In this document: in pieces, positions 1-64,000 of the stretch
How the letters are laid out: the number at the start of each line of letters is the position of its first letter
Numbering within the stretch: the stretch's first letter is position 1
Assembly: GCA_964530625.1 (NCBI GenBank)
Contig: CAZHAK010000007.1
Coordinates: forward strand, 21,938-85,937
Length of the DNA stretch: 64,000 nt
Reading direction: 5' to 3'
Origin: an uncultured Alphaproteobacteria bacterium
GTDB lineage: Bacteria; Electryoneota; RPQS01
The notes under the pieces: generated by a model
Database searches by the model: none
Told to the model about the DNA's origin: nothing
Seen by the model: the letters and a program-made list of their open reading frames with translations, nothing else
Position numbers and translations under genes: made by a program

Positions 1-449
1 TTGTTCTGGCCGAATACCATTGAGAAATCGTCCGTATTGGAATTCCCCGACCCGACGTTCAACTTGCCTGTAATCGTCCCACCGCTTGCGCCATCCACAG
101 TGCCCACCCGATAAGAATAAGCGGTTGATACAATCTGCTCGCGCGGTGTCATCTCGCTGTCTTCGCCGATGGTCAGCCCGAGCCAGACATTCTCGCTGAA
201 CAAGTCACCTAATTCTGTTACTGATCCAAGCAGGACTTGAAACAATCCCTCCGAGACATCAATCAACGGATGCGTCTCTGTCCAAGCAGGTGCGCCTCCG
301 TTTGCGGTCATGTAGATCCCGAACGTGATCGCCACAGTCGTGTCGAGAGGATTCCCGTCTGGTGTTGTGAGCTTTCCTTGATAGTTGATAAGTTGCGGGA
401 TTGCAAACGAACAACTTACGGTGAGCAGGATTGCGAAGAGAGTACGCAT
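1..449 (-). CDS. Secreted hypothetical protein, N-terminal part only (the gene runs off the window start)
   Basis: The reverse-strand ATG is at 449-447 and the frame stays open to position 1. The translation is MRTLFAILLTVSCSFAIPQLINYQGKLTTPDGNPLDTTVAITFGIYMTANGG..., with a hydrophobic N-terminus that looks like a signal peptide. The ORF track does not list it because no stop falls inside the window. Confidence 0.55.
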   Translation of the reverse strand, partial: MRTLFAILLTVSCSFAIPQLINYQGKLTTPDGNPLDTTVAITFGIYMTANGGAPAWTETHPLIDVSEGLFQVLLGSVTELGDLFSENVWLGLTIGEDSEMTPREQIVSTAYSYRVGTVDGASGGTITGKLNVGSGNSNTDDFSMVFGQN

Positions 450-634
450 ATCAGAGTCCTTTCTTGTGATCAATCATCATGTGTCCCGTTTATGTCAACT
501 GCTGTACAAGAATTTTCAGCTCCGCGCGTTCTGCGGCCTGAGCATTGTTCTGTATCACCAATTCCTGCACTGCGGCCAAATGACGCAATACAATTTACTG
601 CCACATACGCCATGCATCAACAGTTTATGACAAA

Positions 635-652
635 TTGATATATTCATATCAA
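635..652. promoter_or_regulatory. Perfect inverted repeat TTGATAT-ATTC-ATATCAA in an AT-rich intergenic region, a candidate operator about 190 nt upstream of the partial gene at 1-449
   Basis: Read directly: ttgatat attc atatcaa at 635-652, a 7-bp arm with a 4-bp spacer. Confidence 0.35.
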
Positions 653-770
653 TATCGAATAGTTGGCTAAGAGCCTAATTTTCAATATATAGCAATGAAA
701 AGCGGGCCTGATACAATGAATCAGACCCGCCAATGTGGGAATGAGAGGACTCTTGTACGGAAATGTTACG

Positions 771-796
771 AAAAAGGGCCGGAACAAATCCGGCCC
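771..796 (-). terminator. Rho-independent terminator for the S8/T9SS gene
   Basis: The stem gggccgga/tccggccc with loop acaaa lies at 776-796. On the minus strand it is followed by a U-run (forward aaaaa at 771-775). It sits immediately 3' of the CDS ending at 820. Confidence 0.6.
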
Positions 797-819
797 TTCT
801 GCTTCAGTCTTTGCCTCTA

Positions 820-3800
820 CTATTTCAGCAGCAAGAGCTTCTGCATGTGTGTTCCTAATGGAGATTCAAGCCGGGCAAAATAAACTCCCGTCGCAACTCC
901 CGCCGCGTTCCATGTGAAGCGATGCACACCTGCCGTGTAAAGACCGCTTGCTACAGTCGTTACTTCGCGGCCCGTGATGTCAAACACGCGCAGGCTCAAG
1001 TGAGCATTCTGCGGCAGTGAAACCTCCAAGGCCGTCGTCGGATTGAAAGGATTCGGATAAGCCGGTGCCAGCGCGTATTCCAGTGGCAATACGGATGGGT
1101 TCTCCGCATCAAGCTGTACCACATGAATCGTATCCGTCGCGATACTTTCGCCACCTTCGTACATCGCCGTCAGCCAGAAATAGTGTCCCGCGTCTCCGCT
1201 CGGAATACGTGTCCGGAACTCAAGTGCCGTTGTTGAAGCCAGCACGAACTCATTGATATGCACGATGTAACTCGAAAGTTCATCCAAACCACCGACGCTT
1301 TCCGGCGCGTCCCAGCTCATGAACAACGAATCGTTCGTGCGCGTGTATGTTAAATTTTGTGGGGGATCGAGTCGCCAGACTTCCGCGTCCGCCGACGTCG
1401 TCTGGCCCGCTACGACGGTTGCTTCTGCCGTGATAAACTCGTAACCCGGAATCTGCACACGCAACGTGCGCGGCCCGGCAAACACATCTTGTAGTGAGAA
1501 CGAGCCATTCGCAGCAACTTGCCCCATCCTGTTTCCAACTCTCACTCCGTTCGCAATTGCTTCTGAAATTGGCGGATGAGTCGTGATCGTACCGGTAAGA
1601 TTGCCCGTGCTGCGATCCAACGTACGTGTTGTAAACAGGATAGCACTGCCCTGCTGAATTGCAAATGAACTGTCATTTAACACTGTATTGTACTGCAATT
1701 GCAATCCGTATGTTTCAGTAGGACTCTCTATACCAACCGTCCCGCCGATCTGAATGTCCACATTGTCATAGACAAACATGATTTCACAATCACCCGTCGG
1801 CGTAGGCCAGACTTCCTGATCGAAAATGTGAATCTGTGCCGTCAAATGATTTGCCGTAATCGGCACGAAGTAAAGGTGATCGTATTCAATGATGAACACA
1901 CCGTTCGGTTGATCGTAGCGAGTCAGAATGCGGGAATCCACAGGATTCAAGCCGAGCACCAGGTTGTCCCAAAAGAGCGCCAACATTCCCGCCGGACCTT
2001 GTGGCGCAGGAATCGCTGTGTTCGCATTGCGGCGGTCAGGATCTTCGCCCGGAGCCACCCAGCCGTTTTCATTGACCGTGATGGAATCATACGCTCGCCC
2101 GTAAAAAACGAACGGAAACGGCATCTCGACAAACGACGACGCATCTGAAATTTGCGGAAACTCAAGCTCAGTCGCGTTCGTCATGTCTGCCCAATTGTAC
2201 TGGGCGGGCAAACCGTAATCATAGCGATCATAAGCACGGTAGCCGCTGCTGTCCGGCCCAACGCTTTGTGAGCGCGGCGTGGTGAACTGAATCAGAGCTT
2301 CTGTTGTATCGTTCGTCGCAACAAACAAAGTTGTCTCAGCTTGAAGTCCTTGAAACTCTACCACGAAGGAGTAGTTATTCTCACCGGGAAGCACAAAAGA
2401 AAACTCGCCGTTCTCATCTGTTTCCGTCGCTTCCACCGGTACAAACTGCGGAGTAACCGTCGCGAATTGCACTGGAATGGCATTGCCAATCTCAACGGTG
2501 CCCAGAAGAACTCCGCTGGGTACCAAAGACATGGCAATGTCAAGGACAACCGTATCCGAATCAGCTACCGAAAACTCGCTGTTGTATTGAGCGAATCCGA
2601 AAGCGCTGATCGAAAACGGCAAAAGCGAATCTGCAGGCAATGATATCCGGTAGTTTCCTTGAGCGTCGCTGTAGCGAATATAGTTGTCGCCCGCCTGCAC
2701 TCGCGCACCGGCTATCGGTTGACCGTTCGACTGATTGGTAATCTGACCAACCACCCAGCCGCGATCGGCTGATATCATGAGTACCGCTTCATAGGCGTCC
2801 ACCATGCCGCGACCATAGGTATTGTCGTCGCCAGCCGTGCCATAATCAATTGCAGTTTGCATCAGCACGGATTTGATTTCACGCACGTCCGCATTCGGAT
2901 TGGCTTCACGCATCAGAGCAACCACGCCCGCGATGTGCGGACCCGCCATCGAGGTGCCGCTGAAACTACCACTATAACCACCGGGGACGCTCGAGTAGAC
3001 ATTCTCGCCCGGCGCAACAATTTCCGGTTTGATTTGCGTGCCGTCACAGTCGCTCGGGCCACGACTCGAAAAACTTGAGATGGGATGCGGTACAGCCGGG
3101 TAATTTCCCGCATTCACCGACCCCACAGAAAAGAACGTCACTGAGTCAAGCGCAATGTTGGCCGGACTGCGGTGTGTTGCAGCGCCGGGGCCTTCATTAC
3201 CTGCCGAAAACGTCACAACTGTTCCCGCCGTTTCGCAAGCGATAATCGCGGTGTTCCAGTCGTTGAAACAATCGGGATATCCTAAACTACTGTAGACTCC
3301 CCAAGAATTCTGAATCACATCCGGCACGTCTTCAATAGTCTCTGGATTTTCATCCGGATCGGCAAACCACTGATAGCCTTGCAAGACATCACTGGTAAAG
3401 TCGCCGCCAAACCCGCCAATCGCATTCATCGCAATCCACTCCGCACCCGGAGCAACGCCAATGGTATCAAATTGAGAACCATTTCCACCTGTTCCGCAAA
3501 TTGTTCCCATTACGTGCGTACCGTGGCTTTGAGCATCTACGGGCGTTTGCGAGCCACCACCCAAAACGTCCAGCCAACACTCCGAATGCGGCGCGTGATT
3601 GCCGCGCCAACGACTGCCGAGCGCCACATGATTTCCGTCCACACCCGTGTCCATATTAGCTACCAAAACTCCCTCTCCTGTGTAGCCCAGTTCATTCCAG
3701 ACCCGCGGCGCATGCACGGCGTTCACACCCGGAGGACGCGAATCCAACGACTGCCGCTGTTCGCGTTCCGTGCTACGCACAGGTTCGATGAGCTCCATAA

Positions 3801-4221
3801 CAGGCACTGCCTCAACCCAACGCACAGAAGGGTGCTTAATCAATTCCACAAGCACACTGCGTTCACCCTTGACGACTACACAGTTGGTAATCCAATAAGG
3901 AGTAAAACCGTCAATCCTATGACGCTCGCGCAATGCATCCAGATCATTAAGCAACGGTGGTTGTGTGTCACGAGCCACTCGCTGCAGTTCTTCTACGACA
4001 ATCTGATGCCGCTGTTGACGTGTTACTTTCATGTTGCGCAACATGATATCCATTTCGCGCAAATCCACCCGTTCCCACAGATGAAAAATCGCTTTCACCT
4101 TGGCGTCGGGAGCAACTTTGCTCCATTGCTCCTGTAAGTCAGGCGCAATCTCGCCTGCGAGCAGGCTCGTGGCTGAAAATGCTATCAGTAGTGCAGGCAA
4201 CAGCCAGAAAACTCGTTTCAT
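820..4221 (-). CDS. Secreted subtilisin-like serine peptidase (S8) with an N-terminal propeptide-like region, internal beta-sandwich/FN3-like domains and a C-terminal T9SS (Por) sorting domain
   Basis: Signal peptide MKRVFWLLPALLIAFSATSLLA. Catalytic triad motifs: VLVANMDTGVDGNH (Asp), HGTHVMGTICG (His), GTSMAGPHIAGVVALM (Ser). The C-terminus AYPNPFNPTTALEVSLP...GVYFARLESPLGTHMQKLLLLK is a typical type-A T9SS CTD. Confidence 0.85.
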   Translation of the reverse strand: MKRVFWLLPALLIAFSATSLLAGEIAPDLQEQWSKVAPDAKVKAIFHLWERVDLREMDIMLRNMKVTRQQRHQIVVEELQRVARDTQPPLLNDLDALRERHRIDGFTPYWITNCVVVKGERSVLVELIKHPSVRWVEAVPVMELIEPVRSTEREQRQSLDSRPPGVNAVHAPRVWNELGYTGEGVLVANMDTGVDGNHVALGSRWRGNHAPHSECWLDVLGGGSQTPVDAQSHGTHVMGTICGTGGNGSQFDTIGVAPGAEWIAMNAIGGFGGDFTSDVLQGYQWFADPDENPETIEDVPDVIQNSWGVYSSLGYPDCFNDWNTAIIACETAGTVVTFSAGNEGPGAATHRSPANIALDSVTFFSVGSVNAGNYPAVPHPISSFSSRGPSDCDGTQIKPEIVAPGENVYSSVPGGYSGSFSGTSMAGPHIAGVVALMREANPNADVREIKSVLMQTAIDYGTAGDDNTYGRGMVDAYEAVLMISADRGWVVGQITNQSNGQPIAGARVQAGDNYIRYSDAQGNYRISLPADSLLPFSISAFGFAQYNSEFSVADSDTVVLDIAMSLVPSGVLLGTVEIGNAIPVQFATVTPQFVPVEATETDENGEFSFVLPGENNYSFVVEFQGLQAETTLFVATNDTTEALIQFTTPRSQSVGPDSSGYRAYDRYDYGLPAQYNWADMTNATELEFPQISDASSFVEMPFPFVFYGRAYDSITVNENGWVAPGEDPDRRNANTAIPAPQGPAGMLALFWDNLVLGLNPVDSRILTRYDQPNGVFIIEYDHLYFVPITANHLTAQIHIFDQEVWPTPTGDCEIMFVYDNVDIQIGGTVGIESPTETYGLQLQYNTVLNDSSFAIQQGSAILFTTRTLDRSTGNLTGTITTHPPISEAIANGVRVGNRMGQVAANGSFSLQDVFAGPRTLRVQIPGYEFITAEATVVAGQTTSADAEVWRLDPPQNLTYTRTNDSLFMSWDAPESVGGLDELSSYIVHINEFVLASTTALEFRTRIPSGDAGHYFWLTAMYEGGESIATDTIHVVQLDAENPSVLPLEYALAPAYPNPFNPTTALEVSLPQNAHLSLRVFDITGREVTTVASGLYTAGVHRFTWNAAGVATGVYFARLESPLGTHMQKLLLLK

Positions 4222-4266
4222 TCAATACCTCCGATTTGTAGTCCGTCCAAGGAATCAGCCCTATTG

Positions 4267-6696
4267 CTATTTGGAGAGAAGGGTAAGTCCGTTATCAAAG
4301 AGAGCTTTTGTCGCGGCGTCCCAGAAACTGTCCGCTTCAAACGCGGACTCCTTTTCATTGTAGCGCCACGACGGAACTCCTGTCGTTTGAATGTCCGTTT
4401 TGCTCAGCAAGTATCCAGCGATAGCCTGCACCAGCGCGTCATCAGGATACTGTTGCAACGCCACGATCGCGTGGTCGAGTGACTCTTCGTGTTTGCCGCT
4501 GAGTTTCGCCCACCAGGCACGGTGCGCTGCGATGCGCCCATTGGCTGGCTTCAACAATTCCGCTTCATCGATCTGTGATTTGGCGGCATCCAGCTCTCCG
4601 GTCAACAACAACAAGCGAGCGTAATCCAATCGCAATCCCACCACACCACTGCGGCGCTTCAGTGCGACCTGATAAACTGAGTCCGCACGTCCGATTTGTC
4701 CGGCCCACAGCAAAGCTTCCGCGTAGCCGCGGAGGGCATCGTCGTCCGTGCTTTGCTCGGCCAATACCAACGTATAATTTACTACGGCTTGCTCAAACAT
4801 GCCACAGGTAAATTGCCATCCCGCAATTTCCCGTATGAGCTGAGTTCTCTCGGAACTGCTTGTTTTTTTTAGCCCTGCTTCGAGTTTGGGCAGCAACTCA
4901 CGATATTTCCCATCTGAGAAGGCTCTTGAACTCGCCCATTGCCCGTACGAGGCCGCCTTATCCGGGTAGGACTGCACCAGCCGCTCGGCGTAGGCCTGTG
5001 ATAAGCTGTCTTGGTCCCTATAAGAGGAAATTCGCGCCAATGCCCGCAAGACCACCTCCGAGTTCGCGTCGCGGGCTTCAGCTTGCCGAGCGAATTCCAT
5101 CGCTTGATCCAGCTTGCCTAACTCCACTTCATTATCCGCCGCATTCACGAAAGCCACAGGATAGCAAGCATCCACGTTAGGAGCAGACATATAATGCTCA
5201 AGCAACTCAACCAACTTCGGGTCGAGTTTGTGCAGCCGCTCTTTCGTGATCTCGCGTGTGTCGTACTCGTTGCGTCGCGGAGAAAAATACGAGTTCATGC
5301 CTTCCGCAAAATACTCCCAGACACTCGATCCCTGATAGCGGCTGACAAAAATTTCTTCATCCGCCGCGTCTTTCGCGCTCGCCTCGCGATAAAGATCCTC
5401 AATCATCGTCCAGTCCTCTGGCGGATACACACCGTGCACCTGATGTGTCAGCTCGTGCAAGACCGTGTTGTACTTGTTGTAAATTGAGCGTTCCACGTCT
5501 TCAATTCCTGTCACGGTCGTATAGCCGCCGCACCCGCGCACGTCATCCCACAATCGCGAGTCATAGCTGATCCGCTGATCAGCGATGGTTTCAAGTCCCG
5601 GACACTCTGAAAGCTTTTCGTGAAGCGGTTTAATATAGTGATGACTGGCGCTGGCCACGAGTACAGGAAGGTAATCCTTCCACGGCTCAACCGAAATCGC
5701 CACTTGCTTCTTGTGCCGGGCTGAAAGCGACTCCCAATTGAGAACATACTTTTCAATCATTGGAATCTCAGGAAACTCTTTGGCGTCGAAGGCCGCCTGA
5801 TCCGCGTCCCGATAGAGATTCTCGCGCAGGCGCAGCTGCTCCAAGCATTTCGCGACGCCGTTATGCGCGCGCCCGTAATCCGGGACATATTTCAGCGCCT
5901 CAAAGAAATGCTCCATTGCGGCACCGTACTCGCCGTGCATCCATTCCTCGGATCCGTCTATCACAAAGTCCCGCGCGCATATTTCGCTTCCGTCGCACTT
6001 CAAGTACTTGTTAGATGACTCAAGTTCCGTGTAGTTCTTTCGCGCGTATCCGTTTCCCAAATAATAATGGCCGTATTCATGGTACTTGTTCCAGCGCAAG
6101 ACCTCTTCAAACAAGTCCATGGACTCACTGGTCTCACCGAGTCGCTGCTTGCAGAGCGCCGCCTGGAAGATCATCTCGTCAGACAGCAATTCCTGCGTCC
6201 ACGCGCGCTCAAGAAGTTCCATCGCGTCTTCGTAGCGCTGCTTCTTCTGAAACACTCGGGCAAGTCCGATGCTGCCCCAGCGTTGCGAAATCGGATCACG
6301 AAACGCCAGCGCTGTCTGAAACATCAGCTCCGCGCGCTCCATGTTAAGCTGCGCGAAGGCAAGCTCGCCTTGTACTATCGCACTCCAGTCGCCTGTCCTG
6401 ACCACCCACTTTTCAAGCGCGGGAAAATTCTCGGTCAATAAGAACCAGGACAATACACTTTCAAAGGCATCGCCGTCGCCACTCAGCTCTTGCAACTCAG
6501 TTAAGCCCGGCTTGAACTCTGCAAAACGATACTCGCGCAGAGCTTTGGCGGAAGCAGCCGCGAAGGATTGCGTCTTGGGCATATTCTTTTCAGAGAACCG
6601 CCACTCCCGAATATCCGCCGCTTTCTTCACCAGCTTCGATTCTGCCAGTACAATCATAGGCAAGACAGCCAACACCAACAGTACATTACGCCACAT
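4267..6696 (-). CDS. Secreted TPR-repeat protein with an embedded HExxH zinc-metallopeptidase-like motif
   Basis: The start was chosen at the internal Met (MWRNVLLVLAVLPMIVLA, a signal peptide) because the ORF's first Met overlaps the upstream gene. Repeated TPR-like helices run throughout. The motif VLHELTHQVHG is followed about 40 aa later by WEYFAEGMNSYF, a possible third zinc ligand Glu. Confidence 0.6.
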   Translation of the reverse strand: MWRNVLLVLAVLPMIVLAESKLVKKAADIREWRFSEKNMPKTQSFAAASAKALREYRFAEFKPGLTELQELSGDGDAFESVLSWFLLTENFPALEKWVVRTGDWSAIVQGELAFAQLNMERAELMFQTALAFRDPISQRWGSIGLARVFQKKQRYEDAMELLERAWTQELLSDEMIFQAALCKQRLGETSESMDLFEEVLRWNKYHEYGHYYLGNGYARKNYTELESSNKYLKCDGSEICARDFVIDGSEEWMHGEYGAAMEHFFEALKYVPDYGRAHNGVAKCLEQLRLRENLYRDADQAAFDAKEFPEIPMIEKYVLNWESLSARHKKQVAISVEPWKDYLPVLVASASHHYIKPLHEKLSECPGLETIADQRISYDSRLWDDVRGCGGYTTVTGIEDVERSIYNKYNTVLHELTHQVHGVYPPEDWTMIEDLYREASAKDAADEEIFVSRYQGSSVWEYFAEGMNSYFSPRRNEYDTREITKERLHKLDPKLVELLEHYMSAPNVDACYPVAFVNAADNEVELGKLDQAMEFARQAEARDANSEVVLRALARISSYRDQDSLSQAYAERLVQSYPDKAASYGQWASSRAFSDGKYRELLPKLEAGLKKTSSSERTQLIREIAGWQFTCGMFEQAVVNYTLVLAEQSTDDDALRGYAEALLWAGQIGRADSVYQVALKRRSGVVGLRLDYARLLLLTGELDAAKSQIDEAELLKPANGRIAAHRAWWAKLSGKHEESLDHAIVALQQYPDDALVQAIAGYLLSKTDIQTTGVPSWRYNEKESAFEADSFWDAATKALFDNGLTLLSK

Positions 6697-7378
6697 GTTT
6701 ATCCTCCGCGATTCTGCCGTCAACCATCGTCACAATTCGCCTGGCGATACTCATCACCTTCGGGTCGTGAGTGGAAAAAACAAAAGTCGTTTCGTGTGTG
6801 CGATTCATTTCAAGCATCAATTCCAGCACGGCCATTCCCGTGTCATGATCTAAATTCGCTGTAGGCTCGTCGGCCAAAACCAGATTCGGATTGGTGATCA
6901 GCGCTCGCGCCACGGCTACACGCTGGCGTTGCCCGCCTGAAAGTTCATCGGGACGATGATGCCCGTACTCCGACAGTCCAACCTCTTCAACTAAGTCGTT
7001 GACTCGCCTGTCAATCTCGGCTTTTGGCACGCGCTGTAGTTCAAGCGGCAAACCGACATTCTCTTTAACATTAAACACCGGCAGCAAATTGAAACTCTGA
7101 AAAATAAAACCAATGCGGTCACGTCTGAGCAGCGTCGTTTCTTTGTCATTCAGTTCAGCCGGATCGTACTCGCCGAACATGGTCACCTTACCCGACGTCG
7201 GTACATCCAGGCAGCCGATCATATTCAACAGCGTCGTCTTGCCGCTGCCCGACGGCCCGACGATACACAAAAATTCACCCGCACCCACGCGCAGGCCAAC
7301 GTCCACCAAGGCATGAACGATGTGCGCGCCAAGTTGATAGTCTTTGCAAATCTTTTCGGTCACAATAATGTCTGGCAT
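6686..7378 (-). CDS. ABC transporter ATP-binding protein (LolD/MacB-type ATPase)
   Basis: Walker A GPSGSGKTTLLNMIG. ABC signature LSGGQRQRVAVARAL. Walker B LVLADEPT. Confidence 0.85.
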   Translation of the reverse strand: MPDIIVTEKICKDYQLGAHIVHALVDVGLRVGAGEFLCIVGPSGSGKTTLLNMIGCLDVPTSGKVTMFGEYDPAELNDKETTLLRRDRIGFIFQSFNLLPVFNVKENVGLPLELQRVPKAEIDRRVNDLVEEVGLSEYGHHRPDELSGGQRQRVAVARALITNPNLVLADEPTANLDHDTGMAVLELMLEMNRTHETTFVFSTHDPKVMSIARRIVTMVDGRIAEDKHVA

Positions 7379-7386
7379 ATAAAACT

Positions 7387-8604
7387 TTAGAAGTAAATGA
7401 CGAACCGCAAATCCGTTGCGTAGTATGCGGGCAATACGGGCAACTCACTTGAGGGCGAGCCAGCCGCGAAAGAGAAGCCTGCGGAAATATCCACGTCAGG
7501 ATAGCCCATGAACGTAATCAAGGGATATCCGTACAACGTTTGATCTGCCGGCTCAAAGATAAGATTTCCCCCGACTGTCCAAAGATTTCGCCAATTGTAA
7601 ACTCCGCTTGTGGCGACGTACCACTGATGAAGCTCTTGCGTGGGTCTTGTCAATAGCAGCAAATTCGCGTAGTCAACGATTGCCGCCGGATTCGGTTGTC
7701 TGGTGCGGAGCTCGTTCGCGTCGCTCTTAAACCTTGCAAGATAGTCCGCAAACTCAGAATCATCGAGCCCCCAACCGGTGTAATAAATCTCTGCATACAC
7801 GCTGGAATTGCCGAATAGCTTGCTGCCGCCCAGCACCGCGCGCGGTATCCATGTTCTGTTCTGCTCAAGCACCATATAGTGACGAAGCGTCGAATTCTCC
7901 ATTGCAAGCCACGCCCCTTCGCCATAGACCACCAGCGGCCCGGCGTCCCACGAAAATGCGCCCGCGATATTCGTCTCATCGTCAAAGTTGTGTGTCGCCG
8001 TCGCGTAAAGATCAACGGTTCCCACAAGTTTGAACAATCGTGCTCCCGCCATTCTGCGCGTGCCGTCCAGCGTCGGAATCTCAATCAGGTCATCGCCGCG
8101 ATCCGGTGAATAGAGCAACGACATCGAGAACCACGGCAACGTCGCGTCCATTCTTGCTAGATAAACTCCTTCAAGGTAGCGCGTCGGATCAAGCGGATTC
8201 GCGTTGCGCTGCAAATTGTCCGATGGAGTATAGGTCAATCCCGTACCCCAGCGCGCGCGCTGTTTGCCCATCAGGAATGTCACTCGATGCGACGGATTCA
8301 AATAGCCATAACCCTGATCCAACACCCAATCAAAATTCTCTGCTGAATCCGGCTGATGCACAAACTGAAAACGCGGTTCAATCCGGTATCCGGCCCGCCG
8401 CTGATGCGATCCCTTTACGGATACGCGCAACTCATGCAAATAATTCTCGCGCCAAGTTCCTGTCGCAGGCGGGTAAAGCCACACCGCTCCCCGATCTGGC
8501 CCGGTGAAGACAGCATTGTTCTCCAGTCGAAACGTGGTCTGCGGTTGCGCAAACGCAATCGAGAACAAAAGAAAGAAACTACTTGCCCAAGCGAGTCGGA
8601 TCAA
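7387..8604 (-). CDS. Outer-membrane beta-barrel protein of unknown function
   Basis: Signal peptide MIRLAWASSFFLLFSIAFAQ. The sequence is rich in alternating aromatic and polar stretches, and the C-terminus ends ...LRFVIYF (aromatic terminus typical of outer-membrane barrels). It is embedded in the ABC/LolA-like cluster. Confidence 0.5.
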   Translation of the reverse strand: MIRLAWASSFFLLFSIAFAQPQTTFRLENNAVFTGPDRGAVWLYPPATGTWRENYLHELRVSVKGSHQRRAGYRIEPRFQFVHQPDSAENFDWVLDQGYGYLNPSHRVTFLMGKQRARWGTGLTYTPSDNLQRNANPLDPTRYLEGVYLARMDATLPWFSMSLLYSPDRGDDLIEIPTLDGTRRMAGARLFKLVGTVDLYATATHNFDDETNIAGAFSWDAGPLVVYGEGAWLAMENSTLRHYMVLEQNRTWIPRAVLGGSKLFGNSSVYAEIYYTGWGLDDSEFADYLARFKSDANELRTRQPNPAAIVDYANLLLLTRPTQELHQWYVATSGVYNWRNLWTVGGNLIFEPADQTLYGYPLITFMGYPDVDISAGFSFAAGSPSSELPVLPAYYATDLRFVIYF

Positions 8605-9319
8605 AAGTGGACTCCGGAACTCCGTCGCGCTCTTTCAGCGACACAATTGTTACTCTGGTGTAAGCGCCCTCTTCCAAGAAATCATACATCGTCATAACCG
8701 AAGGCCGCTCCCGCCCCGCCAAGATTGCCGTTTCGTCGATGACTTCCTGCTTCAGCGCCTTACCCGTCAATCCGTAAAACGTGATCGTGTCGGGAATCGC
8801 GGACGCGCTGTCCAAACCGCACTCCATTTTTGCGTAGGCCACGCTGCGTGTCTTGGCGGTCAGTTCCACAAAATAATGAACGCGACCGTCGCGGACGGTG
8901 CGTTCGACGACCTTTGCCCAGTAGTCATCGGCAAGCGTCGAGTTCATCACGTCTTCATTCGAAAACACACTCCCCATGAAGCTGGCTTTGCGCGTAAGCT
9001 TCACAGGCCGCGAAACGTCCGGCACATAAAACCATAAATTATCGCCGTTCAACAAAATTTGTTTGTCGCGCTCGCGCGGTGGGTCGGTCACGGTCATCAG
9101 AGATTTGTCTTCACCGACACCGACAATATCATATGTATAATGAAGCAAGTCGCGGCCCGGGCGGCTCGTTTCCATTTGAATCGTCATTTCGTATGCGCCC
9201 GGAAAGCGCGCGTCGTCCAATCGCTGCAACAGAGCTTGCGCGACAGAATCACTCGCCTCCTGTGCACGGGCAATCGTTGAAACAACGATCAGAACACCAA
9301 CAAGCAGAGATCTAAACAT
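8579..9319 (-). CDS. Outer-membrane lipoprotein-sorting protein (LolA-like fold)
   Basis: Signal peptide MFRSLLVGVLIVVSTIARA. Size, composition and placement next to FtsX-type permeases match LolA-like periplasmic partners of MacB/Lol-type ABC systems. Confidence 0.55.
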   Translation of the reverse strand: MFRSLLVGVLIVVSTIARAQEASDSVAQALLQRLDDARFPGAYEMTIQMETSRPGRDLLHYTYDIVGVGEDKSLMTVTDPPRERDKQILLNGDNLWFYVPDVSRPVKLTRKASFMGSVFSNEDVMNSTLADDYWAKVVERTVRDGRVHYFVELTAKTRSVAYAKMECGLDSASAIPDTITFYGLTGKALKQEVIDETAILAGRERPSVMTMYDFLEEGAYTRVTIVSLKERDGVPESTFDPTRLGK

Positions 9320-10570
9320 CTATCTAACTCCTTTTGCAAGCGCAGCCGTAACGGGAACTCTCGACGCACGACGCGCCGGCAACACGGATCCCGCCCACGA
9401 GCTGAAAATGGCAAGCGCCGCCCCAATCAGCCAATCAACGGCCCGCGACTGAGCAAAGTACGTGTCCGCTAACGGCATCGAAATCGCTTCAATTGCCTCT
9501 TTCGGCAGGCTGATGCCGTGCACGTTCATGAACCACGCAAAAAGGCCCCCGATTACCGAACCAATCACAATGCCAAAAAATCCCACCGTGATGCCTTCAG
9601 CCAAGAACATTGTACGGATTTGCTTCTTCTCCATTCCCAGTGCGCGCAAAGCTCCTATTTCACCCGTGCGTTCAAACACCGAGACGGTCATCGTATTCGA
9701 AATGCCAAACACTGCAAGTGTCACGAGAATCCAGCCGATGATAGCATAAGAGACCATGTCAGCTTTCACCGCCGCCACAATGTCGCGTGCGACTTCGTAC
9801 CACGTTTCCACAATAAGTTTGTCGCTCGTCGCGCGTGTCACAACTGCCGCCACTTCATCGCGAACACTTGGCACGACGCGCAGGTTCGTGGTGCGAATAA
9901 CAATCTCGGTGACCTCGTCCCGCATGTCAAGCAGCTCCGAGACAAACGGCAAGGGAGCGTAGACCGCTCCTCTGTCCGCGATGCCAAAACCGCTGTCAAA
10001 AATCCCAATTACTTCCGCATCCACCAGATTGTTCGCGCGATCCTGAGTCTGCGCAAACAACAAGAGTGAGCTGCCTACTTCCGCGCCGAGCAGTTCCGCC
10101 AACCGATCACCGATCAGGATGCCATTCGTCAAATCACTAAGCCTGCTGCCTTCCTTAACTCCGGAAAGAATCACGCCGACCTTTTCCTCTGCCGACGGAA
10201 CGACGCCATAGAGCACGACTGTAGCGCGTTCACGTCCATTCGACAAAATCGCGGACGTCAAAATCCTCGGACTCGAGGCAATGACATCAGGCAATGTGTC
10301 CGTGGCAAGTGTGACTGCGCTGGCGTTATGAATCGTCAGGTCAAGCGGCAGCCTGCGCTTCTCGTCTGCGTAACCATCCGCGTGAATCTGAATGTGTCCG
10401 GTGCGCAAATCCACGGTCTTCTCAATCGTGATCAAGTAGAAACCGCGCAGCACACCGATCAGCAGAATCAACATGCCTGTATTGACACCAAGCGCCAGCA
10501 CATTGAACAGCGAGCGCCGCCGTTGTTTCATGACATTGCGAAAACCCAGTCTAAACCAGAGCAAGTTCAT
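9320..10570 (-). CDS. ABC transporter permease, FtsX/MacB-like
   Basis: The start was set at the internal Met (MNLLWFRLGFRNVMKQRRRS), which abuts the stop of the upstream permease at 10567. It has an N-terminal TM helix, a large periplasmic domain and a C-terminal FtsX-type 3-TM bundle. Confidence 0.75.
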   Translation of the reverse strand: MNLLWFRLGFRNVMKQRRRSLFNVLALGVNTGMLILLIGVLRGFYLITIEKTVDLRTGHIQIHADGYADEKRRLPLDLTIHNASAVTLATDTLPDVIASSPRILTSAILSNGRERATVVLYGVVPSAEEKVGVILSGVKEGSRLSDLTNGILIGDRLAELLGAEVGSSLLLFAQTQDRANNLVDAEVIGIFDSGFGIADRGAVYAPLPFVSELLDMRDEVTEIVIRTTNLRVVPSVRDEVAAVVTRATSDKLIVETWYEVARDIVAAVKADMVSYAIIGWILVTLAVFGISNTMTVSVFERTGEIGALRALGMEKKQIRTMFLAEGITVGFFGIVIGSVIGGLFAWFMNVHGISLPKEAIEAISMPLADTYFAQSRAVDWLIGAALAIFSSWAGSVLPARRASRVPVTAALAKGVR

Positions 10571-11784
10571 CCCAGCTCCCGCAATATTTCCACGGGCTGT
10601 TTCTTGGATGCCCAGTAGGCAGGATACAGAGACGCGAAAATCGAAATCAACATTCCCAGCAACGCAATCTTGATCGTTGTTTCCGGAACAAAGGTAAACC
10701 AAATTAAGCTGTCAATGCCTTCAAGTCCCTGCATCGCTTCACCCAAATCAATCGGGTGCGCGTAAAAGTAAAACGTGATCGGCAGCGAAAAAATCAATCC
10801 GACTATCGTGCCGATCAAGCCCAGCACCGCGCCTTGAAAGAGCACAATCTTGATCAACTGCCTCGGCAATAGCCCCACCGCTCGCAATGTCCCGAATTCG
10901 CGCAGCCGTTCGAGCACGCTAATCAAGAATGTATTGATCATACCAAGCGAAGCAACAACCAAGATGATCAACGTGATAACCCAAATTCCAATTTCAGAGA
11001 CATCAAGCAATTGAATCAGCGCCGCCTGATCTTCTTTCCAGGACGTTACCTGATAGCGGTCGGCAAACTGCGACTTCACAACGGGCAAGACGTCATCAAG
11101 AGCTTCAAGAGACTCAAGTTCGAGCGTTACACTCGTCACTCGGTTTTCCAGCGCAACCAAACGCTGCACGGTGTTAAGCTCGCCAATTACAAGCGTCGCA
11201 TCTTCATCTTCATTCAAGCTGCGAAAGATACCGCGGACAACCGGTTCGACTGCTGACATCCCGCCATACACGTCGCTCGTCAGGAGAATAATCTTCTCAC
11301 CTGCTTTGACGTCCAAAAGCTTTGCGGCGTTACTTCCGAGCATGACTTGATTCGACCCGTCCAAAAACTCGCCGTCAATCATCGCTCGCTCAAGCCTTCC
11401 CCAAATCGCTCGGGCAGCCTCTGGCGTCGTTGCGTTCAGCTGCATTTCGAGCGTGCGATCCGGTGAATTTGCCAGCGCGCCGAATCGAATCATCGGTCGC
11501 ACCATACGAACCTTTGAAAGAGTGCTTAGGGACTCTTCGAGAGCTTTCGTCCACGGCATATTCGGCTCGAGCGGCAGGAGATCAATCTTCTTGTCATAAC
11601 CCTGCGCCGCAAGACGAATATGCCCTGATTCGCGGACGGCCTGCTGTTGTACCTTGTCGCGAAATCCGTCCACGTAACTTCCGCCGAATTGCAACAGAAA
11701 AACCGACACAGCCACGACAGCGATCACAGCCAGCGAACGCTTCCACATCTTTCTTATGTCGCGCATCGCGAAGCGAGTCAGCAT
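10567..11784 (-). CDS. ABC transporter permease, FtsX/LolC/E-like
   Basis: MLTRFAMRDIRKMWKRSLAVIAVVAVSVFLL opens the protein. It has a periplasmic domain followed by an FtsX 4-TM architecture, and is paralogous to the adjacent permease. Confidence 0.75.
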   Translation of the reverse strand: MLTRFAMRDIRKMWKRSLAVIAVVAVSVFLLQFGGSYVDGFRDKVQQQAVRESGHIRLAAQGYDKKIDLLPLEPNMPWTKALEESLSTLSKVRMVRPMIRFGALANSPDRTLEMQLNATTPEAARAIWGRLERAMIDGEFLDGSNQVMLGSNAAKLLDVKAGEKIILLTSDVYGGMSAVEPVVRGIFRSLNEDEDATLVIGELNTVQRLVALENRVTSVTLELESLEALDDVLPVVKSQFADRYQVTSWKEDQAALIQLLDVSEIGIWVITLIILVVASLGMINTFLISVLERLREFGTLRAVGLLPRQLIKIVLFQGAVLGLIGTIVGLIFSLPITFYFYAHPIDLGEAMQGLEGIDSLIWFTFVPETTIKIALLGMLISIFASLYPAYWASKKQPVEILRELG

Positions 11785-13313
11785 CAGAACGATTTCTTCA
11801 CAGAGTAAAGACGATACGGAGAGCGCAGCAGAATAGGATTCGCCAGAACTCCCAAGTCTTGCTTCAAGCTCTTGTCGTTCCAGTCCGCATTACGTTCATC
11901 GACAAGAATATGAGTACAGCGGTACTTTGAAAGCAGCAACCAGCGATCCGCCGTTTCCAGAGGATCATTAAAAAAGCTGGTGGCGTCCGCGCGGCGCTGA
12001 TTCACTTCTTCTTGAATCAATGGATTCCCTTTTGCCTGCGCCACAAGGCGCGCACCTGTGACCGCTGGCACACGCCAACCGACCGTATCCTCCACCATTA
12101 CGATGGAGGACTTATCCAATCTGTTCCGAAGGATATTCAAATCCTGCCACGGCTCAAGAATATCGCCGCTGGTTCTTTTATAATGCACGATGACCGGCGA
12201 CCATTGCTTAACGATTTTGTGGGCACGATAGTAAATTCCCGGTATAAACACCGCCATGACGAGGAATAACACTATCAGGACATGTGTTTTGGATCGCTGA
12301 AAGAAGCCGCGTGTAAACAACCCGCTGTCCCAGAGGAACAACCCGATACACATATGCGCGAAAATTGCTCCGTAAAATATAAATCTGCTGCCGATTTGCA
12401 CACCCGCTAGCCAGCTTAACAGATAGATTGCCAATGAACAACCGAGCGCAATGACCAACTCCGGATACTTTCTGCGCACAGCGAAAAAAGCCGCGATCGG
12501 TAATCCAAGCAGGACGGGGCCAATCTTCATCACTTGCCCGTCAAACAATCGAACTTTGTACCACGCTTCGGTTGAACCTCGAAACAAGAGCGTTGAATAG
12601 TCGAAATACGGCCACCACAACGATACAAGCAGCACTCCGACAGGAACAAGCTGCAAGAGCAGGGTTTTGCCAATGCTCACCCGAGCGACGGCCCACCCGA
12701 AGGCTGCCACAAACAAGAACAGCGCGGTTATCGGATGCGAGAGAAAGGCCAACAGCGACAACGCGATGTAGCCCGTCAATCGAGCTCGCGACCCGCTGAC
12801 TAAGTAGTGATTGAGCTCCGCGAGCCCGTGAAAGCATATACCGTAGGCAAAAGTTCCGACAAGACCTGGTAACGCGAAGAAGAACTCAGCCTGATATGCG
12901 TTCGCTTCGCCGTACCCTCGACCCCATCCAATGAGCATCACCGGAACAATCCACAGTATCGCGCGCGAATCAGTCGTCAGCGTCCTTATCACTCGTGCAA
13001 GCCCGGTAACAAACAAGAGTATATTGAGCAGGCCGGCAATCGCTACCGTCGTAAAGAGCGGGAGGTCAAACAGGCGGTCAATCACACCCCATACTATAGT
13101 GTACGGCGTGAATCTCGGCGAAGTTTCGCCCGGCAAATCGAGTAGCGGGTTGCGTGGATTCAGCGGCGAGTCTGATGCGGCTTCTATTGTTGCTGCCGTT
13201 TCCCAAATGTCCGCTTCCTCGCCCCAACGCGGCGCAATTGTATAAAGAAGCGCGACCACAAGGATCGCGCCATACATAAAGCGCTGCCACGGCGCCGACT
13301 TTAGCCGATTCAT
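11784..13313 (-). CDS. Polytopic integral membrane protein, probable GT-C-fold glycosyltransferase (ArnT/PMT-like)
   Basis: About 12 predicted TM helices across 509 aa. Its start codon overlaps the stop of the GT2 gene, a genomic pairing typical of a polyprenyl-phosphate-sugar synthase plus GT-C transferase. Confidence 0.45.
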   Translation of the reverse strand: MNRLKSAPWQRFMYGAILVVALLYTIAPRWGEEADIWETAATIEAASDSPLNPRNPLLDLPGETSPRFTPYTIVWGVIDRLFDLPLFTTVAIAGLLNILLFVTGLARVIRTLTTDSRAILWIVPVMLIGWGRGYGEANAYQAEFFFALPGLVGTFAYGICFHGLAELNHYLVSGSRARLTGYIALSLLAFLSHPITALFLFVAAFGWAVARVSIGKTLLLQLVPVGVLLVSLWWPYFDYSTLLFRGSTEAWYKVRLFDGQVMKIGPVLLGLPIAAFFAVRRKYPELVIALGCSLAIYLLSWLAGVQIGSRFIFYGAIFAHMCIGLFLWDSGLFTRGFFQRSKTHVLIVLFLVMAVFIPGIYYRAHKIVKQWSPVIVHYKRTSGDILEPWQDLNILRNRLDKSSIVMVEDTVGWRVPAVTGARLVAQAKGNPLIQEEVNQRRADATSFFNDPLETADRWLLLSKYRCTHILVDERNADWNDKSLKQDLGVLANPILLRSPYRLYSVKKSF

Positions 13314-14143
13314 TAAGCTCCCGTCGGCACGGCGGTACCGGAAACATCCAATGCACGCGGTGATTTCTTAAACAGCGCAGAGTTCAACAAACCCATTTGC
13401 GCCAGCTTGTATTTTAACATGACCTGCACAGTTTGCAATCCGTATTTTGTGCTCCGCCGAAAATTAATTGATGAAGCTTCGTCAAAATAGCGCGTCGGAA
13501 TTGGCACGTCACCAATCCGGAATCCGTGAAACACCGATTGCGCCAAAAATTCCGAGTCAAAAACAAAGTCATCTGAATTTGAATGGTAGTTTATCGTTTC
13601 CAATACTTCACGCGCATAGGCCCGGAATCCCGTATGCAGATCACCCGCGTTCTGACCAAGCATTACATTCTCAAAAATAGTCAGAGCACGATTGGAAAGA
13701 TATTTGTACACGGGCATGCCGCCTTCCAACGTCTCACGGCGAGATCGAATCCGCGAACCCAAAATTATGTCCACGGTTCCCGTTTTCAGCAGGCTCACAA
13801 CGGCGGGAGTAATCCGTCCGTCGTATTGATAGTCAGGATGAATCATTACCACCACGTCCGCGCCGGAATTTAGCGCCGCATCGTAACATGTCTTCTGATT
13901 GCCGCCGTAGCCCTTATTTCGTTCATGAGGAATAACCGTCATGCCAAGGGATTTTGCCACTTCAACAGTATTGTCCTTCGAGCAATCGTCTACAAGAATG
14001 AACTCGTGCACGGATCCGCTGGGGATGGACTTTAGTGTTCGTTCAATCGTCAGCGCGGCGTTGTAGGCCGGCATGACACACACGACTTTCTTGATCTCAC
14101 GCTCAGGACGTTCCTGAAATTCTTCTAAGCGAACAAATCCCAT
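13313..14143 (-). CDS. Family 2 glycosyltransferase (polyprenyl-phosphate sugar synthase-like, DPM1/ArnC type)
   Basis: [17 protein letters not shown]...[11 protein letters not shown], i.e. the GT2 DXD-type N-terminal fold. Its length of 276 aa is typical. Confidence 0.75.
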
Positions 14144-14152
14144 AAATTCCTT

Positions 14153-15553
14153 TTACAAATGCAGCGCGCGGTTTTCCGTCGCGGCTAAACAGGCTTCCTT
14201 CATCGCTTCCGTGAATGTCGGATGAGCATGAGACACCCTGGCAATATCTTCGGCACTCGCGCGGAACTCAAGCGCTACCACCGCCTCGGCAATCATGTCC
14301 GCGGCGCGCGCGCCAAACATATGCACACCTAAAATCTCGTCAGTGACTTTGTCCGCAAGCACCTTCACGACGCCTTCAGTTTCATTCGCAGCCCGCGCGC
14401 GTCCCAATGCTTTGTAGGGAAAGCTGCCCGTCTTGTAGGCGCGTCCCGATTGCTTTAGTTCTTCTTCGGTGAATCCCACTCCGGCCACTTCCGGCCAGGT
14501 GTAAACAACCCAAGGTATCGCGCGATAGTTAATATGCGGCTTCTGTCCTGCGAGCAATTCTGCGACATACACGCCTTCGTCTTCGGCCTTGTGCGCAAGC
14601 ATCGCGCCGCCAATGACGTCGCCTATCGCGTAAATTCCTGGACGAGCCGTCTCAAGATACTCATTCACCTTGATAAATCCGCGCGTGTCTGTTGAAACCC
14701 TGACACTTTCGAGCCCCAGCTTGTCCGTGTAAGGTTTACGGCCGACAGCCATCAAACAGTAGTCACCGAGCAGTTCAATGTCATCTCCCCCCGGTGTCTC
14801 TGCAGTAACGGAAACTTTCTTACTCTTCGTATCTACTGCCTTAACCTTGTGACCAAAATAAAGTTCAATTCCGATATTCTTAAGCGACTTCCCCAGCTCC
14901 TTGCCCATCGTTAAGTCCATCGTCGGAATTGCGGAGTTTAAAAACTCTACAATGCGCACCTTCGTCCCCAATCTTGCAAAAACGGATCCCATCTCGCAAC
15001 CGATTACGCCCGCTCCGATGACCACAAGCTCCTTAGGCACATTCTTCAGGGCCAGCGCTTCCGTCGAAGAGATAATTTTTGTCTTATCAATCTTGGCGAA
15101 GGGCAGGTCTAAAGGCTTTGAACCCGTCGCGATGATGGCATTCGTGAACGAAATCTCCTGAACACTGCCGTCTTCACTTTCCACGCGCAGTTTGTCCGCA
15201 CCAAGAAACGAACCATGACCGTGCAACACGTCAATCTTGTTCTTCTTCATAAGATACGCGACGCCTTTGACGTTGTCGTCGACCACTGCGTCCTTGCGGC
15301 CGCGCATCGTCGGCCAATCGAGTTTCAATCCTGTGAGGCCGATGCCGTGTGTGTCAAAATGCTTGCCCGCAGCATAATAAAGCTCAGATGAGTCAAGCAA
15401 AGCTTTCGAGGGAATGCAGCCGACGTTCAGACACGTTCCACCCAGCGTCGCGTAACGCTCGACGATGGCAACCTTCATTTTCAATTGTGCCGCGCGAATC
15501 GCCGCGACATAACCGCCGGGGCCTGACCCGACGACCACAAGATCGTATTTCAT
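14153..15553 (-). CDS. lpdA: Dihydrolipoyl dehydrogenase (E3)
   Basis: FAD motif VVVGSGPGGYVAAIRAAQ. Redox-active disulfide GGTCLNVGCIPSK. C-terminal dimerisation region HAHPTFTEA. Confidence 0.9.
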   Translation of the reverse strand: MKYDLVVVGSGPGGYVAAIRAAQLKMKVAIVERYATLGGTCLNVGCIPSKALLDSSELYYAAGKHFDTHGIGLTGLKLDWPTMRGRKDAVVDDNVKGVAYLMKKNKIDVLHGHGSFLGADKLRVESEDGSVQEISFTNAIIATGSKPLDLPFAKIDKTKIISSTEALALKNVPKELVVIGAGVIGCEMGSVFARLGTKVRIVEFLNSAIPTMDLTMGKELGKSLKNIGIELYFGHKVKAVDTKSKKVSVTAETPGGDDIELLGDYCLMAVGRKPYTDKLGLESVRVSTDTRGFIKVNEYLETARPGIYAIGDVIGGAMLAHKAEDEGVYVAELLAGQKPHINYRAIPWVVYTWPEVAGVGFTEEELKQSGRAYKTGSFPYKALGRARAANETEGVVKVLADKVTDEILGVHMFGARAADMIAEAVVALEFRASAEDIARVSHAHPTFTEAMKEACLAATENRALHL

Positions 15554-15578
15554 ATTGAGAATTTTGTGAGAGTTCGTG

Positions 15579-16841
15579 CTATATTTGCAGCAGAATGCGC
15601 ATGGGATTCTCCAAACTTTCCTTCACGCGAACGAGAAATCCGACTGACTCGCGCCCGTCTATGATTCGATGATCGTAACTCATGGCCACATACATCATCG
15701 GACGGATGACCACTTGTCCATTCAATGCAATTGGGCGTTCCTCGATTTTGTGCATTCCTAAAATTGCGCTCTGCGGCGGATTTAATATCGGCGTGGACAT
15801 TAACGAGCCAAATACTCCGCCGTTGGAAATGGTATAGGTGCCGCCCGTCATCTCGTCAATCGTCAATTGATTGTTGCGCGCTCGTGCGGCAATCCGCTCG
15901 ATGTCCGCTTCAATCTCGGCAAGGGTCATGCTTTCGGCATTTCGCACTACCGGCACCACCAATCCTTTCGGCGCTTGCACTGCGACTCCCATGTCCACGT
16001 AATCGTGATAGATGATTTCATCTCCTTCGATCGAGGCGTTGACCGCAGGGAAGTACTTCAGCGCTTCCGTCAACGACTTCACAAAAAATGACATGTATCC
16101 AAGTTTGACACCGTGCTGCTCCTGAAACTTGTCTTTGAATTCCTTGCGCAGTTGAATCAGGTTTGACATGTCAATCTCATTGAAGGTCGTCAGCATGGCC
16201 GTTGTCTGCCTGACGGAGACCAATCGCTCGCCCACCTTTTGTCTGAGCAGAGACATCTTTTCGCGCCGCTCAACTCGCTCGCCCGAATAGGTTACTCGTG
16301 CAACTTGCGGGGGAAGATGCGATGGTGTCGTTACTTTGGGTGCGCTTGAGCTGGGCGCTGGAATTGCCGCAGTCGGCGCGGCCTTGGGAGCGGCCACAGC
16401 ACGCTGGGCATCGTCTTTCGTGATTCGGCCTGCTTTACCGCTGCCATTTGTTATGTCGTTTGCGCTCAGTCCGGCTTCGCGCAAAAGCTTGCCCGCTGCA
16501 GGTGAGGCGATTTTCGTGGACCCGCTTGCAACAGTAGACGGCTTGGCGGTCTGCGCCGCCGCCGTCGCAGCTTTCGCCTCTGTTTTAGCTGGCGCGGCAG
16601 TCGCCGTTGCTGTGTCATCAATCGTGCCAGCCAAGGCGCCAACGTGAACAGTTGATCCTTCCTGAATCAGAATCTTCAGAATGCCGCTCGTCTCAGCAGA
16701 CACCGACAGCGTGGCCTTTTCCGACTCAATCTCAAACAATTCGTCGCCCATCTCCACAAACGCGCCGTCGGGCTTCAGCCAACTTGAAATCGTGACTTCA
16801 TTGACGGATTCACCCGGACTTGGAACTTTTACTTCAAGCAT
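15579..16841 (-). CDS. sucB: Dihydrolipoyllysine-residue succinyltransferase (E2 of 2-oxoglutarate dehydrogenase)
   Basis: N-terminal lipoyl domain ([11 protein letters not shown]) and an Ala/Pro-rich linker. The catalytic domain ends with [14 protein letters not shown]. Confidence 0.85.
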
Positions 16842-16890
16842 TTTATGTCGTTATTCTCCCTAGCAAAAACAATCGCTCTTGCCGGGCTGT

Positions 16891-19605
16891 TTAGAGTTTA
16901 AAAACCTTATCAACCAGCTCAGTTGATTCATGCTCATGCAAATCCGGAAATCCGACGGAAGGAACGCAAGACTCCGGACGGGAAATTACTCTGAGCTTTG
17001 TCAAATCAAACTTGCGAAAGAGAAACGGCCAGCACCCCTGATTCTCCGGCTCTTCCTGCGCCCATACAAACTCCGCGTTCGGATAGCGATTTATCACGGC
17101 TTTTAACTGCTTTGTAGGGATTGGGAAAATTTGCTCTAACCTGACCAACGCCACATCTTTTCGATCAGCGTCACGCTGTTTCTTTATCAAGTCAAAGTAG
17201 AATTTCCCCATACACAGCACCACGCGCTTAACGTGCTTCGGATTGGTCCAAGTATCATCCAATACTTCCTGATATTTCTTGCCGGGGCCGAAGTCTTCCA
17301 TCGGGCTGACGCACAGCGGATGGCGCAGCGGGCTTTTTGGAGTCAACACAATCAGCGGAGTTCTAAACGGCCGCGTAAGCTGTCGTCTGAGCACATGAAA
17401 GAAATTTGCCGGTGACGTGCCAGCCACCACTTGCATATTCGTGCCCGCGCACATCTCAAGAAATCTCTCAACGCGGGAGGACGAATGCTCCGGCCCTTGA
17501 CCTTCTAAACCGTGGGGTAGGAGCAGCACCAATCCGTTTTCGCGGCGCCACTTCTGCTCGGCGCCTGCGATAAACTGGTCCGATATAATCTGCGCGCCAT
17601 TCACGAAATCGCCAAATTGCGCTTCCCAAACCACCAGTGCTTTGGGTGACGCCATGGCATAGCCATACTCGTACCCTAACACGGCATATTCAGATAAAAT
17701 CGAATTCCAGATTTCGAATTTCGCCTGATTCTTGCTGATATGATGCAGTGGATAGTACTCATCATCCGAGTCTTCCATCCGCACCATCGCGTGACGATGA
17801 GAAAATGTGCCGCGTTTGGAGTCTTGACCGGAAAAGCGCACACTGTTGCCCTGATCGCATAAGGTCGCGTAAGCCAGCAGTTCACCCATCGCCCAGTCAA
17901 AACGGCCTTCCGTAATCATCTTGCGGCGATCCTGAAAAATCCGCTCGACCTTGCTCATAAACTTCTTGTCTTCTGGAAGTTTCGTGATTGCTTGAGCAAT
18001 CCTCTTTAAGTCCTTTAGCTCAACACCCGTCTCAGGAGATTCTTCAAAGTCTTCAAGCGTGGAAAATCTGAGATCTTTCCAATAGTCCTTCAGGGAGCTT
18101 GGAGCCATTGATTCAAAAACATCTTTTGCCGTCTTAAAATCCGTTTCCAACTTTGCGCGGAAGTCCTTTTCAATCTCTTTGGACTCTTCGGCGGAAATAG
18201 TTCCTTCATCTGCAAGTTCGCGCGCATATATCTGCATCGGATCGGCATGCGCCGCAATCGCCTTATAGAGTACCGGCTGGGTAAATCGGGGCTCATCGCC
18301 CTCGTTGTGGCCGTGCTTCCGGTAGCCCAAAATGTCAACGAATACGTCACGCTGAAACTCCTGACGAAATTCCAGAGCTAACTCAATCGTGTAAATTACT
18401 GCTTCCACGTCGTCACCATTCACATGGAACACCGGAGAAAGCGTCGTCTTCCCCACGTCGGTGCAATAGGTGCTTGAGCGTGCTTCAATGTAGTTGGTCG
18501 TAAAACCGACTTGATTGTTCAACACGATGTGCATTGATCCGCCTGTCTGGTAGGCGCTCACCTGTGACATCTGCAGCAACTCGTACACAACACCCTGTCC
18601 GGCAATTGCCGAATCTCCGTGGATCAGTACCGGCAGCACTTTCCTGAAGTCCGAACCGAAGCGCTGATCCGCCTTCGCCCGGCATACGCCGGCAACAACC
18701 GGATTGATGGCTTCCAAGTGTGACGGATTCGGCATCACGGTCAAGTGAACCGGCAATCCCGCGCGCGTCGTCTTGTCCACAGAGTGACCTAAATGATATT
18801 TTACGTCACCGGAAAAATGCGTGCCCCTGTATTGCTTGCCTTCAAATTCGTTAAAGATGTGGCGGTAATCCTTATCCAGCACATTCGTCAGGATGTTCAA
18901 TCGCCCGCGATGTGCCATGCCGATCACAAAATCGTGAATCCCGAATTGTGCCCCGTGCTCGACCAGCGCGTCCATCGCCGGAACAAATGTCTCAAGACCT
19001 TCAAGTGAAAATCTCTTTTGTCCCACGAATCGCTGATGCATGAATTTTTCCAGCACGACAGCCTGCGTGAGCTTTGTGAGCGTGTGCCGTTTCGCGTCTA
19101 AAGTAAAGTGGCGACGATTCCGGGTACTTTCCATTCGCTCTTGAAGCCAATCCAAAACCTTCGGATCGCGCATGAATATCCACTCGACGCCGACCGAGTT
19201 GCAATAAGTCGCTTCCAACAATTTGATAATTTCACGCAACGGTGACGGGCCGAGACCGACTCGCGTGCCTGCCTGAAACACCCGGTCCAAATCGCTTTCC
19301 GACAACTCGAAATTCTCCAATGTCAGCTTGCCGCCGTATTCGCGACGACTGCGGACCGGATTTGTTTTTGTAAACAGGTGGCCGCGCTGACGATAGGCCG
19401 CGATCAGGTTAACGACCTTGAACTCCTTCTCAAACTCTTCCGGAGCCTGTTGCGGCACCTGACCGTTCAACGTCCGTGCAAACTCAAAACCTTCGAAAAA
19501 TCGTCGCCAGCCTTGATCCATAGAATCAGGCGCAGAACGATACTTCTCGTAAATATCGTTTATCACTGCCGGATCAGCATTCACCAAAAAAGACAAGTCT
19601 GTCAT
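16891..19605 (-). CDS. sucA: 2-oxoglutarate dehydrogenase E1 component
   Basis: A 904-aa protein with the ThDP-dependent E1 architecture. The start MTDLSFLVNADPAVINDIYEKY is typical of SucA. It lies upstream of sucB-lpdA in the same orientation. Confidence 0.85.
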   Translation of the reverse strand: MTDLSFLVNADPAVINDIYEKYRSAPDSMDQGWRRFFEGFEFARTLNGQVPQQAPEEFEKEFKVVNLIAAYRQRGHLFTKTNPVRSRREYGGKLTLENFELSESDLDRVFQAGTRVGLGPSPLREIIKLLEATYCNSVGVEWIFMRDPKVLDWLQERMESTRNRRHFTLDAKRHTLTKLTQAVVLEKFMHQRFVGQKRFSLEGLETFVPAMDALVEHGAQFGIHDFVIGMAHRGRLNILTNVLDKDYRHIFNEFEGKQYRGTHFSGDVKYHLGHSVDKTTRAGLPVHLTVMPNPSHLEAINPVVAGVCRAKADQRFGSDFRKVLPVLIHGDSAIAGQGVVYELLQMSQVSAYQTGGSMHIVLNNQVGFTTNYIEARSSTYCTDVGKTTLSPVFHVNGDDVEAVIYTIELALEFRQEFQRDVFVDILGYRKHGHNEGDEPRFTQPVLYKAIAAHADPMQIYARELADEGTISAEESKEIEKDFRAKLETDFKTAKDVFESMAPSSLKDYWKDLRFSTLEDFEESPETGVELKDLKRIAQAITKLPEDKKFMSKVERIFQDRRKMITEGRFDWAMGELLAYATLCDQGNSVRFSGQDSKRGTFSHRHAMVRMEDSDDEYYPLHHISKNQAKFEIWNSILSEYAVLGYEYGYAMASPKALVVWEAQFGDFVNGAQIISDQFIAGAEQKWRRENGLVLLLPHGLEGQGPEHSSSRVERFLEMCAGTNMQVVAGTSPANFFHVLRRQLTRPFRTPLIVLTPKSPLRHPLCVSPMEDFGPGKKYQEVLDDTWTNPKHVKRVVLCMGKFYFDLIKKQRDADRKDVALVRLEQIFPIPTKQLKAVINRYPNAEFVWAQEEPENQGCWPFLFRKFDLTKLRVISRPESCVPSVGFPDLHEHESTELVDKVFKL

Positions 19606-19915
19606 TTCTTCCTTTTTGCCCCGCGCGGACGTCCCCGTCCCGCTTGACTCTGAACTTCGTTCACTATGTTTCGGTTACCGTTTCTGCGCATAACCCGCAT
19701 GCTTTTGCTAAATATTCCCAATCTTAGAGTTTACGAAATTCCCCTCGGATTCTCAAGCGAAAGAGATCCGTTTTCCAGAGATTCGAACCTGTCTTAAGCA
19801 TAGGTGCGTAAGCTGGCCAATCTGACCACGAGTTTGCCTTTCGCCTGTAAAATCCGCATCTTAGATGACCAAAGGCTTCGAATTTTCAATATTTTCAATA
19901 AAGAGGTGTCGTCAA

Positions 19916-20731
19916 ATGACAACTTATCGTCCAACCCCCAACCCCGCCCAAATTCTCAAGGTCTTTGGTGCGCTAATCGTAGTGCTGCTGCTTTTCCGCT
20001 GTTTCACCATCATTCCTGCCGGACACGTGGGTGTGGTCGACTTTTTCGGAAAGGTTTCAGACACGACGTTGAAACCCGGTGTAAATCTGCGCAATCCGTT
20101 AGCGACCATACACAAGTTTTCGGTCAAGACTCAAGAAGAAAAGGAAATGATGACTGTCCCGTCAAGAGAGGGACTCTCTGTTCAGCTTGAAGTTTCGGTC
20201 CTGTTCCATTTGAATCCGGAAAAAGCCGCGGAAGTCTATAAAACCATTGGGCCGAATTACATCGGGATTATCCTTGAACCCAACTTTCGCTCAATAACTC
20301 GTGGCGTAACAGCAGGTTACGAAGCTCGCGCCCTCTACACCTCTGAGCGCGAAGTCCTCTCACAGCAGATACAAACGGACTTGCAAGCTATTGTTGAACC
20401 GAGAGGCATCACGATTGAGGCCACTCCCCTGAGGCAAGTGAACTTACCGGTTAACCTGACCGCATCCATCGAACAGAAGCTGCAAATGGAGCAAGAATCG
20501 CAAAGAATGGAGTTCGTTCTGACCAAGGAATCCCAAGAGGCGGATCGCAAGCGTATCGAGGCGCAAGGTATTGCCGACTTCCAGAAAATCGTTTCTCAGG
20601 GCCTCAGTGATCCCTTTTTACGCTGGAAAGGCATCGAAGCTACTGAAAAATTAGCTACTTCCAGCAATGCCAAGACAGTCGTTATCGGTTCTGGGAGGGA
20701 CGGTCTACCTATCATCCTCGGCAATCAGTAG
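19916..20731 (+). CDS. SPFH/band-7 (stomatin/prohibitin-like) membrane protein
   Basis: The start was chosen at ATG 19916, preceded by AAGAGGTG. It has an N-terminal TM helix and then IIPAGHVGVVDFFGKV, an SPFH domain. Confidence 0.75.
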   Translation: MTTYRPTPNPAQILKVFGALIVVLLLFRCFTIIPAGHVGVVDFFGKVSDTTLKPGVNLRNPLATIHKFSVKTQEEKEMMTVPSREGLSVQLEVSVLFHLNPEKAAEVYKTIGPNYIGIILEPNFRSITRGVTAGYEARALYTSEREVLSQQIQTDLQAIVEPRGITIEATPLRQVNLPVNLTASIEQKLQMEQESQRMEFVLTKESQEADRKRIEAQGIADFQKIVSQGLSDPFLRWKGIEATEKLATSSNAKTVVIGSGRDGLPIILGNQ

Positions 20732-20770
20732 GCCAGAATAACGCTATTTCTGGAAAATACGAAATAGGAC

Positions 20771-20795
20771 GAGAGGCGGACATGTGCCGCCTCTC
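20771..20795 (-). terminator. Stem-loop terminator between convergent genes; the U-run follows on the minus strand, so it serves the DoxX gene
   Basis: gagaggcgg-acatgtg-ccgcctctc. The minus-strand downstream sequence is tcctatttcgtattttcc. Confidence 0.5.
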
Positions 20796-20819
20796 GCAAT
20801 TGAACCCGCTTAAAGCGGC

Positions 20820-21236
20820 CTATTTTACAAACCGCCGATCCAATGCGTATCTTCCACCGCCGATCAGCACGAACGCGATTGCAATTGCCATGAACAGAAA
20901 GGCCTTTTCCGCCGTCCCGAACGGATCATCAGCGTGACGGACAAAGCCCGCGACTCCCATCGTGGTTGCAATAAAAAATGCGGACGGGCGCGTGGCTAGG
21001 CCCAGAGCAAGCAATATCGCGCACGCAAACTCCGAGAGACCTGCCGCCCACGCAAATACGTCGGGCATCGGAAAGCCCATCTTGGCAACACCGTCCACGA
21101 ATTTCTCGGACGGAGGCATCTTGCCCCAGCCGTGTGCAATCGCCAGCGACAAACCCGTATAAACCCGCAGCACAAACAAACCCATGTTCGCCGCGGCGGA
21201 TTTGATATCGGCACCGCCAAATAGAAATTTCTTCAC
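20820..21236 (-). CDS. DoxX family membrane protein
   Basis: A 138-aa protein with 4 TM helices. MGLFVLRVYTGLSLAIAHGWGKM is DoxX-like. Confidence 0.7.
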   Translation of the reverse strand: MKKFLFGGADIKSAAANMGLFVLRVYTGLSLAIAHGWGKMPPSEKFVDGVAKMGFPMPDVFAWAAGLSEFACAILLALGLATRPSAFFIATTMGVAGFVRHADDPFGTAEKAFLFMAIAIAFVLIGGGRYALDRRFVK

Positions 21237-21309
21237 ACGAGACCTCTCTTGTATTTATAAATCGTAAAACTTAGATTATTGAATTGGATTCACTCATTTG
21301 GGTATATAT

Positions 21310-22002
21310 ATGAAAACGCTCGGGCTTATCGGCGGAACAAGCTGGCATTCCACCGTGGACTACTACAGATTGCTCAACCAGTTGGTAAATCAACGATTGG
21401 GCGGCAAAAACGCCGCGCGGCTCATTCTGCATTCCTTAAACTTCCAGGAATTCTACACGGACAACCAGAATGGGGGTTGGGAGTCCACGGAGCGCTTTCT
21501 GATTCCCATCGCCCGTCAGCTTGAAGAGGCTGGTGCCGAAGGACTCATGCTATGTGCCAACACCCCGCACATGGTCGCGCCGGGAGTGCAGGCCGCGATT
21601 TCGATTCCCTTGATCCACATCGCCGAAGCCACAGCGCGTGAAATTGTCAAGAACGGGCAAAATCGAGTCGCTTTGCTCGGCACCGTTTTCACGATGGAGG
21701 AACCGTTCTATTCAGATATTCTCGCTCAACACGGAATCGAAACTCTCGTCCCTGACAAAGCGACTCGTGACTACATCCATGAAACTATCTTCGATGAAAT
21801 GAGTCTCGGCCAATTCAAGCACGAGACAAAAACTGAGTACCTGCGCATCATGAACACCCTGAAACAGCAGGGCGCGCAAGGGGTGATTCTTGGATGCACC
21901 GAAATTCCGATCTTGGTCAAGCCCGAAGAGTGCCCCATGCCCGCCTACGACACCATCCTCATACATTGCACGGCGGCCGTGGACTTCGCGTTGGCTGACT
22001 AA
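21310..22002 (+). CDS. Aspartate/glutamate racemase family protein (YgeA-like amino-acid racemase)
   Basis: MKTLGLIGGTSWHSTVDYYRLLNQ...RLGG matches the YgeA-type N-terminus. Both catalytic Cys regions are present (LMLCANTPH and ILGCTEIP). The start 21310 is preferred over the ORF-track start 21298. Confidence 0.8.
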   Translation: MKTLGLIGGTSWHSTVDYYRLLNQLVNQRLGGKNAARLILHSLNFQEFYTDNQNGGWESTERFLIPIARQLEEAGAEGLMLCANTPHMVAPGVQAAISIPLIHIAEATAREIVKNGQNRVALLGTVFTMEEPFYSDILAQHGIETLVPDKATRDYIHETIFDEMSLGQFKHETKTEYLRIMNTLKQQGAQGVILGCTEIPILVKPEECPMPAYDTILIHCTAAVDFALAD

Positions 22003-22025
22003 GATACAAAAGTTATCACAAAAGA

Positions 22026-22056
22026 AAGAGGGGCAGGTTCATCACCGGCCCCTCTT
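22026..22056. terminator. Stem-loop between the convergent racemase and S8 genes
   Basis: agaggggc ... gcccctct is an 8-bp GC-rich stem at 22026-22054, with T-rich flanks on both strands. Confidence 0.4.
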
Positions 22057-22074
22057 GCGGTTTCAGCTTATACC

Positions 22075-23940
22075 TCAGCTACGCTCAAGCAGTTCCAAGG
22101 ACTTCTTCGGATTCATCAGCTTAACGCTGCGGTCCCCGGCCTTCTGGTCATCCGCACCGTTAATAATCAGTTCTCGTAACTGCGAGGCTGTCAAATCAGG
22201 CTTCACGGTCAAAAGCTTGCCCGCCAGATTCAAGACCTGCGGCGAGCTCATGGAGGTTCCGTTCAACTTCATCTGCGTGCCGCCGGGCACGTAGCTCATC
22301 ACTTCAAAGCCGTTGCCATAGACGTCCACCTTGCCGAAGCTGGTGAAACTCGTCTCTTCACCGGCCTGATCGACCGCGCCAATCGAAATGATGTTCGGTA
22401 AATCATAGCTCGACGGATAAAACTCGGCGAACTCGTTGTCCGTATTTGAATTGCCCGCGCTGGTGATGAATAGGATGTTCGGCGCGTTCACAATGGCATT
22501 CTTGAACGCCGTGTCACCGATTGTATAAATCTTGCGCGCCAATTCTTTGCGCGCCTCAGGAGTGGCGCCTTCATTGTGCTGTTCGAGCGCGTCTTCAATA
22601 CCGCGAAGCGAGCCGCCCCAGCTCATGTTGACTGCGCGAACATTGTTCGTCTTGAAATACTCAATAGTTTCCGTCAGTGCTGCGGCATCTTTAATTGCCT
22701 GCTCAACCGTCGGCTTTTCAGGAATCATCCGATGGTCAAACGTCAAACGCGCCGCAAGTATCCGGCAGTACGGATTACCTGCCGCCGCGATGCCCGCGAC
22801 GTGCGTTCCATGACAATAGTTGCCGTAAAGACCGATGCTCTCAATAAATGCCTGAACTTCGTCCTGTTTCAGACTCGCGATGTGTTTCTTGATTTCCGTT
22901 GCTTCGTCACTCTCAATCGCCGACTGCACGTCTCCCAAACCTTTCATCCAACGGCGCATCTGATCCTCGTCCGCCTTCATCTCATAGTTGCCAATCGGGA
23001 ACAGGAGTGAGGTCACTTTATTCGAGTGCAAGTCGAACGCTACACCGTGCACGTCGTCCACAAATCCGTTGTTGTCGTCGTCTTTATTGTTGCCCGGTAT
23101 TTCCTTTTCATTCGTCCACATCTGGCCCAATGGAGTAAAGATATTCCAATCCACGCCGCTGTCCCAAACTGCCAGCACAACAGGTTTATGCTTCTTGCCC
23201 TTCTCTAAATCAAAATTACGATCAGCCCAAATGTCCGGCTTCTCTACGGCATTGGCGTTAATATAATCCGTGAAGGCCGCCGCAAAGATCTCTTTCTTTG
23301 GGATATAGTATCGGAGCGCGAAAAACGGTGACAAGAGCGAAGTCGCGTTGTCCTGTGTCATCTCGCCGTTACTTTTGTCAAGCTGAGGCTGAAGACTCGC
23401 CTCCAAGCCGCCGATGACCAATGCTTCTGCAACCATTTCTGCGCTGCCCTTCTGAGCCTTGACGTTGTTCGCCACGACTTCATAAGGCATATTGGCAAGC
23501 ATCCCACGAAGCTCTTTGTCCAAATTCGCGTCGTAATTTTCCTGGCCCTTCAACTGTGCTGTGGCAATCACGCGACCGACCAGAGCCGTTGTGTGTTTGG
23601 CGGCTTCTTTGTCTTCAATCTCAATCCGCTTGTTCACCAACTCAAGATAGCGTGCCCAATCGCCTTCAATAATGGCAATCGAACCGAGGTCGCCATACAT
23701 ACCCTGCAGAGTAGATTTGTCCGTGATGTCGTAGGTCTCAAGATCCGCCAGAATGTTCGCCTTCACTTCAGTGGCAAGTTTCTTAATCGCAGCGTCGTCC
23801 TTCAAGAAATCGACAATCTTCTGATCAATCTTGTATGTATGACGCGGCAGATCGTCGAGTTTCTCAATCTTAATCTTTTCAGCCATGGCGCTGCTTGCCA
23901 GCAAGCCGACCATCACCATGAGCAACCAGGTGCGCTTCAT
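22075..23940 (-). CDS. Secreted S8 family serine peptidase with an N-terminal alpha-helical domain
   Basis: The start is at the internal Met (MKRTWLLMVMVGLLASSAMA, a signal peptide). Motifs: AVWDSGVD (Asp), YCHGTHVAGIAAAGN (His), NGTSMSSPQVLNLAG (Ser). Confidence 0.8.
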   Translation of the reverse strand: MKRTWLLMVMVGLLASSAMAEKIKIEKLDDLPRHTYKIDQKIVDFLKDDAAIKKLATEVKANILADLETYDITDKSTLQGMYGDLGSIAIIEGDWARYLELVNKRIEIEDKEAAKHTTALVGRVIATAQLKGQENYDANLDKELRGMLANMPYEVVANNVKAQKGSAEMVAEALVIGGLEASLQPQLDKSNGEMTQDNATSLLSPFFALRYYIPKKEIFAAAFTDYINANAVEKPDIWADRNFDLEKGKKHKPVVLAVWDSGVDWNIFTPLGQMWTNEKEIPGNNKDDDNNGFVDDVHGVAFDLHSNKVTSLLFPIGNYEMKADEDQMRRWMKGLGDVQSAIESDEATEIKKHIASLKQDEVQAFIESIGLYGNYCHGTHVAGIAAAGNPYCRILAARLTFDHRMIPEKPTVEQAIKDAAALTETIEYFKTNNVRAVNMSWGGSLRGIEDALEQHNEGATPEARKELARKIYTIGDTAFKNAIVNAPNILFITSAGNSNTDNEFAEFYPSSYDLPNIISIGAVDQAGEETSFTSFGKVDVYGNGFEVMSYVPGGTQMKLNGTSMSSPQVLNLAGKLLTVKPDLTASQLRELIINGADDQKAGDRSVKLMNPKKSLELLERS

Positions 23941-24026
23941 GTTCTTCTCCGTGCAGTGTTTATGAAAATAGGAAATTGAATTGCGAATCTTTATCGCGAG
24001 GCAGGCAGTAGCGCCTGACGACAAAC

Positions 24027-25463
24027 CTAAGAGATTAGATACCCTTTCGTCCCGCTTTGTGGCAGGGGAGAAGGGTGAAAAGGAGGGTTGTGTTTGAAAG
24101 GCTTACCCGTTTCAAACCTAAGGGCAGATTCCAAATCTGGAAACCAGGGCGAGAAGCCCACTTTTCTAAGGGCATCAGGCTCGACATGCTGGCCCTGAAG
24201 CAGTAGTTCCCTTCCCATTTGCCCAAACACTAAATTTACAGCAACTTCAGGTACAAATGCAAGTGTAGGCCGCCGAAGAACCGAACCAAGAATATCAGTA
24301 AACATCTGATTTGTAACAGCTTGCGTTGTCGCATTCACTGGCCCAGACAGACGTCCATCATATATACAGCGATAGATCGCGGCAGTCAGATCGTCCAGCT
24401 GAATCCAGCTCATCATTTGCCGACCGTGGCCCATTCGTCCGCCCAGACCGTACCTGAAAAACGGGAGGAGCTTGCCCAACACACCTCCCCGGCCCGAAAT
24501 CACATTGCCGATTCGCGGATGAACCACCCGAATACCTGCCTCTCGAGCAGGATTGGCCGCTTCTTCCCAGGCCCGGCAGACCTCCACCAGAAATCCCTCA
24601 CCCTGAGCGCCAGTTTCATCTACCGGATCGGACGAGTTGGCATAAATCCCGATAGCCGACGCACTTACAAATACCTCAGGAGGCTGTTTCAGCCCCGCGA
24701 TCGTTTTTGCCAGCAACTGGGTTCCGTCAACACGGCTGCCCAAAATCTCGCGCTTTGCGGCCCCGGTCCATCGCCCGCCCGCGATGTTTCGCCCGGCCAG
24801 ATGAACCACAGCATCCAGATTTTCAAGTTTCTCACCCTCAATCTCGCCCGTGCGCGGGTTCCAATAAATGGAGTTCTCATCGCCGCCACGCTTCCGATCA
24901 AGCGTCAGTATCGTATGGCCACCCGTTGTCAAAAAAAGCTTGAGGGAACTTCCGATCAGCCCGGTCGCTCCGCTGACCGCAATGCGCAGTCTTGGTTGGT
25001 CGGCAAATTCCGTGTGTCGGGAAAGGTCCATCCACGTCCGCTCATGCCGCCACGGAAAGACCGTGTTAAGTTTCCTCTGAACTTGGGAACGGGCAAAGAC
25101 TTGTCCTAATTTCCCCAGAGGAAACTCGTAATCAATCCTATTCTCAAGTTCGCTGAGGCCCTCTCCAACATTGGTGAAAAGATGCAGATGAACCCAGTTC
25201 CGGAACGGTCCACGCTCGAGCTCGCTTATAAACTGCCGACCCTCAATAATGCTGTGGTACTTGGCAAGCCATTTCACCGCAAGCGGTCCTACAGGCACTC
25301 GCAACTCTCGCCGACTTCCTTCCCGAACCTGCTTATCACCCCACATCATGCGGATTGCAGACCAAGGCGGTGTAAGCCTTTCCAACGCACCGATTCGCAT
25401 ATGCCAAGCAAACAGTTCACTGGCAGAAGCAGGGAATTGGCCTTTCAGGCTGTACTGTGGCAC
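24027..25463 (-). CDS. Fusion protein: N-terminal SRPBCC (polyketide-cyclase-like) domain plus a TIGR01777/YfcH-type NAD-dependent epimerase-like domain
   Basis: The N-terminus MPQYSLKGQFPASASELFAWHMRIGALERLTPPW is SRPBCC-like. The middle IAVSGATGLIGSSL is a Rossmann GxxGxxG motif. The total length is 478 aa. Confidence 0.6.
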   Translation of the reverse strand: MPQYSLKGQFPASASELFAWHMRIGALERLTPPWSAIRMMWGDKQVREGSRRELRVPVGPLAVKWLAKYHSIIEGRQFISELERGPFRNWVHLHLFTNVGEGLSELENRIDYEFPLGKLGQVFARSQVQRKLNTVFPWRHERTWMDLSRHTEFADQPRLRIAVSGATGLIGSSLKLFLTTGGHTILTLDRKRGGDENSIYWNPRTGEIEGEKLENLDAVVHLAGRNIAGGRWTGAAKREILGSRVDGTQLLAKTIAGLKQPPEVFVSASAIGIYANSSDPVDETGAQGEGFLVEVCRAWEEAANPAREAGIRVVHPRIGNVISGRGGVLGKLLPFFRYGLGGRMGHGRQMMSWIQLDDLTAAIYRCIYDGRLSGPVNATTQAVTNQMFTDILGSVLRRPTLAFVPEVAVNLVFGQMGRELLLQGQHVEPDALRKVGFSPWFPDLESALRFETGKPFKHNPPFHPSPLPQSGTKGYLIS

Positions 25464-25649
25464 AAGTTCTTCATGGAACGTAATGTGGATAAACTTAAAT
25501 ATACGGTTTTTCTGCGGTATCCGAAAGTTCTATTTTGCGAAGATTCGGTTCTCGTGAGAAATCTTCGCCGAAACCGTTGAATCCCGTGGTGCCATTCCGT
25601 ATCTTCAGGTAGATGCTATGCCCTCCTTAAGCCCATACCTCTTTTTCCT

Positions 25650-26771
25650 ATGGCCTTGATTTTCAACGGTTCACCCGAGCCCACGCTGGGTGTCGAGTGT
25701 GAGCTGCTCCTCATTGATCCCAAAACGTGGCAGCCGGTCAATCGCGTTCCTGAACTCCTCGAACTCCTCGGCGACGTTGGCTGGGCAAAGCCTGAATTGC
25801 TGCGCTGTATCGTTGAGATTATCACCACACCCTGTCGTACCGTCGCGGCTGTCAAGCGCGAGCTGGTGGAGAAGTTTCGCATCACGGAAGCTGCCGCAAA
25901 CTCCTTGGGATTGACCACCTCTTTCATGGCCACTCACCCGACTGCGATGTGGCATGAAATGGAAATCACCGACAATCAGCGTTACACGACGCTCGTCAAT
26001 AAAATGCAGTGGCCAGCGCGCCGTGCCATGATCATGGGATTGCATGTGCACGTCGGTGTCAAAACGGCTGAGAAGGCCATCGCTATTTTCAATGCAATGA
26101 CGACGTTTCTGCCGCATCTGCTCGCGCTCTCTGCCGCGTCTCCTTATTTTATGGGAGAAGAAACCGGCTTGGCATCCTGCCGCATCAAAGTGTTTGAAGC
26201 CATGCCCACCGCCGGACTGCCTCAGCGTATGCTCAACTGGGCGGAGTTTCAGCGCTTTATGAAAACATTGATCCACTCCGGCGCGATTCAGTCCATACAG
26301 GAAATCTGGTGGGATGTCCGGCCGCATCCGAAGTTTGGCACGATTGAAATTCGTATTTGTGACGGTACTCCTGATCTCGAGGATGTGCTGGCCTTGGTCG
26401 CCATGTCGCAGTGTCTGATCTGCTATCTTGAAGATCTTTACGACAACGGCGAAGAGCTTCCCATTCACAAATACTGGTTTATTCGTGAGAACAAGTGGCG
26501 TGCCACGCGCTGGGGGTTGGACGCTGACATCGTTCATTCTGATGACGGAACGACGAGGCATATGCGGGACGATCTGCAAATGCTCGTCAAGGCTCTCACG
26601 CCGTTTGCTATTCAGCAAGATTGCCTGAGTGAATTGCAGCATGTTGCCAAAATCATTGATCGAGGCGGAAGCTACGACCGTCAACGCGCTGTCTATCGCA
26701 AAACGGAGAGCTTTAAGGCGGTCACAGAGTCCGTCGTAGCTGAATATCACGAGAGCCTGAAGCGGGCGTAG
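25650..26771 (+). CDS. Carboxylate-amine ligase, glutamate-cysteine ligase family 2 (YbdK-type)
   Basis: TLGVECELLLIDPKT. The overall length and conserved Glu/His pattern match GCS2 family enzymes. Confidence 0.8.
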   Translation: MALIFNGSPEPTLGVECELLLIDPKTWQPVNRVPELLELLGDVGWAKPELLRCIVEIITTPCRTVAAVKRELVEKFRITEAAANSLGLTTSFMATHPTAMWHEMEITDNQRYTTLVNKMQWPARRAMIMGLHVHVGVKTAEKAIAIFNAMTTFLPHLLALSAASPYFMGEETGLASCRIKVFEAMPTAGLPQRMLNWAEFQRFMKTLIHSGAIQSIQEIWWDVRPHPKFGTIEIRICDGTPDLEDVLALVAMSQCLICYLEDLYDNGEELPIHKYWFIRENKWRATRWGLDADIVHSDDGTTRHMRDDLQMLVKALTPFAIQQDCLSELQHVAKIIDRGGSYDRQRAVYRKTESFKAVTESVVAEYHESLKRA

Positions 26772-26789
26772 TCCCCGCGAAAGCCGATC

Positions 26790-27986
26790 GTGCCCACACA
26801 GTCCCGCCTTTCACCCGATGTCAAACGGCTCGGTTGGGTTAGCTTCTTCACGGACATTTCGAGCGAGATGCTCTATGCAGTCACGCCGATCTTTCTAACA
26901 ACCGTGCTGGGCGCGTCCGCCGGTGTCGTCGGCGTTATTGAAGGCGTTGCGGAAGCTACGGCAAGTGTTTTAAAAGGTCTGAGCGGCTGGTACTCCGACC
27001 GCATTCGCAATCGCAAACGGTTTATCTTTGTGGGCTATTTTCTGTCCGCAATCGCCAAGCCGTTGATTGCTATCGCAAGCTCATGGGGCTTCGTGCTCTT
27101 TGCGAGATTTCTTGATCGTTTCGGTAAAGGTGTGCGGAGCAGTTCGCGTGACGCGCTGATTGCTGACGTGACTCCCAAGGAGTTGCGCGGTCGAGCCTTC
27201 GGTCTTCACCGCGCAATGGACACAGCCGGAGCTTTGACCGGCGTTGTCATCACGCTCTTCTTACTCGAGACGCTGGGTGACGGCGGAAGCCAGCAGATGT
27301 CGTTGCGCAGTCTCTACTGGATAGCCTTCGTTCCGGCGATCCTCGGCGTGGTTCTGATCTTCTTTGTGCGCGAGTCAAAATCTGCCGGAGAGCAAAAGCC
27401 CCTCTCACTGCGAGGAAAGAAACTCGGCGCACACTACTGGTTGATCGTCGGCATTTCAGGCATCGCCTACCTTGGGCTCAGCAGTGACGCGTTCTTGATT
27501 CTAAAGGCGAAAGATATCGGTCTGACGTTGCCGCAAGTTCTGATTGGATACATTGCCTTCAATGCCGTCTATTCATTAGCCGCGTATCCTATCGGTAAAC
27601 TCTCCGATCGCATCCGCATGGAGTATCTGCTGTGCGCGGGACTGTTGATTTATGCGGTTGTGTACTACGGCTTCGCGTCTGCGGAAACCCGCACAGTAGT
27701 CTTCGCGCTCTTCATCACCTACGGACTCTATGCCGCACTGACGGACGGCGTTGTCCGCGCTTTGATTGCAAATGTTGTCGCCGCGGATGTCAAAGCCACT
27801 GCGCTGGGCCTCTTCAGCATGATCACCGGACTGCTTGCCTTGTGCGCAAGCCTTTTAGCGGGTTGGTTGTGGGACAACATATCCAGTGACGCCCCTTTTT
27901 ATCTCGGAGCAATTCTCAGTTTAGCCGCCGCATTTGGATTCGCCGCGCTTAGTTTGCAACGCCGTCCGAAGCACGATCAAGCCTAA
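26790..27986 (+). CDS. MFS transporter
   Basis: About 12 TM helices across 398 aa. The MFS motif region is GKGVRSSSRDALIADV. It starts 18 nt after the ligase gene. Confidence 0.8.
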   Translation: MPTQSRLSPDVKRLGWVSFFTDISSEMLYAVTPIFLTTVLGASAGVVGVIEGVAEATASVLKGLSGWYSDRIRNRKRFIFVGYFLSAIAKPLIAIASSWGFVLFARFLDRFGKGVRSSSRDALIADVTPKELRGRAFGLHRAMDTAGALTGVVITLFLLETLGDGGSQQMSLRSLYWIAFVPAILGVVLIFFVRESKSAGEQKPLSLRGKKLGAHYWLIVGISGIAYLGLSSDAFLILKAKDIGLTLPQVLIGYIAFNAVYSLAAYPIGKLSDRIRMEYLLCAGLLIYAVVYYGFASAETRTVVFALFITYGLYAALTDGVVRALIANVVAADVKATALGLFSMITGLLALCASLLAGWLWDNISSDAPFYLGAILSLAAAFGFAALSLQRRPKHDQA

Positions 27987-28009
27987 ATTATCCCTCATTC
28001 TTTCCCTTT

Positions 28010-28747
28010 ATGAAGCGTGAACACCACAAATGGTACAGCCCGGCCCTTGGCCGCGATATGGAAATGCTTGTCTACGGTCACTATGGCCGTCCGCTCTTAG
28101 TCTTTCCGTCCGCCCAAGGAAGATTCTTCGATTACGAAGGCAATCATATGATTGAGACGATTCGCGGCACGATTGACGGCGGTGGCGTGAAAGTCTTTTG
28201 CATTGACGGTATCGACTCGGAGAGCTGGTTCAACAGAGGACTCGCTCCTGATCTTCGCGTCCGCGCACATCAATACTACGAACAGTATGTCACACATGAA
28301 GTCTTTCCGTTTATTCATCATCATTGCGGTTCGCAAAATCAGCGCATCGCCGCGACCGGATCGAGCTTCGGCGCGTATCATACTCTGAACTTCGCCCTGA
28401 AGTATCCGTGGAACTTCAGTCACATTCTGTGCATGTCCGGCAACTTTGACATCCGCGAACGACTCGAAGGCTACTATGACGAAAGTTTCTATTTCCAAAA
28501 TCCGATGGACTATCTTCCCAATCTGACGGATCACGATACACTCGAAGCGATTCGTAAAATTAAAATCGCGCTCGTCGTTGGGCAGGGCGCTTGGGAAGGA
28601 AATTGCATTGACCAAACCAAACGCATCTCCGATATCCTGAATGACAAGGGCGTCGGCCATCATCTCGATATGTGGGGGCACGATACTCCGCATGATTGGC
28701 CAAGCTGGCGCCGGATGATTTCAGTTTATATTTCGCAACTTGACTAA
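28010..28747 (+). CDS. Esterase family protein (esterase D / Fes / S-formylglutathione-hydrolase-like alpha/beta hydrolase)
   Basis: The nucleophile elbow is ATGSSFGAYHTLNFAL (GxSxG). Length and pattern match the putative-esterase family. Confidence 0.65.
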   Translation: MKREHHKWYSPALGRDMEMLVYGHYGRPLLVFPSAQGRFFDYEGNHMIETIRGTIDGGGVKVFCIDGIDSESWFNRGLAPDLRVRAHQYYEQYVTHEVFPFIHHHCGSQNQRIAATGSSFGAYHTLNFALKYPWNFSHILCMSGNFDIRERLEGYYDESFYFQNPMDYLPNLTDHDTLEAIRKIKIALVVGQGAWEGNCIDQTKRISDILNDKGVGHHLDMWGHDTPHDWPSWRRMISVYISQLD

Positions 28748-28752
28748 CCCGA

Positions 28753-30033
28753 ATGACTATGCAACACTTTGAAGATCTTCCGCATACAGTGCGTCGCATC
28801 GGTCTTCTGCTTGGCAACGAGTACGCTTGGCCGCTTTCATTTGAAGCGCTGATTAGAAAACTCGGCTCACACTTGGATTATCAAGGGCGTCGGTTTGAGT
28901 TTGAAGTCGAGCGATTGAATATTGAACCGTTTGATTTGCGGCAACCCGTTCGTCAACACGTGATTATTGATCGCCTCGGCTATTGGCACATGACTGTGCG
29001 TGAATGGCTGAAAAAATCTGTGTTGATGAATGATTCGCATACGGTAAATAATCCGTTTACGTTTCAGTCCATGGAGAAGCATTCCGCCTACTGCGTGATG
29101 ATACGCCTGGGATTTGATATTCCAGAAACTTGGCTGATCCCGCAAAAAAAGTGGGACGCACAGGACGAGCGCGCCAAAGTGACTACCGAGAACTATCACA
29201 AGATGTTCGACCTTGAGAGCATTGTCGAAAAAGTCGGTGGCTATCCGGTATTTATGAAGCCCTATGACGGCGGCGGCTGGCGCGGCGTGACACACATCAA
29301 GAATAAATCGGACTTGAACAAAGCATATGACGAGTCCGGTGAGCAGACCATGCATATTCAAAAGGGCGTTAAAGATTATGAGATCTTTTGCCGCTGTCTC
29401 GGTTGTGGCCCGCAAGTTCTGCCTATGCGCTATGACCCCGAACAGCCACTGCACAATCGCTATCGAATAGAGCACGGTTTTCTCTCGGACTATCAGGGTG
29501 ATTACCTGATGAAATTGACACGCATCATCAATGCTTTTTTCGGTTGGGAATACAATTCGTGTGAATCCTTGATGCGCGGCGACAGCATCTTCCCGATTGA
29601 TTTCGCCAACGCGGTGCCCGATACGTCACTCATCTCCCTGCACTACTATTTCCCGTGGGCGATTAAGGCCCTTGTCCGCTGGTCACTCTACTGTGCGGTG
29701 ACAGAGCGTACGACGCGCATTGATTTGCAGAGCCGGGAGTATTTTAAGATCGCGGACAGAGACATTCCTTTCGATGAGAAGCTAAACCTTTATCATGATC
29801 TTGCGCAGAGGTATTTTGAAGCTGATCGCTTCGAAGTATTTTGCGCCTCACACTTAGCCGAACTGGACACCCTTGCGTTGGAATTCTTCTCCAGTCAGGA
29901 GTGGGACACTATTCTGATTGAACGATGCCGCCGCTCCTTCCCGCAGCACGAGCATGAGAAATTCATTTCGCATTACCGCGGCCTGATCAACTACTGGGTT
30001 AAGACTGAACAGGACAGGCTCTCGCAAAATTAG
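28753..30033 (+). CDS. ATP-grasp superfamily ligase of unknown specificity
   Basis: The ATP-grasp core reads YPVFMKPYDGGGWRGVTHI (Lys plus Gly loop), then IQKGVKDYEIFCRCLGCG, then SIFPIDFANAVPD (a Mg-binding region). It starts 5 nt after the preceding esterase gene. Confidence 0.5.
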   Translation: MTMQHFEDLPHTVRRIGLLLGNEYAWPLSFEALIRKLGSHLDYQGRRFEFEVERLNIEPFDLRQPVRQHVIIDRLGYWHMTVREWLKKSVLMNDSHTVNNPFTFQSMEKHSAYCVMIRLGFDIPETWLIPQKKWDAQDERAKVTTENYHKMFDLESIVEKVGGYPVFMKPYDGGGWRGVTHIKNKSDLNKAYDESGEQTMHIQKGVKDYEIFCRCLGCGPQVLPMRYDPEQPLHNRYRIEHGFLSDYQGDYLMKLTRIINAFFGWEYNSCESLMRGDSIFPIDFANAVPDTSLISLHYYFPWAIKALVRWSLYCAVTERTTRIDLQSREYFKIADRDIPFDEKLNLYHDLAQRYFEADRFEVFCASHLAELDTLALEFFSSQEWDTILIERCRRSFPQHEHEKFISHYRGLINYWVKTEQDRLSQN

Positions 30034-30034
30034 A

Positions 30035-31156
30035 ATGGCGGATTTACCTCGAGTATTGACCATCAAAGTGCCTGCCGACACTCCGGCGGGCGCGTCTATC
30101 TTTCTTGCGAGTGATTTAAACGGTTGGAGTCCGTCGCATCCGCTCGCCCGCGCGTCCCTGCAATCGGATGGGACGCATCGCTTTCTGCTGCCGTCTGGTA
30201 CGGAAAAAGTTGAATTCAAAATTACGCGTGGAACCTGGGATACTGTCGAGTGTTCGGCCAATGGCGAGCCGATGAGTAATCGCAGTTGGCTTGTCGACGC
30301 GGACAACGGTGACTTGACTGTTGAGGTGGGCGGTTGGTGTGACATACATCCTGATGCATTGCATTGGCGGCCCAAACATACCGTCGTCGGCGACCTGCGC
30401 ATCTTGAAAGACATCTTCTCGCCTCAGCTCGGCAACATGCGTGATATTTTCGTATGGCTACCGCCTGAGTATAACGAGTTGACTGGCGAACGCTATCCAG
30501 TTCTCTACATGCATGACGGACAAAACCTTTTTGACAACGTGCTCGCTTTTGGTGATGAGTGGGGAGTGGATGAAGTTTCGACTGAACTTGCGGAAAAGGA
30601 GAATCTTCGTCACATCGTAATTGGAATTCCCAACATGGGACTGTCGCGTCTGCACGAGTATTCGCCGTGGGAAGATGACTTCAGGCGCTCGCGCGGCTGG
30701 GGTGAGCGTTATGTGCGATTCATTCTGCAAACCGTTAAGCCTATGATTGACGGCTACTATCGCACAAAGTCCGAGCGTGAATTCACGGCAGTCGCCGGAT
30801 CATCACTTGGCGGACTGATCTCGCTTTACGCGGGACTGACACGTCCTGACAGATTTTCCTTTGCCGCATGTCTTAGTCCGACAATGAACGTTGCCGGAGG
30901 AAGAATTTTGAAAACCGCCGCAGGATTTCAGGGTGATGTGCGCTTCTGGATTGACTATGGAGCGCGCGAATTCGGTGGAAACCTTGAACTTTCTAACCAA
31001 ATGATCGAGGCGGTGCAAGGCTGCGTGAGAACGCTGAAGTCCAACGGCGTGAACGCAAGATCATTCATTGATCCGGCTGGAGAGCACAACGAAGCCTCGT
31101 GGCGGCGACGCCTGCCCGATATTCTTCGATGGTGGCACGATTCACTTCCCAAGTAA
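30035..31156 (+). CDS. Fes-like esterase: N-terminal Ig/CBM48-like domain plus C-terminal esterase domain
   Basis: The start overlaps the upstream stop by 1 nt. The esterase part has AGSSLGGLISLYAGL (GxSxG) and the upstream YSPWEDDF. The roughly 120-aa N-terminal beta-domain resembles enterochelin-esterase and glycogen-binding N-domains. Confidence 0.6.
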   Translation: MADLPRVLTIKVPADTPAGASIFLASDLNGWSPSHPLARASLQSDGTHRFLLPSGTEKVEFKITRGTWDTVECSANGEPMSNRSWLVDADNGDLTVEVGGWCDIHPDALHWRPKHTVVGDLRILKDIFSPQLGNMRDIFVWLPPEYNELTGERYPVLYMHDGQNLFDNVLAFGDEWGVDEVSTELAEKENLRHIVIGIPNMGLSRLHEYSPWEDDFRRSRGWGERYVRFILQTVKPMIDGYYRTKSEREFTAVAGSSLGGLISLYAGLTRPDRFSFAACLSPTMNVAGGRILKTAAGFQGDVRFWIDYGAREFGGNLELSNQMIEAVQGCVRTLKSNGVNARSFIDPAGEHNEASWRRRLPDILRWWHDSLPK

Positions 31157-31160
31157 ACAG

Positions 31161-31190
31161 AAAGCCCAACTCAAATGAGTCGGGCTTTTT
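31161..31190. terminator. Bidirectional rho-independent terminator between convergent genes
   Basis: aaagcccaactca-aa-tgagtcgggcttttt is a GC stem flanked by an A-run 5' and a T-run 3'. Confidence 0.65.
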
Positions 31191-31212
31191 GCTATCAGCT
31201 ATGTCGTGATGA

Positions 31213-33123
31213 CTATTCCTTTACCTCAGGCTTTTGAATGCCCTTCAGATGTTTGTCGAAGAACTCGACCTGTTTGGTGTATTCTGCGATGACGTTCTCG
31301 CGCTTGCTCGCGCCATGACCTTCATCCGGGAAGATCAGCGAATCCACCGGCGTACCGATCTTATTCAACTCAGCGATAATCTGCCGGGCTTCATAGACCG
31401 GAACACGCGGATCGTTTTCACCGTGAATCACGAGTAGCGGAGTCTTGATTAAATGTGCCTTGTGAATTGGCGACACTTCATCAAGAAACGCGGGATCAGA
31501 CAAGGGACCATACTCTGATTCGCGCAATGCGCGACGATAATCAGCCGTTTTCTCCAAAAAAGTCTTGAAATTCACGATGCCCACGACATTCACGGCGGCG
31601 CTGAACAAATCAGGATACTCCGTGATCATGCCCATAGTGACATAGCCGCCGTAGCTGCCGCCGCGAATGCCGATCATGCCTTGCTTCGTATAGCCTTGCG
31701 CGATCACATAATCCGTCGCAGCTTTGTAATCTTTGAGCGAATTTTTGCGCAGCTTGTAGTTGTCCAGTGCCATAAAGTCACGACCGTAGCCCGATGATCC
31801 GCGAGGATTCAAGCAGAACACGCCGTAGCCGTTCAACATCATGTACTGAATGTTGCGAATGAACCCGGGACGGAATTGCGACTCAGGTCCGCCGTGTGCT
31901 TCAACCAAAAATGGAATCTGCTCGCCTTCTTTGTAAGCAGCGGGTAAGTAAAGATAACCTGAAATTTCAAGCCCATCAAAACTCGGGAAGCGAACCAGGA
32001 CCGGATCACGAAACAGCGCTTTATCAATACCGGCGTAAATGGATTGTGTCAGCTGCGTGAGTTTTTCAGTTTCCGGATTCCAACGGTAGACCTCTGGCGC
32101 CGTTGTCGGGCTCGAGAATGAAATGATGATTTCGCCGTCTTGCGTGAAGCCTGCGACGCGCATCTGTCCGTCGAGTTTTGGAAGTTTCACGGCCTTTCCG
32201 GTTTCAACTTCGCGCACTTTTGCTCGGCCCCATCCGTCTTCATTGGTCGATGCCGCCATATACTTGAAGTCGCGGGAGAAGCCCACACCTTCACATTCCC
32301 ACTTGGTATCCAGCCAGCCGTCGTCGACATAAGTCAGTTTCGGCGAACCGAGCTTCATTGTGGCTAGCCGCGACATCCCGTCCTTGTTGTCGTTGCAATC
32401 CAACCAAATCGTTTGATTGTCCGGCATCATCGTCACAGAACCATAAATCACTTCGCTCTTGTCTTTCGTGATGGTCTTCCATTTGCCCGTCGTCAAGTTC
32501 AGATGATGAAGGTCATTATTGACATTGGACGTCCATGTGGCAATAATCATGTGATTGCCGTCCTTGGATAGGTCGGCTATCACATTTGCACCGGGTATGC
32601 CGTCAAAAATCTTCTTCGTCTTACCCGAAGTAACGTTCATTTCATAAATGAAAAAGTCGGTGCCGTTCTCTTCGTTCGAGCGATAGTATATTTTCGAGTC
32701 ATCGCGCGACCAAACAACCGAACCAAAACGGATGCCCGGCTTATCTGTTAATTTGAGAATACGGCCCGTTTTCGTGTCCATCAAATAGAGCTGCGAGTTT
32801 TCGTCGCCGCCAACGGCCGCTTCGACGATGGCAACGTGGCCGTTGCGGGATAGAGTAAAACCGCTAAATCCGTCTTGAAACGTCGTCAACTGATATGGCC
32901 AACCGCTCTCGGTAATGCGATACAACTGCGGTTCACCTGACGCTGAGGACGACACATAAACATCCTTCCCGTCCCAGCTGTTGCCCGCTGGACTCCAATT
33001 ACCAATTTGCAAAAACGTCCCGATATCCGGAATATACTGACCTTCCGAGAGTAGCGTCGCGGGCGGATTTGCATGCGCAAGAGAAAAACCGAGCAGCGCG
33101 AGGATGACAAGATACTTATTCAT
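31213..33123 (-). CDS. S9 family serine peptidase (prolyl oligopeptidase / acylaminoacyl-peptidase type) with an N-terminal beta-propeller
   Basis: Signal peptide MNKYLVILALLGFSLAHA. Nucleophile motif GIRGGSYGGYV (GxSxGG). HGENDPRVP and DEGHG complete the triad. Confidence 0.8.
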   Translation of the reverse strand: MNKYLVILALLGFSLAHANPPATLLSEGQYIPDIGTFLQIGNWSPAGNSWDGKDVYVSSSASGEPQLYRITESGWPYQLTTFQDGFSGFTLSRNGHVAIVEAAVGGDENSQLYLMDTKTGRILKLTDKPGIRFGSVVWSRDDSKIYYRSNEENGTDFFIYEMNVTSGKTKKIFDGIPGANVIADLSKDGNHMIIATWTSNVNNDLHHLNLTTGKWKTITKDKSEVIYGSVTMMPDNQTIWLDCNDNKDGMSRLATMKLGSPKLTYVDDGWLDTKWECEGVGFSRDFKYMAASTNEDGWGRAKVREVETGKAVKLPKLDGQMRVAGFTQDGEIIISFSSPTTAPEVYRWNPETEKLTQLTQSIYAGIDKALFRDPVLVRFPSFDGLEISGYLYLPAAYKEGEQIPFLVEAHGGPESQFRPGFIRNIQYMMLNGYGVFCLNPRGSSGYGRDFMALDNYKLRKNSLKDYKAATDYVIAQGYTKQGMIGIRGGSYGGYVTMGMITEYPDLFSAAVNVVGIVNFKTFLEKTADYRRALRESEYGPLSDPAFLDEVSPIHKAHLIKTPLLVIHGENDPRVPVYEARQIIAELNKIGTPVDSLIFPDEGHGASKRENVIAEYTKQVEFFDKHLKGIQKPEVKE

Positions 33124-33143
33124 ATTAGGGTCCTTGAACTATG

Positions 33144-34919
33144 CTATTTCCTGGGAAACTGTTCTGATTTATAGCTCGCAAACAGATGTTTGCACTTGTT
33201 GCGCTGATATTTTCCGGTTGACGTCACAGGAAATTCGCTGCCAAACACCACAACCTTGGGGCACTTGGACATCGGCAATTCCTGCTTACAGAATTCGAGA
33301 ATCTGAGCCTCCGTCACGTCGGTGCCGGGTTTCAGGCAAACATAAGCTCCCACTTCTTCGCCGTACCAATCGTTTTCGAAACCAACAGCCATTGCTTTGT
33401 CTATTCCCGGTATCCGCGCAAGAACCTCGTCAATTTCAAACGGAGAGATATTCACTCCGCCCCGAATGATAAGCTCTTTGAGCCGTCCGGTGATGAAAAG
33501 GAACTTTCGGCCCTTGTCGTCGAGCTTAAAAAATCCTTCATCACCGGATCGAAACCAACCGAACTCAAATGTCCTCTCATTGATTTCCGGATTCGCGAAA
33601 TAATGTTTCATCACATTAAGGCCGCGTATCACGATTTCGCCCTTCGTATCCTGCGGAAGCGACTTCCCGTGTTCGTCGTGAATCTCCATTTCGTTTTGCG
33701 GAATCGGCACTCCGATGGACGGAAATCCGAAATCGCGGATCCATGACTTGTGCTCGGTCGCAGTCAACTCGATAGGGAGGAAGCATGAATAGCAGGTTGT
33801 CTCCGACAATCCGTAACCATGCACGATCCGCAAACCAAAACGATCCTCAAAAGCCGACGCGAGCTCCACTGTCAATGGCCCCGCCCCGCAGATAATATGA
33901 CGGAATTTGGGTAACGAGAGTTGCTTACCCTCCAAACTCTTCTCGTGCAGCAGAAATTGAAGGAGGGTCGGCACGACGCTGACCACGTTTATTTCTTCCT
34001 GTTTCATTCGGTCGAAGAACTGCGAGCTGGAAAACTTCTGATTCAAAACCACCGTGCCGCCGAAAAACATGGGTGTCATCAGCGTCACCACCGTCCCGTT
34101 CACATGATGAATCGGCAGGACGCACATCATTCTCTGTCCCGCCGTAAGCTGATGCCACTCCGCAATTCCCTGCGCGTCCGTTAACAAATTCTGCTGCACC
34201 AGCACAACGCCTTTGGGATTTCCGGTCGTGCCGGACGTATAGACTATCAGTACTTCGTCCTCGAGTGTGATGTCCAAACTTTCAACCTTTTCGCTGCTGT
34301 GCTTGGAAAGTTCCGTGACAAAGTGCGGATATTTGTCCGACGCCACACCTCCTGTCTGTACGATCGTTTTGAGCAGTGGCAGCTTCTCTTTCAAGTGAGC
34401 GATGCGCCCTAAATATGGCTCGCGCACGAAGGCAAGTTTCGTCTCCGAGTTTGCGAGAATGAATTCCACCCGCTCATCGCTCTCCCCAAGATTTATCGGC
34501 ACGACGACCGCGCCAAGCGCCCACGCGGCAAAGTAGTGCACCACGGTCTCCGCGTGATTGTGCGACACCGTGGCAATCCGATCCCCGCGTGAAACACCAA
34601 AGCTTTTGAGCAACCGCACGGTCTGCCAAACCAATCCTATGAATTCACGATAAGACCACTCGCTCCGTTCGCCTCCGTCAGTGTAAAAAATCAGAAATGG
34701 CTGATCGGGTCTGGCTGAAAATTGCTGCCTGAGCAACTGTCCGACATTCGAAAACGGAAGGGGGGAGAGAGCATGCGCTCCCTCCCCCAATCTCCGCGCA
34801 TGTGCTATCTTCTCAGCTAAAGAGCGCAACGCTCCTCCTGCTAAATTGCCTGTGTTACTTGCCGAGCTCGTAGATGAAGTCAAATTGCGCTGTCGTTTGA
34901 TCCGGGTCGCCAATGTCAA
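33144..34919 (-). CDS. AMP-dependent synthetase/ligase (acyl-CoA synthetase family)
   Basis: The AMP-binding motif is YTSGTTGNPKGVVL, with GYGLSET and a C-terminal lid. The annotated N-terminus overlaps the upstream gene by 65 nt, so the true start is probably an internal non-ATG codon. Confidence 0.75.
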   Translation of the reverse strand: MTLATRIKRQRNLTSSTSSASNTGNLAGGALRSLAEKIAHARRLGEGAHALSPLPFSNVGQLLRQQFSARPDQPFLIFYTDGGERSEWSYREFIGLVWQTVRLLKSFGVSRGDRIATVSHNHAETVVHYFAAWALGAVVVPINLGESDERVEFILANSETKLAFVREPYLGRIAHLKEKLPLLKTIVQTGGVASDKYPHFVTELSKHSSEKVESLDITLEDEVLIVYTSGTTGNPKGVVLVQQNLLTDAQGIAEWHQLTAGQRMMCVLPIHHVNGTVVTLMTPMFFGGTVVLNQKFSSSQFFDRMKQEEINVVSVVPTLLQFLLHEKSLEGKQLSLPKFRHIICGAGPLTVELASAFEDRFGLRIVHGYGLSETTCYSCFLPIELTATEHKSWIRDFGFPSIGVPIPQNEMEIHDEHGKSLPQDTKGEIVIRGLNVMKHYFANPEINERTFEFGWFRSGDEGFFKLDDKGRKFLFITGRLKELIIRGGVNISPFEIDEVLARIPGIDKAMAVGFENDWYGEEVGAYVCLKPGTDVTEAQILEFCKQELPMSKCPKVVVFGSEFPVTSTGKYQRNKCKHLFASYKSEQFPRK

Positions 34920-35400
34920 ACTGAAGCTCCGCTTGACCGTGCCAGTTCCCTGTAATCGGGAACTGTAGGCCGCCCAGTATGATAAGTGTCAAGTCAGTCT
35001 CTGAGTCGTCAAACTTCGAACCGTTCGGGCCATTCCAATCGAAACTATACAGATTAAGTCCCAACCCTGCACCGGGATAGACGAATAAATTCTTGTCCAA
35101 TTCAAAGTGATAGGCCACGGTATTACGAATCGCAATGTTCGTATAGTTCCACTCGTAACTCCCGGCGTATCCATTGATGTCCTCGCCCGTGCTCCAATAT
35201 GTGATTGCAATTTCCCATGGTAAATTGTCCGTCCATGTTCCCATATCGGCCACAACGCCCAACGTAAAAGTGCCGTCGCCAAGTTCAGGATCCACGAACC
35301 CTACGCGTCCGCCTATTCCTTTCAATCCGATATTCGTGGCCGCAAAGGCAGCATGCCCCATAACCATTGCCAATACCAACAAGAGTGCATTCCTCTTCAT
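34855..35400 (-). CDS. Small outer-membrane beta-barrel protein (OmpW/OmpA-barrel-like)
   Basis: Signal peptide MKRNALLLVLAMVMGHAAFA. A 181-aa protein with alternating hydrophobic beta-strand pattern and an aromatic-rich C-terminus. Confidence 0.5.
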   Translation of the reverse strand: MKRNALLLVLAMVMGHAAFAATNIGLKGIGGRVGFVDPELGDGTFTLGVVADMGTWTDNLPWEIAITYWSTGEDINGYAGSYEWNYTNIAIRNTVAYHFELDKNLFVYPGAGLGLNLYSFDWNGPNGSKFDDSETDLTLIILGGLQFPITGNWHGQAELQFDIGDPDQTTAQFDFIYELGK

Positions 35401-35473
35401 AGATTTTCTCCAGTTCTGCTTTGTTTGTCCAAGCTAAACAATAGCCATTTTTCAGCTAAGATTCAACAAAATA

Positions 35474-36856
35474 CTATCTTTCCAACATAGCCAAAGCCTC
35501 GATTTCCGGGGTCTGGGGAAAAAAGTCAACCGGCTGAATCTGGACAGCCTGAAATCCATCGGTAGCCAAAATCTTCAAGTCGCGGCTTAGCCGGGCCGGA
35601 TTGCAGGACAGATACGCGATTCTCTTGATTCGGGAATCGCCTAGCAGCTTGAGTACGCTCGGATGACAACCACTGCGGGGCGGATCCAAAATCACGAGGT
35701 CATCCGGACTGAACGTCTCCGAAAGGCGGGGCAACAGTCGCGCGACTTCGCCCTGATGAAACTCCGCTTCTACTGAAGGGTTCATCGCCGCAAGATGTTC
35801 AAACGTCTTTTTGGACAGGGCGTTCTGCTCCACAACCTCAACCCTTGCTCCGTCAACTGCCGCCGCAAACCCCAGTGCGCCATATCCGCCGTAGAGATCC
35901 CAAACCGTTCGAGCGGAGAGTCGTTCCCGTTGTTCCTGCAAGTGTTCCAAGACGAGGTGCGTCGCACCTTCGTTAACCTGAGCGAAACCGGCAGGGTGGA
36001 CACTCAAATCCTTTCCCAGCCAAGTGGTCAACATGGAGCGACTCTCCTCTTCTCTCCAAAACCTGCCTCGCTCTCCCACAACTCCGGCTAGATTGGCCGT
36101 ACCTATCCAGACACCGCCCGGAACTTCGAAAATTCTCGCAAACTTTAAGAAATTCTGTACATCCGTCTCGTCCGGCGAGCCTTTAAAAATCGCTATCAGA
36201 CCCGCACCCCAGTCCGTTTCATAAAACGAAATCCGGTCTGGAAAGCTCGACTTAGGTAACTCTCGTGCATCCCTCAGCGCCCAACCCACGTTTCCCAGCG
36301 CCTGCCCGACTGTTTTGGTTCCCAGCAGGCAATTCCGTATCTCGGCAAATCCTGCCCCTCGCGCGCCCACGGCATACCCAAGGTCCGCGCCGCCGCGCTC
36401 CCGACCTCGAAGCTGCAAAGTCAACCGATTTCGGTAGCCCCACTTGCTCGGACTCGGCCACATCTCAGCCACTACCGCAGGCGAAACCACTCCCCGCAGG
36501 ACACGCCTGACAAGCTCCGTCTTCTCGCTTAGTTGTTTCTCGTAGCTGATGATCCCCCATTCTGAAGCCGGACATTCCTTGGCGTGACGGCACGGATGTT
36601 CGCACCGATCCGTTGACTTGCGCAGGACTTTTACCTGTTCAGCAATAGGTGGCTTTGCGGTGTCATTGGCCGAGAACGCCACACGGTCGCCCGGCACGAC
36701 CCGCTCGGCGAAGTAAATCTTCTCCCGGCTATGGACAATTCCTCGCCCGTCGCTCGACAGAGCGCTTACTTCCCCGACCTGGCGGCCGGCAGACTTCGAG
36801 CTTTGATGGAGCGATTCTTGCCCTTTATCTTCAAAATTGGGTTTGTCAGGCCGCAT
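35474..36856 (-). CDS. rlmD: 23S rRNA (uracil-C5)-methyltransferase, RlmD/RumA family (TRAM domain plus class I SAM methyltransferase)
   Basis: An N-terminal TRAM-like region with Cys cluster (CEHPCRHAKECP). SAM-binding and catalytic motifs VLDLYGGYGALG and ILDPPRSG. Confidence 0.75.
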   Translation of the reverse strand: MRPDKPNFEDKGQESLHQSSKSAGRQVGEVSALSSDGRGIVHSREKIYFAERVVPGDRVAFSANDTAKPPIAEQVKVLRKSTDRCEHPCRHAKECPASEWGIISYEKQLSEKTELVRRVLRGVVSPAVVAEMWPSPSKWGYRNRLTLQLRGRERGGADLGYAVGARGAGFAEIRNCLLGTKTVGQALGNVGWALRDARELPKSSFPDRISFYETDWGAGLIAIFKGSPDETDVQNFLKFARIFEVPGGVWIGTANLAGVVGERGRFWREEESRSMLTTWLGKDLSVHPAGFAQVNEGATHLVLEHLQEQRERLSARTVWDLYGGYGALGFAAAVDGARVEVVEQNALSKKTFEHLAAMNPSVEAEFHQGEVARLLPRLSETFSPDDLVILDPPRSGCHPSVLKLLGDSRIKRIAYLSCNPARLSRDLKILATDGFQAVQIQPVDFFPQTPEIEALAMLER

Positions 36857-36905
36857 GGCCGAGACTCCTTCCTACGGATATCTACATGAAAACACCCGAT
36901 AAGTT

Positions 36906-37646
36906 ATGAAGATTTTGGGAATTATAGTAGCCCGCCGGGGATCTGAGCGATTACCGGGCAAAGTCCTCCGGGATTTGGCCGGAGAACCAATGTTGCTGAA
37001 AGTTCTGTCCCGGGCGTCCCGATCTACCTGTTTGCATGATTTATTCGTAGCCTTGCCGGACAATCGCACCGATGATTCGATTGAATCGCTGTGTTTATCC
37101 AGCGGCTATTTTTGCTTCAGAGGTTCAGAGCAGGACATCCTTGACCGCGTCTATCGCACGGCCATCGCCTACGGAGCGGATATCGTAGTACCGCTGCGCG
37201 CAAGCTGTCCTCTGATTGACGGCCAGCTCATTGACCAAGTCGTCGAAAAACTGCTTGAGTCGAAGTCCGCCGATTGGTGTACGAATCGATTGCCGGCACA
37301 CACGTTCCCGCAAGGCCTCGAAGTGGATGCCATCAAAATTGACGCGTTGCGCAAAGCCTGGCACGAAGACACGCATCCCGGTTCACGCCAGCATCTTGAA
37401 GCCTTTCTAATTCGCAGAATTGATCTCTTTAACTCCGTGAGCGTCTCACACACAACCGATCTGTCACACATGTCGTGGCAAGTGTCAGAACTGCCTGATC
37501 TGGATCGCGTCCGCACTATCTTTGAAAAACTCGGCGACGGTCCATTTAGTTGGCAGGACGCGCTGTCCGTCTGGCTATCACTGCCCCAGGACCTCATTCC
37601 GGCTGACTCTACCCCGGGACATATCTGGCACCCAAGCGAAGCATAA
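36906..37646 (+). CDS. Cytidylyltransferase domain protein (SpsF/NeuA/KdsB-like CMP-sugar synthetase)
   Basis: MKILGIIVARRGSERLPGKVLRDLAGEPML is the classic N-terminal motif of acylneuraminate and SpsF-type cytidylyltransferases. Confidence 0.65.
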   Translation: MKILGIIVARRGSERLPGKVLRDLAGEPMLLKVLSRASRSTCLHDLFVALPDNRTDDSIESLCLSSGYFCFRGSEQDILDRVYRTAIAYGADIVVPLRASCPLIDGQLIDQVVEKLLESKSADWCTNRLPAHTFPQGLEVDAIKIDALRKAWHEDTHPGSRQHLEAFLIRRIDLFNSVSVSHTTDLSHMSWQVSELPDLDRVRTIFEKLGDGPFSWQDALSVWLSLPQDLIPADSTPGHIWHPSEA

Positions 37647-37653
37647 AAAAAGC

Positions 37654-38640
37654 ATGATTACATTCAAATCACAAGAATCGACGCGACACATTCTCAACCC
37701 GCGCGTTGAGTCAAAGCCTGTGTTCGCACCAAAAATCTTCGTAGCTGGAGCAGAGAACACACTCGCAAATGTTTTGACCTATGGTCTCTATGAACAGGGC
37801 GCGCAGATTTCCGCACAGACTGTCAATCACGACTCCGCCATCGCGCTCAAGCGGAATTTCCCGATTCTTCACTGCTCACTAACGGACGAGCGATTCACTC
37901 ATGCGCTTGCGACGTTTTCTCCTGACGTGATCCTGCATGCGCCTGCCGAACCAACGCGCGAGTCCTCCAGCCACTGGCCCTGGGCAGTATTCAACCGCAT
38001 CGTCGAAAGAACACTCGCCGTCTGCGAAGCCGCACGCCGGCACTCACCCACATCACACGTTGTGTTTCTGTCCTCCGCCGAAGTCTATGGAGAATGTGAC
38101 TCGCCAGCAAAAGAAGACCGTGCACCTGCGCCAGTTACCGTGCAGGGCCGTTACACGCACATCGCGGAGCAGGTTCTGCGGGACTTCCACGAAACGCATG
38201 GTTTGAAAACGACTATTTTGCGCGTCTCGTCTGCTTACGGCCCGTCGCTCCGCAACAACCCGGTGAATGATTTGCTCTTCAATCTGATCGGCCCGCAAGG
38301 AACAAATGGCAAAGCTGACCTGAACATGAACGCCACCTGCGATTTGATTCATGGCGCCGACGTCGTGCAAGCGGTCAGGCTCATTCTCGAAAAGAGCACC
38401 GAAGGAACTTTCAATGTTGGATCGGGGACTTGCCTTTCACTTGCTGATTTGAACACACATTTGTGCGCGATTCTTGAGCTGAGTCCCGAACCGGCATACG
38501 CTAAACCTACCGTCACAAACACTCTCGCCCAACGCGTTGACATCAGCAAACTCAAGGCGCTCGGATTTGTATCGCAAGTCCCGCTGCTCGAAGGCTTGCG
38601 TGGTTATGCCGCTTGGTGGTCGGGCGCAAAAGCCGCCTGA
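37654..38640 (+). CDS. NAD-dependent epimerase/dehydratase family protein, atypical (degenerate Gly-rich loop and no YxxxK lysine)
   Basis: The start is ATG 37654 (MITFKS), 8 nt after the upstream stop. VFLSSAEVYG is the SDR epimerase signature. However, the N-terminal FVAGAENTLANVL replaces GxxGxxG, and RYTHIAEQ has Tyr but no Lys at +4. Confidence 0.55.
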   Translation: MITFKSQESTRHILNPRVESKPVFAPKIFVAGAENTLANVLTYGLYEQGAQISAQTVNHDSAIALKRNFPILHCSLTDERFTHALATFSPDVILHAPAEPTRESSSHWPWAVFNRIVERTLAVCEAARRHSPTSHVVFLSSAEVYGECDSPAKEDRAPAPVTVQGRYTHIAEQVLRDFHETHGLKTTILRVSSAYGPSLRNNPVNDLLFNLIGPQGTNGKADLNMNATCDLIHGADVVQAVRLILEKSTEGTFNVGSGTCLSLADLNTHLCAILELSPEPAYAKPTVTNTLAQRVDISKLKALGFVSQVPLLEGLRGYAAWWSGAKAA

Positions 38641-38660
38641 CAGAAAATTCGCTTAACAAA

Positions 38661-38690
38661 ACAGCCCGCGTGTGCGGGCTGTTTTGCGTT
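38661..38690. terminator. Bidirectional rho-independent terminator
   Basis: acagcccgc-gtgt-gcgggctgt followed by tttgcgtt, with an A-rich 5' flank. It sits between convergent genes ending at 38640 and 38705. Confidence 0.7.
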
Positions 38691-38704
38691 GAATATTTAT
38701 CTGC

Positions 38705-40474
38705 TCACTGTGCTTCGAGTCGACCCTGCCGGTCCATCTCCTCGCGCACCTCCTGCATCAGCGGGGCAATCATCGCAGTCGAAAAATCAAACTGAATTCC
38801 CGCCGATTGATATAGCTTCGGCAAAGGCCTCGACCCGCCTAACGACAATCCGTGCTTGTAATCACGCAGCGCATCAGCTTTATTCTTGCGCGAACGACTC
38901 CAAATCTGAAACGCTCCCAACTGCGCAATACCGTATTCAATGTAGTAGAACGGCACTTCAAACAAATGCAACTGCGCATGCCAGCGATAATCGCGAGCCT
39001 CTTCAAAGCCAGTGTGATCCGCACCTGCGCCGAATTTCTCCACTAACCCGCGCCAATAGTTTCGTCGCTCGTCGCGTGTGTGAGTCGGATGAGTGTAAAT
39101 CCAATGCTGAAATGCGTCAATCGTGGCCACCCACGAGAGCAAAGCAATTCGTGCTTCAAGTTCTGTGCGAATCGTGCGCGCTTTGTCGGCTACAGAATAG
39201 AATTCATCCAGCACAGGCATAGCCAAGAGCTCCATGCTCATCGAGGCGACTTCCGAAAACTCCATCGGTGCGTGACGATAAGAATGAAGCGCTTCGTCCC
39301 GCACCGCGAAGGCGTGAAACGCGTGTCCCCCTTCATGCAGCAGCGTGAACACGTCATCGTTTGTCCCGACCGAATTCATAAAAATGAACGGCAACCGCAA
39401 TTCGGCCAAGTCGCTCTGGTATCCACCCGGAGCCTTGCCTTTGCGACTAGTAAGATCGAGCAAGCCAAGCTGGTTCATCCTGTCAAACTGCTCACCCAAC
39501 TCCTGATCTAATTTATGGAAGACCTGTGAGCATTTATCAATCAATTCATCCGATGTGCCGAACGGATGAAGAGGCGGGCGACCAAGCGGATCACAATCCA
39601 TATCCCACGGCTTTAAGGCCTCGACACCCAGAGCTTTCTTGCGATCCTCAGAAGCTTTGCGAAGCACTGGCACCACTAACTCTGCAACCGCAGAGTGATA
39701 AGACGCACAATCCTCCGGAGTGTAATCAAAACGCTCGTATTCGCGGAATTTGTAATCACGAAAATTATCGAAACCCGCGTTCAAGGCAATCTGATGCCGG
39801 ATGCGCAGCATCGCGTCAAAAATATCTTCTAAAGCGTCACGATCCCGCAAGCGCCGCTCTGCGACCAACCGATAAGCCTTTTGACGCACCGAGCGATCCG
39901 CCTCCTCAAGCAAGGCCAACGCGCGCGGAATGGTGATCTCCTGGCCCTTCCATTCAATCGTCATCGAGCCGAAGAGCTTCTGGTACTGCTGTGACAGCCG
40001 CTCAAGTTCGGTTTCCAGCGCGACATTTTCTTCCCGGTAAAGGTTCACCGCGTTTCTGCACGAGCGAAGATACACATCGTATTTCGGCGGCAGAGAGGAG
40101 GCAAAAGGACTCTCCACGAGTTTTCGGTTCAGCCTGTCCTGTGCTTCCTTTATTCTCGGAGAAATCTCCTCCACGAACGTCATAAAGGCATTTTCAGCTT
40201 CCACGTCATCCGTCGCGCACGTCATCGCAATGTAGCGACGCGAGGACTCCTCCGACATAAAGGCCGAAAGTTCGCTCCCGTCAGCAATCCATGCTTCCAA
40301 ATCGTCCGTATTCGCGATCTTGCGCTCCTCAAGATTTACGAAATAGGGTGCTACGTCATCCCAACCCTTCAAAACCAAGTCCGTCCCTAAAAAATGACGC
40401 GGAAACTCAGCTGAAGGCCGGCTGAGTTCCGCGACGCGATTTTCGATCGTCGGCATTCCTATCCACTCTCCCAA
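38705..40474 (-). CDS. pepF: M3 family oligoendopeptidase (PepF-like)
   Basis: The zinc motif is LLHEGGHAFHAF (HExxH). The 589-aa length and helical architecture match M3B, and there is no signal peptide. Confidence 0.8.
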   Translation of the reverse strand: MGEWIGMPTIENRVAELSRPSAEFPRHFLGTDLVLKGWDDVAPYFVNLEERKIANTDDLEAWIADGSELSAFMSEESSRRYIAMTCATDDVEAENAFMTFVEEISPRIKEAQDRLNRKLVESPFASSLPPKYDVYLRSCRNAVNLYREENVALETELERLSQQYQKLFGSMTIEWKGQEITIPRALALLEEADRSVRQKAYRLVAERRLRDRDALEDIFDAMLRIRHQIALNAGFDNFRDYKFREYERFDYTPEDCASYHSAVAELVVPVLRKASEDRKKALGVEALKPWDMDCDPLGRPPLHPFGTSDELIDKCSQVFHKLDQELGEQFDRMNQLGLLDLTSRKGKAPGGYQSDLAELRLPFIFMNSVGTNDDVFTLLHEGGHAFHAFAVRDEALHSYRHAPMEFSEVASMSMELLAMPVLDEFYSVADKARTIRTELEARIALLSWVATIDAFQHWIYTHPTHTRDERRNYWRGLVEKFGAGADHTGFEEARDYRWHAQLHLFEVPFYYIEYGIAQLGAFQIWSRSRKNKADALRDYKHGLSLGGSRPLPKLYQSAGIQFDFSTAMIAPLMQEVREEMDRQGRLEAQ

Positions 40475-40486
40475 AATTAAGTCCCG

Positions 40487-43234
40487 CTAACGATTCGCGG
40501 TGACAATGTAATAACCCAATGTGTCCAATTCAGTCAAATCCACAAACGTGGTTCCCGGAACCGTTCCCAAAATAACTGTGTTGAAAACTGTCGCGGGATA
40601 CTGTGTACCGCGCCAAACCGTATAGTTATTGGCACCCGCTACTGGCTCCCACGTCAATTGCATCCCGTTGTCAATCACCAAGACTGTGAGATCTTCCGGC
40701 GGCAATAGTCCTGATGCCAAGATACACACGTCATCAACCGCAGCCTCAACCAGCGACCCAAGCCCTTGATCCTGTGCTACGAACCGTAACCGCATCTGAC
40801 TGGTCAGTGGGACGAATTCTTCTACAATGAAAATACTGCGCCGCCACTCTTCCCAGTCAACACGCTCATGCAGCATGGACGTCCACGTTGTGCCGCCGTC
40901 ATTCGATATGTCAATATCAAAGTAGTCTTCGCCCGGATTGTTGCCATTGTCATTCGAGTACCAACTGTACAACTCAATCGCAACGTTGCTTTCTTCGCTC
41001 AAATCCCAAACAGGCGAGAGCAGCGTTGTTTTGCCGCCGTCCACGTCATTTGCGCCCGCAGATCCGCCCGCGAGTCCGCTTGTCACAAAACAATTCACAC
41101 CGCTTTCCGTATGATCGTTTTCCGGTTGGCAGACGTTGCCGTTTGTCTCAGTCTGTTCGGGGTCCATCCGATTCCAGATTCCGTTCGTGGCATTGTCTCC
41201 CGGCGCACCTACTGCCCAACCTTGATTATCTGCCTCGAAGTCATAACAGTACAGTTCCTGCGGCATGAAGAAATTCACCGTGGTATCTGCCGATAGCATC
41301 AGTGATTCTTGCACCGCGCCGCGAGTGCCAAAGGCCCGTAAAGTATACGTATTGCCCGTCGGCATCGTCAAAGAGTAAAAGCCTTCGGCGTTGGTCGTTG
41401 CAGGTGCTATGGGTGCGTCTAAAACTTCAACCAATGCATTGGGAATACTCTGACCACCTGAGGTGTAGACATGACCGGATACCACGCCCACGGGAGCCAA
41501 TGTCATCTGCACATTAAGTTCCGTGTCACCACCCTCAGTGATCATTACGTTGTCCATCGTTACGGGCAGATACCCGAATTTCGTAAACACCAAAGTGTAA
41601 GTTCCCGCGCTGGTGGCGATGGAATAGCCACCCGCCGCGTCCGTCAGATCGCTGCGACCGTTTTCAAGAATGGAGACGTCAACGTCCACAAGCGCATTCC
41701 CGGAAGTCATCACGACGCCGGAAACTCTTCCAAGGTTGAAGACTGCTGTAACTGCGGCGTATCCATCGATAAACCCAAATCCAAACGTATTGTCATTGCC
41801 GACGGATCCATACCCGGAATCAATGGCCGTGTTTATCAGTGCCTCTTTAATCGTAATCGGATCACAATCCGGGCACGCTTGACGCATCAACGCGACAATG
41901 CCCGCGACGTGCGGCCCCGCCATTGACGTTCCGCTATATGCTCCATTGTAACCGCCGCCGGGGACACTTGAGTAAACATTCACACCGGGTGCCACAATCT
42001 CGGGCTTGATATGAGTTCCGGCACAAGGGCTTGGACCGCGGCTGGAAAAACTCGCGATCGCATAGGGCGGTTGACTTGCCGCGGCGACTTCCACAGCGCC
42101 GACAGAAAACATTTGAACTTCACTCAGCGCGTGAATTGCCGGACTGCGATGCGTCGTGGCATTCGGACCTTCGTTACCCGCACTGAATGTAACAACACAA
42201 CCCAGAGCCTCAAGATTCACAATCGCCGTGTTCCAGAAATCCCAACATTGCGTGTAGCCAGGAAAATTCTGATTGACGCCCCAACTGTTTTGCACAATGT
42301 CCGGCACGTCGTCAATCGTTTGAGGATCGCCGTCCGGATTTGCAAACCACTGAAAGGCGTTGATTACGTCGTTGTTGAAGTCGTTGCTCACTCCTTGATC
42401 TATCGCGTTGCATGCAATCCACTCTGCGTCCGGTGCGCTCCCGACCGTGTTGGTATCATTACCGGAAATCGCGCGACCGCACATCGTGCCCATGACGTGC
42501 GTGCCGTGATTGTTGTCATCGGACGGAAAAGTCGTCGGCACGGCATTCAGCACATCCAGCCAACCCGCCGATGCCCCCGCCGTCAGTCCGCGCCAGCGTG
42601 AGGCCAATGCCGGGTGATTGCCGTCAACTCCGGTGTCCAGATTTGCCACCAGCACACCCTGTCCGGTGATTCCCAACTCTCGATTCACGCGCGTCGCACC
42701 GATTGCATTCTGACCCGGAGTCAATTGCTCCGTGTCCAACGGATTGCGACCCGGTCGGTGCATTTCATCGTCGTCCTCCGCAGGAGTGTCCCCGCGGATA
42801 GGCTCAATCAGTACTGCCTGAAAGTTTTCCGATAAAGCGCGAATATCACTGCGATGCCTCAGCGCGTTGAAAAACTCGGGTTTTGCGCTGACTACAAACA
42901 AATTCTCAATCCAGTAACCCGTATAGCCCTCAACCAGACCTGTCGCTTTTCCAGCGTCCAATTCGCCGATAAACTTCGGCTGAGTCTGCGCCGCGTTCGA
43001 GCGTAGAGCGTTGTAAACCTCCGCGTATCGCTGTGCGCGTTTTGCGCCCTGCGCATGTAGCGCGAGATCGAGCATCCGGATGTCAATCGGATTCTCTAAA
43101 ATCACGATGCCGGACACGAATTCGCCCGTGCCGGCAAAGCTAAGTTCAAGATCAAAATTCGGTGACACTTCCGCTGCCGGCGCAAACCCTGCGGCAAGTC
43201 CCAAGACGAGCGTTGCAATAGCCCAGTTCCTCAT
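40487..43234 (-). CDS. Secreted subtilisin-like S8 peptidase, a paralog of the 820-4221 gene, with a C-terminal FN3-like domain and no T9SS CTD
   Basis: Signal peptide MRNWAIATLVLGLAAGFAPA. The propeptide region GYTGYWIENLFVVSA is shared with its paralogs. Motifs: VLVANLDTGVDGNH, HGTHVMGTMCG, GTSMAGPHVAGIVALM. It ends with ...LTWEPVAGANNYTVWRG...GYYIVTANR. Confidence 0.85.
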   Translation of the reverse strand: MRNWAIATLVLGLAAGFAPAAEVSPNFDLELSFAGTGEFVSGIVILENPIDIRMLDLALHAQGAKRAQRYAEVYNALRSNAAQTQPKFIGELDAGKATGLVEGYTGYWIENLFVVSAKPEFFNALRHRSDIRALSENFQAVLIEPIRGDTPAEDDDEMHRPGRNPLDTEQLTPGQNAIGATRVNRELGITGQGVLVANLDTGVDGNHPALASRWRGLTAGASAGWLDVLNAVPTTFPSDDNNHGTHVMGTMCGRAISGNDTNTVGSAPDAEWIACNAIDQGVSNDFNNDVINAFQWFANPDGDPQTIDDVPDIVQNSWGVNQNFPGYTQCWDFWNTAIVNLEALGCVVTFSAGNEGPNATTHRSPAIHALSEVQMFSVGAVEVAAASQPPYAIASFSSRGPSPCAGTHIKPEIVAPGVNVYSSVPGGGYNGAYSGTSMAGPHVAGIVALMRQACPDCDPITIKEALINTAIDSGYGSVGNDNTFGFGFIDGYAAVTAVFNLGRVSGVVMTSGNALVDVDVSILENGRSDLTDAAGGYSIATSAGTYTLVFTKFGYLPVTMDNVMITEGGDTELNVQMTLAPVGVVSGHVYTSGGQSIPNALVEVLDAPIAPATTNAEGFYSLTMPTGNTYTLRAFGTRGAVQESLMLSADTTVNFFMPQELYCYDFEADNQGWAVGAPGDNATNGIWNRMDPEQTETNGNVCQPENDHTESGVNCFVTSGLAGGSAGANDVDGGKTTLLSPVWDLSEESNVAIELYSWYSNDNGNNPGEDYFDIDISNDGGTTWTSMLHERVDWEEWRRSIFIVEEFVPLTSQMRLRFVAQDQGLGSLVEAAVDDVCILASGLLPPEDLTVLVIDNGMQLTWEPVAGANNYTVWRGTQYPATVFNTVILGTVPGTTFVDLTELDTLGYYIVTANR

Positions 43235-43263
43235 TATCTTCCTCGCTAGTTAGGAGATGCTAT

Positions 43264-45792
43264 CTATCTTTCAGACACTACAAAAAAGTACTCCGGCCCG
43301 GTCAAATCCACCGTCGTCAGATATTCGATGTTCGCGGTCGTGCCGATCAGCGTCGAGTTGCCAATGGTTGGAGGCCAAATCTCGCTACTCCAAACTGAAT
43401 AGTGATCGGCGTTGTCAGCTGCCGACCAGCGCAAATGCGCGTCGCCGTTCTCGATTGAAATGGTCAAGTCGTCAACCGCCAACGGAACGAGGCTCTCGCT
43501 TGCGTCTATTGTCACCGGCACACTCAGCACCGGAGTGATCGAATCATTCGAGTTGAGCCTCAGCGTGGCCAGCGACGGTCCCTCTGGTAAACAGCACGAC
43601 GACAATCTCAGCGTAACAATCTGCTGTCCGCCTATCGCTACACTTCCAGAAACCGGGATCGTCTGCACCGCCGGTTCCGGACAAAACTTGATTGCCAGAT
43701 TGTTGGCGATAAATGCGCCGTTGTAGATCACAGCCGTTCCCTTTGTCCGGTCGCTGTTCTGCATTCCGATCGTCGCAGACTCAAGGCGGTTCACGCCCAT
43801 ATTGCCGTACTGATACGTCACCGAACCGTCGGCTGTCAAAATCATTTCGAAATTGTAGACGCCGCTGCCCGAATAGCTCTGTACGTTCTGGAATGACACG
43901 ATAAACGAATCCACGTTGTTCGTCCAACGGCGCACGTTGGTTCCCGCGCGCTGCGGGCTCAAATCATCCCACCAACAAGCAAGAATGTTCTCTGGTGCAG
44001 TAATGCTCGGCAGTTGCGTATTGCTGTAAGACGTCGCACCGGTAGCCGTGGATGTAAATGAAATCCATCCGTTTGCCGCGACACGCACTTGCGAATAGCT
44101 ATCACCGTAAAACGGAAAACTGAATCCGATCGCATACGGGCCAAGATTTTGATCGTCCTGCGTAAACGACACCTGAGTGCCGACGGTGCTGATATCAACC
44201 CAAGCGTAAGCCGGGCCGCCCGTCACACGACTGTCAATCCACCTCCCGCCGCCAATACTTGCACCATAGTCTGTCATGTTAAAATCGAGTTCGTTCGAAT
44301 TCCATGTCAATTCGGCGTCGCCATTGTTCTCAATAGTCAAGTTCACGTCGTAGGTATCGCACAACGGAACGATTTCTGAGAAATTTGCGGGAACCACCGC
44401 AATCTCAGCACGAGGAGCGGGATTCAATTGAATATTCAATACCGTCGGAGTGCCGCCAACTACGGTTACGTTGTTAACGGTCTGACCGATAAAACCCGGA
44501 GCGGTGAACGTCAAAGAATACGTTCCCGGTCGCAGCATCCGGAAGTAGTCGCCGTGCAAAGCCGTGCTATAGGTCAAGTAGGGAATATTCGCCAACATGA
44601 CGTTCGCCCGAACTGGATGACCCGTTGAAGCATCTGTTATAATTCCGCGCACGCCCTCGCGAGCCTGCTGTAAGTAGTTGATCATTGCTTGACGATTCTC
44701 GTTCCACAAACTATCCAGCGCGCTTTCGGGGCCGGACTTCGTATGTGAAACCTCCATTGTCACTTCTTTGCAGCCCATCCAGACGTAGTTCCAATCCTGC
44801 ATTCCGCCGTTCACATGATACCAATCCGCGCCATTGGTCGTGCCGTCCGGTGGAAATTGATTGCTGCCGAACATCGTCGGATTTTCCTGCGCGTACACCA
44901 ACGAAATATGATAGAAGAGCGCGTTCTCAGGCGAGGGAGAAAAGATACTCTGACCCGTGTAATTGCTGTCCCACGGGTAGTTTGCGACGATTGTTCCCCC
45001 GTGAAAATTCGCCGAGATAACGAAGGTTCGTGTCGCCGAAAAATTCATCACCGCCGCAGTTTCGGCTTCCCGGCCGGTCGTCGTATTCGTCGAGTCGTTC
45101 ACACGATCCGGGAAATCCCGGTTCAAGTCGATCCCGTTCGCGTTAAATCTTTGACCCAACGACCCCACGTCGCGTCCGTCGGGATTCATCAACGGCATAA
45201 TGTATATTTCAAAGTCATTCACGAGGCCTGTCAATTCCGGATCAATGCCGTAGCCCGTAAGCAGCGTATCGATCAGTTTCATGCAATTCTCAAGCCCGGT
45301 CACTTCATCCCCGTGCATCGAAGAAATGTACTTTACTTCGATTTCCGGTTCATCCACCCCGACGTTATCGGAAACTTTTGCCATCAGCATCGGACGCCCC
45401 TGCACACTATTGCCGATGTTCTGCCATGAAAACAGAGTCGGATAAGCCGCAGCCCAGGCGATAAAATCGGCCTGAATATCCGCATTCTCGTGGTACTCAT
45501 CCAAACTTCCGTGCTCAACGCGTTCTTCCGGCAGCCAGCGTACCGAAAAGCCACGCGCGCGCAGCGCATCAAAATCCTCCGGAAGCAGATAAACATGCGG
45601 CACCGGTCCCCTATAATGATCAAAAATACCACCCGCATCTTGAATCAACTGCGCGTCCAGCGGAGACTTGATTTCAATCTCGGCCAATCTTGAATTCAAC
45701 ATGTTCTTCTTCACGGGTCGCGCTTGAGGCGCGACTGCTATGACAAAACATGCGACTATTACTAATAACAACTGATACGTTCGTAGCATCAT
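43264..45792 (-). CDS. Secreted M14 family zinc carboxypeptidase with C-terminal beta-sandwich and FN3-like domains
   Basis: The start is at the internal Met (MMLRTYQLLLVIVACFVIAVAPQA). YISSMHGDEVTG is the HxxE zinc site. NFHGG holds the third zinc His. It has a long C-terminal extension. Confidence 0.8.
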   Translation of the reverse strand: MMLRTYQLLLVIVACFVIAVAPQARPVKKNMLNSRLAEIEIKSPLDAQLIQDAGGIFDHYRGPVPHVYLLPEDFDALRARGFSVRWLPEERVEHGSLDEYHENADIQADFIAWAAAYPTLFSWQNIGNSVQGRPMLMAKVSDNVGVDEPEIEVKYISSMHGDEVTGLENCMKLIDTLLTGYGIDPELTGLVNDFEIYIMPLMNPDGRDVGSLGQRFNANGIDLNRDFPDRVNDSTNTTTGREAETAAVMNFSATRTFVISANFHGGTIVANYPWDSNYTGQSIFSPSPENALFYHISLVYAQENPTMFGSNQFPPDGTTNGADWYHVNGGMQDWNYVWMGCKEVTMEVSHTKSGPESALDSLWNENRQAMINYLQQAREGVRGIITDASTGHPVRANVMLANIPYLTYSTALHGDYFRMLRPGTYSLTFTAPGFIGQTVNNVTVVGGTPTVLNIQLNPAPRAEIAVVPANFSEIVPLCDTYDVNLTIENNGDAELTWNSNELDFNMTDYGASIGGGRWIDSRVTGGPAYAWVDISTVGTQVSFTQDDQNLGPYAIGFSFPFYGDSYSQVRVAANGWISFTSTATGATSYSNTQLPSITAPENILACWWDDLSPQRAGTNVRRWTNNVDSFIVSFQNVQSYSGSGVYNFEMILTADGSVTYQYGNMGVNRLESATIGMQNSDRTKGTAVIYNGAFIANNLAIKFCPEPAVQTIPVSGSVAIGGQQIVTLRLSSCCLPEGPSLATLRLNSNDSITPVLSVPVTIDASESLVPLAVDDLTISIENGDAHLRWSAADNADHYSVWSSEIWPPTIGNSTLIGTTANIEYLTTVDLTGPEYFFVVSER

Positions 45793-45808
45793 TTCACCTG
45801 CTCTAAGT

Positions 45809-46633
45809 TTAGTCAACCCCGGCGTTCGAATGCAGTTCAATCCACTCGCTCCATGAACCCGGATATAGTTTCAAATCTGTGTAGCCGGCTTGATCCATTG
45901 CCCATAACAATTGGCAAGCCGTCACACCCGACCCGCAGTAGGCCGTGACGGCTTGCTGATCATGCACACCTAATCTTTCGAAAGCCTCACGCAATTCAGT
46001 CTTGCTCTTCAGTTGCGGAGGATCGCCCGTCATAAGCTCCGAAAGCGGCATGTTGCTCGCGCCTTCAATGTGCCCTGCGCGTTTGTCAAGCGGCTCGATC
46101 TCGCCTTGATAACGTTCTGAGGCACGTGCGTCAAGTACGGCTTCTCCGGCTGCGATACTTTGCGCAACAGCACGGGCATCCACCATCAACTCTTCCCGCA
46201 GTCGAATCTCAAACGGAGCCACGGAAGAAACTGCTTTCTCTGCAGTCTCGACTGCGCGTCCTTCCGCCTTCCACTTGGCAAATCCCCCATCCAGCACGGC
46301 CACGTCATCAACGCCAATCCACCGAAGCAGCCACCACAGCCGCGCGGCCAGCTTAAAGCCCTTTGCTTCCGTACAAATAACGCGCCTGCCCTGCCCAATT
46401 CCCTTGCGAGCAAGTCGCTTAACAAGCTCTTCAGGAGTCGGGAGTGGATGACGGCCCTTGGAAAAATCTCCGACTTCCGACAGATCCAAATCCACATCCA
46501 CAAACACCGCGTTTGGAATGTGGCCCTCCAAATAGCTTGCGTACGCCGCCTTTGGATCCATGTGAACCCAGCGTATATCGGCAATCACAATCCCGGGATC
46601 ATTGATGTACTCGGCCAGCCAGTCCGTCGTCAC
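45809..46633 (-). CDS. sseA: 3-mercaptopyruvate/thiosulfate sulfurtransferase (tandem rhodanese domains)
   Basis: The active-site loop is YCGSGVTACQL. There are two rhodanese domains. A GTG start at 46633 gives MTTDWLAEYINDPGIVIADIRW, a typical SseA N-terminus. The longer ORF in the track (to 46990) overlaps the upstream beta-helix gene and is rejected. Confidence 0.75.
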   Translation of the reverse strand: MTTDWLAEYINDPGIVIADIRWVHMDPKAAYASYLEGHIPNAVFVDVDLDLSEVGDFSKGRHPLPTPEELVKRLARKGIGQGRRVICTEAKGFKLAARLWWLLRWIGVDDVAVLDGGFAKWKAEGRAVETAEKAVSSVAPFEIRLREELMVDARAVAQSIAAGEAVLDARASERYQGEIEPLDKRAGHIEGASNMPLSELMTGDPPQLKSKTELREAFERLGVHDQQAVTAYCGSGVTACQLLWAMDQAGYTDLKLYPGSWSEWIELHSNAGVD

Positions 46634-46644
46634 AATCTGTGTCG

Positions 46645-49600
46645 TCAAGGCTGCGGCTCTGCCAATACTTGAAAGAATCCCTTCACCGGGTGAACCGGGC
46701 CAATAAACTGAAAAACTGTAAAGGTGTCCGTCGTTATCACGACGGTCGAGAGAAAACTCCCGCTCATGCTCGAGTCCGTCTTGACTGTAAACAGAGCCGG
46801 AACATTGTAGCTCCAATGCAGCCACACGCTGTCCGAATTCGCGCGAATCATCAAGTCCTCGATCGGCGCAAGCGGTTCGCCAAGCTGCGGACCGTGATAC
46901 CCCTGATCGGGTCTGGATATGTCTGCGATGAAATCGATGCGAGTCGTTCCTTCCGGAGCAATCAACAGCGTGTCCCCGGCATTCACACACGGAGATTGCA
47001 CGCTATCTCCCGTCGAAAGCTGCGCCAAATAGAATCCGTGACCCGATCCGCTCACCCACTGGGGATCCAATTGAATGTTGTAGTAGCGGTCACACGGATC
47101 ACTGTTCGAGTTCAAGCTGTCCAATATGCCAATACTCGCCGGCCCCTGATTAGGGGTGTCCGCAAAGAATGCGAAATTCGCGGAGTCATTCTGCGCCACG
47201 CAATTGTAGCGTACGACAGACGTCGATGTCACGAAGAAAAACATCCCGTCGCCGTGATTCTTGGCGATGATATTGTTCTTCACCTGCGGGGAGCCAAAAC
47301 GAATGTAAACTCCCGCGCCATCCACTCCACTGTTTCCTGAAATCGTGTTGAACTGGAGCGTTGCGCTCGCGCTGCCCACCCATATCGCGCCGCCCGCAGG
47401 TGCGCTGTTATTCAAAAGCAAATTATTCCTGACAAGCGTGGGTGACGTGTCCAAATGAATTCCGCCCCCTGTTGCAGAAGCGGAATTCCCTTCAATCCTG
47501 CTATTCAAAATCTGCCCGGTCGCACTCTTTGCCAAAAGTGCCCCGCCTGCCTTCGCAGATCCGCCTGCCATCACGCAATCGTCAATAATCGGATTGGAGT
47601 TCGTTGCCGCACAAACTATTCCGCCCGAGTCGGCAGAACTGCTTGAGAGAAAACATTCCGTAAATACTGGCGAAGACTGTGTCAGATAAACCGCGCCGCC
47701 CTGCAACGCTTTGTGCCGCGAGATCGAGCAATGAACGAACGACGGTGAAACACCGCTTAGCCAAATCGCTCCGCCCTGTGTCCGTGAAGTTGTCAGGGCC
47801 CACGAGTCACTCCAACCGACATAGTCAAAAGCGCTCGCTCCGGCGCTACCGCTCATGGTAATCCCACGCCAGCGACCCGGATTGCTCACGGTGTCTGTAG
47901 CAAACAAAATAGAATCTGAAACGTTTCCTATCGCAGTTACAACCCCCTTAACATCCATGCCGCATGGACCACAGAACAATAACGTGGTTCCCGCCGCAAT
48001 CGTCAAATCTTCCCCCGTATTCACGACGATATCCGCGAAGACTTTCACGGTATCGGGTCCAAGAGTACCTGATTGCGGTCCGAAAATTCCTACTGGCGAA
48101 ACTCCAAACGCACTCTCAATCGCGCCCATATCCGGCAAGCTTAAGAGTGGCAGAGGTCTATTCTCCCCGACAATGTCTTGTGCCAAGGTGTTCCAATTCC
48201 CCGAACCTATGGCAGAGCTGTTCGCACTCAAACTCCAGTCACCGTTTGCCGTATCAGCAAACATCGGATCTGAAAATACATTCAAGAATGTGTCACAGGA
48301 ATCGCCGTTCATGTTTTGAGCCACCGGAACCCCGATAAACTCAGGACCCTGCGCAGCATCGTTCTCCAAATAACCTATTGTTCCCCTTAAAAGTGAATAC
48401 GCAATCCGCGAATTCTTAGACGCACCAAAATACACATTATTGCTCGTCGACTCCGCGATGATGGAATTCTCAATATCTGCAACGGTGGATTCAAGTCGCA
48501 ACCCGCCATTAATGCTGCCGCCGATCGTGCAATGCCTGAGCGCAATCTTACTGCTATTGGCCGTCGCAAGCCCGCCTCCCAACGCCAACGATTTATTCTT
48601 CGTAATCAGGCAGTTCGTGGCCGAAAGTGTGCTCTGATTCGTCGAAATCCCGCCGCCGTTCAAAGTCGAAGTATTCTTCAATATCTCGCATGAGTTAAAC
48701 ACCGCATCCGCAGTTTCCCACAGATGCACACCGCCGCCCTCGTCACTGGCTTGGTTCCAGCGAACCCGACATCCGTTTAACGTCGGCTGTGATTGTCGAA
48801 TGGAGAGGCCGCCGCCGTTGCCCAGACTTGTGTTGCTGTCAAAATCACAATTTGTAAAGATCGGGTGCGCATTGTTTCGCAAGAACACACCACCTCCGTA
48901 AAGCCCTGCCGTGTTCTGCTTCACCACACAATTATTAAATGTCGGTGCGCCGTCTAACGTGACCCAGATTCCCGCGCCTTCGCCGACGCAGATATTGCCG
49001 CGCACTTCACACTCTTCAAACAGCCCGTTAGAGGTCGCTCGGTAGCTGTGAATCCCTCCGCCGTCATCTGCTGACGTATTCATCAAGACCTTGCACCGCA
49101 GCATATGCGGAGAGGATTCCCAAATGTAAACTCCGCCTCCGTCAAACTCAATAGTGTAGTTCCGCTCGATCAAACAATCGTAAATCAGAGGAGAAGAATT
49201 CTCACAAACAATGCCACCCCCATGACCGCGTCCCTGATTGGCTCGCATCGTCGAACTGTCAATCCGCCCTGTGGAATTTTTAAACACCAACCCTCCGCCG
49301 TTTATTCTTGCAAAATTGCTGTCAAACAAACAATGAGACAGTTGTGGTGAACCTCCGCGCAAATAAGCCCCGCCGCCGCTGCCGGAACTTGCGCTATTTT
49401 TGAAGAATCGCGAATACGTAACCACGCTGCCAATGGTATTATTTAGGAACAGCCCCGCGCCTTCGGCACGAGATACATTCCGTTCAAAGAAGCAGGAATC
49501 CATCCACAGAGTTGAGGATGTCACATACACTGCCCCACCGGCGACTTCCGCGCGATTTCTCCTGAAACTCGTGTGTTCAACTCGCAGAACGGATCCCCCA

Positions 49601-50031
49601 CCAACATAAATTGCTCCACCTAAACTATCCGGACCCGTTGGACCGGGAGCCAGCGAATTCTCAAACACCGCATAGCGCACGAAGCTCGAGTCATTGGCGT
49701 TAATTAAACTCAACCCACGCCACTTGGAAGGATTCAGAAGCGTGTCGGTCGTAAAAACTGCCGAGTCCCCTAGCGTTCCACTCACGGCAAGATAGCCATT
49801 GACAGTCAGCGAAAAAGCGCCCGCAAAATATATTCTGACCCCTGAGCCAACCAGCAGACTATCGCTTGCGGCAACACTGAGATTTCCTTGAACAACATAA
49901 GGACTTCCGGCACTCGTCCAACTTCCGCTGACAGGACCCGACACCACAAAGGTCGTATCCGCCCGCGCAGCCAGCACGCTGACCAAGAAACTCAGCGTCC
50001 AAAAAGTGAATGGTTTACCCGGGAATCTCAT
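46645..50031 (-). CDS. Large secreted right-handed parallel beta-helix repeat protein (pectin-lyase-fold), 1128 aa
   Basis: Signal peptide MRFPGKPFTFWTLSFLVSVLAARA. There are dozens of PbH1-type repeats (NxxxxGGGI/GGAI...N....). The C-terminus is FN3-like. Confidence 0.7.
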   Translation of the reverse strand: MRFPGKPFTFWTLSFLVSVLAARADTTFVVSGPVSGSWTSAGSPYVVQGNLSVAASDSLLVGSGVRIYFAGAFSLTVNGYLAVSGTLGDSAVFTTDTLLNPSKWRGLSLINANDSSFVRYAVFENSLAPGPTGPDSLGGAIYVGGGSVLRVEHTSFRRNRAEVAGGAVYVTSSTLWMDSCFFERNVSRAEGAGLFLNNTIGSVVTYSRFFKNSASSGSGGGAYLRGGSPQLSHCLFDSNFARINGGGLVFKNSTGRIDSSTMRANQGRGHGGGIVCENSSPLIYDCLIERNYTIEFDGGGVYIWESSPHMLRCKVLMNTSADDGGGIHSYRATSNGLFEECEVRGNICVGEGAGIWVTLDGAPTFNNCVVKQNTAGLYGGGVFLRNNAHPIFTNCDFDSNTSLGNGGGLSIRQSQPTLNGCRVRWNQASDEGGGVHLWETADAVFNSCEILKNTSTLNGGGISTNQSTLSATNCLITKNKSLALGGGLATANSSKIALRHCTIGGSINGGLRLESTVADIENSIIAESTSNNVYFGASKNSRIAYSLLRGTIGYLENDAAQGPEFIGVPVAQNMNGDSCDTFLNVFSDPMFADTANGDWSLSANSSAIGSGNWNTLAQDIVGENRPLPLLSLPDMGAIESAFGVSPVGIFGPQSGTLGPDTVKVFADIVVNTGEDLTIAAGTTLLFCGPCGMDVKGVVTAIGNVSDSILFATDTVSNPGRWRGITMSGSAGASAFDYVGWSDSWALTTSRTQGGAIWLSGVSPSFVHCSISRHKALQGGAVYLTQSSPVFTECFLSSSSADSGGIVCAATNSNPIIDDCVMAGGSAKAGGALLAKSATGQILNSRIEGNSASATGGGIHLDTSPTLVRNNLLLNNSAPAGGAIWVGSASATLQFNTISGNSGVDGAGVYIRFGSPQVKNNIIAKNHGDGMFFFVTSTSVVRYNCVAQNDSANFAFFADTPNQGPASIGILDSLNSNSDPCDRYYNIQLDPQWVSGSGHGFYLAQLSTGDSVQSPCVNAGDTLLIAPEGTTRIDFIADISRPDQGYHGPQLGEPLAPIEDLMIRANSDSVWLHWSYNVPALFTVKTDSSMSGSFLSTVVITTDTFTVFQFIGPVHPVKGFFQVLAEPQP

Positions 50032-50417
50032 GCTCTTTCAAGAAGTCTTTTTTGTCAATTATGTCGCCCCACGGGCGTTCCTTTCTATCCTTACAATTTG
50101 CAACGGATTCCTGCTGAAAGCAAGGAAGTCTCGTAAAGATTTTTTGCAGACAGATAATGTATCTGATACCCAAATCAATAAAAATCAATGAATAATAACC
50201 ACAAGGGGCAGCAGAGTTCTTACATTTATAGAAATCCGAGGCAGATACCTAAATAGATGATTTTCGGCAACAAGGAGAGGCATCGACCCGCAAACCGAGA
50301 GAGGCAGGTGTGTAACCCAGTCAATGTTTTTCTCAACTTTCTGTTAAAACATCAGATAACCTGAACTAATGCTGGTAAGAAACGTGTCGCAAATGTGATT
50401 TAAGTTACTGAGATAGA

Positions 50418-50446
50418 TTGCATAGCAGTCTCTAACGTGCTATAAT
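50418..50446 (+). promoter_or_regulatory. Near-consensus sigma70 promoter (-35 TTGCAT, 17-nt spacer, -10 TATAAT) for the small-protein/giant-peptidase operon
   Basis: ttgcat at 50418-50423, tataat at 50441-50446, with an exact 17-nt spacer. It lies in a 486-bp AT-rich intergenic region, and an AGGAG ribosome-binding site sits 8 nt before the ATG at 50518. Confidence 0.6.
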
Positions 50447-50517
50447 CTACCGTAATACACCCAGAAGTTACTCTCTTCGGGGTGAGAATAGATGAATTTT
50501 GTGTGAAGGAGACACAC

Positions 50518-50901
50518 ATGCGATGGATGTTTATGCTTGCAATGGTTTCGATGATTGCGATTTCTGCCTTTGCGGAGGAAGAAAAATCAATCGAGGCATT
50601 GCCCACGGACGCCCAAGTTCTGGATCAACAGATGCGTGATTTGTTGATGGAAAGGGAAGCGGTACTGACCCAAATGGCCGAGGACATGAAGACCGCACCC
50701 TTAGACGAGCGTACAGCACGCGACGCTGAGTACGCGGATATGCAAACTCAATACGAGATTCAATTGCTGGAGATGATGGTCGAGTATTATGAAGTGACTG
50801 GAAATGAGCAATTGCGACTTCGTGCCGAAGCAAACCTTGCACAAATGTTGGCGCCCGCTGCAACAGGAACGCCGGAAGCCGTGAATGGGGAGGGACGCTA
50901 A
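50518..50901 (+). CDS. Small secreted acidic alpha-helical protein of unknown function (paralog of the next gene)
   Basis: ATG at 50518 follows a GAAGGAG ribosome-binding site. Signal peptide MRWMFMLAMVSMIAISAFA. The mature protein is about 108 aa and rich in Glu, Gln and Ala. The C-terminal motif is LEMMVEYYEVTGNEQLRLRAEA. Confidence 0.6.
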   Translation: MRWMFMLAMVSMIAISAFAEEEKSIEALPTDAQVLDQQMRDLLMEREAVLTQMAEDMKTAPLDERTARDAEYADMQTQYEIQLLEMMVEYYEVTGNEQLRLRAEANLAQMLAPAATGTPEAVNGEGR

Positions 50902-50902
50902 A

Positions 50903-51385
50903 ATGAAAAAGATTACTTTGATTATTCTTCTCGCCTTGCCTTTGGCTCTTTGGGCAAATCAACCTGTCCAAAAAGGTGAGCGCTACGACGACGCGGTGAT
51001 CGTAGACAAAGCTCCGACCGGAAGCTCAACCGAAGCTCGTGTTGACGACTTGGCGGGCGAACCAGTCACGACTATTCTGCAGCCCGAGTTTCAAGAGCTT
51101 GAAGACCGCTACGCGGAACAGTTGAACCAACTCCGTGCGCAAATTGAGCTGGCCGCGCCGGATCAGCAGGAAGCACTCGAACTTCAAGCCGTTGCGCTAA
51201 AGCAAGAACTTGAAGGGGCCAGACTTGAAACCGTGTTAAACTATGTTCGCGCACAGGGCAACACTGACGCAGAAAAGCGCGTGCTGGAAGCGATTCACAA
51301 CTATCAGAATCCGACCCCGGTACAGAGAGTGAGCGTTGAACGCGATCCGAAAACCGGTGCTGAGAAGAAGGGAGTTTCGCGATGA
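50903..51385 (+). CDS. Small secreted alpha-helical protein of unknown function (paralog of the previous gene)
   Basis: ATG at 50903 follows GGGAGGG. Signal peptide MKKITLIILLALPLALWA. The C-terminal motif LETVLNYVRAQGNTDAEKRVLEA matches the motif in the upstream protein. Its stop overlaps the next start (ATGA). Confidence 0.6.
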   Translation: MKKITLIILLALPLALWANQPVQKGERYDDAVIVDKAPTGSSTEARVDDLAGEPVTTILQPEFQELEDRYAEQLNQLRAQIELAAPDQQEALELQAVALKQELEGARLETVLNYVRAQGNTDAEKRVLEAIHNYQNPTPVQRVSVERDPKTGAEKKGVSR

Positions 51386-54300
51386 ATAGGCTTTTTCTCT
51401 TTCTAGCGATACTTCTTATCACCGTCAGCGCGAATGCCGCAACTGATTCGCAATCGGAGTTTGTGCGCGATGCTCAAAATGAATGGGTGCCCGAGCCCCC
51501 GACACGAGATTTCTCAAAGCGCATTGTCTTTGACAAATATGTGTGGGAAGAAGGAGTTGACCCCAAAGCACGCTTCCTCAATTTGCTCATGGTGAAGTTC
51601 TTCGATGAAGACACTGTGCGCCTGCGTGACGGCCAGTTGACTTCGTTGACGGGACGCGATATTTCTTTTACGAAATCCTTTCTTGCCCGCCATCCCGAAA
51701 TCTCGCCCCGCGTGATTATATGGAACAAAACTGAAGAAAAATACATGGCAAATCTCGCCCGCATCGAGAAGAAGTCGGGCTGGGATTTGGTTGACCTTTT
51801 CAGCTTCTATTGCTTCGAATTGCCGGAAGCACCCGCTGACGCGCAAGCGTTGATCAGCGAGATTCTCGATGCTCCCGAGGTCGAAACCGCTTATTACGAG
51901 CCGATTCCCGTGGATTTCTTGTGTCAAGATCTCGGGAACACGACACCAAACTTCCGCCCCAACCAAACATATCACGATGCTGCCCCTGTTGGTGTCGACT
52001 TAGATTGGGTGTGGGCAGAACATATTGATGATGTCGTGGACGGACCCGGCACAGGTCGTTGGACTGGAATCTTTGAGCGCGGACTCCAAACCACACACGA
52101 AGACTTCACCTTAGCTGAAGTGGCCACAGCTGGCACGCCTGATTCAGACAACGATCACGGAACGGCTGTGACAGGGTTGCTGGGCGCCTGCGATGATAAT
52201 GGGGTTGGTTGTATTGGTTTTATGGCCGATCAGAGAATGAGGCTCTATCAACGGAATTCAGGCTCTTACGGTTCCACGGCTGATATTTACAATCTAGCCA
52301 ATGGGCAACTGGTTTCTGGTGAAGTCACGAACTCATCATGGGGCTACACGGCAAATCCACTCCCTCCGGGACAAACATGTCCTTGCAATCCAGGTCAAAA
52401 CGGCTCAGTACCCATTGAGTATTCAGCAAGTGTTAAGGCAGAAGTTCAGGCGGGCGTTGCAGATGGTATTCACTACTTTCTGTCCGCAGGGAATGGATGC
52501 ACGAACCTTGATGACGCGACTTTTGGAACAACCTTCAGAAATTCCACAGACACAGGATCAAACTACGTCTCCGCAATCCAGTCTGCGGCTGGCCACAATG
52601 CATCCTGCTTTACGTGCTTTGGCGAGCGCTGTGACCTGAACGCATGGGGCGATGGGAGTTTTACGCTGGGCTATAATTCCGACGGTACTCCGTTTGTACC
52701 GGCATCCCAGGACGAGTGGTACACGAACGGATTCAATGGAACATCGAACGCCTCCCCGACCGTTGCCGGCTGTGCAGGCGTCATTCACAACGTGGTCAAC
52801 TATTATACCGGATCGACGCTGTCCACTTCGTTGATGCGAAACTATCTCAATAACTACGGTACCGCACCAGGCACGACTCCGGGGAATATCGGTGTCATGC
52901 CGAATCTCTTCGGAATCATGTCGGCTAACCTGAATCCCGATTTCCGCACTGGTTGGACCTGGTATATGGTGCCGAGAAGTACAGGAGGTGCGACAGCGGA
53001 CAACTGTCTTATCACCGCGAACTTAAGCCCCGACCCGTCACTTACCTATTGGAATGCCGCTGCGGAGAACGAAGCGGTTATCGGCTGGGGAACTCCGGCG
53101 GCGTACAGAATTTATTTAGACGACGTGTGGGAAATCGGCTGGGTGGACGGAAACGACACTTTGCATGCGCAAGAAAGAACTTACGGCATTAATGCTAGTA
53201 CTACCGTTCGCGGTGGTCGCCACTTTGTTCGCCTGACCGTTGATCCACTTGATCAAGTTGATGAATGGGTTGAAACCGACAATAGCGAACACAATCAATG
53301 GGTCTGGAACCCCCGCCAATTTACGAACGGCCAGATCCTAACCTTGTCTTCGCCTCCGATAAAGTATGCTACAGACCAGCTCTCCGAGGGTTTCTCATAT
53401 CCCAATGTGGATGGCTATGGTGGCGAAAACTTTCAATTCGATGGATACTGGGATATCATGATGGTGATGGCCCAATCTTCAACTGCAGATTACGACGCAC
53501 GTATCTACAGCGAAGATGTCACCTCGACAAACGGATTTGACGACACCGAAGCCTCCTCTGCGTACGTTTCGTTCAGCGATTTCGTAGGCGTCAACAACAA
53601 TGTCGCCGGTCAGTCTCAAGAATTGATTGCCGCTGTGCTTAATTATGACGGTGAATCTTCACAGCATCGTGTGGAGTGCGGAACTTCCACAATCCTTAGC
53701 CCCAGCACGCCCGGCATCGGCCGCACCTCCTATGGCTCGCATAGCTTAACGTCCACGGAGCTCTTTGATGTCTGGGAATTCTATGTTAACGAACTTGTTC
53801 CTTACAACATTGAAGTTGACGTCACCTCCGGAAGCGCAAACGTTGTCGTTTCTATTTACGGACCGGACGACACCTTCTTCAGCAGAGGCAACTTCAATGC
53901 GCAGTCAAACTCCGGCGGTGCGGGCGAAGACGAAATGATCTCCTGCTGGACACCCAACGCCATAGGCTGGCACGCCATCGTCGTGCACAAGCATAACTAC
54001 CTCGATTGGGATGAAACGGCTAACTTCAATCTTTACGTAGGTAAAGCAGGATTTGACTTCGTTCACACTTTAGGTACGGGTTGGTCGCACAGTTTGGTTG
54101 TAAGACAGGTTGCTGGTGGGCAGCCTGCAGTTCTGCCTGCATCTTTGACGGGCAACATTGCGACGAACTATGTCAACATCATGGCTTTGAATCAAGGCTG
54201 TACTGCCGCTGTTGCGTCTTTGGATGACCGCGTCTTTCGTGACGGACCGGCCGTTGGAACCTTTGCCAACTGGAACGGGGCAATTGTGCCGGGAGGCATG

Positions 54301-55569
54301 GCCTTCGGTTCAAATCGCAATATCGGCACTGTCCCCGGTGGCCGTCACCAAATCGGCAACGTCATTGATATTCTTAATGAAGGGCCGGAATGGGACGAAA
54401 CTAACAATCGCTACGACGAACAATTCGTTTGGACGCCTGCTCTGTTGACCAACAATGTGATGTTCAACTCGCTAAACACGGCCCCGAACTGGCGCGATTT
54501 CGATGCAACCTTGTTCTTCCCGGACTACAACGTGGACGGCTTCCGTTTTACAGGCGGTGGATTCTGGAGCGGCGTTGGCATGACTCCCAATAACACCGTT
54601 GAGGACGTATATAACTTATTCCTCTACGACCCGGCAACGTCTTCTACATCCGGGTTCGGAACTCGCTTGGTGAACTCCTGGTCAGCTGGCGCTGACGTCG
54701 AATGGGTCATTGAGAACGGTAGCCAAATCGCCAATGAAACCTTTGATGTCGGCGTTCACAACAACACCGCCTGGCCGAATGACACGTCTCTCTCCACCTA
54801 CCGTCTGCAGCAATCCAACAGAATTCAAGACCTGAATGTTGGACAATTTCACGGCGAATTCCCCTTCCCCAGCACTCAGATTATCAACGTGTTTGATCTC
54901 AATCTGACCTCTGGAGTGAGTACGGATATTCTCTTGGATAACCGTGGAACAGGTGATCTTGGATTTGCAATCTACAATCCGAGCATGCTCTATGGAAGTC
55001 GCACGACGTACACCCAATTGATTAACTTGAATGGCGACGCCGCGGATGAAGCGACAACATTTGTCCCGACTCAAACGGGCCGACATGGATTTGTGGTCTT
55101 TAAGAATGATCGCAGTGATCTGGGAGCAAATCCTTATGCGCTGGTCATCGGTGAACGTACACCAAGAGCACCGGACTCACTGGTCATCAAGTGGGCCTCA
55201 AGCTCTCCGATTTCCGTGGAATTGACGTGGGCGCCTGTGACCCAAGACATTTTCGGGCAACCAATCACGGTCGACCGTTATGACATTTACTTCACGTATA
55301 ACCTTAACGCGCTCTATCCGGCGGGTTGGGGTTTCGGTGGTTCAACCTTAGATAACACGCAAGTGCCGATTTTCCCGAATGATGCGGAGTTCGGCTTCAA
55401 GTGTCTCTTCTTGGCTGTTGACACCGATGGCTTGATCGTCGGAGGATCTGACCTGCCCGAAGGAGCCACGTCGGTCATAGGTCAAAGAGCGGAAGATGTC
55501 CGCAATGCTGCAGGATGGCACGAGAATATTCTTGTCCCACAGTCAGAACGCGTGAATTCGATTCGCTAA
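51382..55569 (+). CDS. Giant secreted kexin/subtilisin-like (S8) protein with three CARDB-like repeat modules and a C-terminal FN3-like domain; Glu sits at the predicted catalytic Asp position
   Basis: Signal peptide MNRLFLFLAILLITVSANA. His motif DNDHGTAVTGLLGA. Oxyanion YFLSAGNGCTN. Ser motif NGTSNASPTVAGCAGV. The Asp-box position reads GTGRWTGIFERG (Glu instead of Asp). Repeats occur at VDEWVETDNSEHNQWVW, LDWDETANFNLYV and GPEWDETNNRYDEQFVW. Confidence 0.65.
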   Translation: MNRLFLFLAILLITVSANAATDSQSEFVRDAQNEWVPEPPTRDFSKRIVFDKYVWEEGVDPKARFLNLLMVKFFDEDTVRLRDGQLTSLTGRDISFTKSFLARHPEISPRVIIWNKTEEKYMANLARIEKKSGWDLVDLFSFYCFELPEAPADAQALISEILDAPEVETAYYEPIPVDFLCQDLGNTTPNFRPNQTYHDAAPVGVDLDWVWAEHIDDVVDGPGTGRWTGIFERGLQTTHEDFTLAEVATAGTPDSDNDHGTAVTGLLGACDDNGVGCIGFMADQRMRLYQRNSGSYGSTADIYNLANGQLVSGEVTNSSWGYTANPLPPGQTCPCNPGQNGSVPIEYSASVKAEVQAGVADGIHYFLSAGNGCTNLDDATFGTTFRNSTDTGSNYVSAIQSAAGHNASCFTCFGERCDLNAWGDGSFTLGYNSDGTPFVPASQDEWYTNGFNGTSNASPTVAGCAGVIHNVVNYYTGSTLSTSLMRNYLNNYGTAPGTTPGNIGVMPNLFGIMSANLNPDFRTGWTWYMVPRSTGGATADNCLITANLSPDPSLTYWNAAAENEAVIGWGTPAAYRIYLDDVWEIGWVDGNDTLHAQERTYGINASTTVRGGRHFVRLTVDPLDQVDEWVETDNSEHNQWVWNPRQFTNGQILTLSSPPIKYATDQLSEGFSYPNVDGYGGENFQFDGYWDIMMVMAQSSTADYDARIYSEDVTSTNGFDDTEASSAYVSFSDFVGVNNNVAGQSQELIAAVLNYDGESSQHRVECGTSTILSPSTPGIGRTSYGSHSLTSTELFDVWEFYVNELVPYNIEVDVTSGSANVVVSIYGPDDTFFSRGNFNAQSNSGGAGEDEMISCWTPNAIGWHAIVVHKHNYLDWDETANFNLYVGKAGFDFVHTLGTGWSHSLVVRQVAGGQPAVLPASLTGNIATNYVNIMALNQGCTAAVASLDDRVFRDGPAVGTFANWNGAIVPGGMAFGSNRNIGTVPGGRHQIGNVIDILNEGPEWDETNNRYDEQFVWTPALLTNNVMFNSLNTAPNWRDFDATLFFPDYNVDGFRFTGGGFWSGVGMTPNNTVEDVYNLFLYDPATSSTSGFGTRLVNSWSAGADVEWVIENGSQIANETFDVGVHNNTAWPNDTSLSTYRLQQSNRIQDLNVGQFHGEFPFPSTQIINVFDLNLTSGVSTDILLDNRGTGDLGFAIYNPSMLYGSRTTYTQLINLNGDAADEATTFVPTQTGRHGFVVFKNDRSDLGANPYALVIGERTPRAPDSLVIKWASSSPISVELTWAPVTQDIFGQPITVDRYDIYFTYNLNALYPAGWGFGGSTLDNTQVPIFPNDAEFGFKCLFLAVDTDGLIVGGSDLPEGATSVIGQRAEDVRNAAGWHENILVPQSERVNSIR

Positions 55570-55591
55570 ACCGTCACTTAATTTGTGATCC

Positions 55592-55627
55592 AAACGAGGC
55601 CCCGCGGGGCCTCGTTTCGTTTTGATT
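55592..55627 (+). terminator. Strong rho-independent terminator after the giant peptidase gene
   Basis: aaacgaggcccc-gc-ggggcctcgttt is a perfect 12-bp stem at 55592-55617, followed by cgttttgatt. Confidence 0.8.
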
Positions 55628-55748
55628 GAGGCACGAAAACTGCACTTGAGGCTATGGGTACGTTACGCAGAGTGAACAAGGAGATTCGCGGCATAGCGTT
55701 TATTATGGTGAAATTCCTCGAAGATCAATTAATCCAACGACTTTACTG

Positions 55749-58700
55749 ATGCTCGACCTGTTTCCGTCACGCTTCACCCTTAGATCAATGTTTCGGACTA
55801 TTTACACGCTCGCAACTCTACTCATCTGCCATTCCAGCCTCTGGGCGGCGAAAGACCTCCCGATGCATGGGTTCCTGGCCTACTGGCCTGCGGCGCTTGG
55901 ATTGATGGCTGCGGTGGGTTTGGCAGGGCTGTGTATCCTGACTTTTCGGAGGGCACGTAAGACCGACGAACACGATCCTGTGCTGGATTGGCGATCCCTT
56001 GCAGAAAACATCGCCGAAGCGGTTATTCTTCTGAAGGCCGATGGAACGGTGCTGTTTGTAAACCGCTGGAGCAGCGACCGTGATGTTATGATCGGTATGC
56101 CCATCGAAGAATTTATTCACGGCGATGATCGAGTTCGTTGGAAAGAGTACTACTTTCTTCGAGCAGGCAGAGCCTCCGTTTGTAAAACTGATGTTTTCAA
56201 AATGACGCTGCCCGAAGCCACCACCGCCTATTGGGAAGTGCGCATTTCGCCGCTCTCTAATGGGCCGCACGGAGCAGATATCATGCTCTGTGCCCGCGAT
56301 GTCACAGATTCCCGTTTGAAAGAAACAACTAAAGACGTTCTCCACAAAGTTACTTTTGCCTCGACTCACGTTGAGTCCTTGGAATCATTTGTCAGATACA
56401 TCGAACTGCAACTTGCCCGATTGGTGGATACAAGTAACTTCTACCTTGCTCTCTACGACAACGAGACTGATACGTACTTGAAATTCCTGTCCAGAGATCG
56501 TTCGGAGCCGCTTACAGCAGAAATCGAGCGGGTGAGCCTCAAGGGAGGATTGACTGACTATGTTCGCAAGACCGGCAAACCGGTGCTGATGAACAATCAC
56601 AATCGAGCGGAATTGATCGCTAATGGCAGCTTGCGAACAATTGGAGAATCCGCCGCTTGCTGGCTCGGGGTGCCCTTGCAAACACGCGATGACGTACTTG
56701 GTGTGCTCGTCGTGCAATCGTATAACAATCTGAATTGCTACACCAACTCTGATGTCGAACTCTTGTCGATCGTCGCGGGTTCGATAGGACGAGCGTTCGA
56801 GCGAAAATCTGCCCAAGCCGAGTTAAAGCAACGGGAAGAAAAACTCAGGCTCTTCACTGAGCGCACGCCCGCGCTGCTCTGGTCACAAGACGAAACAGGG
56901 AGAATTACCTACGCAACCGGTGCGGCGTTGTCAGCGATTGGACTTGGTCCCGACTCACTGGTTGGAAATACTCTTTGCCAGACCGTGCAGTTCAAAGACG
57001 AAGACTTCAGACAACAATTCGAAACGTTGGTGCCGGGCGCACCGCAAAGTTTCCAATTCATATTGCGTGAACGCACCTTTGAGGCATGGATCGAGCGGAC
57101 AAACAGTGCTGATGGAAAATTTGCGGGCATGACCGGCGTAGCGTTGGATGTGACTGAGAAGGACCGCGCGGGGACTGAACTGCGCAGGTTTTTTGAATTG
57201 TCCGGAGACTTGTTTGCCGTTATTGATTTGCAAGGCGTACTTGTACGCTGCAATGATGCGTACTTAAATGCCACAGGATATACGCGTGAGGAGAGAATCG
57301 GTCAGCCATCCCTCACCCTGGTTCATCCTGATGACTTTGCCTTAGCTGAGTGGGCTATGAAAAGACTGTCAGCAGGGGAGCCGGTTATCGGACTCGAAGC
57401 GCGGATTGTGTGCAAAGACGGAGGATGTAAATGGATATCCTGGAGCTCCGTTCTTGATCCGCATGACAACCTGATTTATACTTCAGGTAAAGATGTCACG
57501 AGTCGCCGTGAAATCGAGAATGCGCTTCACGAGCGTGAAGAACAACTTTGCCTCTTTGTCGAAAATTCTCCCGCGGCACTTGCCATGTTTGATCGTGACA
57601 TGAACTATATGATTGTTAGTGAACGATGGCGCACCGATTACAATCTTGGAAGCACTGACTTTGTCGGAAGATCGCATTACGAGGTCTTCCCGGAAATCAG
57701 CGATGAATGGAAAGTGATTCATAAACGTTGCTTAAACGGTGCCACTGAACAATGCTCACGCGATCCCTTCCTGCGGAATGACGGAACAACCGATTGGGTC
57801 CGATGGGAAATTCGCCCTTGGTATCGTGCCGACGGCACTATCGGCGGAATCATGATGTTCACTGAAGTCATCACCGACGAAGTCAATGCAGAGTTGGAAC
57901 TTTCACGTTCCAGAAATCTTGCCCGTCAAATTGTCGAGTCATCGCTCGACTCCGTTATTGCTATTGACGGCAAAGGGAATGTTACCGAGTGGAATCCACA
58001 GGCAGTGAAAGACTTTGGCTACACGCACGACGAAGCGATCGGCAAACCACTGCACGACCTGATTGTCCCCAAACATCTGGCCGAAGCCCACGTTCGAGGC
58101 CTTGAAAAGTACGCGCGTTCGGGTCACGCCCTGATCCTGAATCGTATCCTGAATTTACCCGCGATACGCAAGGGCGGGGAGGAGTTCCCTGTCGAAATTT
58201 CGATCTGTCCCATTCAAGTCGGTGACGAGACTCATTTCTCGGCATTTATCCGCGATATCAGTGAACGGCTTGAAAAGGAAAAAGAACTCACCGAAAGCCG
58301 CGCTCGGCTCAAAGAAGCCCAAAGAATCGCCGGTCTTGGATTCTGGGAATGGTTTGCCGAAAAAGATGAGATGTTTGTCAGCGAAGAGAAACTAACACTC
58401 TACGACAGACCTGATTTGAAACTGCCGATCACCTTTGCGCGGTTTCTTGAGATCGTGCACCCGGATGACCGACAAATGTTCATCGATACCAATCAGGCGC
58501 TCGCGTCAGGGCAGAATTCTTGCGAACTCCAATACAGAATCGTAAGACCGACGGGCGAAATCCGATATGCTTACAGCCAGGGTGAAACCGCACGAGACGA
58601 GCACGGTAACATCCTGAAGCTATTCGGCACCACGCTCGACGTCACAGACAGAGTTCTGAACGAACAAATGCTGCGGGACAGCGAACAGAGACTGGCAATG

Positions 58701-60587
58701 GCGCTCGAAGGTTCAACCGACGGCTTCTGGGATTGGAATATCGTTTCTGGCGATTGCTTTTTTAGCCCAAGAATCGTAGAGTGGCTCGGCTATGACGCAG
58801 GTGAGTTCATTCATAAAATGAGCTTCTGGCAAGAGATTGTTCATCCGGATTCTCTGCCTGTGGTCAATCGCGCTTTTGCTGAACACGTCGCGAGTAGAAC
58901 TGCGCACTATGAAGTCGAAGGACGAATACGCACGAAATCCGGGGAATGGATTTGGGTGTTATCGCGAGGGAAGGTCGTGCTGTGGGATGAACACGGAGCA
59001 CCACTGCGTGCAGCAGGAACATGGACAAACATCACAGACCGAAAAGTTATCGAGGCACGTGCGCTTCAGCTTGGAAGAATTCTGGACAATTCCGTCAATG
59101 AAGTCTACATCGTTGACATAGACTCTCTGAGAATTCTGGAAACCAATCAGAGGGCACGAATCAACACCGGCTACTCGCTCGAAGACTACCAGACTCTGAC
59201 CATTCCACGGCTAACGGCAAATTGGAGAGAAAGCGAACTTCCAAGGCTGCTTCATCCTCTGCTGAACTACAAAATGGAAGTTGTGCGGACAAAGGCCGAT
59301 CATCGCCGAAGTGACGGGACAACGTATCCGTTTGAAGCTACGCTCCAGCTCATGGAATGGCAAGACAAAACTGTGCTTGTCTTCATTGGCTCCGACGCAA
59401 CCGAAAAGGCCAAAGCCGAGCAAAAACTGGAAAGACTGGATGCGCGAATCAGACAAAATCAACGTCTCGAAACGATCGGCACGCTGGCTGGCGGTATCGC
59501 CCACGACTTTAACAATATCCTTACTCCAATACTGGGCTATGCGGATATCGCCGCCAGTGAACTGGATCAAGAATCGACGACGCGAAAAGATCTCGAACAT
59601 GTGATTCAGGCTGCCTACCGGGCCAAAGAGCTCGTCCAGCAAATTCTTGCGTTCAGCACGCAAGGTGACCAAGCTCGCCATCATCTGAAAATCGACCTTG
59701 TCGTAAAGGAAACTCTAAAGTTGTTGCGGGTCGGCATCCCGACAAACATTGATTTAGTCCAAAGCATCGAAAACGTCGGGTATGTTACGTCGGATCCCAG
59801 CATGATCAATCAGATCCTCGTGAATCTCTGCGCCAATGCCGGGCAGGCGATCGGTGAAACCGGCGGTGTCATTGATGTTTCACTCACAAAAGTTGAACTG
59901 AAAGAGTATGACGAACGTGAGCGCCTGAAACTGCCCGAAAGAGCCTACGCAAAACTGTGCGTGCGAGACTCCGGCAAAGGAATGGATGGATACACCATGG
60001 GACGAATGTTTGAACCATTCTTCACAACGGAAGATGTCGGCAAGGGAACTGGACTCGGACTTTCCGTTGTGCATGGCATCGTGAAATCGCACGGAGGGGC
60101 AATAGATGTTGAGTCCGTACCCGATCAAGGTACACGAATTTGCGTCTATCTACCCGTAGAATTCGATGACGACGGCGCAAATCTCCCGCGCACGTTTGAG
60201 GACCCCTCGGGAAGTGAGCACATCCTACTCTGCGATGATGACGATTCTATTCTGATGCTCGGAAAGCAGATGCTTGAGAACTATGGATACTCTGTAACCG
60301 CGACCCAAGACCCTGTCGCAGCTCTGGCCTTGCTGGCGCAAGCAGACCCCCCTGTCGCGGCTATTGTCGTGGATGATCAAATGCCCATCCTCTCAGGCCG
60401 TGATGTCGCATTAGCGGCGCACGATTACAACTCGAGGGTCCCGGTCATCCTGCTGTCTGCGGGGCAAAGCCGTACGGAGAGCGCAGAATGCTTTGCTGCC
60501 GTGCTTTCGAAGCCGGTCGGAGCAGGTGATCTTGCACATTCAGTTAGAAAATGTATTGACGAATCCAAAATGGAGACTGCAACATAA
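55749..60587 (+). CDS. Hybrid sensor histidine kinase: N-terminal TM region, multiple PAS/PAC and GAF domains, HisKA, HATPase_c, and a C-terminal receiver domain
   Basis: Two N-terminal hydrophobic segments. There are many PAS-like repeats over 1612 aa. The HisKA H-box is GGIAHDFNNILTPILGYADI. The ATPase G-boxes are GKGTGLGLSVVHGIV. The receiver region is HILLCDDDDSILML...VVDDQMP...SKPV. Confidence 0.8.
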   Translation: MLDLFPSRFTLRSMFRTIYTLATLLICHSSLWAAKDLPMHGFLAYWPAALGLMAAVGLAGLCILTFRRARKTDEHDPVLDWRSLAENIAEAVILLKADGTVLFVNRWSSDRDVMIGMPIEEFIHGDDRVRWKEYYFLRAGRASVCKTDVFKMTLPEATTAYWEVRISPLSNGPHGADIMLCARDVTDSRLKETTKDVLHKVTFASTHVESLESFVRYIELQLARLVDTSNFYLALYDNETDTYLKFLSRDRSEPLTAEIERVSLKGGLTDYVRKTGKPVLMNNHNRAELIANGSLRTIGESAACWLGVPLQTRDDVLGVLVVQSYNNLNCYTNSDVELLSIVAGSIGRAFERKSAQAELKQREEKLRLFTERTPALLWSQDETGRITYATGAALSAIGLGPDSLVGNTLCQTVQFKDEDFRQQFETLVPGAPQSFQFILRERTFEAWIERTNSADGKFAGMTGVALDVTEKDRAGTELRRFFELSGDLFAVIDLQGVLVRCNDAYLNATGYTREERIGQPSLTLVHPDDFALAEWAMKRLSAGEPVIGLEARIVCKDGGCKWISWSSVLDPHDNLIYTSGKDVTSRREIENALHEREEQLCLFVENSPAALAMFDRDMNYMIVSERWRTDYNLGSTDFVGRSHYEVFPEISDEWKVIHKRCLNGATEQCSRDPFLRNDGTTDWVRWEIRPWYRADGTIGGIMMFTEVITDEVNAELELSRSRNLARQIVESSLDSVIAIDGKGNVTEWNPQAVKDFGYTHDEAIGKPLHDLIVPKHLAEAHVRGLEKYARSGHALILNRILNLPAIRKGGEEFPVEISICPIQVGDETHFSAFIRDISERLEKEKELTESRARLKEAQRIAGLGFWEWFAEKDEMFVSEEKLTLYDRPDLKLPITFARFLEIVHPDDRQMFIDTNQALASGQNSCELQYRIVRPTGEIRYAYSQGETARDEHGNILKLFGTTLDVTDRVLNEQMLRDSEQRLAMALEGSTDGFWDWNIVSGDCFFSPRIVEWLGYDAGEFIHKMSFWQEIVHPDSLPVVNRAFAEHVASRTAHYEVEGRIRTKSGEWIWVLSRGKVVLWDEHGAPLRAAGTWTNITDRKVIEARALQLGRILDNSVNEVYIVDIDSLRILETNQRARINTGYSLEDYQTLTIPRLTANWRESELPRLLHPLLNYKMEVVRTKADHRRSDGTTYPFEATLQLMEWQDKTVLVFIGSDATEKAKAEQKLERLDARIRQNQRLETIGTLAGGIAHDFNNILTPILGYADIAASELDQESTTRKDLEHVIQAAYRAKELVQQILAFSTQGDQARHHLKIDLVVKETLKLLRVGIPTNIDLVQSIENVGYVTSDPSMINQILVNLCANAGQAIGETGGVIDVSLTKVELKEYDERERLKLPERAYAKLCVRDSGKGMDGYTMGRMFEPFFTTEDVGKGTGLGLSVVHGIVKSHGGAIDVESVPDQGTRICVYLPVEFDDDGANLPRTFEDPSGSEHILLCDDDDSILMLGKQMLENYGYSVTATQDPVAALALLAQADPPVAAIVVDDQMPILSGRDVALAAHDYNSRVPVILLSAGQSRTESAECFAAVLSKPVGAGDLAHSVRKCIDESKMETAT

Positions 60588-60964
60588 TGAATCGAATTTT
60601 GGCCATTGACGATGATCCCAACGTTAGACAAATGATCTGCCGGATGCTTGAGCGCAGCGGGTACGATGTCGTGACTGCTGCCAACGGCCGCGAAGGTGTT
60701 GAAAAATTCCGGGCTAATCCACCGGACGTCGTTATCACGGACATCATTATGCCCGAACAGGAAGGCATCGAAACTATCCGGCAACTGAAATCCGAATTCC
60801 CGGATTGCCGCATCATAGCAATCTCTGGAGGCGGACGGGTTGGCCCGGCAGACTACCTGAACATGGCAAAGCTACTCGGAGCCGCTAAAACTATCAGGAA
60901 ACCCTTCGACAGCGCACAGCTTATCTCGGCCATTCGAGAAGTCATGGCAGAGGATGTCGCCTAA
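60587..60964 (+). CDS. Single-domain CheY-like response regulator
   Basis: MNRILAIDDDPNVRQM...VVITDIIMPEQEG...RKPF. The start overlaps the kinase stop (ATGA). Confidence 0.85.
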   Translation: MNRILAIDDDPNVRQMICRMLERSGYDVVTAANGREGVEKFRANPPDVVITDIIMPEQEGIETIRQLKSEFPDCRIIAISGGGRVGPADYLNMAKLLGAAKTIRKPFDSAQLISAIREVMAEDVA

Positions 60965-61098
60965 GCTGCCTCGACCTTATCTTGCTGATTTTAGATGGAC
61001 GTGCCTCGGTGCGAAAAGAGGCATCAATCTGTCTTTTCGCTGCAGAATGCAAGGCAATTCGATCCACTTGCTTAAATTATTGTTATTTCTGACTCTAA

Positions 61099-61324
61099 AA
61101 CAAATGTGACGATTACCGAACCGGTGTGACGATGTTGACGATGATTGCCTCAGCCACGCCTTCGGTTGGCACCGAAGCAGTGACCACGGAGTACACTCTA
61201 AATCAGCAACCCGAACCCGTTTAGCCCGAACGTGAACCTGACCAAAGGTGTGTACTTCACGGTGAAGATCGGCACCGAGTTCACCGCCACGAAGAAGATG
61301 CTGCCGTTAAGCAAGTGCGTGTAA
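61099..61324 (+). pseudogene. Degraded remnant of a T9SS C-terminal sorting domain (frameshifted and internally deleted), with no cargo-protein body
   Basis: Frame 1 (61099-61221) reads ...SATPSVGTEAVTTEYTLNQ. After a +1 shift, 61202-61321 reads ISNPNPFSPNVNLTKGVYFTVKIGTEFTATKKMLPLSKCV*. NPNPFSP and GVYF...TKKM are hallmark CTD motifs, but the roughly 40-aa middle is missing. The piece starts only 135 nt after the upstream gene. Confidence 0.55.
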
Positions 61325-61412
61325 CGCACGTCTTGTGCTGATGCCAACGTAAGATATTGTCCCAAGGACATACAACGGGCCTTCTACACGGGAGGCTCGT
61401 TGCATTATGTAG

Positions 61413-61662
61413 AGGTTTGAAGCAACAACACGCAAAGCAGATGCTCCCATTCATTCTATCCGTCATAAGCCTTTGTCCAAGAGCACACCATGCGGTGTTC
61501 AAATCAATGATCTGGAAATCACAATACTAGTTAGCACCTTGCATGATCGTAGCGGGTCGTCATCTTGTTTCATTTGATGCGCCGGATCTGACCACGGGTC
61601 TGTATTTCTACACGACCAAGATTGATATCGACATTAACGACACAAAGAAAAGCTGCTTTTGA
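61413..61662 (+). pseudogene. Second degraded T9SS C-terminal sorting domain remnant (one frameshift)
   Basis: Frame 0 reads ...HKPLSKSTPCGVQINDLEITILVSTLHD. Frame 1 from 61543 reads MIVAGRHLVSFDAPDLTTGLYFYTTKIDIDINDTKKSCF*. Joined, these resemble a full-length CTD (...V.I.DL.G..V.TL.....AG.H.V.FDA.DL..GLYFY......TKK...). Confidence 0.5.
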
Positions 61663-61854
61663 CGTAAGAACTTTAACTTGTTGTTTTCCTGAGGGTTCTC
61701 AAGTTCCAAATGCCCTCTCTCGGCTCACGTCAACGATACGATTATTTCATTTTTTCTTCCCTATTCCTTGCCTCGCCAAAAAATTGAGTGTAAATTGAGG
61801 GAATACCTCTGTCCCGAGGATTTCTGTTTATATGCAAGATAAAGGTGAATTGAA

Positions 61855-64000
61855 ATGAAACTATGGTCTAAGATTCTGTGCCTGGTTGTTGCCCTGTTCG
61901 CGGTCACCACACTTCACGCTGCCGAGTTCTCGGACATGCTCGAGTTAGAGCTTGAAAAAGCGAAGGGTAGTGACTTCGTCAGCGCAATTATCACGCTGCC
62001 GAGTGCGATTGATATTCGGTCGCTCGACTTTGCGCTTCACACTCGCAAAGCAACCTTGGCGGAACGTCACAGTGAAGTTATTGGCGCGCTGAAATATAAC
62101 GCGTCGCTAAATCAGCCTGCCTATCGCGCCGAACTCGAAGAAGAAATCGAAAAAGGAAATGTCGAAGGCTATACCGCCTACTGGATTGAAAATCTCTTCG
62201 TGATTTCTGCTACAAAAGATTACATTGAGTCGCTGCGCAACCGCGGTGACATCGAGTTTGCCGACGAGAACTTCAAACCCGAGTTGATTGAGCCGATTGT
62301 CTCGTCCTCAGGCGACGAACGTCCGCCGCGAATAAATCCGCTCGACAACGAAACCACCACAGCCGGTCAAAATGCCATCGGTGCAACCCGCGTCAATCGC
62401 GAACTTGGCATTACGGGTCAAGGCGTGCTTGTAGCAAACTGTGACACCGGAGTTGACGGCAATCATCCTGCGCTCGCTTCGCGCTGGAGAGGAAACTTTG
62501 CGCCTGCGGCAGAATGCTGGCGCGACGCTCTCGGATCTGCACCCAACTTCCCCTCGGATGGAAACAATCACGGCACGCACGTCATGGGTACGATTACGGG
62601 CCGCGCGATCTCCGGCAATGACACCAATACTGTGGGTAGTGCGCCCAACGCGCTGTGGATTGCGACCAACTCAATCAATCAGGGCGTCGGTGCCGCATTC
62701 GATAACGACATCATCGCCGACTACCAGTGGTTTGCAGATCCCGACGGCGACGTCCAAACCTTGGATGATGTCCCGGATTGCATTCAGAATTCGTGGGGAG
62801 TTCATTCTGGCTTTAGCGGGTACATTCAATGCGACAGCCGCTGGAACACCGTAATTCTAAACTGTGAAGCGGCTGGTCCCGTGATCTCATGGTCAGCCGG
62901 TAACGAATCTGGCTCCGGCCATCGAGCGCCCGCGATCTTTTCCATAAATGCTTACCAAATCTTCTCTGTGGGCGCGGTGGACGCACAAGATGGCTTGCCG
63001 CCCTATCCGATTGCAAGTTTTTCGAGCCTTGGACCCACACCTTGTGCTCCCTTTGTTCCTGACAACATTAAGCCAGAAATTTCCGCGCCCGGTGTGAATG
63101 TCTATTCGTCCGTCCCCGGTGGCGGCTATAGTAGTTCCTATTCCGGCACCTCTATGGCAGGACCGCATGTTGCAGGCGTCGTCGCGTTGATGCGCGAAGC
63201 CTGTCCCGATTGCGATCACATCACGATCAAGGATGCGATCATGCAAACCGCGCTTGACCAAGGTCCGGCAGGGCAGGACAATACATACGGCTATGGCGTG
63301 ATCCAAGCCTATGAAGCCGTCATCGCTGTCTCCGCACTCGGCCGCGTAGCTGGTGTCGTTACGGACGGAGTTGATCCTATTAACGGTGCGCGCGTGAAAA
63401 TTCTTTCCGGACCAAACCAAGTTTACACTGATGCTGGTGGTCTGTATTACCTCGCCTTATCTGACGGAACCTACGACCTTGAGTTTTCGAAAGTCGGTTT
63501 CATTTCTGACACAACGTATGGCGTGGTCGTGACCGTTGGAGATACCGTCTTTGTCAATGCTGAACTCACTGCGCTGACACCAGTCGTTTTCGTGAACGAA
63601 GATTTCGAAGCCGGCGCTCCCGGTTGGACACACGATGCTCCCGGCGGCTGGGTAGATAATTGGCACATCTCGACAGAGCGCGCAAACTCCGGTACACATT
63701 CGTACAAGTGCGGCGACGAGGGAGTGGGAACATATGCAAGTTTCGATGACGCTCGCTTGACGTCCCCTGTTTTGTCAAACATCCCTGCTTCGGCTTATCT
63801 GAATTTCGATCTCCAGATCGAATCCGAACTTTCGGGAGCTTTCCCGGATTCAGCTTATGACGGCGGATTCATAGAGCTCTCCGTTGATGCAGGCCCGTGG
63901 ACCCACGTTTCCCCGCTGCAAGGCTACACCAAAACCTTCCGATACTCTGCAGGTGGAGGAAATCCCTATACCGGGCCGGTTCCGGGGGTTGCGTGTTTTG
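61855..64000 (+). CDS. Secreted propeptide-S8 subtilisin-like peptidase, the third paralog (3' end beyond the window)
   Basis: ATG at 61855 follows AAAGGTG. Signal peptide MKLWSKILCLVVALFAVTTLHA. The propeptide GYTAYWIENLFVISA is shared with its paralogs. Motifs: VLVANCDTGVDGNH, HGTHVMGTITG, GTSMAGPHVAGVVALM. There is no stop before 64000. Confidence 0.85.
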   Translation, partial: MKLWSKILCLVVALFAVTTLHAAEFSDMLELELEKAKGSDFVSAIITLPSAIDIRSLDFALHTRKATLAERHSEVIGALKYNASLNQPAYRAELEEEIEKGNVEGYTAYWIENLFVISATKDYIESLRNRGDIEFADENFKPELIEPIVSSSGDERPPRINPLDNETTTAGQNAIGATRVNRELGITGQGVLVANCDTGVDGNHPALASRWRGNFAPAAECWRDALGSAPNFPSDGNNHGTHVMGTITGRAISGNDTNTVGSAPNALWIATNSINQGVGAAFDNDIIADYQWFADPDGDVQTLDDVPDCIQNSWGVHSGFSGYIQCDSRWNTVILNCEAAGPVISWSAGNESGSGHRAPAIFSINAYQIFSVGAVDAQDGLPPYPIASFSSLGPTPCAPFVPDNIKPEISAPGVNVYSSVPGGGYSSSYSGTSMAGPHVAGVVALMREACPDCDHITIKDAIMQTALDQGPAGQDNTYGYGVIQAYEAVIAVSALGRVAGVVTDGVDPINGARVKILSGPNQVYTDAGGLYYLALSDGTYDLEFSKVGFISDTTYGVVVTVGDTVFVNAELTALTPVVFVNEDFEAGAPGWTHDAPGGWVDNWHISTERANSGTHSYKCGDEGVGTYASFDDARLTSPVLSNIPASAYLNFDLQIESELSGAFPDSAYDGGFIELSVDAGPWTHVSPLQGYTKTFRYSAGGGNPYTGPVPGVACF

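Follow-up and report, generated by a model that had tools for sequence, protein, structure and literature searches.

The protease gene and its surroundings

The window, that is, the whole 64,000-nucleotide stretch of DNA that was analysed, carries a long open reading frame for a predicted protease, preceded on the same strand by two small frames. The genes and the main parts of the protease are as follows, with residue numbers referring to the protease.

50518..50901, + strand: small ORF A, 127 aa, helical with a signal peptide, paralogous to ORF B
50885..51385, + strand: small ORF B, 160-166 aa (ambiguous start), its stop overlapping the protease ATG
51382..55569, + strand: protease ORF, 1395 aa plus stop, read from the sequence
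51382..51438, + strand: predicted Sec signal peptide, residues 1-19, MNRLFLFLAILLITVSANA/A, by eye from the sequence
51499..51915, + strand: propeptide-like alpha/beta region, residues ~40-178, kept across the E-H-S clade
51919..52926, + strand: Peptidase S8 catalytic domain, subtilisin (S8A)-like, residues ~180-515, from PF00082, PDB profiles and Foldseek
52927..54060, + strand: repeat unit 1, residues 516-893, from hhalign, HMM cross-matches and the AF2 model
54061..55167, + strand: repeat unit 2, residues 894-1262, from hhalign, HMM cross-matches and Pfam via homologs
55168..55566, + strand: C-terminal region, residues 1263-1395, with no Pfam or PDB sequence match

The 1395-residue frame at 51382-55569, called in a preliminary description of this DNA, is real. 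A Shine-Dalgarno-like AAGGGAG lies 8-14 nt 5' of its start, and its ATG shares bases with the stop of the preceding frame (ATGA). In the AF2 model, beta and alpha elements alternate in the region that follows the signal peptide, and clade representatives can be aligned to it from about residue 60. We call this region propeptide-like on the basis of Foldseek alignments that extend over 467 columns with pro-subtilisin E (3whi) and 525 columns with fervidolysin (1r6v); the Pfam scan of the protease returned no I9 match for it. At the opposite end of the protein, neither Pfam nor the PDB gave a sequence match for the last 133 residues (best E=0.32), which comprise a conserved part of about 100 residues that resembles Ig/Fn3 domains in pattern only and, after it, a variable tail. 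Pfam and NCBIfam scans of the protease, as well as the C-terminal alignment, showed no T9SS sorting domain (Por_Secre_tail, TIGR04183 / PF18962).

The protease is also part of a conserved three-gene cassette, in which it stands behind the genes for two small paralogous, signal-peptide-bearing helical proteins. This arrangement is kept in about ten independent loci, down to about 38% protease identity. Searches with small ORFs A and B yielded no Pfam, NCBIfam or PDB family and only chance-level helical matches.

The catalytic domain and its glutamate

Residues 250-488 of the protease match PF00082 at 48.9 bits (cut-off 21.8), and the same family is matched by 27 of 34 homologs, while the sole NCBIfam match to the protease, mycosin, scores 18.8 bits, far under its cut-off. 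The AF2 model of the catalytic domain (pLDDT 84.9) shares its fold with subtilisin Carlsberg and BPN' (Foldseek E=1e-14, target-normalised TM 0.77). The residues and the insertion discussed below are located as follows.

52075..52077, + strand: Glu232 (GAG), at the catalytic Asp32 position, from profile alignments and conservation
52156..52158, + strand: catalytic His259, equivalent to His64, from alignments and conservation
52357..52422, + strand: clade-specific insertion, residues 326-347, P-x-P-x-G-Q-x-C-x-C-N-P-x-Q-N-G-x-V-x-x-E-Y
52492..52494, + strand: oxyanion-hole Asn371, equivalent to Asn155, from alignments and conservation
52744..52746, + strand: nucleophile Ser455, equivalent to Ser221, from alignments and conservation

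The active-site motifs reported earlier are all found where they had been placed (GTGRWTGIFERG at residue 223, DHGTAVTG at 258, SAGNGC at 368 and GTSNASP at 453), and those of His, the oxyanion Asn and Ser are intact, as had been stated. The more consequential claim was that the catalytic-Asp position is occupied by Glu, and here two family profiles agree, setting Glu232 opposite the subtilisin Asp ('gifErG...HEd' and 'kiidvEyg' opposite 'VAVIDSG...HPDL' and 'VVAVLDTG'). When searched against the PDB, the family profile placed Glu232, His259, Asn371 and Ser455 opposite Asp32, His64, Asn155 and Ser221 of subtilisin BPN'/DY, and the wider-clade profile covered the whole catalytic domain in one unbroken alignment (E=3.5e-23), again with Glu opposite the catalytic Asp. 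The spacing also agrees, as the seven residues from Glu232 to HED equal the distance from Asp32 to His39 in 'DSGIDSSHPDL'. Strand 1 of the protease (GIFERG) contains no Asp, unlike that of canonical D-H-S subtilases with Asp32. The nearby stretch HIDDVVDG, which had been named as a possible source of a genuine catalytic Asp, is ruled out as such, being aligned before strand 1 and not conserved.

An alignment to PF00082 had been suggested as the deciding check. The Pfam S8 match begins at profile position 47, past the Asp box of the protease, and the assignment of Glu232 therefore rests on the family-profile alignments. A phmmer search of the PDB with the single sequence reached no further than the His region, and family profiles were required there too. 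The PDB matches for which alignments were shown have Asp at the position of Glu232, and the others are conventional subtilisin-type proteases; no solved structure of a subtilase with this Glu was found among the PDB matches listed.

Compared with classical subtilisins and thermitases (S8A; BPN'/Carlsberg, StmPr1 9i67), the protease has, beyond the common fold, the His (HGT), Asn (GNG) and Ser (GTSxAxP) motifs in the same order and a propeptide-like region. It differs in having Glu for Asp32 and HED for HPD, in its sequence identity of only about 20%, and in an insertion rich in Cys (C-x-C-N...Q...V-P-x-E-Y) that separates the Ser125-equivalent strand from the next helix. Sedolisins (S53) likewise combine a subtilisin-like fold with Glu in the catalytic machinery; in these enzymes, Glu replaces His as the general base and Asp replaces the oxyanion Asn (Ser-Glu-Asp). 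Because the protease retains both His259 and Asn371, it is not a sedolisin.

Glu was found at position 232 in all 36 members of the protease's family and in 144 of 148 distant cluster representatives, far above chance, with Asp in the other four. Over the 186 sequences compared, which include 150 representatives of 50%-identity clusters, 180 have Glu at this position and 4 have Asp, and His, Asn and Ser are universal wherever aligned; all four residues are invariant among the 34 homologs aligned, whose identity goes down to 30%. As Glu232 is kept throughout the family and nearly throughout the clade, we regard it as a conserved clade trait and not as decay of the site. One of the sequences with Asp at 232 (P0067) carries the same C-terminal module as the protease, and thus represents a natural Glu/Asp interchange.

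Two residues upstream of Glu232, most of the wider clade has an Asp (139 of 148 representatives), whereas 34 of the 36 members of the protease's own family have Ile, Val or Leu, which rules out Asp(-2) as the true acid in this family. Position 232, in contrast, is always acidic, which marks it as the indispensable acid. As judged from residue conservation, this comparison shows that Asp(-2) would be dispensable in the protease's family and Glu would not. Co-variation between Asp(-2) and a Glu at the Ser125-equivalent position is suggestive at a site where the alignment is uncertain (87 D/E/E versus 33 [IV]/E/S).

A tandemly duplicated C-terminal module

The catalytic domain is directly followed by a CARDB-like domain, the first of three domains that make up each repeat unit. 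In unit 1 these are as follows.

52930..53316, + strand: CARDB-like domain 1, residues ~517-645 (approximate boundaries)
53317..53718, + strand: middle domain 1, beta-sandwich / jelly-roll-like, residues ~646-779, all-beta in the model
53719..54051, + strand: PPC / collagen-binding-like domain 1, residues ~780-890, holding WDETAN

Unit 2 repeats this order, with a CARDB-like domain at about residues 896-1020, a middle domain at about 1021-1150 and a PPC-like domain at about 1151-1259. Aligned by hhalign, the two units match with a probability of 100% (E=8.5e-53, 354 columns, 23% identity), and an HMM of each unit matches the other (E=5.5e-51 and 7.1e-44). The tandem duplication proposed in the preliminary description therefore exists, but its units are not the ~270-residue segments at 500-790 and 800-1080 that were proposed; they are about 370 residues long and span 516-893 and 894-1262. 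The motifs that had been quoted in support had been paired correctly and lie 375 residues apart. Self-BLASTP of the protease gave no off-diagonal match at E<=10, so that a simple dot-plot would show the repeat weakly; the duplication is visible by profile methods only.

The same description counted three CARDB-like repeats. CARDB-like domains are indeed present, but as there is one per repeat unit, their total is two. Two of the motifs lie in these domains, WVETDN (629-634) in the first and WDETNN (1004-1009) in the second, while WDETAN (876-881) sits where PPC-like domain 1 ends on its C-terminal side, and as a motif it is not conserved. A Pfam scan of the protease alone gave no match to CARDB (PF07705, E<=1) and none to PPC, and the family assignments come through its homologs: 19 of 34 match PF07705 at E<=0.1, and the homolog P0026 scores 26.5 bits, above the cut-off of 22.7. 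Their CARDB matches map to residues 573-636 and 933-1011 of the protease, and the Pfam PPC match maps to residues 1168-1239. The CARDB-like domains have the CARDB fold and, for PPC (PF04151), both a profile match and the fold were found. For the middle beta-sandwich, the fold search gave nothing beyond weak matches, which were to the SID1 ectodomain and GH2 sugar-binding domains.

Relative to multidomain proteases of bacteria and archaea that carry PPC / collagen-binding and CARDB domains, such as the clostridial collagenases ColG and ColH, and to the CARDB of PF1109 (3idu), the protease differs in joining a CARDB-like, a beta-sandwich and a PPC-like domain into one unit of about 370 residues, modelled as a rigid body (pLDDT 93.9, pTM 0.90), and in carrying this unit in tandem. 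Its catalytic domain, moreover, belongs to S8 and not to M9.

Assignment to the E-H-S subtilases and probable role

An E-H-S family of prokaryotic subtilases has been described (Siezen, Renckens & Boekhorst, 2007, Proteins 67:681, pmid 17348030, as cited in PMC3937732; Prokaryotic Subtilase Database). The definition given in PMC3937732 comprises an S8 domain with Glu for the catalytic Asp and with His and Ser retained, and all of these are found in the protease. By its sequence, the protease is a member of this already described subgroup, and its Glu is not a new trait. The characterised member, Pseudomonas aeruginosa SprP (PA1242), has the predicted triad E262/H299/S499 and cleaves skim milk and Suc-AAPF-pNA; its S499A variant, the only triad variant made, is inactive (PMC3937732). 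SprP and the protease share the S8 fold, the replacement of the catalytic Asp by Glu, the intact His and Ser, and an N-terminal layout in which the S8 domain is preceded first by a signal peptide and then by a region outside Pfam ('DUF' in SprP, propeptide-like in the protease). They differ in size and architecture, as SprP has 590 residues with a short C-terminal extension and the protease has 1395 with a duplicated three-domain module. SprP is absent from the 150 representatives, as judged by its triad numbering, and from the profile-search matches.

We consider the protein to be, very probably, a secreted S8 pre-pro-subtilase of the E-H-S subgroup with Glu replacing the catalytic Asp, and most likely an active one, given the conservation described above. 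The preliminary description had left three readings side by side, namely an unusual Glu-His-Ser protease, a pseudo-protease and a binding protein. Conservation and the activity of SprP favour the first, though not as 'unusual' in the sense of new, since the E-H-S subgroup was defined in 2007. A pseudo-protease, in which the change from Asp to Glu disables catalysis and the CARDB and PPC modules serve binding or adhesion, would account for the missing canonical Asp and for the roughly 63% of the protein that consists of non-catalytic beta-sandwich domains related to binding modules. Pseudoenzymes, however, usually lose the nucleophile or the base, and here all four residues of the catalytic machinery are invariant over a very divergent clade, a conservation that makes this reading unlikely. 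The propeptide-like domain is kept as well, the rare Asp at 232 within the clade points to maintenance of an acidic function, and SprP is an active E-H-S subtilase (PMC3937732).

An active enzyme could also dispense with Glu232 as the third triad member, with His259 supported by Glu240, Asp241 or Glu346, or with a Ser-His dyad at work and Glu232 serving a structural role. Glu240 (36/36 in the family, 144/148 among representatives) and Glu346, within the insertion (36/36, and 149/149 representatives that have a residue at that site), are close to Glu232 in their degree of conservation, and Asp241 is slightly less conserved (33/36 and 145/148). We nevertheless hold this reading to be very unlikely, given that both independent profile alignments put Glu232 exactly at the Asp32 position, where strand 1 ends, and that only Glu or Asp is tolerated there. 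Moreover, 4 of 16 further clade matches have Asp, Ser or Gly in place of Glu346, and HED lies opposite the subtilisin HPD, which is outside the active site, with Asp41 as a Ca-site ligand. The label 'kexin-like' finds no support. A kexin-like (S8B) proprotein convertase, cutting specific precursors at basic sites, was an impression of the preliminary description, with which the large beta-rich extension after the catalytic domain would agree. The domain that directly follows is CARDB-like, however, and no P domain (PF01483) was found in the protease at E<=1 or in its 34 homologs at E<=0.1. The listed PDB matches of both profile searches and the Foldseek top 50 are all subtilisin, thermitase, AprV2 or StmPr1 types, with no kexin or furin among them, which leaves the convertase reading extremely improbable.

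As a pre-pro-subtilase, the protein would lose its Sec signal peptide, and its propeptide-like domain, by analogy with general subtilase biology, would fold the catalytic domain, inhibit it transiently and be cut off autocatalytically. Peptide bonds would then be hydrolysed with Ser455 as the nucleophile and His259 as the general base, the oxyanion being stabilised by Asn371. Ser-His-Glu triads have a precedent in alpha/beta-hydrolases such as acetylcholinesterase, and on this ground we propose that the carboxylate of Glu232 orients and polarises His259. The C-terminal ~880 residues, predicted to be non-catalytic, comprise the two rigid ~370-residue modules, whose CARDB-like domains are Ig domains, and a further small beta domain, and the modules would most likely bind the cell surface or a substrate that is insoluble or polymeric. 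Catalysis, autoprocessing and C-terminal binding are all inferred, and the physiological role is likely to be extracellular protein degradation, in an uncultured bacterium that is Calditrichaeota-like (FCB group). The gene would be co-transcribed, and probably translationally coupled, with those for the two small secreted helical paralogs, which could serve this particular branch of the E-H-S subtilases in trans, as chaperones for folding, as inhibitors or as anchors.

With the Glu trait catalogued in 2007 and one member active, the value of the present case is incremental: the replacement of the catalytic Asp by Glu is a real and strongly conserved trait but was already on record, and what is new is the accessory architecture, with its duplicated CARDB / beta-sandwich / PPC unit, and the two small partner genes conserved alongside the protease gene. 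How Glu stands in for Asp in a subtilisin fold would merit structural or mechanistic study, as a real if modest step forward. We tentatively suggest that the protease and its two small partners may form a dedicated, undescribed three-component system, and that the branch, which has lost the Asp(-2) retained elsewhere in the clade, may be a natural 'minimal' Glu-His-Ser active site. The surrounding E-H-S clade is large, with at least 176 clusters at 50% identity matching the domain at E<=1e-30, and includes a Pseudomonas protein (WP_215000308.1) that reads D-I-E-N-G...H-E-D-L.

The residue at the catalytic-Asp position

The protease is encoded by a single forward-strand ORF of 1395 aa (51382-55569 in the ORF listing of the window), and all of the motifs quoted for it in the preliminary description were found: GTGRWTGIFERG at residue 223, DHGTAVTG at 258, SAGNGC at 368, GTSNASP at 453 and HIDDVVDG at 214. 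The Pfam S8 model matched the protein with 48.9 bits (cut-off 21.8), in an alignment that starts at profile position 47 (residue 250), and a single-sequence phmmer search against the PDB aligned the His region only. As both left the Asp box unaligned, homologs were collected for profile construction, yielding 36 full-length relatives (lowest identity 30%), 34 of which were aligned. Glu232, His239, Glu240, His259, Asn371 and Ser455 are invariant across this 34-sequence alignment. When compared with the PDB, the family profile places 'tstwtgifErGlqttHEd' opposite subtilisin residues 24-41 ('SNVKVAVIDSGIDSSHPDL'), with Glu232 falling on Asp32, and 'ndHGt', 'aagNG' and 'GtSgasP' fall on His64, Asn155 and Ser221, respectively. 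A second, more diverse profile (n = 46 sequences) covered the entire catalytic domain of solved subtilases in one continuous alignment (E=3.5e-23), with 'kiidvEyg' opposite 'VVAVLDTG'. The HIDDVVDG stretch, considered as an alternative source of the catalytic Asp, sits upstream of strand 1 and lacks conservation. Since both profiles put Glu opposite the catalytic Asp, and HIDDVVDG lies upstream, the core observation of a Glu-for-Asp replacement is correct and statistically robust.

The domain had also been called kexin-like, a label that the structural comparisons do not bear out. The matches listed from the two PDB profile searches and the 50 best Foldseek matches to the AF2 model (pLDDT 84.9) are of subtilisin/thermitase types, comprising subtilisins BPN', Carlsberg and DY, thermitase, AK.1 protease, AprV2/BprV, StmPr1, intracellular subtilisins, fervidolysin and site-1 protease, with no kexin or furin among them, and no P domain was detected in Pfam scans of the protease and 34 homologs.

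Conservation across the Glu-His-Ser clade

Residues 1-520 were searched exhaustively with phmmer against 1.84 billion cluster representatives, giving 3277 matches at E<=1e-3 and 176 at E<=1e-30, whose alignments mostly span about residue 60 to 515. The family HMM served to align 186 sequences, of which 180 have Glu and 4 have Asp at position 232; His259, Asn371 and Ser455 are universal where the region is aligned. The wider clade carries the motif [IV][IV]-D-[VI]-E-x-G-W-x-x-x-H-E-D-L, with Asp two residues before position 232 (-2) in 139 of 148 distant representatives, whereas -2 is Ile, Val or Leu in 34 of the 36 members of the protease's own family; residues 230-232 (window 52069-52077) accordingly read I/V-F-E in the family versus D-[VI]-E in the wider clade. 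Within the family, Asp at -2 is confined to P0035 and P0036, the most divergent two. Position 232 is acidic throughout the family and the 148 representatives, and homologs P0067, P0094 and P0118, which have Asp at 232, have Val at -2. The pattern at these two positions points to position 232 as the indispensable acid, and the protease family has a 'minimal' form of the clade motif.

These alignments bear on the readings that the preliminary description had offered, an unusual Glu-His-Ser protease or a pseudo-protease or binding protein. At the level of sequence, the pseudo-enzyme is strongly argued against, because the four catalytic residues are strictly conserved over such divergence. The Glu-His-Ser protease is the best-supported reading, although 'unusual' must be dropped, since the Glu-for-Asp trait is already described as that of a subgroup. 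Siezen, Renckens and Boekhorst, in Proteins 2007, 67:681, reportedly delineated a subset with an equivalent Glu in place of the catalytic Asp. The study of the Pseudomonas aeruginosa E-H-S subtilase SprP (PA1242) assigns most bacterial subtilases to the D-H-S family, defines the E-H-S family with reference to the 2007 work, and describes SprP as cleaving skim milk and Suc-AAPF-pNA, with S499A being inactive (PMC3937732). SprP itself was not found among 150 representatives or the profile-search matches; a Pseudomonas protein of 450 aa, WP_215000308.1, matches the clade profile (E=8.7e-83) and contains C-A-D-I-E-N-G...H-E-D-L together with the His, Asn and Ser.

Relative to classical subtilisins, residues 326-347 (window 52357-52422) form a clade-specific insertion with the conserved motif C-x-C-N...Q...V-P-x-E-[YW]. 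Every family member (36/36) has Glu346, as do all 149 representatives with a residue at that position; in 4 of 16 further clade matches the position holds Asp, Ser or Gly. Cys333 and Cys335 are largely conserved. The insertion may provide a disulfide, a metal site or part of the substrate pocket. Residue 319 (Ser125-equivalent) tends to co-vary with -2, being Glu in the clade and Ser in the protease family, in a stretch where the alignment is uncertain.

N-terminal and accessory domains

The start codon is preceded by a Shine-Dalgarno-like AAGGGAG, and the N-terminus (MNRLFLFLAILLITVSANA, then A) reads by eye as a putative Sec signal peptide. Although no I9 match was obtained for residues ~40-178 in the Pfam scan of the protease, this region alternates beta and alpha elements in the AF2 model, and this pattern, together with Foldseek alignments extending over 467 columns with pro-subtilisin E (3whi) and 525 with fervidolysin (1r6v), supports a predicted subtilisin-type propeptide.

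The preliminary description of the C-terminal half held for CARDB-like domains and a tandem duplication, and required correction by profile and Pfam mapping as to repeat length and CARDB count. Self-BLASTP gave no repeat signal. Profile-profile comparison of family sub-alignments 515-893 and 894-1262, however, returned a probability of 100% (E=8.5e-53, 354 columns, 23% identity), and each unit's HMM matches the other unit of the protease (E=5.5e-51 and 7.1e-44); the duplication is therefore real, with a unit of ~370 aa rather than 270 aa. The motif pairs quoted for it were rightly matched and lie 375 residues apart. Pfam scans of 34 homologs found CARDB in 19 and PPC in 9, which project onto protease residues 573-636 and 933-1011 (CARDB) and 796-862 and 1168-1239 (PPC). 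These positions give two CARDB-like domains instead of three: WDETAN (876-881), the third motif, falls where PPC-like domain 1 ends, with 'SDLGANPYAL' as its unit 2 counterpart. The middle beta-sandwich of ~130 residues has weak matches only (SID1 ectodomain, GH2 sugar-binding domains, HA3), and Pfam and PDB sequence searches detected no family in the last 133 residues.

The module is present once in the distant E-H-S proteins P0046, P0067 and P0088 and twice in P0041, P0042, P0043, P0050, P0056 and P0078; it is a duplicable unit in a subclade. P0067 (946 aa), one of just four representatives of the clade whose 232-equivalent is Asp, also bears the CARDB/beta-sandwich/PPC module and so is a natural Glu/Asp interchange inside the module-bearing subclade. 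Overall, the protease is most probably an active, secreted, multidomain E-H-S subtilase, and we infer that it is autoprocessed and that its C-terminal modules have a binding role.

Small upstream ORFs and the surrounding locus

Features of the locus (window coordinates unless a homologous locus is named)
46645-50031, reverse strand: right-handed beta-helix repeat protein, 1128 aa, secreted; Beta_helix, NosD and Chlam_PMP matches
50518-50901, forward strand: small ORF 1, ~127 aa, upstream of the protease
50885-51385, forward strand: small ORF 2, ~160-166 aa, upstream of the protease
55749-60587, forward strand: GAF/multi-PAS hybrid histidine kinase, 1612 aa, followed by a response regulator
61855-64000, forward strand: second subtilase, canonical D-H-S, cut by the window end
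Locus L004, 5083-6004: small-ORF pair
Locus L005, 5055-6004: small-ORF pair
Locus L007, 5065-6004: small-ORF pair

The only genuinely new points are the loss of Asp at -2 and a conserved cassette of small ORFs. The two small ORFs, immediately upstream of the protease gene, are paralogs, both helical, with signal-peptide-like N-termini and a common motif, LE..L.Y....G[ND], and they have no Pfam, NCBIfam or PDB family match. In the window, L004, L005 and L007, the stop codon of small ORF 2 overlaps the protease start as ATGA. A small-ORF profile finds both ORFs ahead of the protease in the window (equivalent to L001-3), L004/L009, L005, L007, L008, L010, L012, L014 and L015, a single copy in L006, a partial copy in the truncated L011 and none in L013. 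The pair may serve the protease as dedicated partners, chaperones or inhibitors.

The outer flanks vary between loci, and the beta-helix and histidine kinase genes, as well as an M14 carboxypeptidase gene farther upstream, are not conserved at homologous loci. The Pfam S8 match of the second subtilase is canonical and full-length (E=4.5e-39), and the protein has a normal Asp box (CDTGVDGNHPAL; C-D-T-G-V-D-G-N-H-P-A-L) and a CarboxypepD_reg domain, so one locus codes for both D-H-S and E-H-S subtilases. An identical protease is found on at least 24 metagenomic contigs; its nearest named relatives are from Calditrichaeota MAGs, with other full-length relatives in MAGs labelled Zixibacteria, Delongbacteria and Bacteroidia and in one labelled Alphaproteobacteria. 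GC skew in the window is negative at ~1-26 kb and 32-50 kb and near zero at 26-32 kb and beyond 50 kb, and its shift at ~46-61 kb coincides with a switch of coding strand.

Follow-up and report, generated by a model that had tools for sequence, protein, structure and literature searches.

Probable relics of two adjacent T9SS cargo genes in the gap between a response-regulator gene and an S8 gene of an uncultured bacterium

The window, a stretch of 64,000 nucleotides of contig CAZHAK010000007.1 (assembly GCA_964530625.1, from an uncultured bacterium), carries a response-regulator (RR) gene at 60587-60964 that is separated by 890 nt (60965-61854) from the ATG at 61855 of the next gene, which encodes an S8 protein of 839 aa (its 3' end was taken from locus L001). 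The G+C content of this gap is about 47%, compared with a window average of about 52%. Translation of the three plus frames revealed two T9SS C-terminal sorting-domain (CTD) remnants on the plus strand of the gap, in which the gene callers placed a 57-aa ORF on the minus strand and a 39-aa ORF on the plus strand. The short plus-strand ORFs lying over the remnants measure 30 aa (61232-61324) and 39 aa (61543-61662). In the RR-proximal spacer, a terminator-like hairpin at 61008-61025 is followed by TCTGTCTTTTCG, the hairpin plus T-run spanning 61008-61036. An Rfam scan of the gap returned a single chance-level snoRNA match (E 0.76), and in a promoter and terminator consensus scan of the gap the number of sites was no higher than for shuffles.

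With the downstream S8 protein as query, searches of genome and metagenome collections found relatives of this locus, and they are uncultured organisms, some labelled Calditrichaeota and many represented by unlabelled or mislabelled MAGs; the genome and metagenome scans gave none above about 73% S8 identity. Three related uncultured lineages, represented by four contigs, share the gene order HK-RR-g1-g2-S8-GH172: L090 (JGI Ga0268298_10000110), L163 (GCA_016712825.1) and the pair L164/L165 (JGI 3300056825 and 3300056789). The L090 locus, for example, comprises HK (2-2545), RR (2575-2946), g1 (3238-4557), g2 (ending at 5777) and S8 (6001-9660), followed by GH172 on the minus strand. The order recurs in L163 and in L164/L165, where it is continued by Sulf_transp, as in the window. 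The genes g1 and g2 are intact tandem paralogues on the plus strand between RR and S8, with bodies that are about 35% identical and products of about 350-460 aa across the relatives (438 aa for g1 and 347 aa for g2 in L090). Both products combine a signal peptide with an N-terminal domain that is uncharacterised and a T9SS type-A CTD, to which g1 adds an Fn3-like module, and their intact CTDs score 38.5 and 39.1 bits on PF18962 against a cut-off of 27. The family to which they belong counts 4636 database proteins at E 1e-5 or better, typically 440-460 aa long and carrying no annotation beyond 'T9SS type A sorting domain-containing protein'.

The gap of the window aligns piecewise, and with the order kept, to the 3' parts of g1 and g2 and to their non-coding flanks. 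Its segments are listed below, psi-g1 and psi-g2 being the remnants of the two genes and z values coming from Smith-Waterman alignment compared with shuffles.

60965-61143, plus strand: RR-proximal spacer; z about 0 against the RR-g1 spacer and g1 body of L164, L163 and L090
61144-61240, plus strand: psi-g1 5' piece, running from the last part of the pre-CTD linker (ASATPSV..AV.TEY.L.Q) into the beginning of the CTD, NPNPFSPNVNL
61229-61243, plus strand: junction of an in-frame internal deletion, from the alignment to L090 g1 4339-4482
61235-61314, plus strand: psi-g1 CTD tail, NLTKGVYF-TVKIGTEFTATKKML, where the invariant form is NLTSGLYFYTVKIGNEFTATKKMLLVK followed by a stop
61315-61402, plus strand: retained g1 3' flank; z = 19.8 against L164 9333-9418 (local alignment)
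61403-61551, plus strand: filler between the remnants; z about 0 against g1 and g2 of the three relatives and no family-HMM match
61552-61667, plus strand: psi-g2, made up of the 39 final codons of the g2 CTD, AGRHLVSFDAPDLTTGLYFYTTKIDIDINDTKK(M)LLLT followed by a stop
61668-61854, plus strand: g2-S8 spacer; z = 14.8 against L090 5826-5995 (window 61678-61849)

These matches to the 3' ends and flanks of two neighbouring genes agree with the sequence-only reading of the gap, which had seen in it the fossils of T9SS cargo genes whose bodies were deleted. A search for the g1 and g2 bodies, their signal peptides and the RR-g1 spacer in 60965-61143 and 61403-61551 found none of them (z about 0).

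The first remnant reads in one frame as ..IASATPSVGTEAVTTEYTLNQ at 61144-61206 (in a longer reading up to 61206, ..MIASATPSVGTEAVTTEYTLNQ) and continues past a loss of 2 nt as NPNPFSPNVNLTKGVYFTVKIGTEFTATKKML at 61208-61303; left unrepaired, the second frame gives NPNPFSPNVNLTKGVYFTVKIGTEFTATKKMLPLSKCV and a stop at 61208-61324. The two missing nucleotides lie at about 61207, in the sequence that corresponds to CAG AAC TAC CCG of the intact gene, so that QNYPNPF has become Q-NPNPF. The 5' piece covers positions 4-25 and 27-36 of the family HMM; at the DNA level it matches L164 9030-9122 with z = 16.0 (14.0 for L163 and 11.4 for L090), and it is also matched by tblastn with g1 residues 346-374. 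The core beta-strands of the domain are deleted over some 32-42 codons whose exact breakpoints are ambiguous. On the lineage HMM the remnant corresponds to positions 2-21 and 64-87, and some 42 positions between these blocks (22-63) are missing, in good agreement with the earlier estimate that it lacked its central 40 or so amino acids. The deletion junction falls on a repeated AACCTG(AC) motif, encoding NL(T), that occurs two or three times in intact g1, which suggests that the core was lost through a microhomology-mediated deletion.

The tail of the first remnant is close to its intact counterparts, with 87% identity to L090 4474-4557 (blastn, E 1.7e-22) and 85% to L163, and in tblastn NLTKGVYF-TVKIGTEFTATKKML aligns with NLTSGLYFYTVKIGNEFTATKKML of the L090 g1 at 83% over 24 aa. 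Within it, three residues are replaced (S to K, L to V and N to T), a Tyr codon is deleted, one nucleotide is missing at about 61304 and the original g1 stop codon, TAA, now reads CAA (61312-61314). Moreover, the similarity extends past the gene, as blastn aligned 61235-61402 with L164 9249-9418 at 80% over 172 nt.

The main stretch of the second remnant, VAGRHLVSFDAPDLTTGLYFYTTKIDIDINDTKK, lies at 61552-61650, and its unrepaired frame reads ..VAGRHLVSFDAPDLTTGLYFYTTKIDIDINDTKKSCF followed by a stop (61549-61662). Restoring one base in the A-run at about 61651 yields the ending ..TKKMLLLT, with a stop at 61665-61667 that is the original TAA of g2. The lesions of this piece are the 1-nt deletion in the Met codon (about 61651/61652) and many replacements. 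Its DNA aligns with L090 5661-5777 at z = 20.2, with L163 at 14.5 and with L164 at 11.4, and all three alignments stop at the g2 stop codon; identity to L090 is 72-75% for the DNA, and in tblastn AGRHLVSFDAPDLTTGLYFYTTKIDIDINDTKK matches AGRHTVSFDAANLTSGLYFYTVKIGNEFTATKK at 63-64% over 33-35 aa (E about 1e-11). Downstream of it, the window and the g2-S8 spacer of L090 have a stretch of 18 nt in common (61678-61695), and a promoter-proximal block of S8 (about 61753-61821) that is also found in L005, a relative without g1 and g2, has been retained.

The sequence-only reading had counted GVQINDLEITILVSTLHD (61488-61541) as part of the second remnant, an assignment that we do not retain: this piece has z of about 0 against g1 and g2 DNA and no family-HMM match, and what speaks for it amounts to about 4 extra bits on the lineage HMM and a single foreign CTD to which it aligns weakly. 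A very decayed middle part of the g2 CTD may lie within 61403-61551, from about 61516 (EITILVSTLHD compared with EVATLVNGTMA), although it is not demonstrable there. A third CTD remnant at about 61435 (KQMLPF) was considered and rejected, with an HMM score of about 0 and no DNA homology.

Recognition of the remnants depended on the models used. As the earlier reading had proposed, the remnant peptides were compared with the Por_Secre_tail and TIGR04183 models, and neither the raw nor the frame-repaired peptides matched PF18962, PF13860 or TIGR04183 at E up to 10. In this lineage the curated-HMM test is underpowered, since the sole intact CTD of the window, which belongs to an S8 protease of 1133 aa on the minus strand (820-4221), itself scores only 25.9 bits on PF18962, where the cut-off is 27. 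The presence of this protease hints only indirectly at a T9SS machinery in the organism. Because of the low power of the curated models, two closer profiles were used in six-frame scans of the whole window (2608 segments), the first built from 16 CTDs related to the intact CTD of the window and the second from the last 105 aa of 120 g1/g2-family proteins. The scores were as follows.

Profile 1: intact CTD, 119.8 bits; 61531-61659, 16.7 bits (E 7.7e-4); 61202-61321, 8.6 bits, in two collinear pieces
Profile 2: intact CTD, 63 bits; 61531-61659, 38.8 bits (E 1.1e-10); 61202-61321, 28.0 bits (E 2.5e-7); 61099-61221, 11.3 bits

Under profile 2, nothing in the rest of the window exceeded about 5 bits. 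The remnants thus fall below the gathering score of the curated CTD HMMs and yet are homologous to bona fide CTDs.

The silence of the Pfam and NCBIfam models is what might favour a chance resemblance of motifs, or a gap created by a mis-join or assembly chimera. The probability of either is negligible in view of the family-HMM E values of 1e-10 and 2.5e-7 and of DNA matches that reach E 1.7e-22 and z of up to 20 (11-20 for the remnant DNA compared with shuffles) and run on into non-coding flanks. Besides, the same sequence is found in independent assemblies of different samples. The RR protein is recorded in 42 collection blocks, 24 contigs were read, and among these four loci from different samples (Logan SRR18162977, SRR14117728 and SRR34646263; JGI 3300009868) are 100% identical to the window across 13.4 kb including the entire gap, so that the assembly artefact against which the earlier reading had advised checking is excluded. 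An exact-match look-up returned identical copies only.

The origin of the two remnants as a pair was also considered. Their mutual alignment score of 50 (z about 9) is compared with 42-49 for their alignment to foreign CTDs, and a recent tandem duplication was rejected; a similarity that is no higher between them than to the CTDs of other genomes points to the paralogy of g1 and g2. A donor CTD within the window was likewise rejected, the only other CTD (820-4221) being of a distant subtype.

The 3' flanks of the two genes retain traces of their terminators. In L164, L163, L090 and L166, g1 is followed by an intrinsic terminator hairpin conserved with compensatory changes, and a relic of this hairpin is present in the window at 61373-61402, where three C-to-T changes leave G.U pairs and the T-tract is lost. 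The relic folds with -22.8 kcal/mol (z -6.4), compared with about -30 in the relatives, and none of 200 shuffles folded as well. Of the g2 terminator, the stem is deleted and the T-tract CTTGTTGTTTTCC (61677-61689) remains, with no stable fold at 61655-61705. It could be supposed that the 3' end of g1 was kept for its function, the terminator at 61373-61402 insulating S8 from HK-RR read-through while the CTD remnant hitch-hikes. The stability of the fold among shuffles, the restriction of all three stem substitutions to C-to-T changes that preserve G.U pairing and the position of the left breakpoint of the large g2 deletion, exactly at the stem end (61402), are in line with this explanation. 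Nevertheless, we regard it as unlikely: the T-tract past the stem is gone, RR owns its terminator-like hairpin plus T-run at 61008-61036, the equivalent stem of g2 was deleted, L005 and L007 do without any hairpin relic, and three C-to-T changes out of three are not statistically significant.

The CTD is much more strongly conserved than any other part of g1 and g2, which is why the remnants can still be recognised. The amino acids of the 24 codons of its tail are identical in seven of the eight intact g1 and g2 tails compared, and almost all of the 22 family proteins that were read carry the identical tail, with bodies that are only 45-80% identical. Between genomes, 17 to 23 of 23 codons are the same in intact tails, and flanking genes use the same codon at only 39-47% of their conserved residues. 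Set against this background, the three replacements and the codon deletion in the tail of psi-g1 reveal relaxed selection, in a qualitative sense and in a small sample. Depending on the tail used for comparison, 15 to 18 of 19 psi-g1 tail codons match those of intact g1-type tails, which speaks for a relatively recent inactivation rather than ancient debris.

The psi-g1 tail is 85-93% identical to its relatives in DNA, versus 65-73% for the flanking functional genes, a higher similarity than would be expected for old neutral DNA. It is probably due to the exceptional conservation of the CTD in the intact genes combined with a fairly recent inactivation. Additionally, within both L090 and L163 the C-terminal half of the CTD has been homogenised between g1 and g2, with a codon identity of 0.89-0.90 versus 0.34-0.40 in the bodies, and this homogenisation of the intact tails in both lineages is due to gene conversion. 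Synonymous-site conservation rises modestly from the g1 body (0.55-0.62 in distant pairs) to the CTD (0.68-0.79). A nucleotide-level function behind this rise was rejected as an explanation, as codon selection at constrained residues together with local conversion fits the data.

If the g1-type CTD tail and its terminator formed a nucleotide-level module that is retained after the loss of the gene, serving as a terminator or insulator or as a template for conversion, orphan CTD pieces would be a recurrent functional class and not debris; we consider such a module highly unlikely. The proposal of the sequence-only reading that the pieces are a recombinogenic CTD cassette is less probable still. 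It would make the orphan pieces silent recombination cassettes, donors or acceptors of conversion for intact cargo genes elsewhere, and it could draw on the homogenised C-terminal halves in L090 and L163 and on a g1-type tail whose nucleotide sequence hardly varies between genomes. Silent cassettes for antigenic variation, such as pilS of Neisseria and vls of Borrelia, are promoterless partial copies near expressed genes, and in these respects the pieces in the window resemble them. They are, however, multi-copy and in-frame and act as conversion donors, whereas the window holds two single frameshifted relics at ancestral gene positions and not in an array. A cassette system would comprise several in-frame partial copies, an expression locus and conversion tracts, and the gap offers two out-of-frame relics. 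One of them has lost its core, residues that are otherwise invariant have changed, and the private frameshifts and replacements are absent from every intact family member examined. No g1-type partner exists within the window or the L001 flank, the CTD at 820-4221 being of a distant type. No description of orphan CTD cassettes was found in the literature, and the concept is not required by the data of this gap.

In our assessment, the gap very probably holds non-functional relics of two adjacent cargo genes, g1 and g2, that were lost by ordinary deletional decay. Intact orthologues stand at the syntenic position, and the pieces in the window carry the inactivating lesions of pseudogenes: deleted bodies, one 2-nt and two 1-nt deletions, a codon deletion and the loss of the g1 stop. 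The analysis shows homology, synteny, these disrupting lesions and identity across independent assemblies; how and in which order the deletions came about (by ordinary deletional bias, one junction having microhomology) and the present status of the remnants as neutral DNA are the parts that we infer. The distance from RR to S8 is 3424 nt in L164, 3312 nt in L163 and about 3050 nt in L090, compared with 890 nt in the window, 394 nt in L005 and 155 nt in L007. The last two keep HK-RR-S8 and lack g1 and g2, and their gaps contain no remnants, the S8 promoter-proximal block being all that they have in common with the window.

From an ancestral order HK-RR-g1-g2-S8-GH172, the present gap probably arose through a deletion of about 1 kb or more that removed the g1 body, one at a short direct repeat within the g1 CTD that took about 100-125 nt, one of about 1.3 kb that took the promoter and body of g2 and one of about 35 nt that removed the g2 terminator stem, after which small indels would have broken the remaining pieces of both genes. 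Several independent deletions would thereby have shrunk the RR-to-S8 distance from about 3.1-3.4 kb to 890 nt, and the sister lineages L005 and L007 have completed the same loss. The relatives found reach about 70-80% protein identity at most, too little to bracket when and in which order the deletions took place. With intact genes in three lineages, relics in the window and clean absence in two, g1 and g2 appear to be dispensable and repeatedly lost. The suggestion that insertion of the kinase/regulator module had displaced these genes is refuted by the relatives, as HK-RR lies directly upstream of intact g1-g2 in all three syntenic lineages and HK-RR-S8 persists in the two that lack g1 and g2.

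Gene decay of this kind is already known. In 2001 Mira, Ochman and Moran are said to have described how bacterial pseudogene remnants arise through deletional bias, as a general model of genome decay. The locus analysed here shares with such pseudogenes the intact syntenic orthologues, several deletions and indels, a shrinking intergenic distance and full loss in sister lineages, and it shows no essential difference from them; what is left of the genes is by coincidence their most conserved part, and the relics in the window are therefore unusually easy to recognise. Compared with T9SS type-A CTDs (PF18962/TIGR04183), the remnants keep the PNPF start and the G-x-Y-F...KK-hydrophobic end, whereas remnant 1 is devoid of the core strands, remnant 2 of the N-terminal half, and both score below threshold. 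They do not form the complete beta-sandwich of about 80-90 aa, no ORF joins them to a signal peptide and cargo, and they cannot work as sorting signals. In the absence of a complete domain, an ORF, a cargo or a threshold score, they are filed as relics of CTD-bearing genes and not as CTDs.

The nearest parallel in the literature is provided by the KLIKK protease gene clusters of Tannerella forsythia, which encode T9SS cargo with near-identical CTDs and differing cargo domains (PMC4404884). These clusters are absent from a close relative, and their genes are intact and code for expressed proteases (PMC4404884). Homogenised CTD tails and lineage-specific loss are features that g1 and g2 have in common with them; on the other hand, the cargo domains of g1 and g2 have no assigned function, and the window holds relics only.

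For annotation, these results imply that the gap should be recorded as two pseudogene fragments and that the 57-aa and 39-aa ORF calls are artefacts of a decayed locus. The significance of the case is slight beyond this correction. It also serves as a worked example in which curated CTD models may miss lineage-specific or degraded CTDs that synteny and a family profile resolve, and it documents the HK-RR-g1-g2-S8-GH172 neighbourhood as conserved in an uncultured lineage labelled Calditrichota.

The T9SS type-A C-terminal sorting domains (CTDs) of g1 and g2, the tandem paralogous cargo genes that lie intact between the response regulator and the S8 peptidase gene in related uncultured lineages, showed unusual conservation at the nucleotide level. 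In g1-type CTDs the final ~24 codons were near-invariant across genomes, synonymous sites included, with 17-23 of 23 codons identical, compared with a codon identity at conserved residues of just 39-47% in the flanking genes. The excess between genomes was milder over the whole CTD. Codon selection, conversion, or some role of the nucleotide sequence itself are candidate causes.

g1-family tails compared
L090 4474-4557
L163 9234-9317
L164 9249-9332
L166 9249-9332
L083 658-741

Within the same genome, the C-terminal halves of the g1 and g2 CTDs were also nearly identical in nucleotide sequence in L090 (4420-4557 vs 5640-5777) and L163 (9180-9317 vs 10620-10760), with a codon identity of 0.89-0.90. 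The gene bodies share 0.34-0.40 codon identity, and the contrast indicates a gene-conversion tract between the two CTDs in these lineages; g1 and g2 of L164 had no such near-identical C-terminal half.

The decayed CTD relics in the window are overlapped by two ORFs annotated by gene callers in public assemblies, and these calls are almost certainly spurious.

ORFs called over the relics
61198-61371, minus strand, 57 aa
61543-61662, plus strand, 39 aa

On long contigs of other genomes, short ORFs of 105-170 aa extend scarcely beyond one complete CTD (P0002, P0013, and L031 2558-2938). Some of these may be similar relics or have mis-called starts, pointing to a possible systematic annotation issue.

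A block conserved in sequence, ATTCCTTGCCTCGCCAAAAAATTGAGTGTAAATTGAGGGAATACCTCTGT (61753-61821, core 61763-61812), lies ~45-90 nt 5' of the S8 start and is kept in L005, L090, L163, and L164, while the spacer around it has diverged; the block probably serves as promoter or operator of the S8 gene.

Relatives differ in the gene 5' of the histidine kinase: the window carries an S8-like protein of 1395 aa that has no CTD (51382-55569), L005 (1-4206) and L163 (1-2311) a large CTD-bearing protein, and L164 a minus-strand beta-helix protein. This side of the kinase/response regulator module, its left flank, is a variable region.

The CTD of the Por_Secre_tail type was absent from four secreted proteins in the window, of which two are S8 peptidases, one is an M14 carboxypeptidase, and one a beta-helix protein.

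Secreted proteins without this CTD
40487-43234, minus strand
43264-45840, minus strand
46645-50031, minus strand
61855 onward, plus strand (complete copy in L001, 11269-13788)

All four end in a common Fn3-like module of ~70 aa ('..DLTI......L.W......NY.VW....YY.VVA..*'; pairwise identity ~25%), for which searches of Pfam and NCBIfam returned zero matches. This module could be specific to the lineage and act in anchoring or sorting at the C-terminus.

Finally, the window and four independent assemblies (L001-L004), each from a different sample, showed 0 differences over 13.4 kb (50587-64000), which suggests that the uncultured source organism forms a very clonal, widely distributed population.
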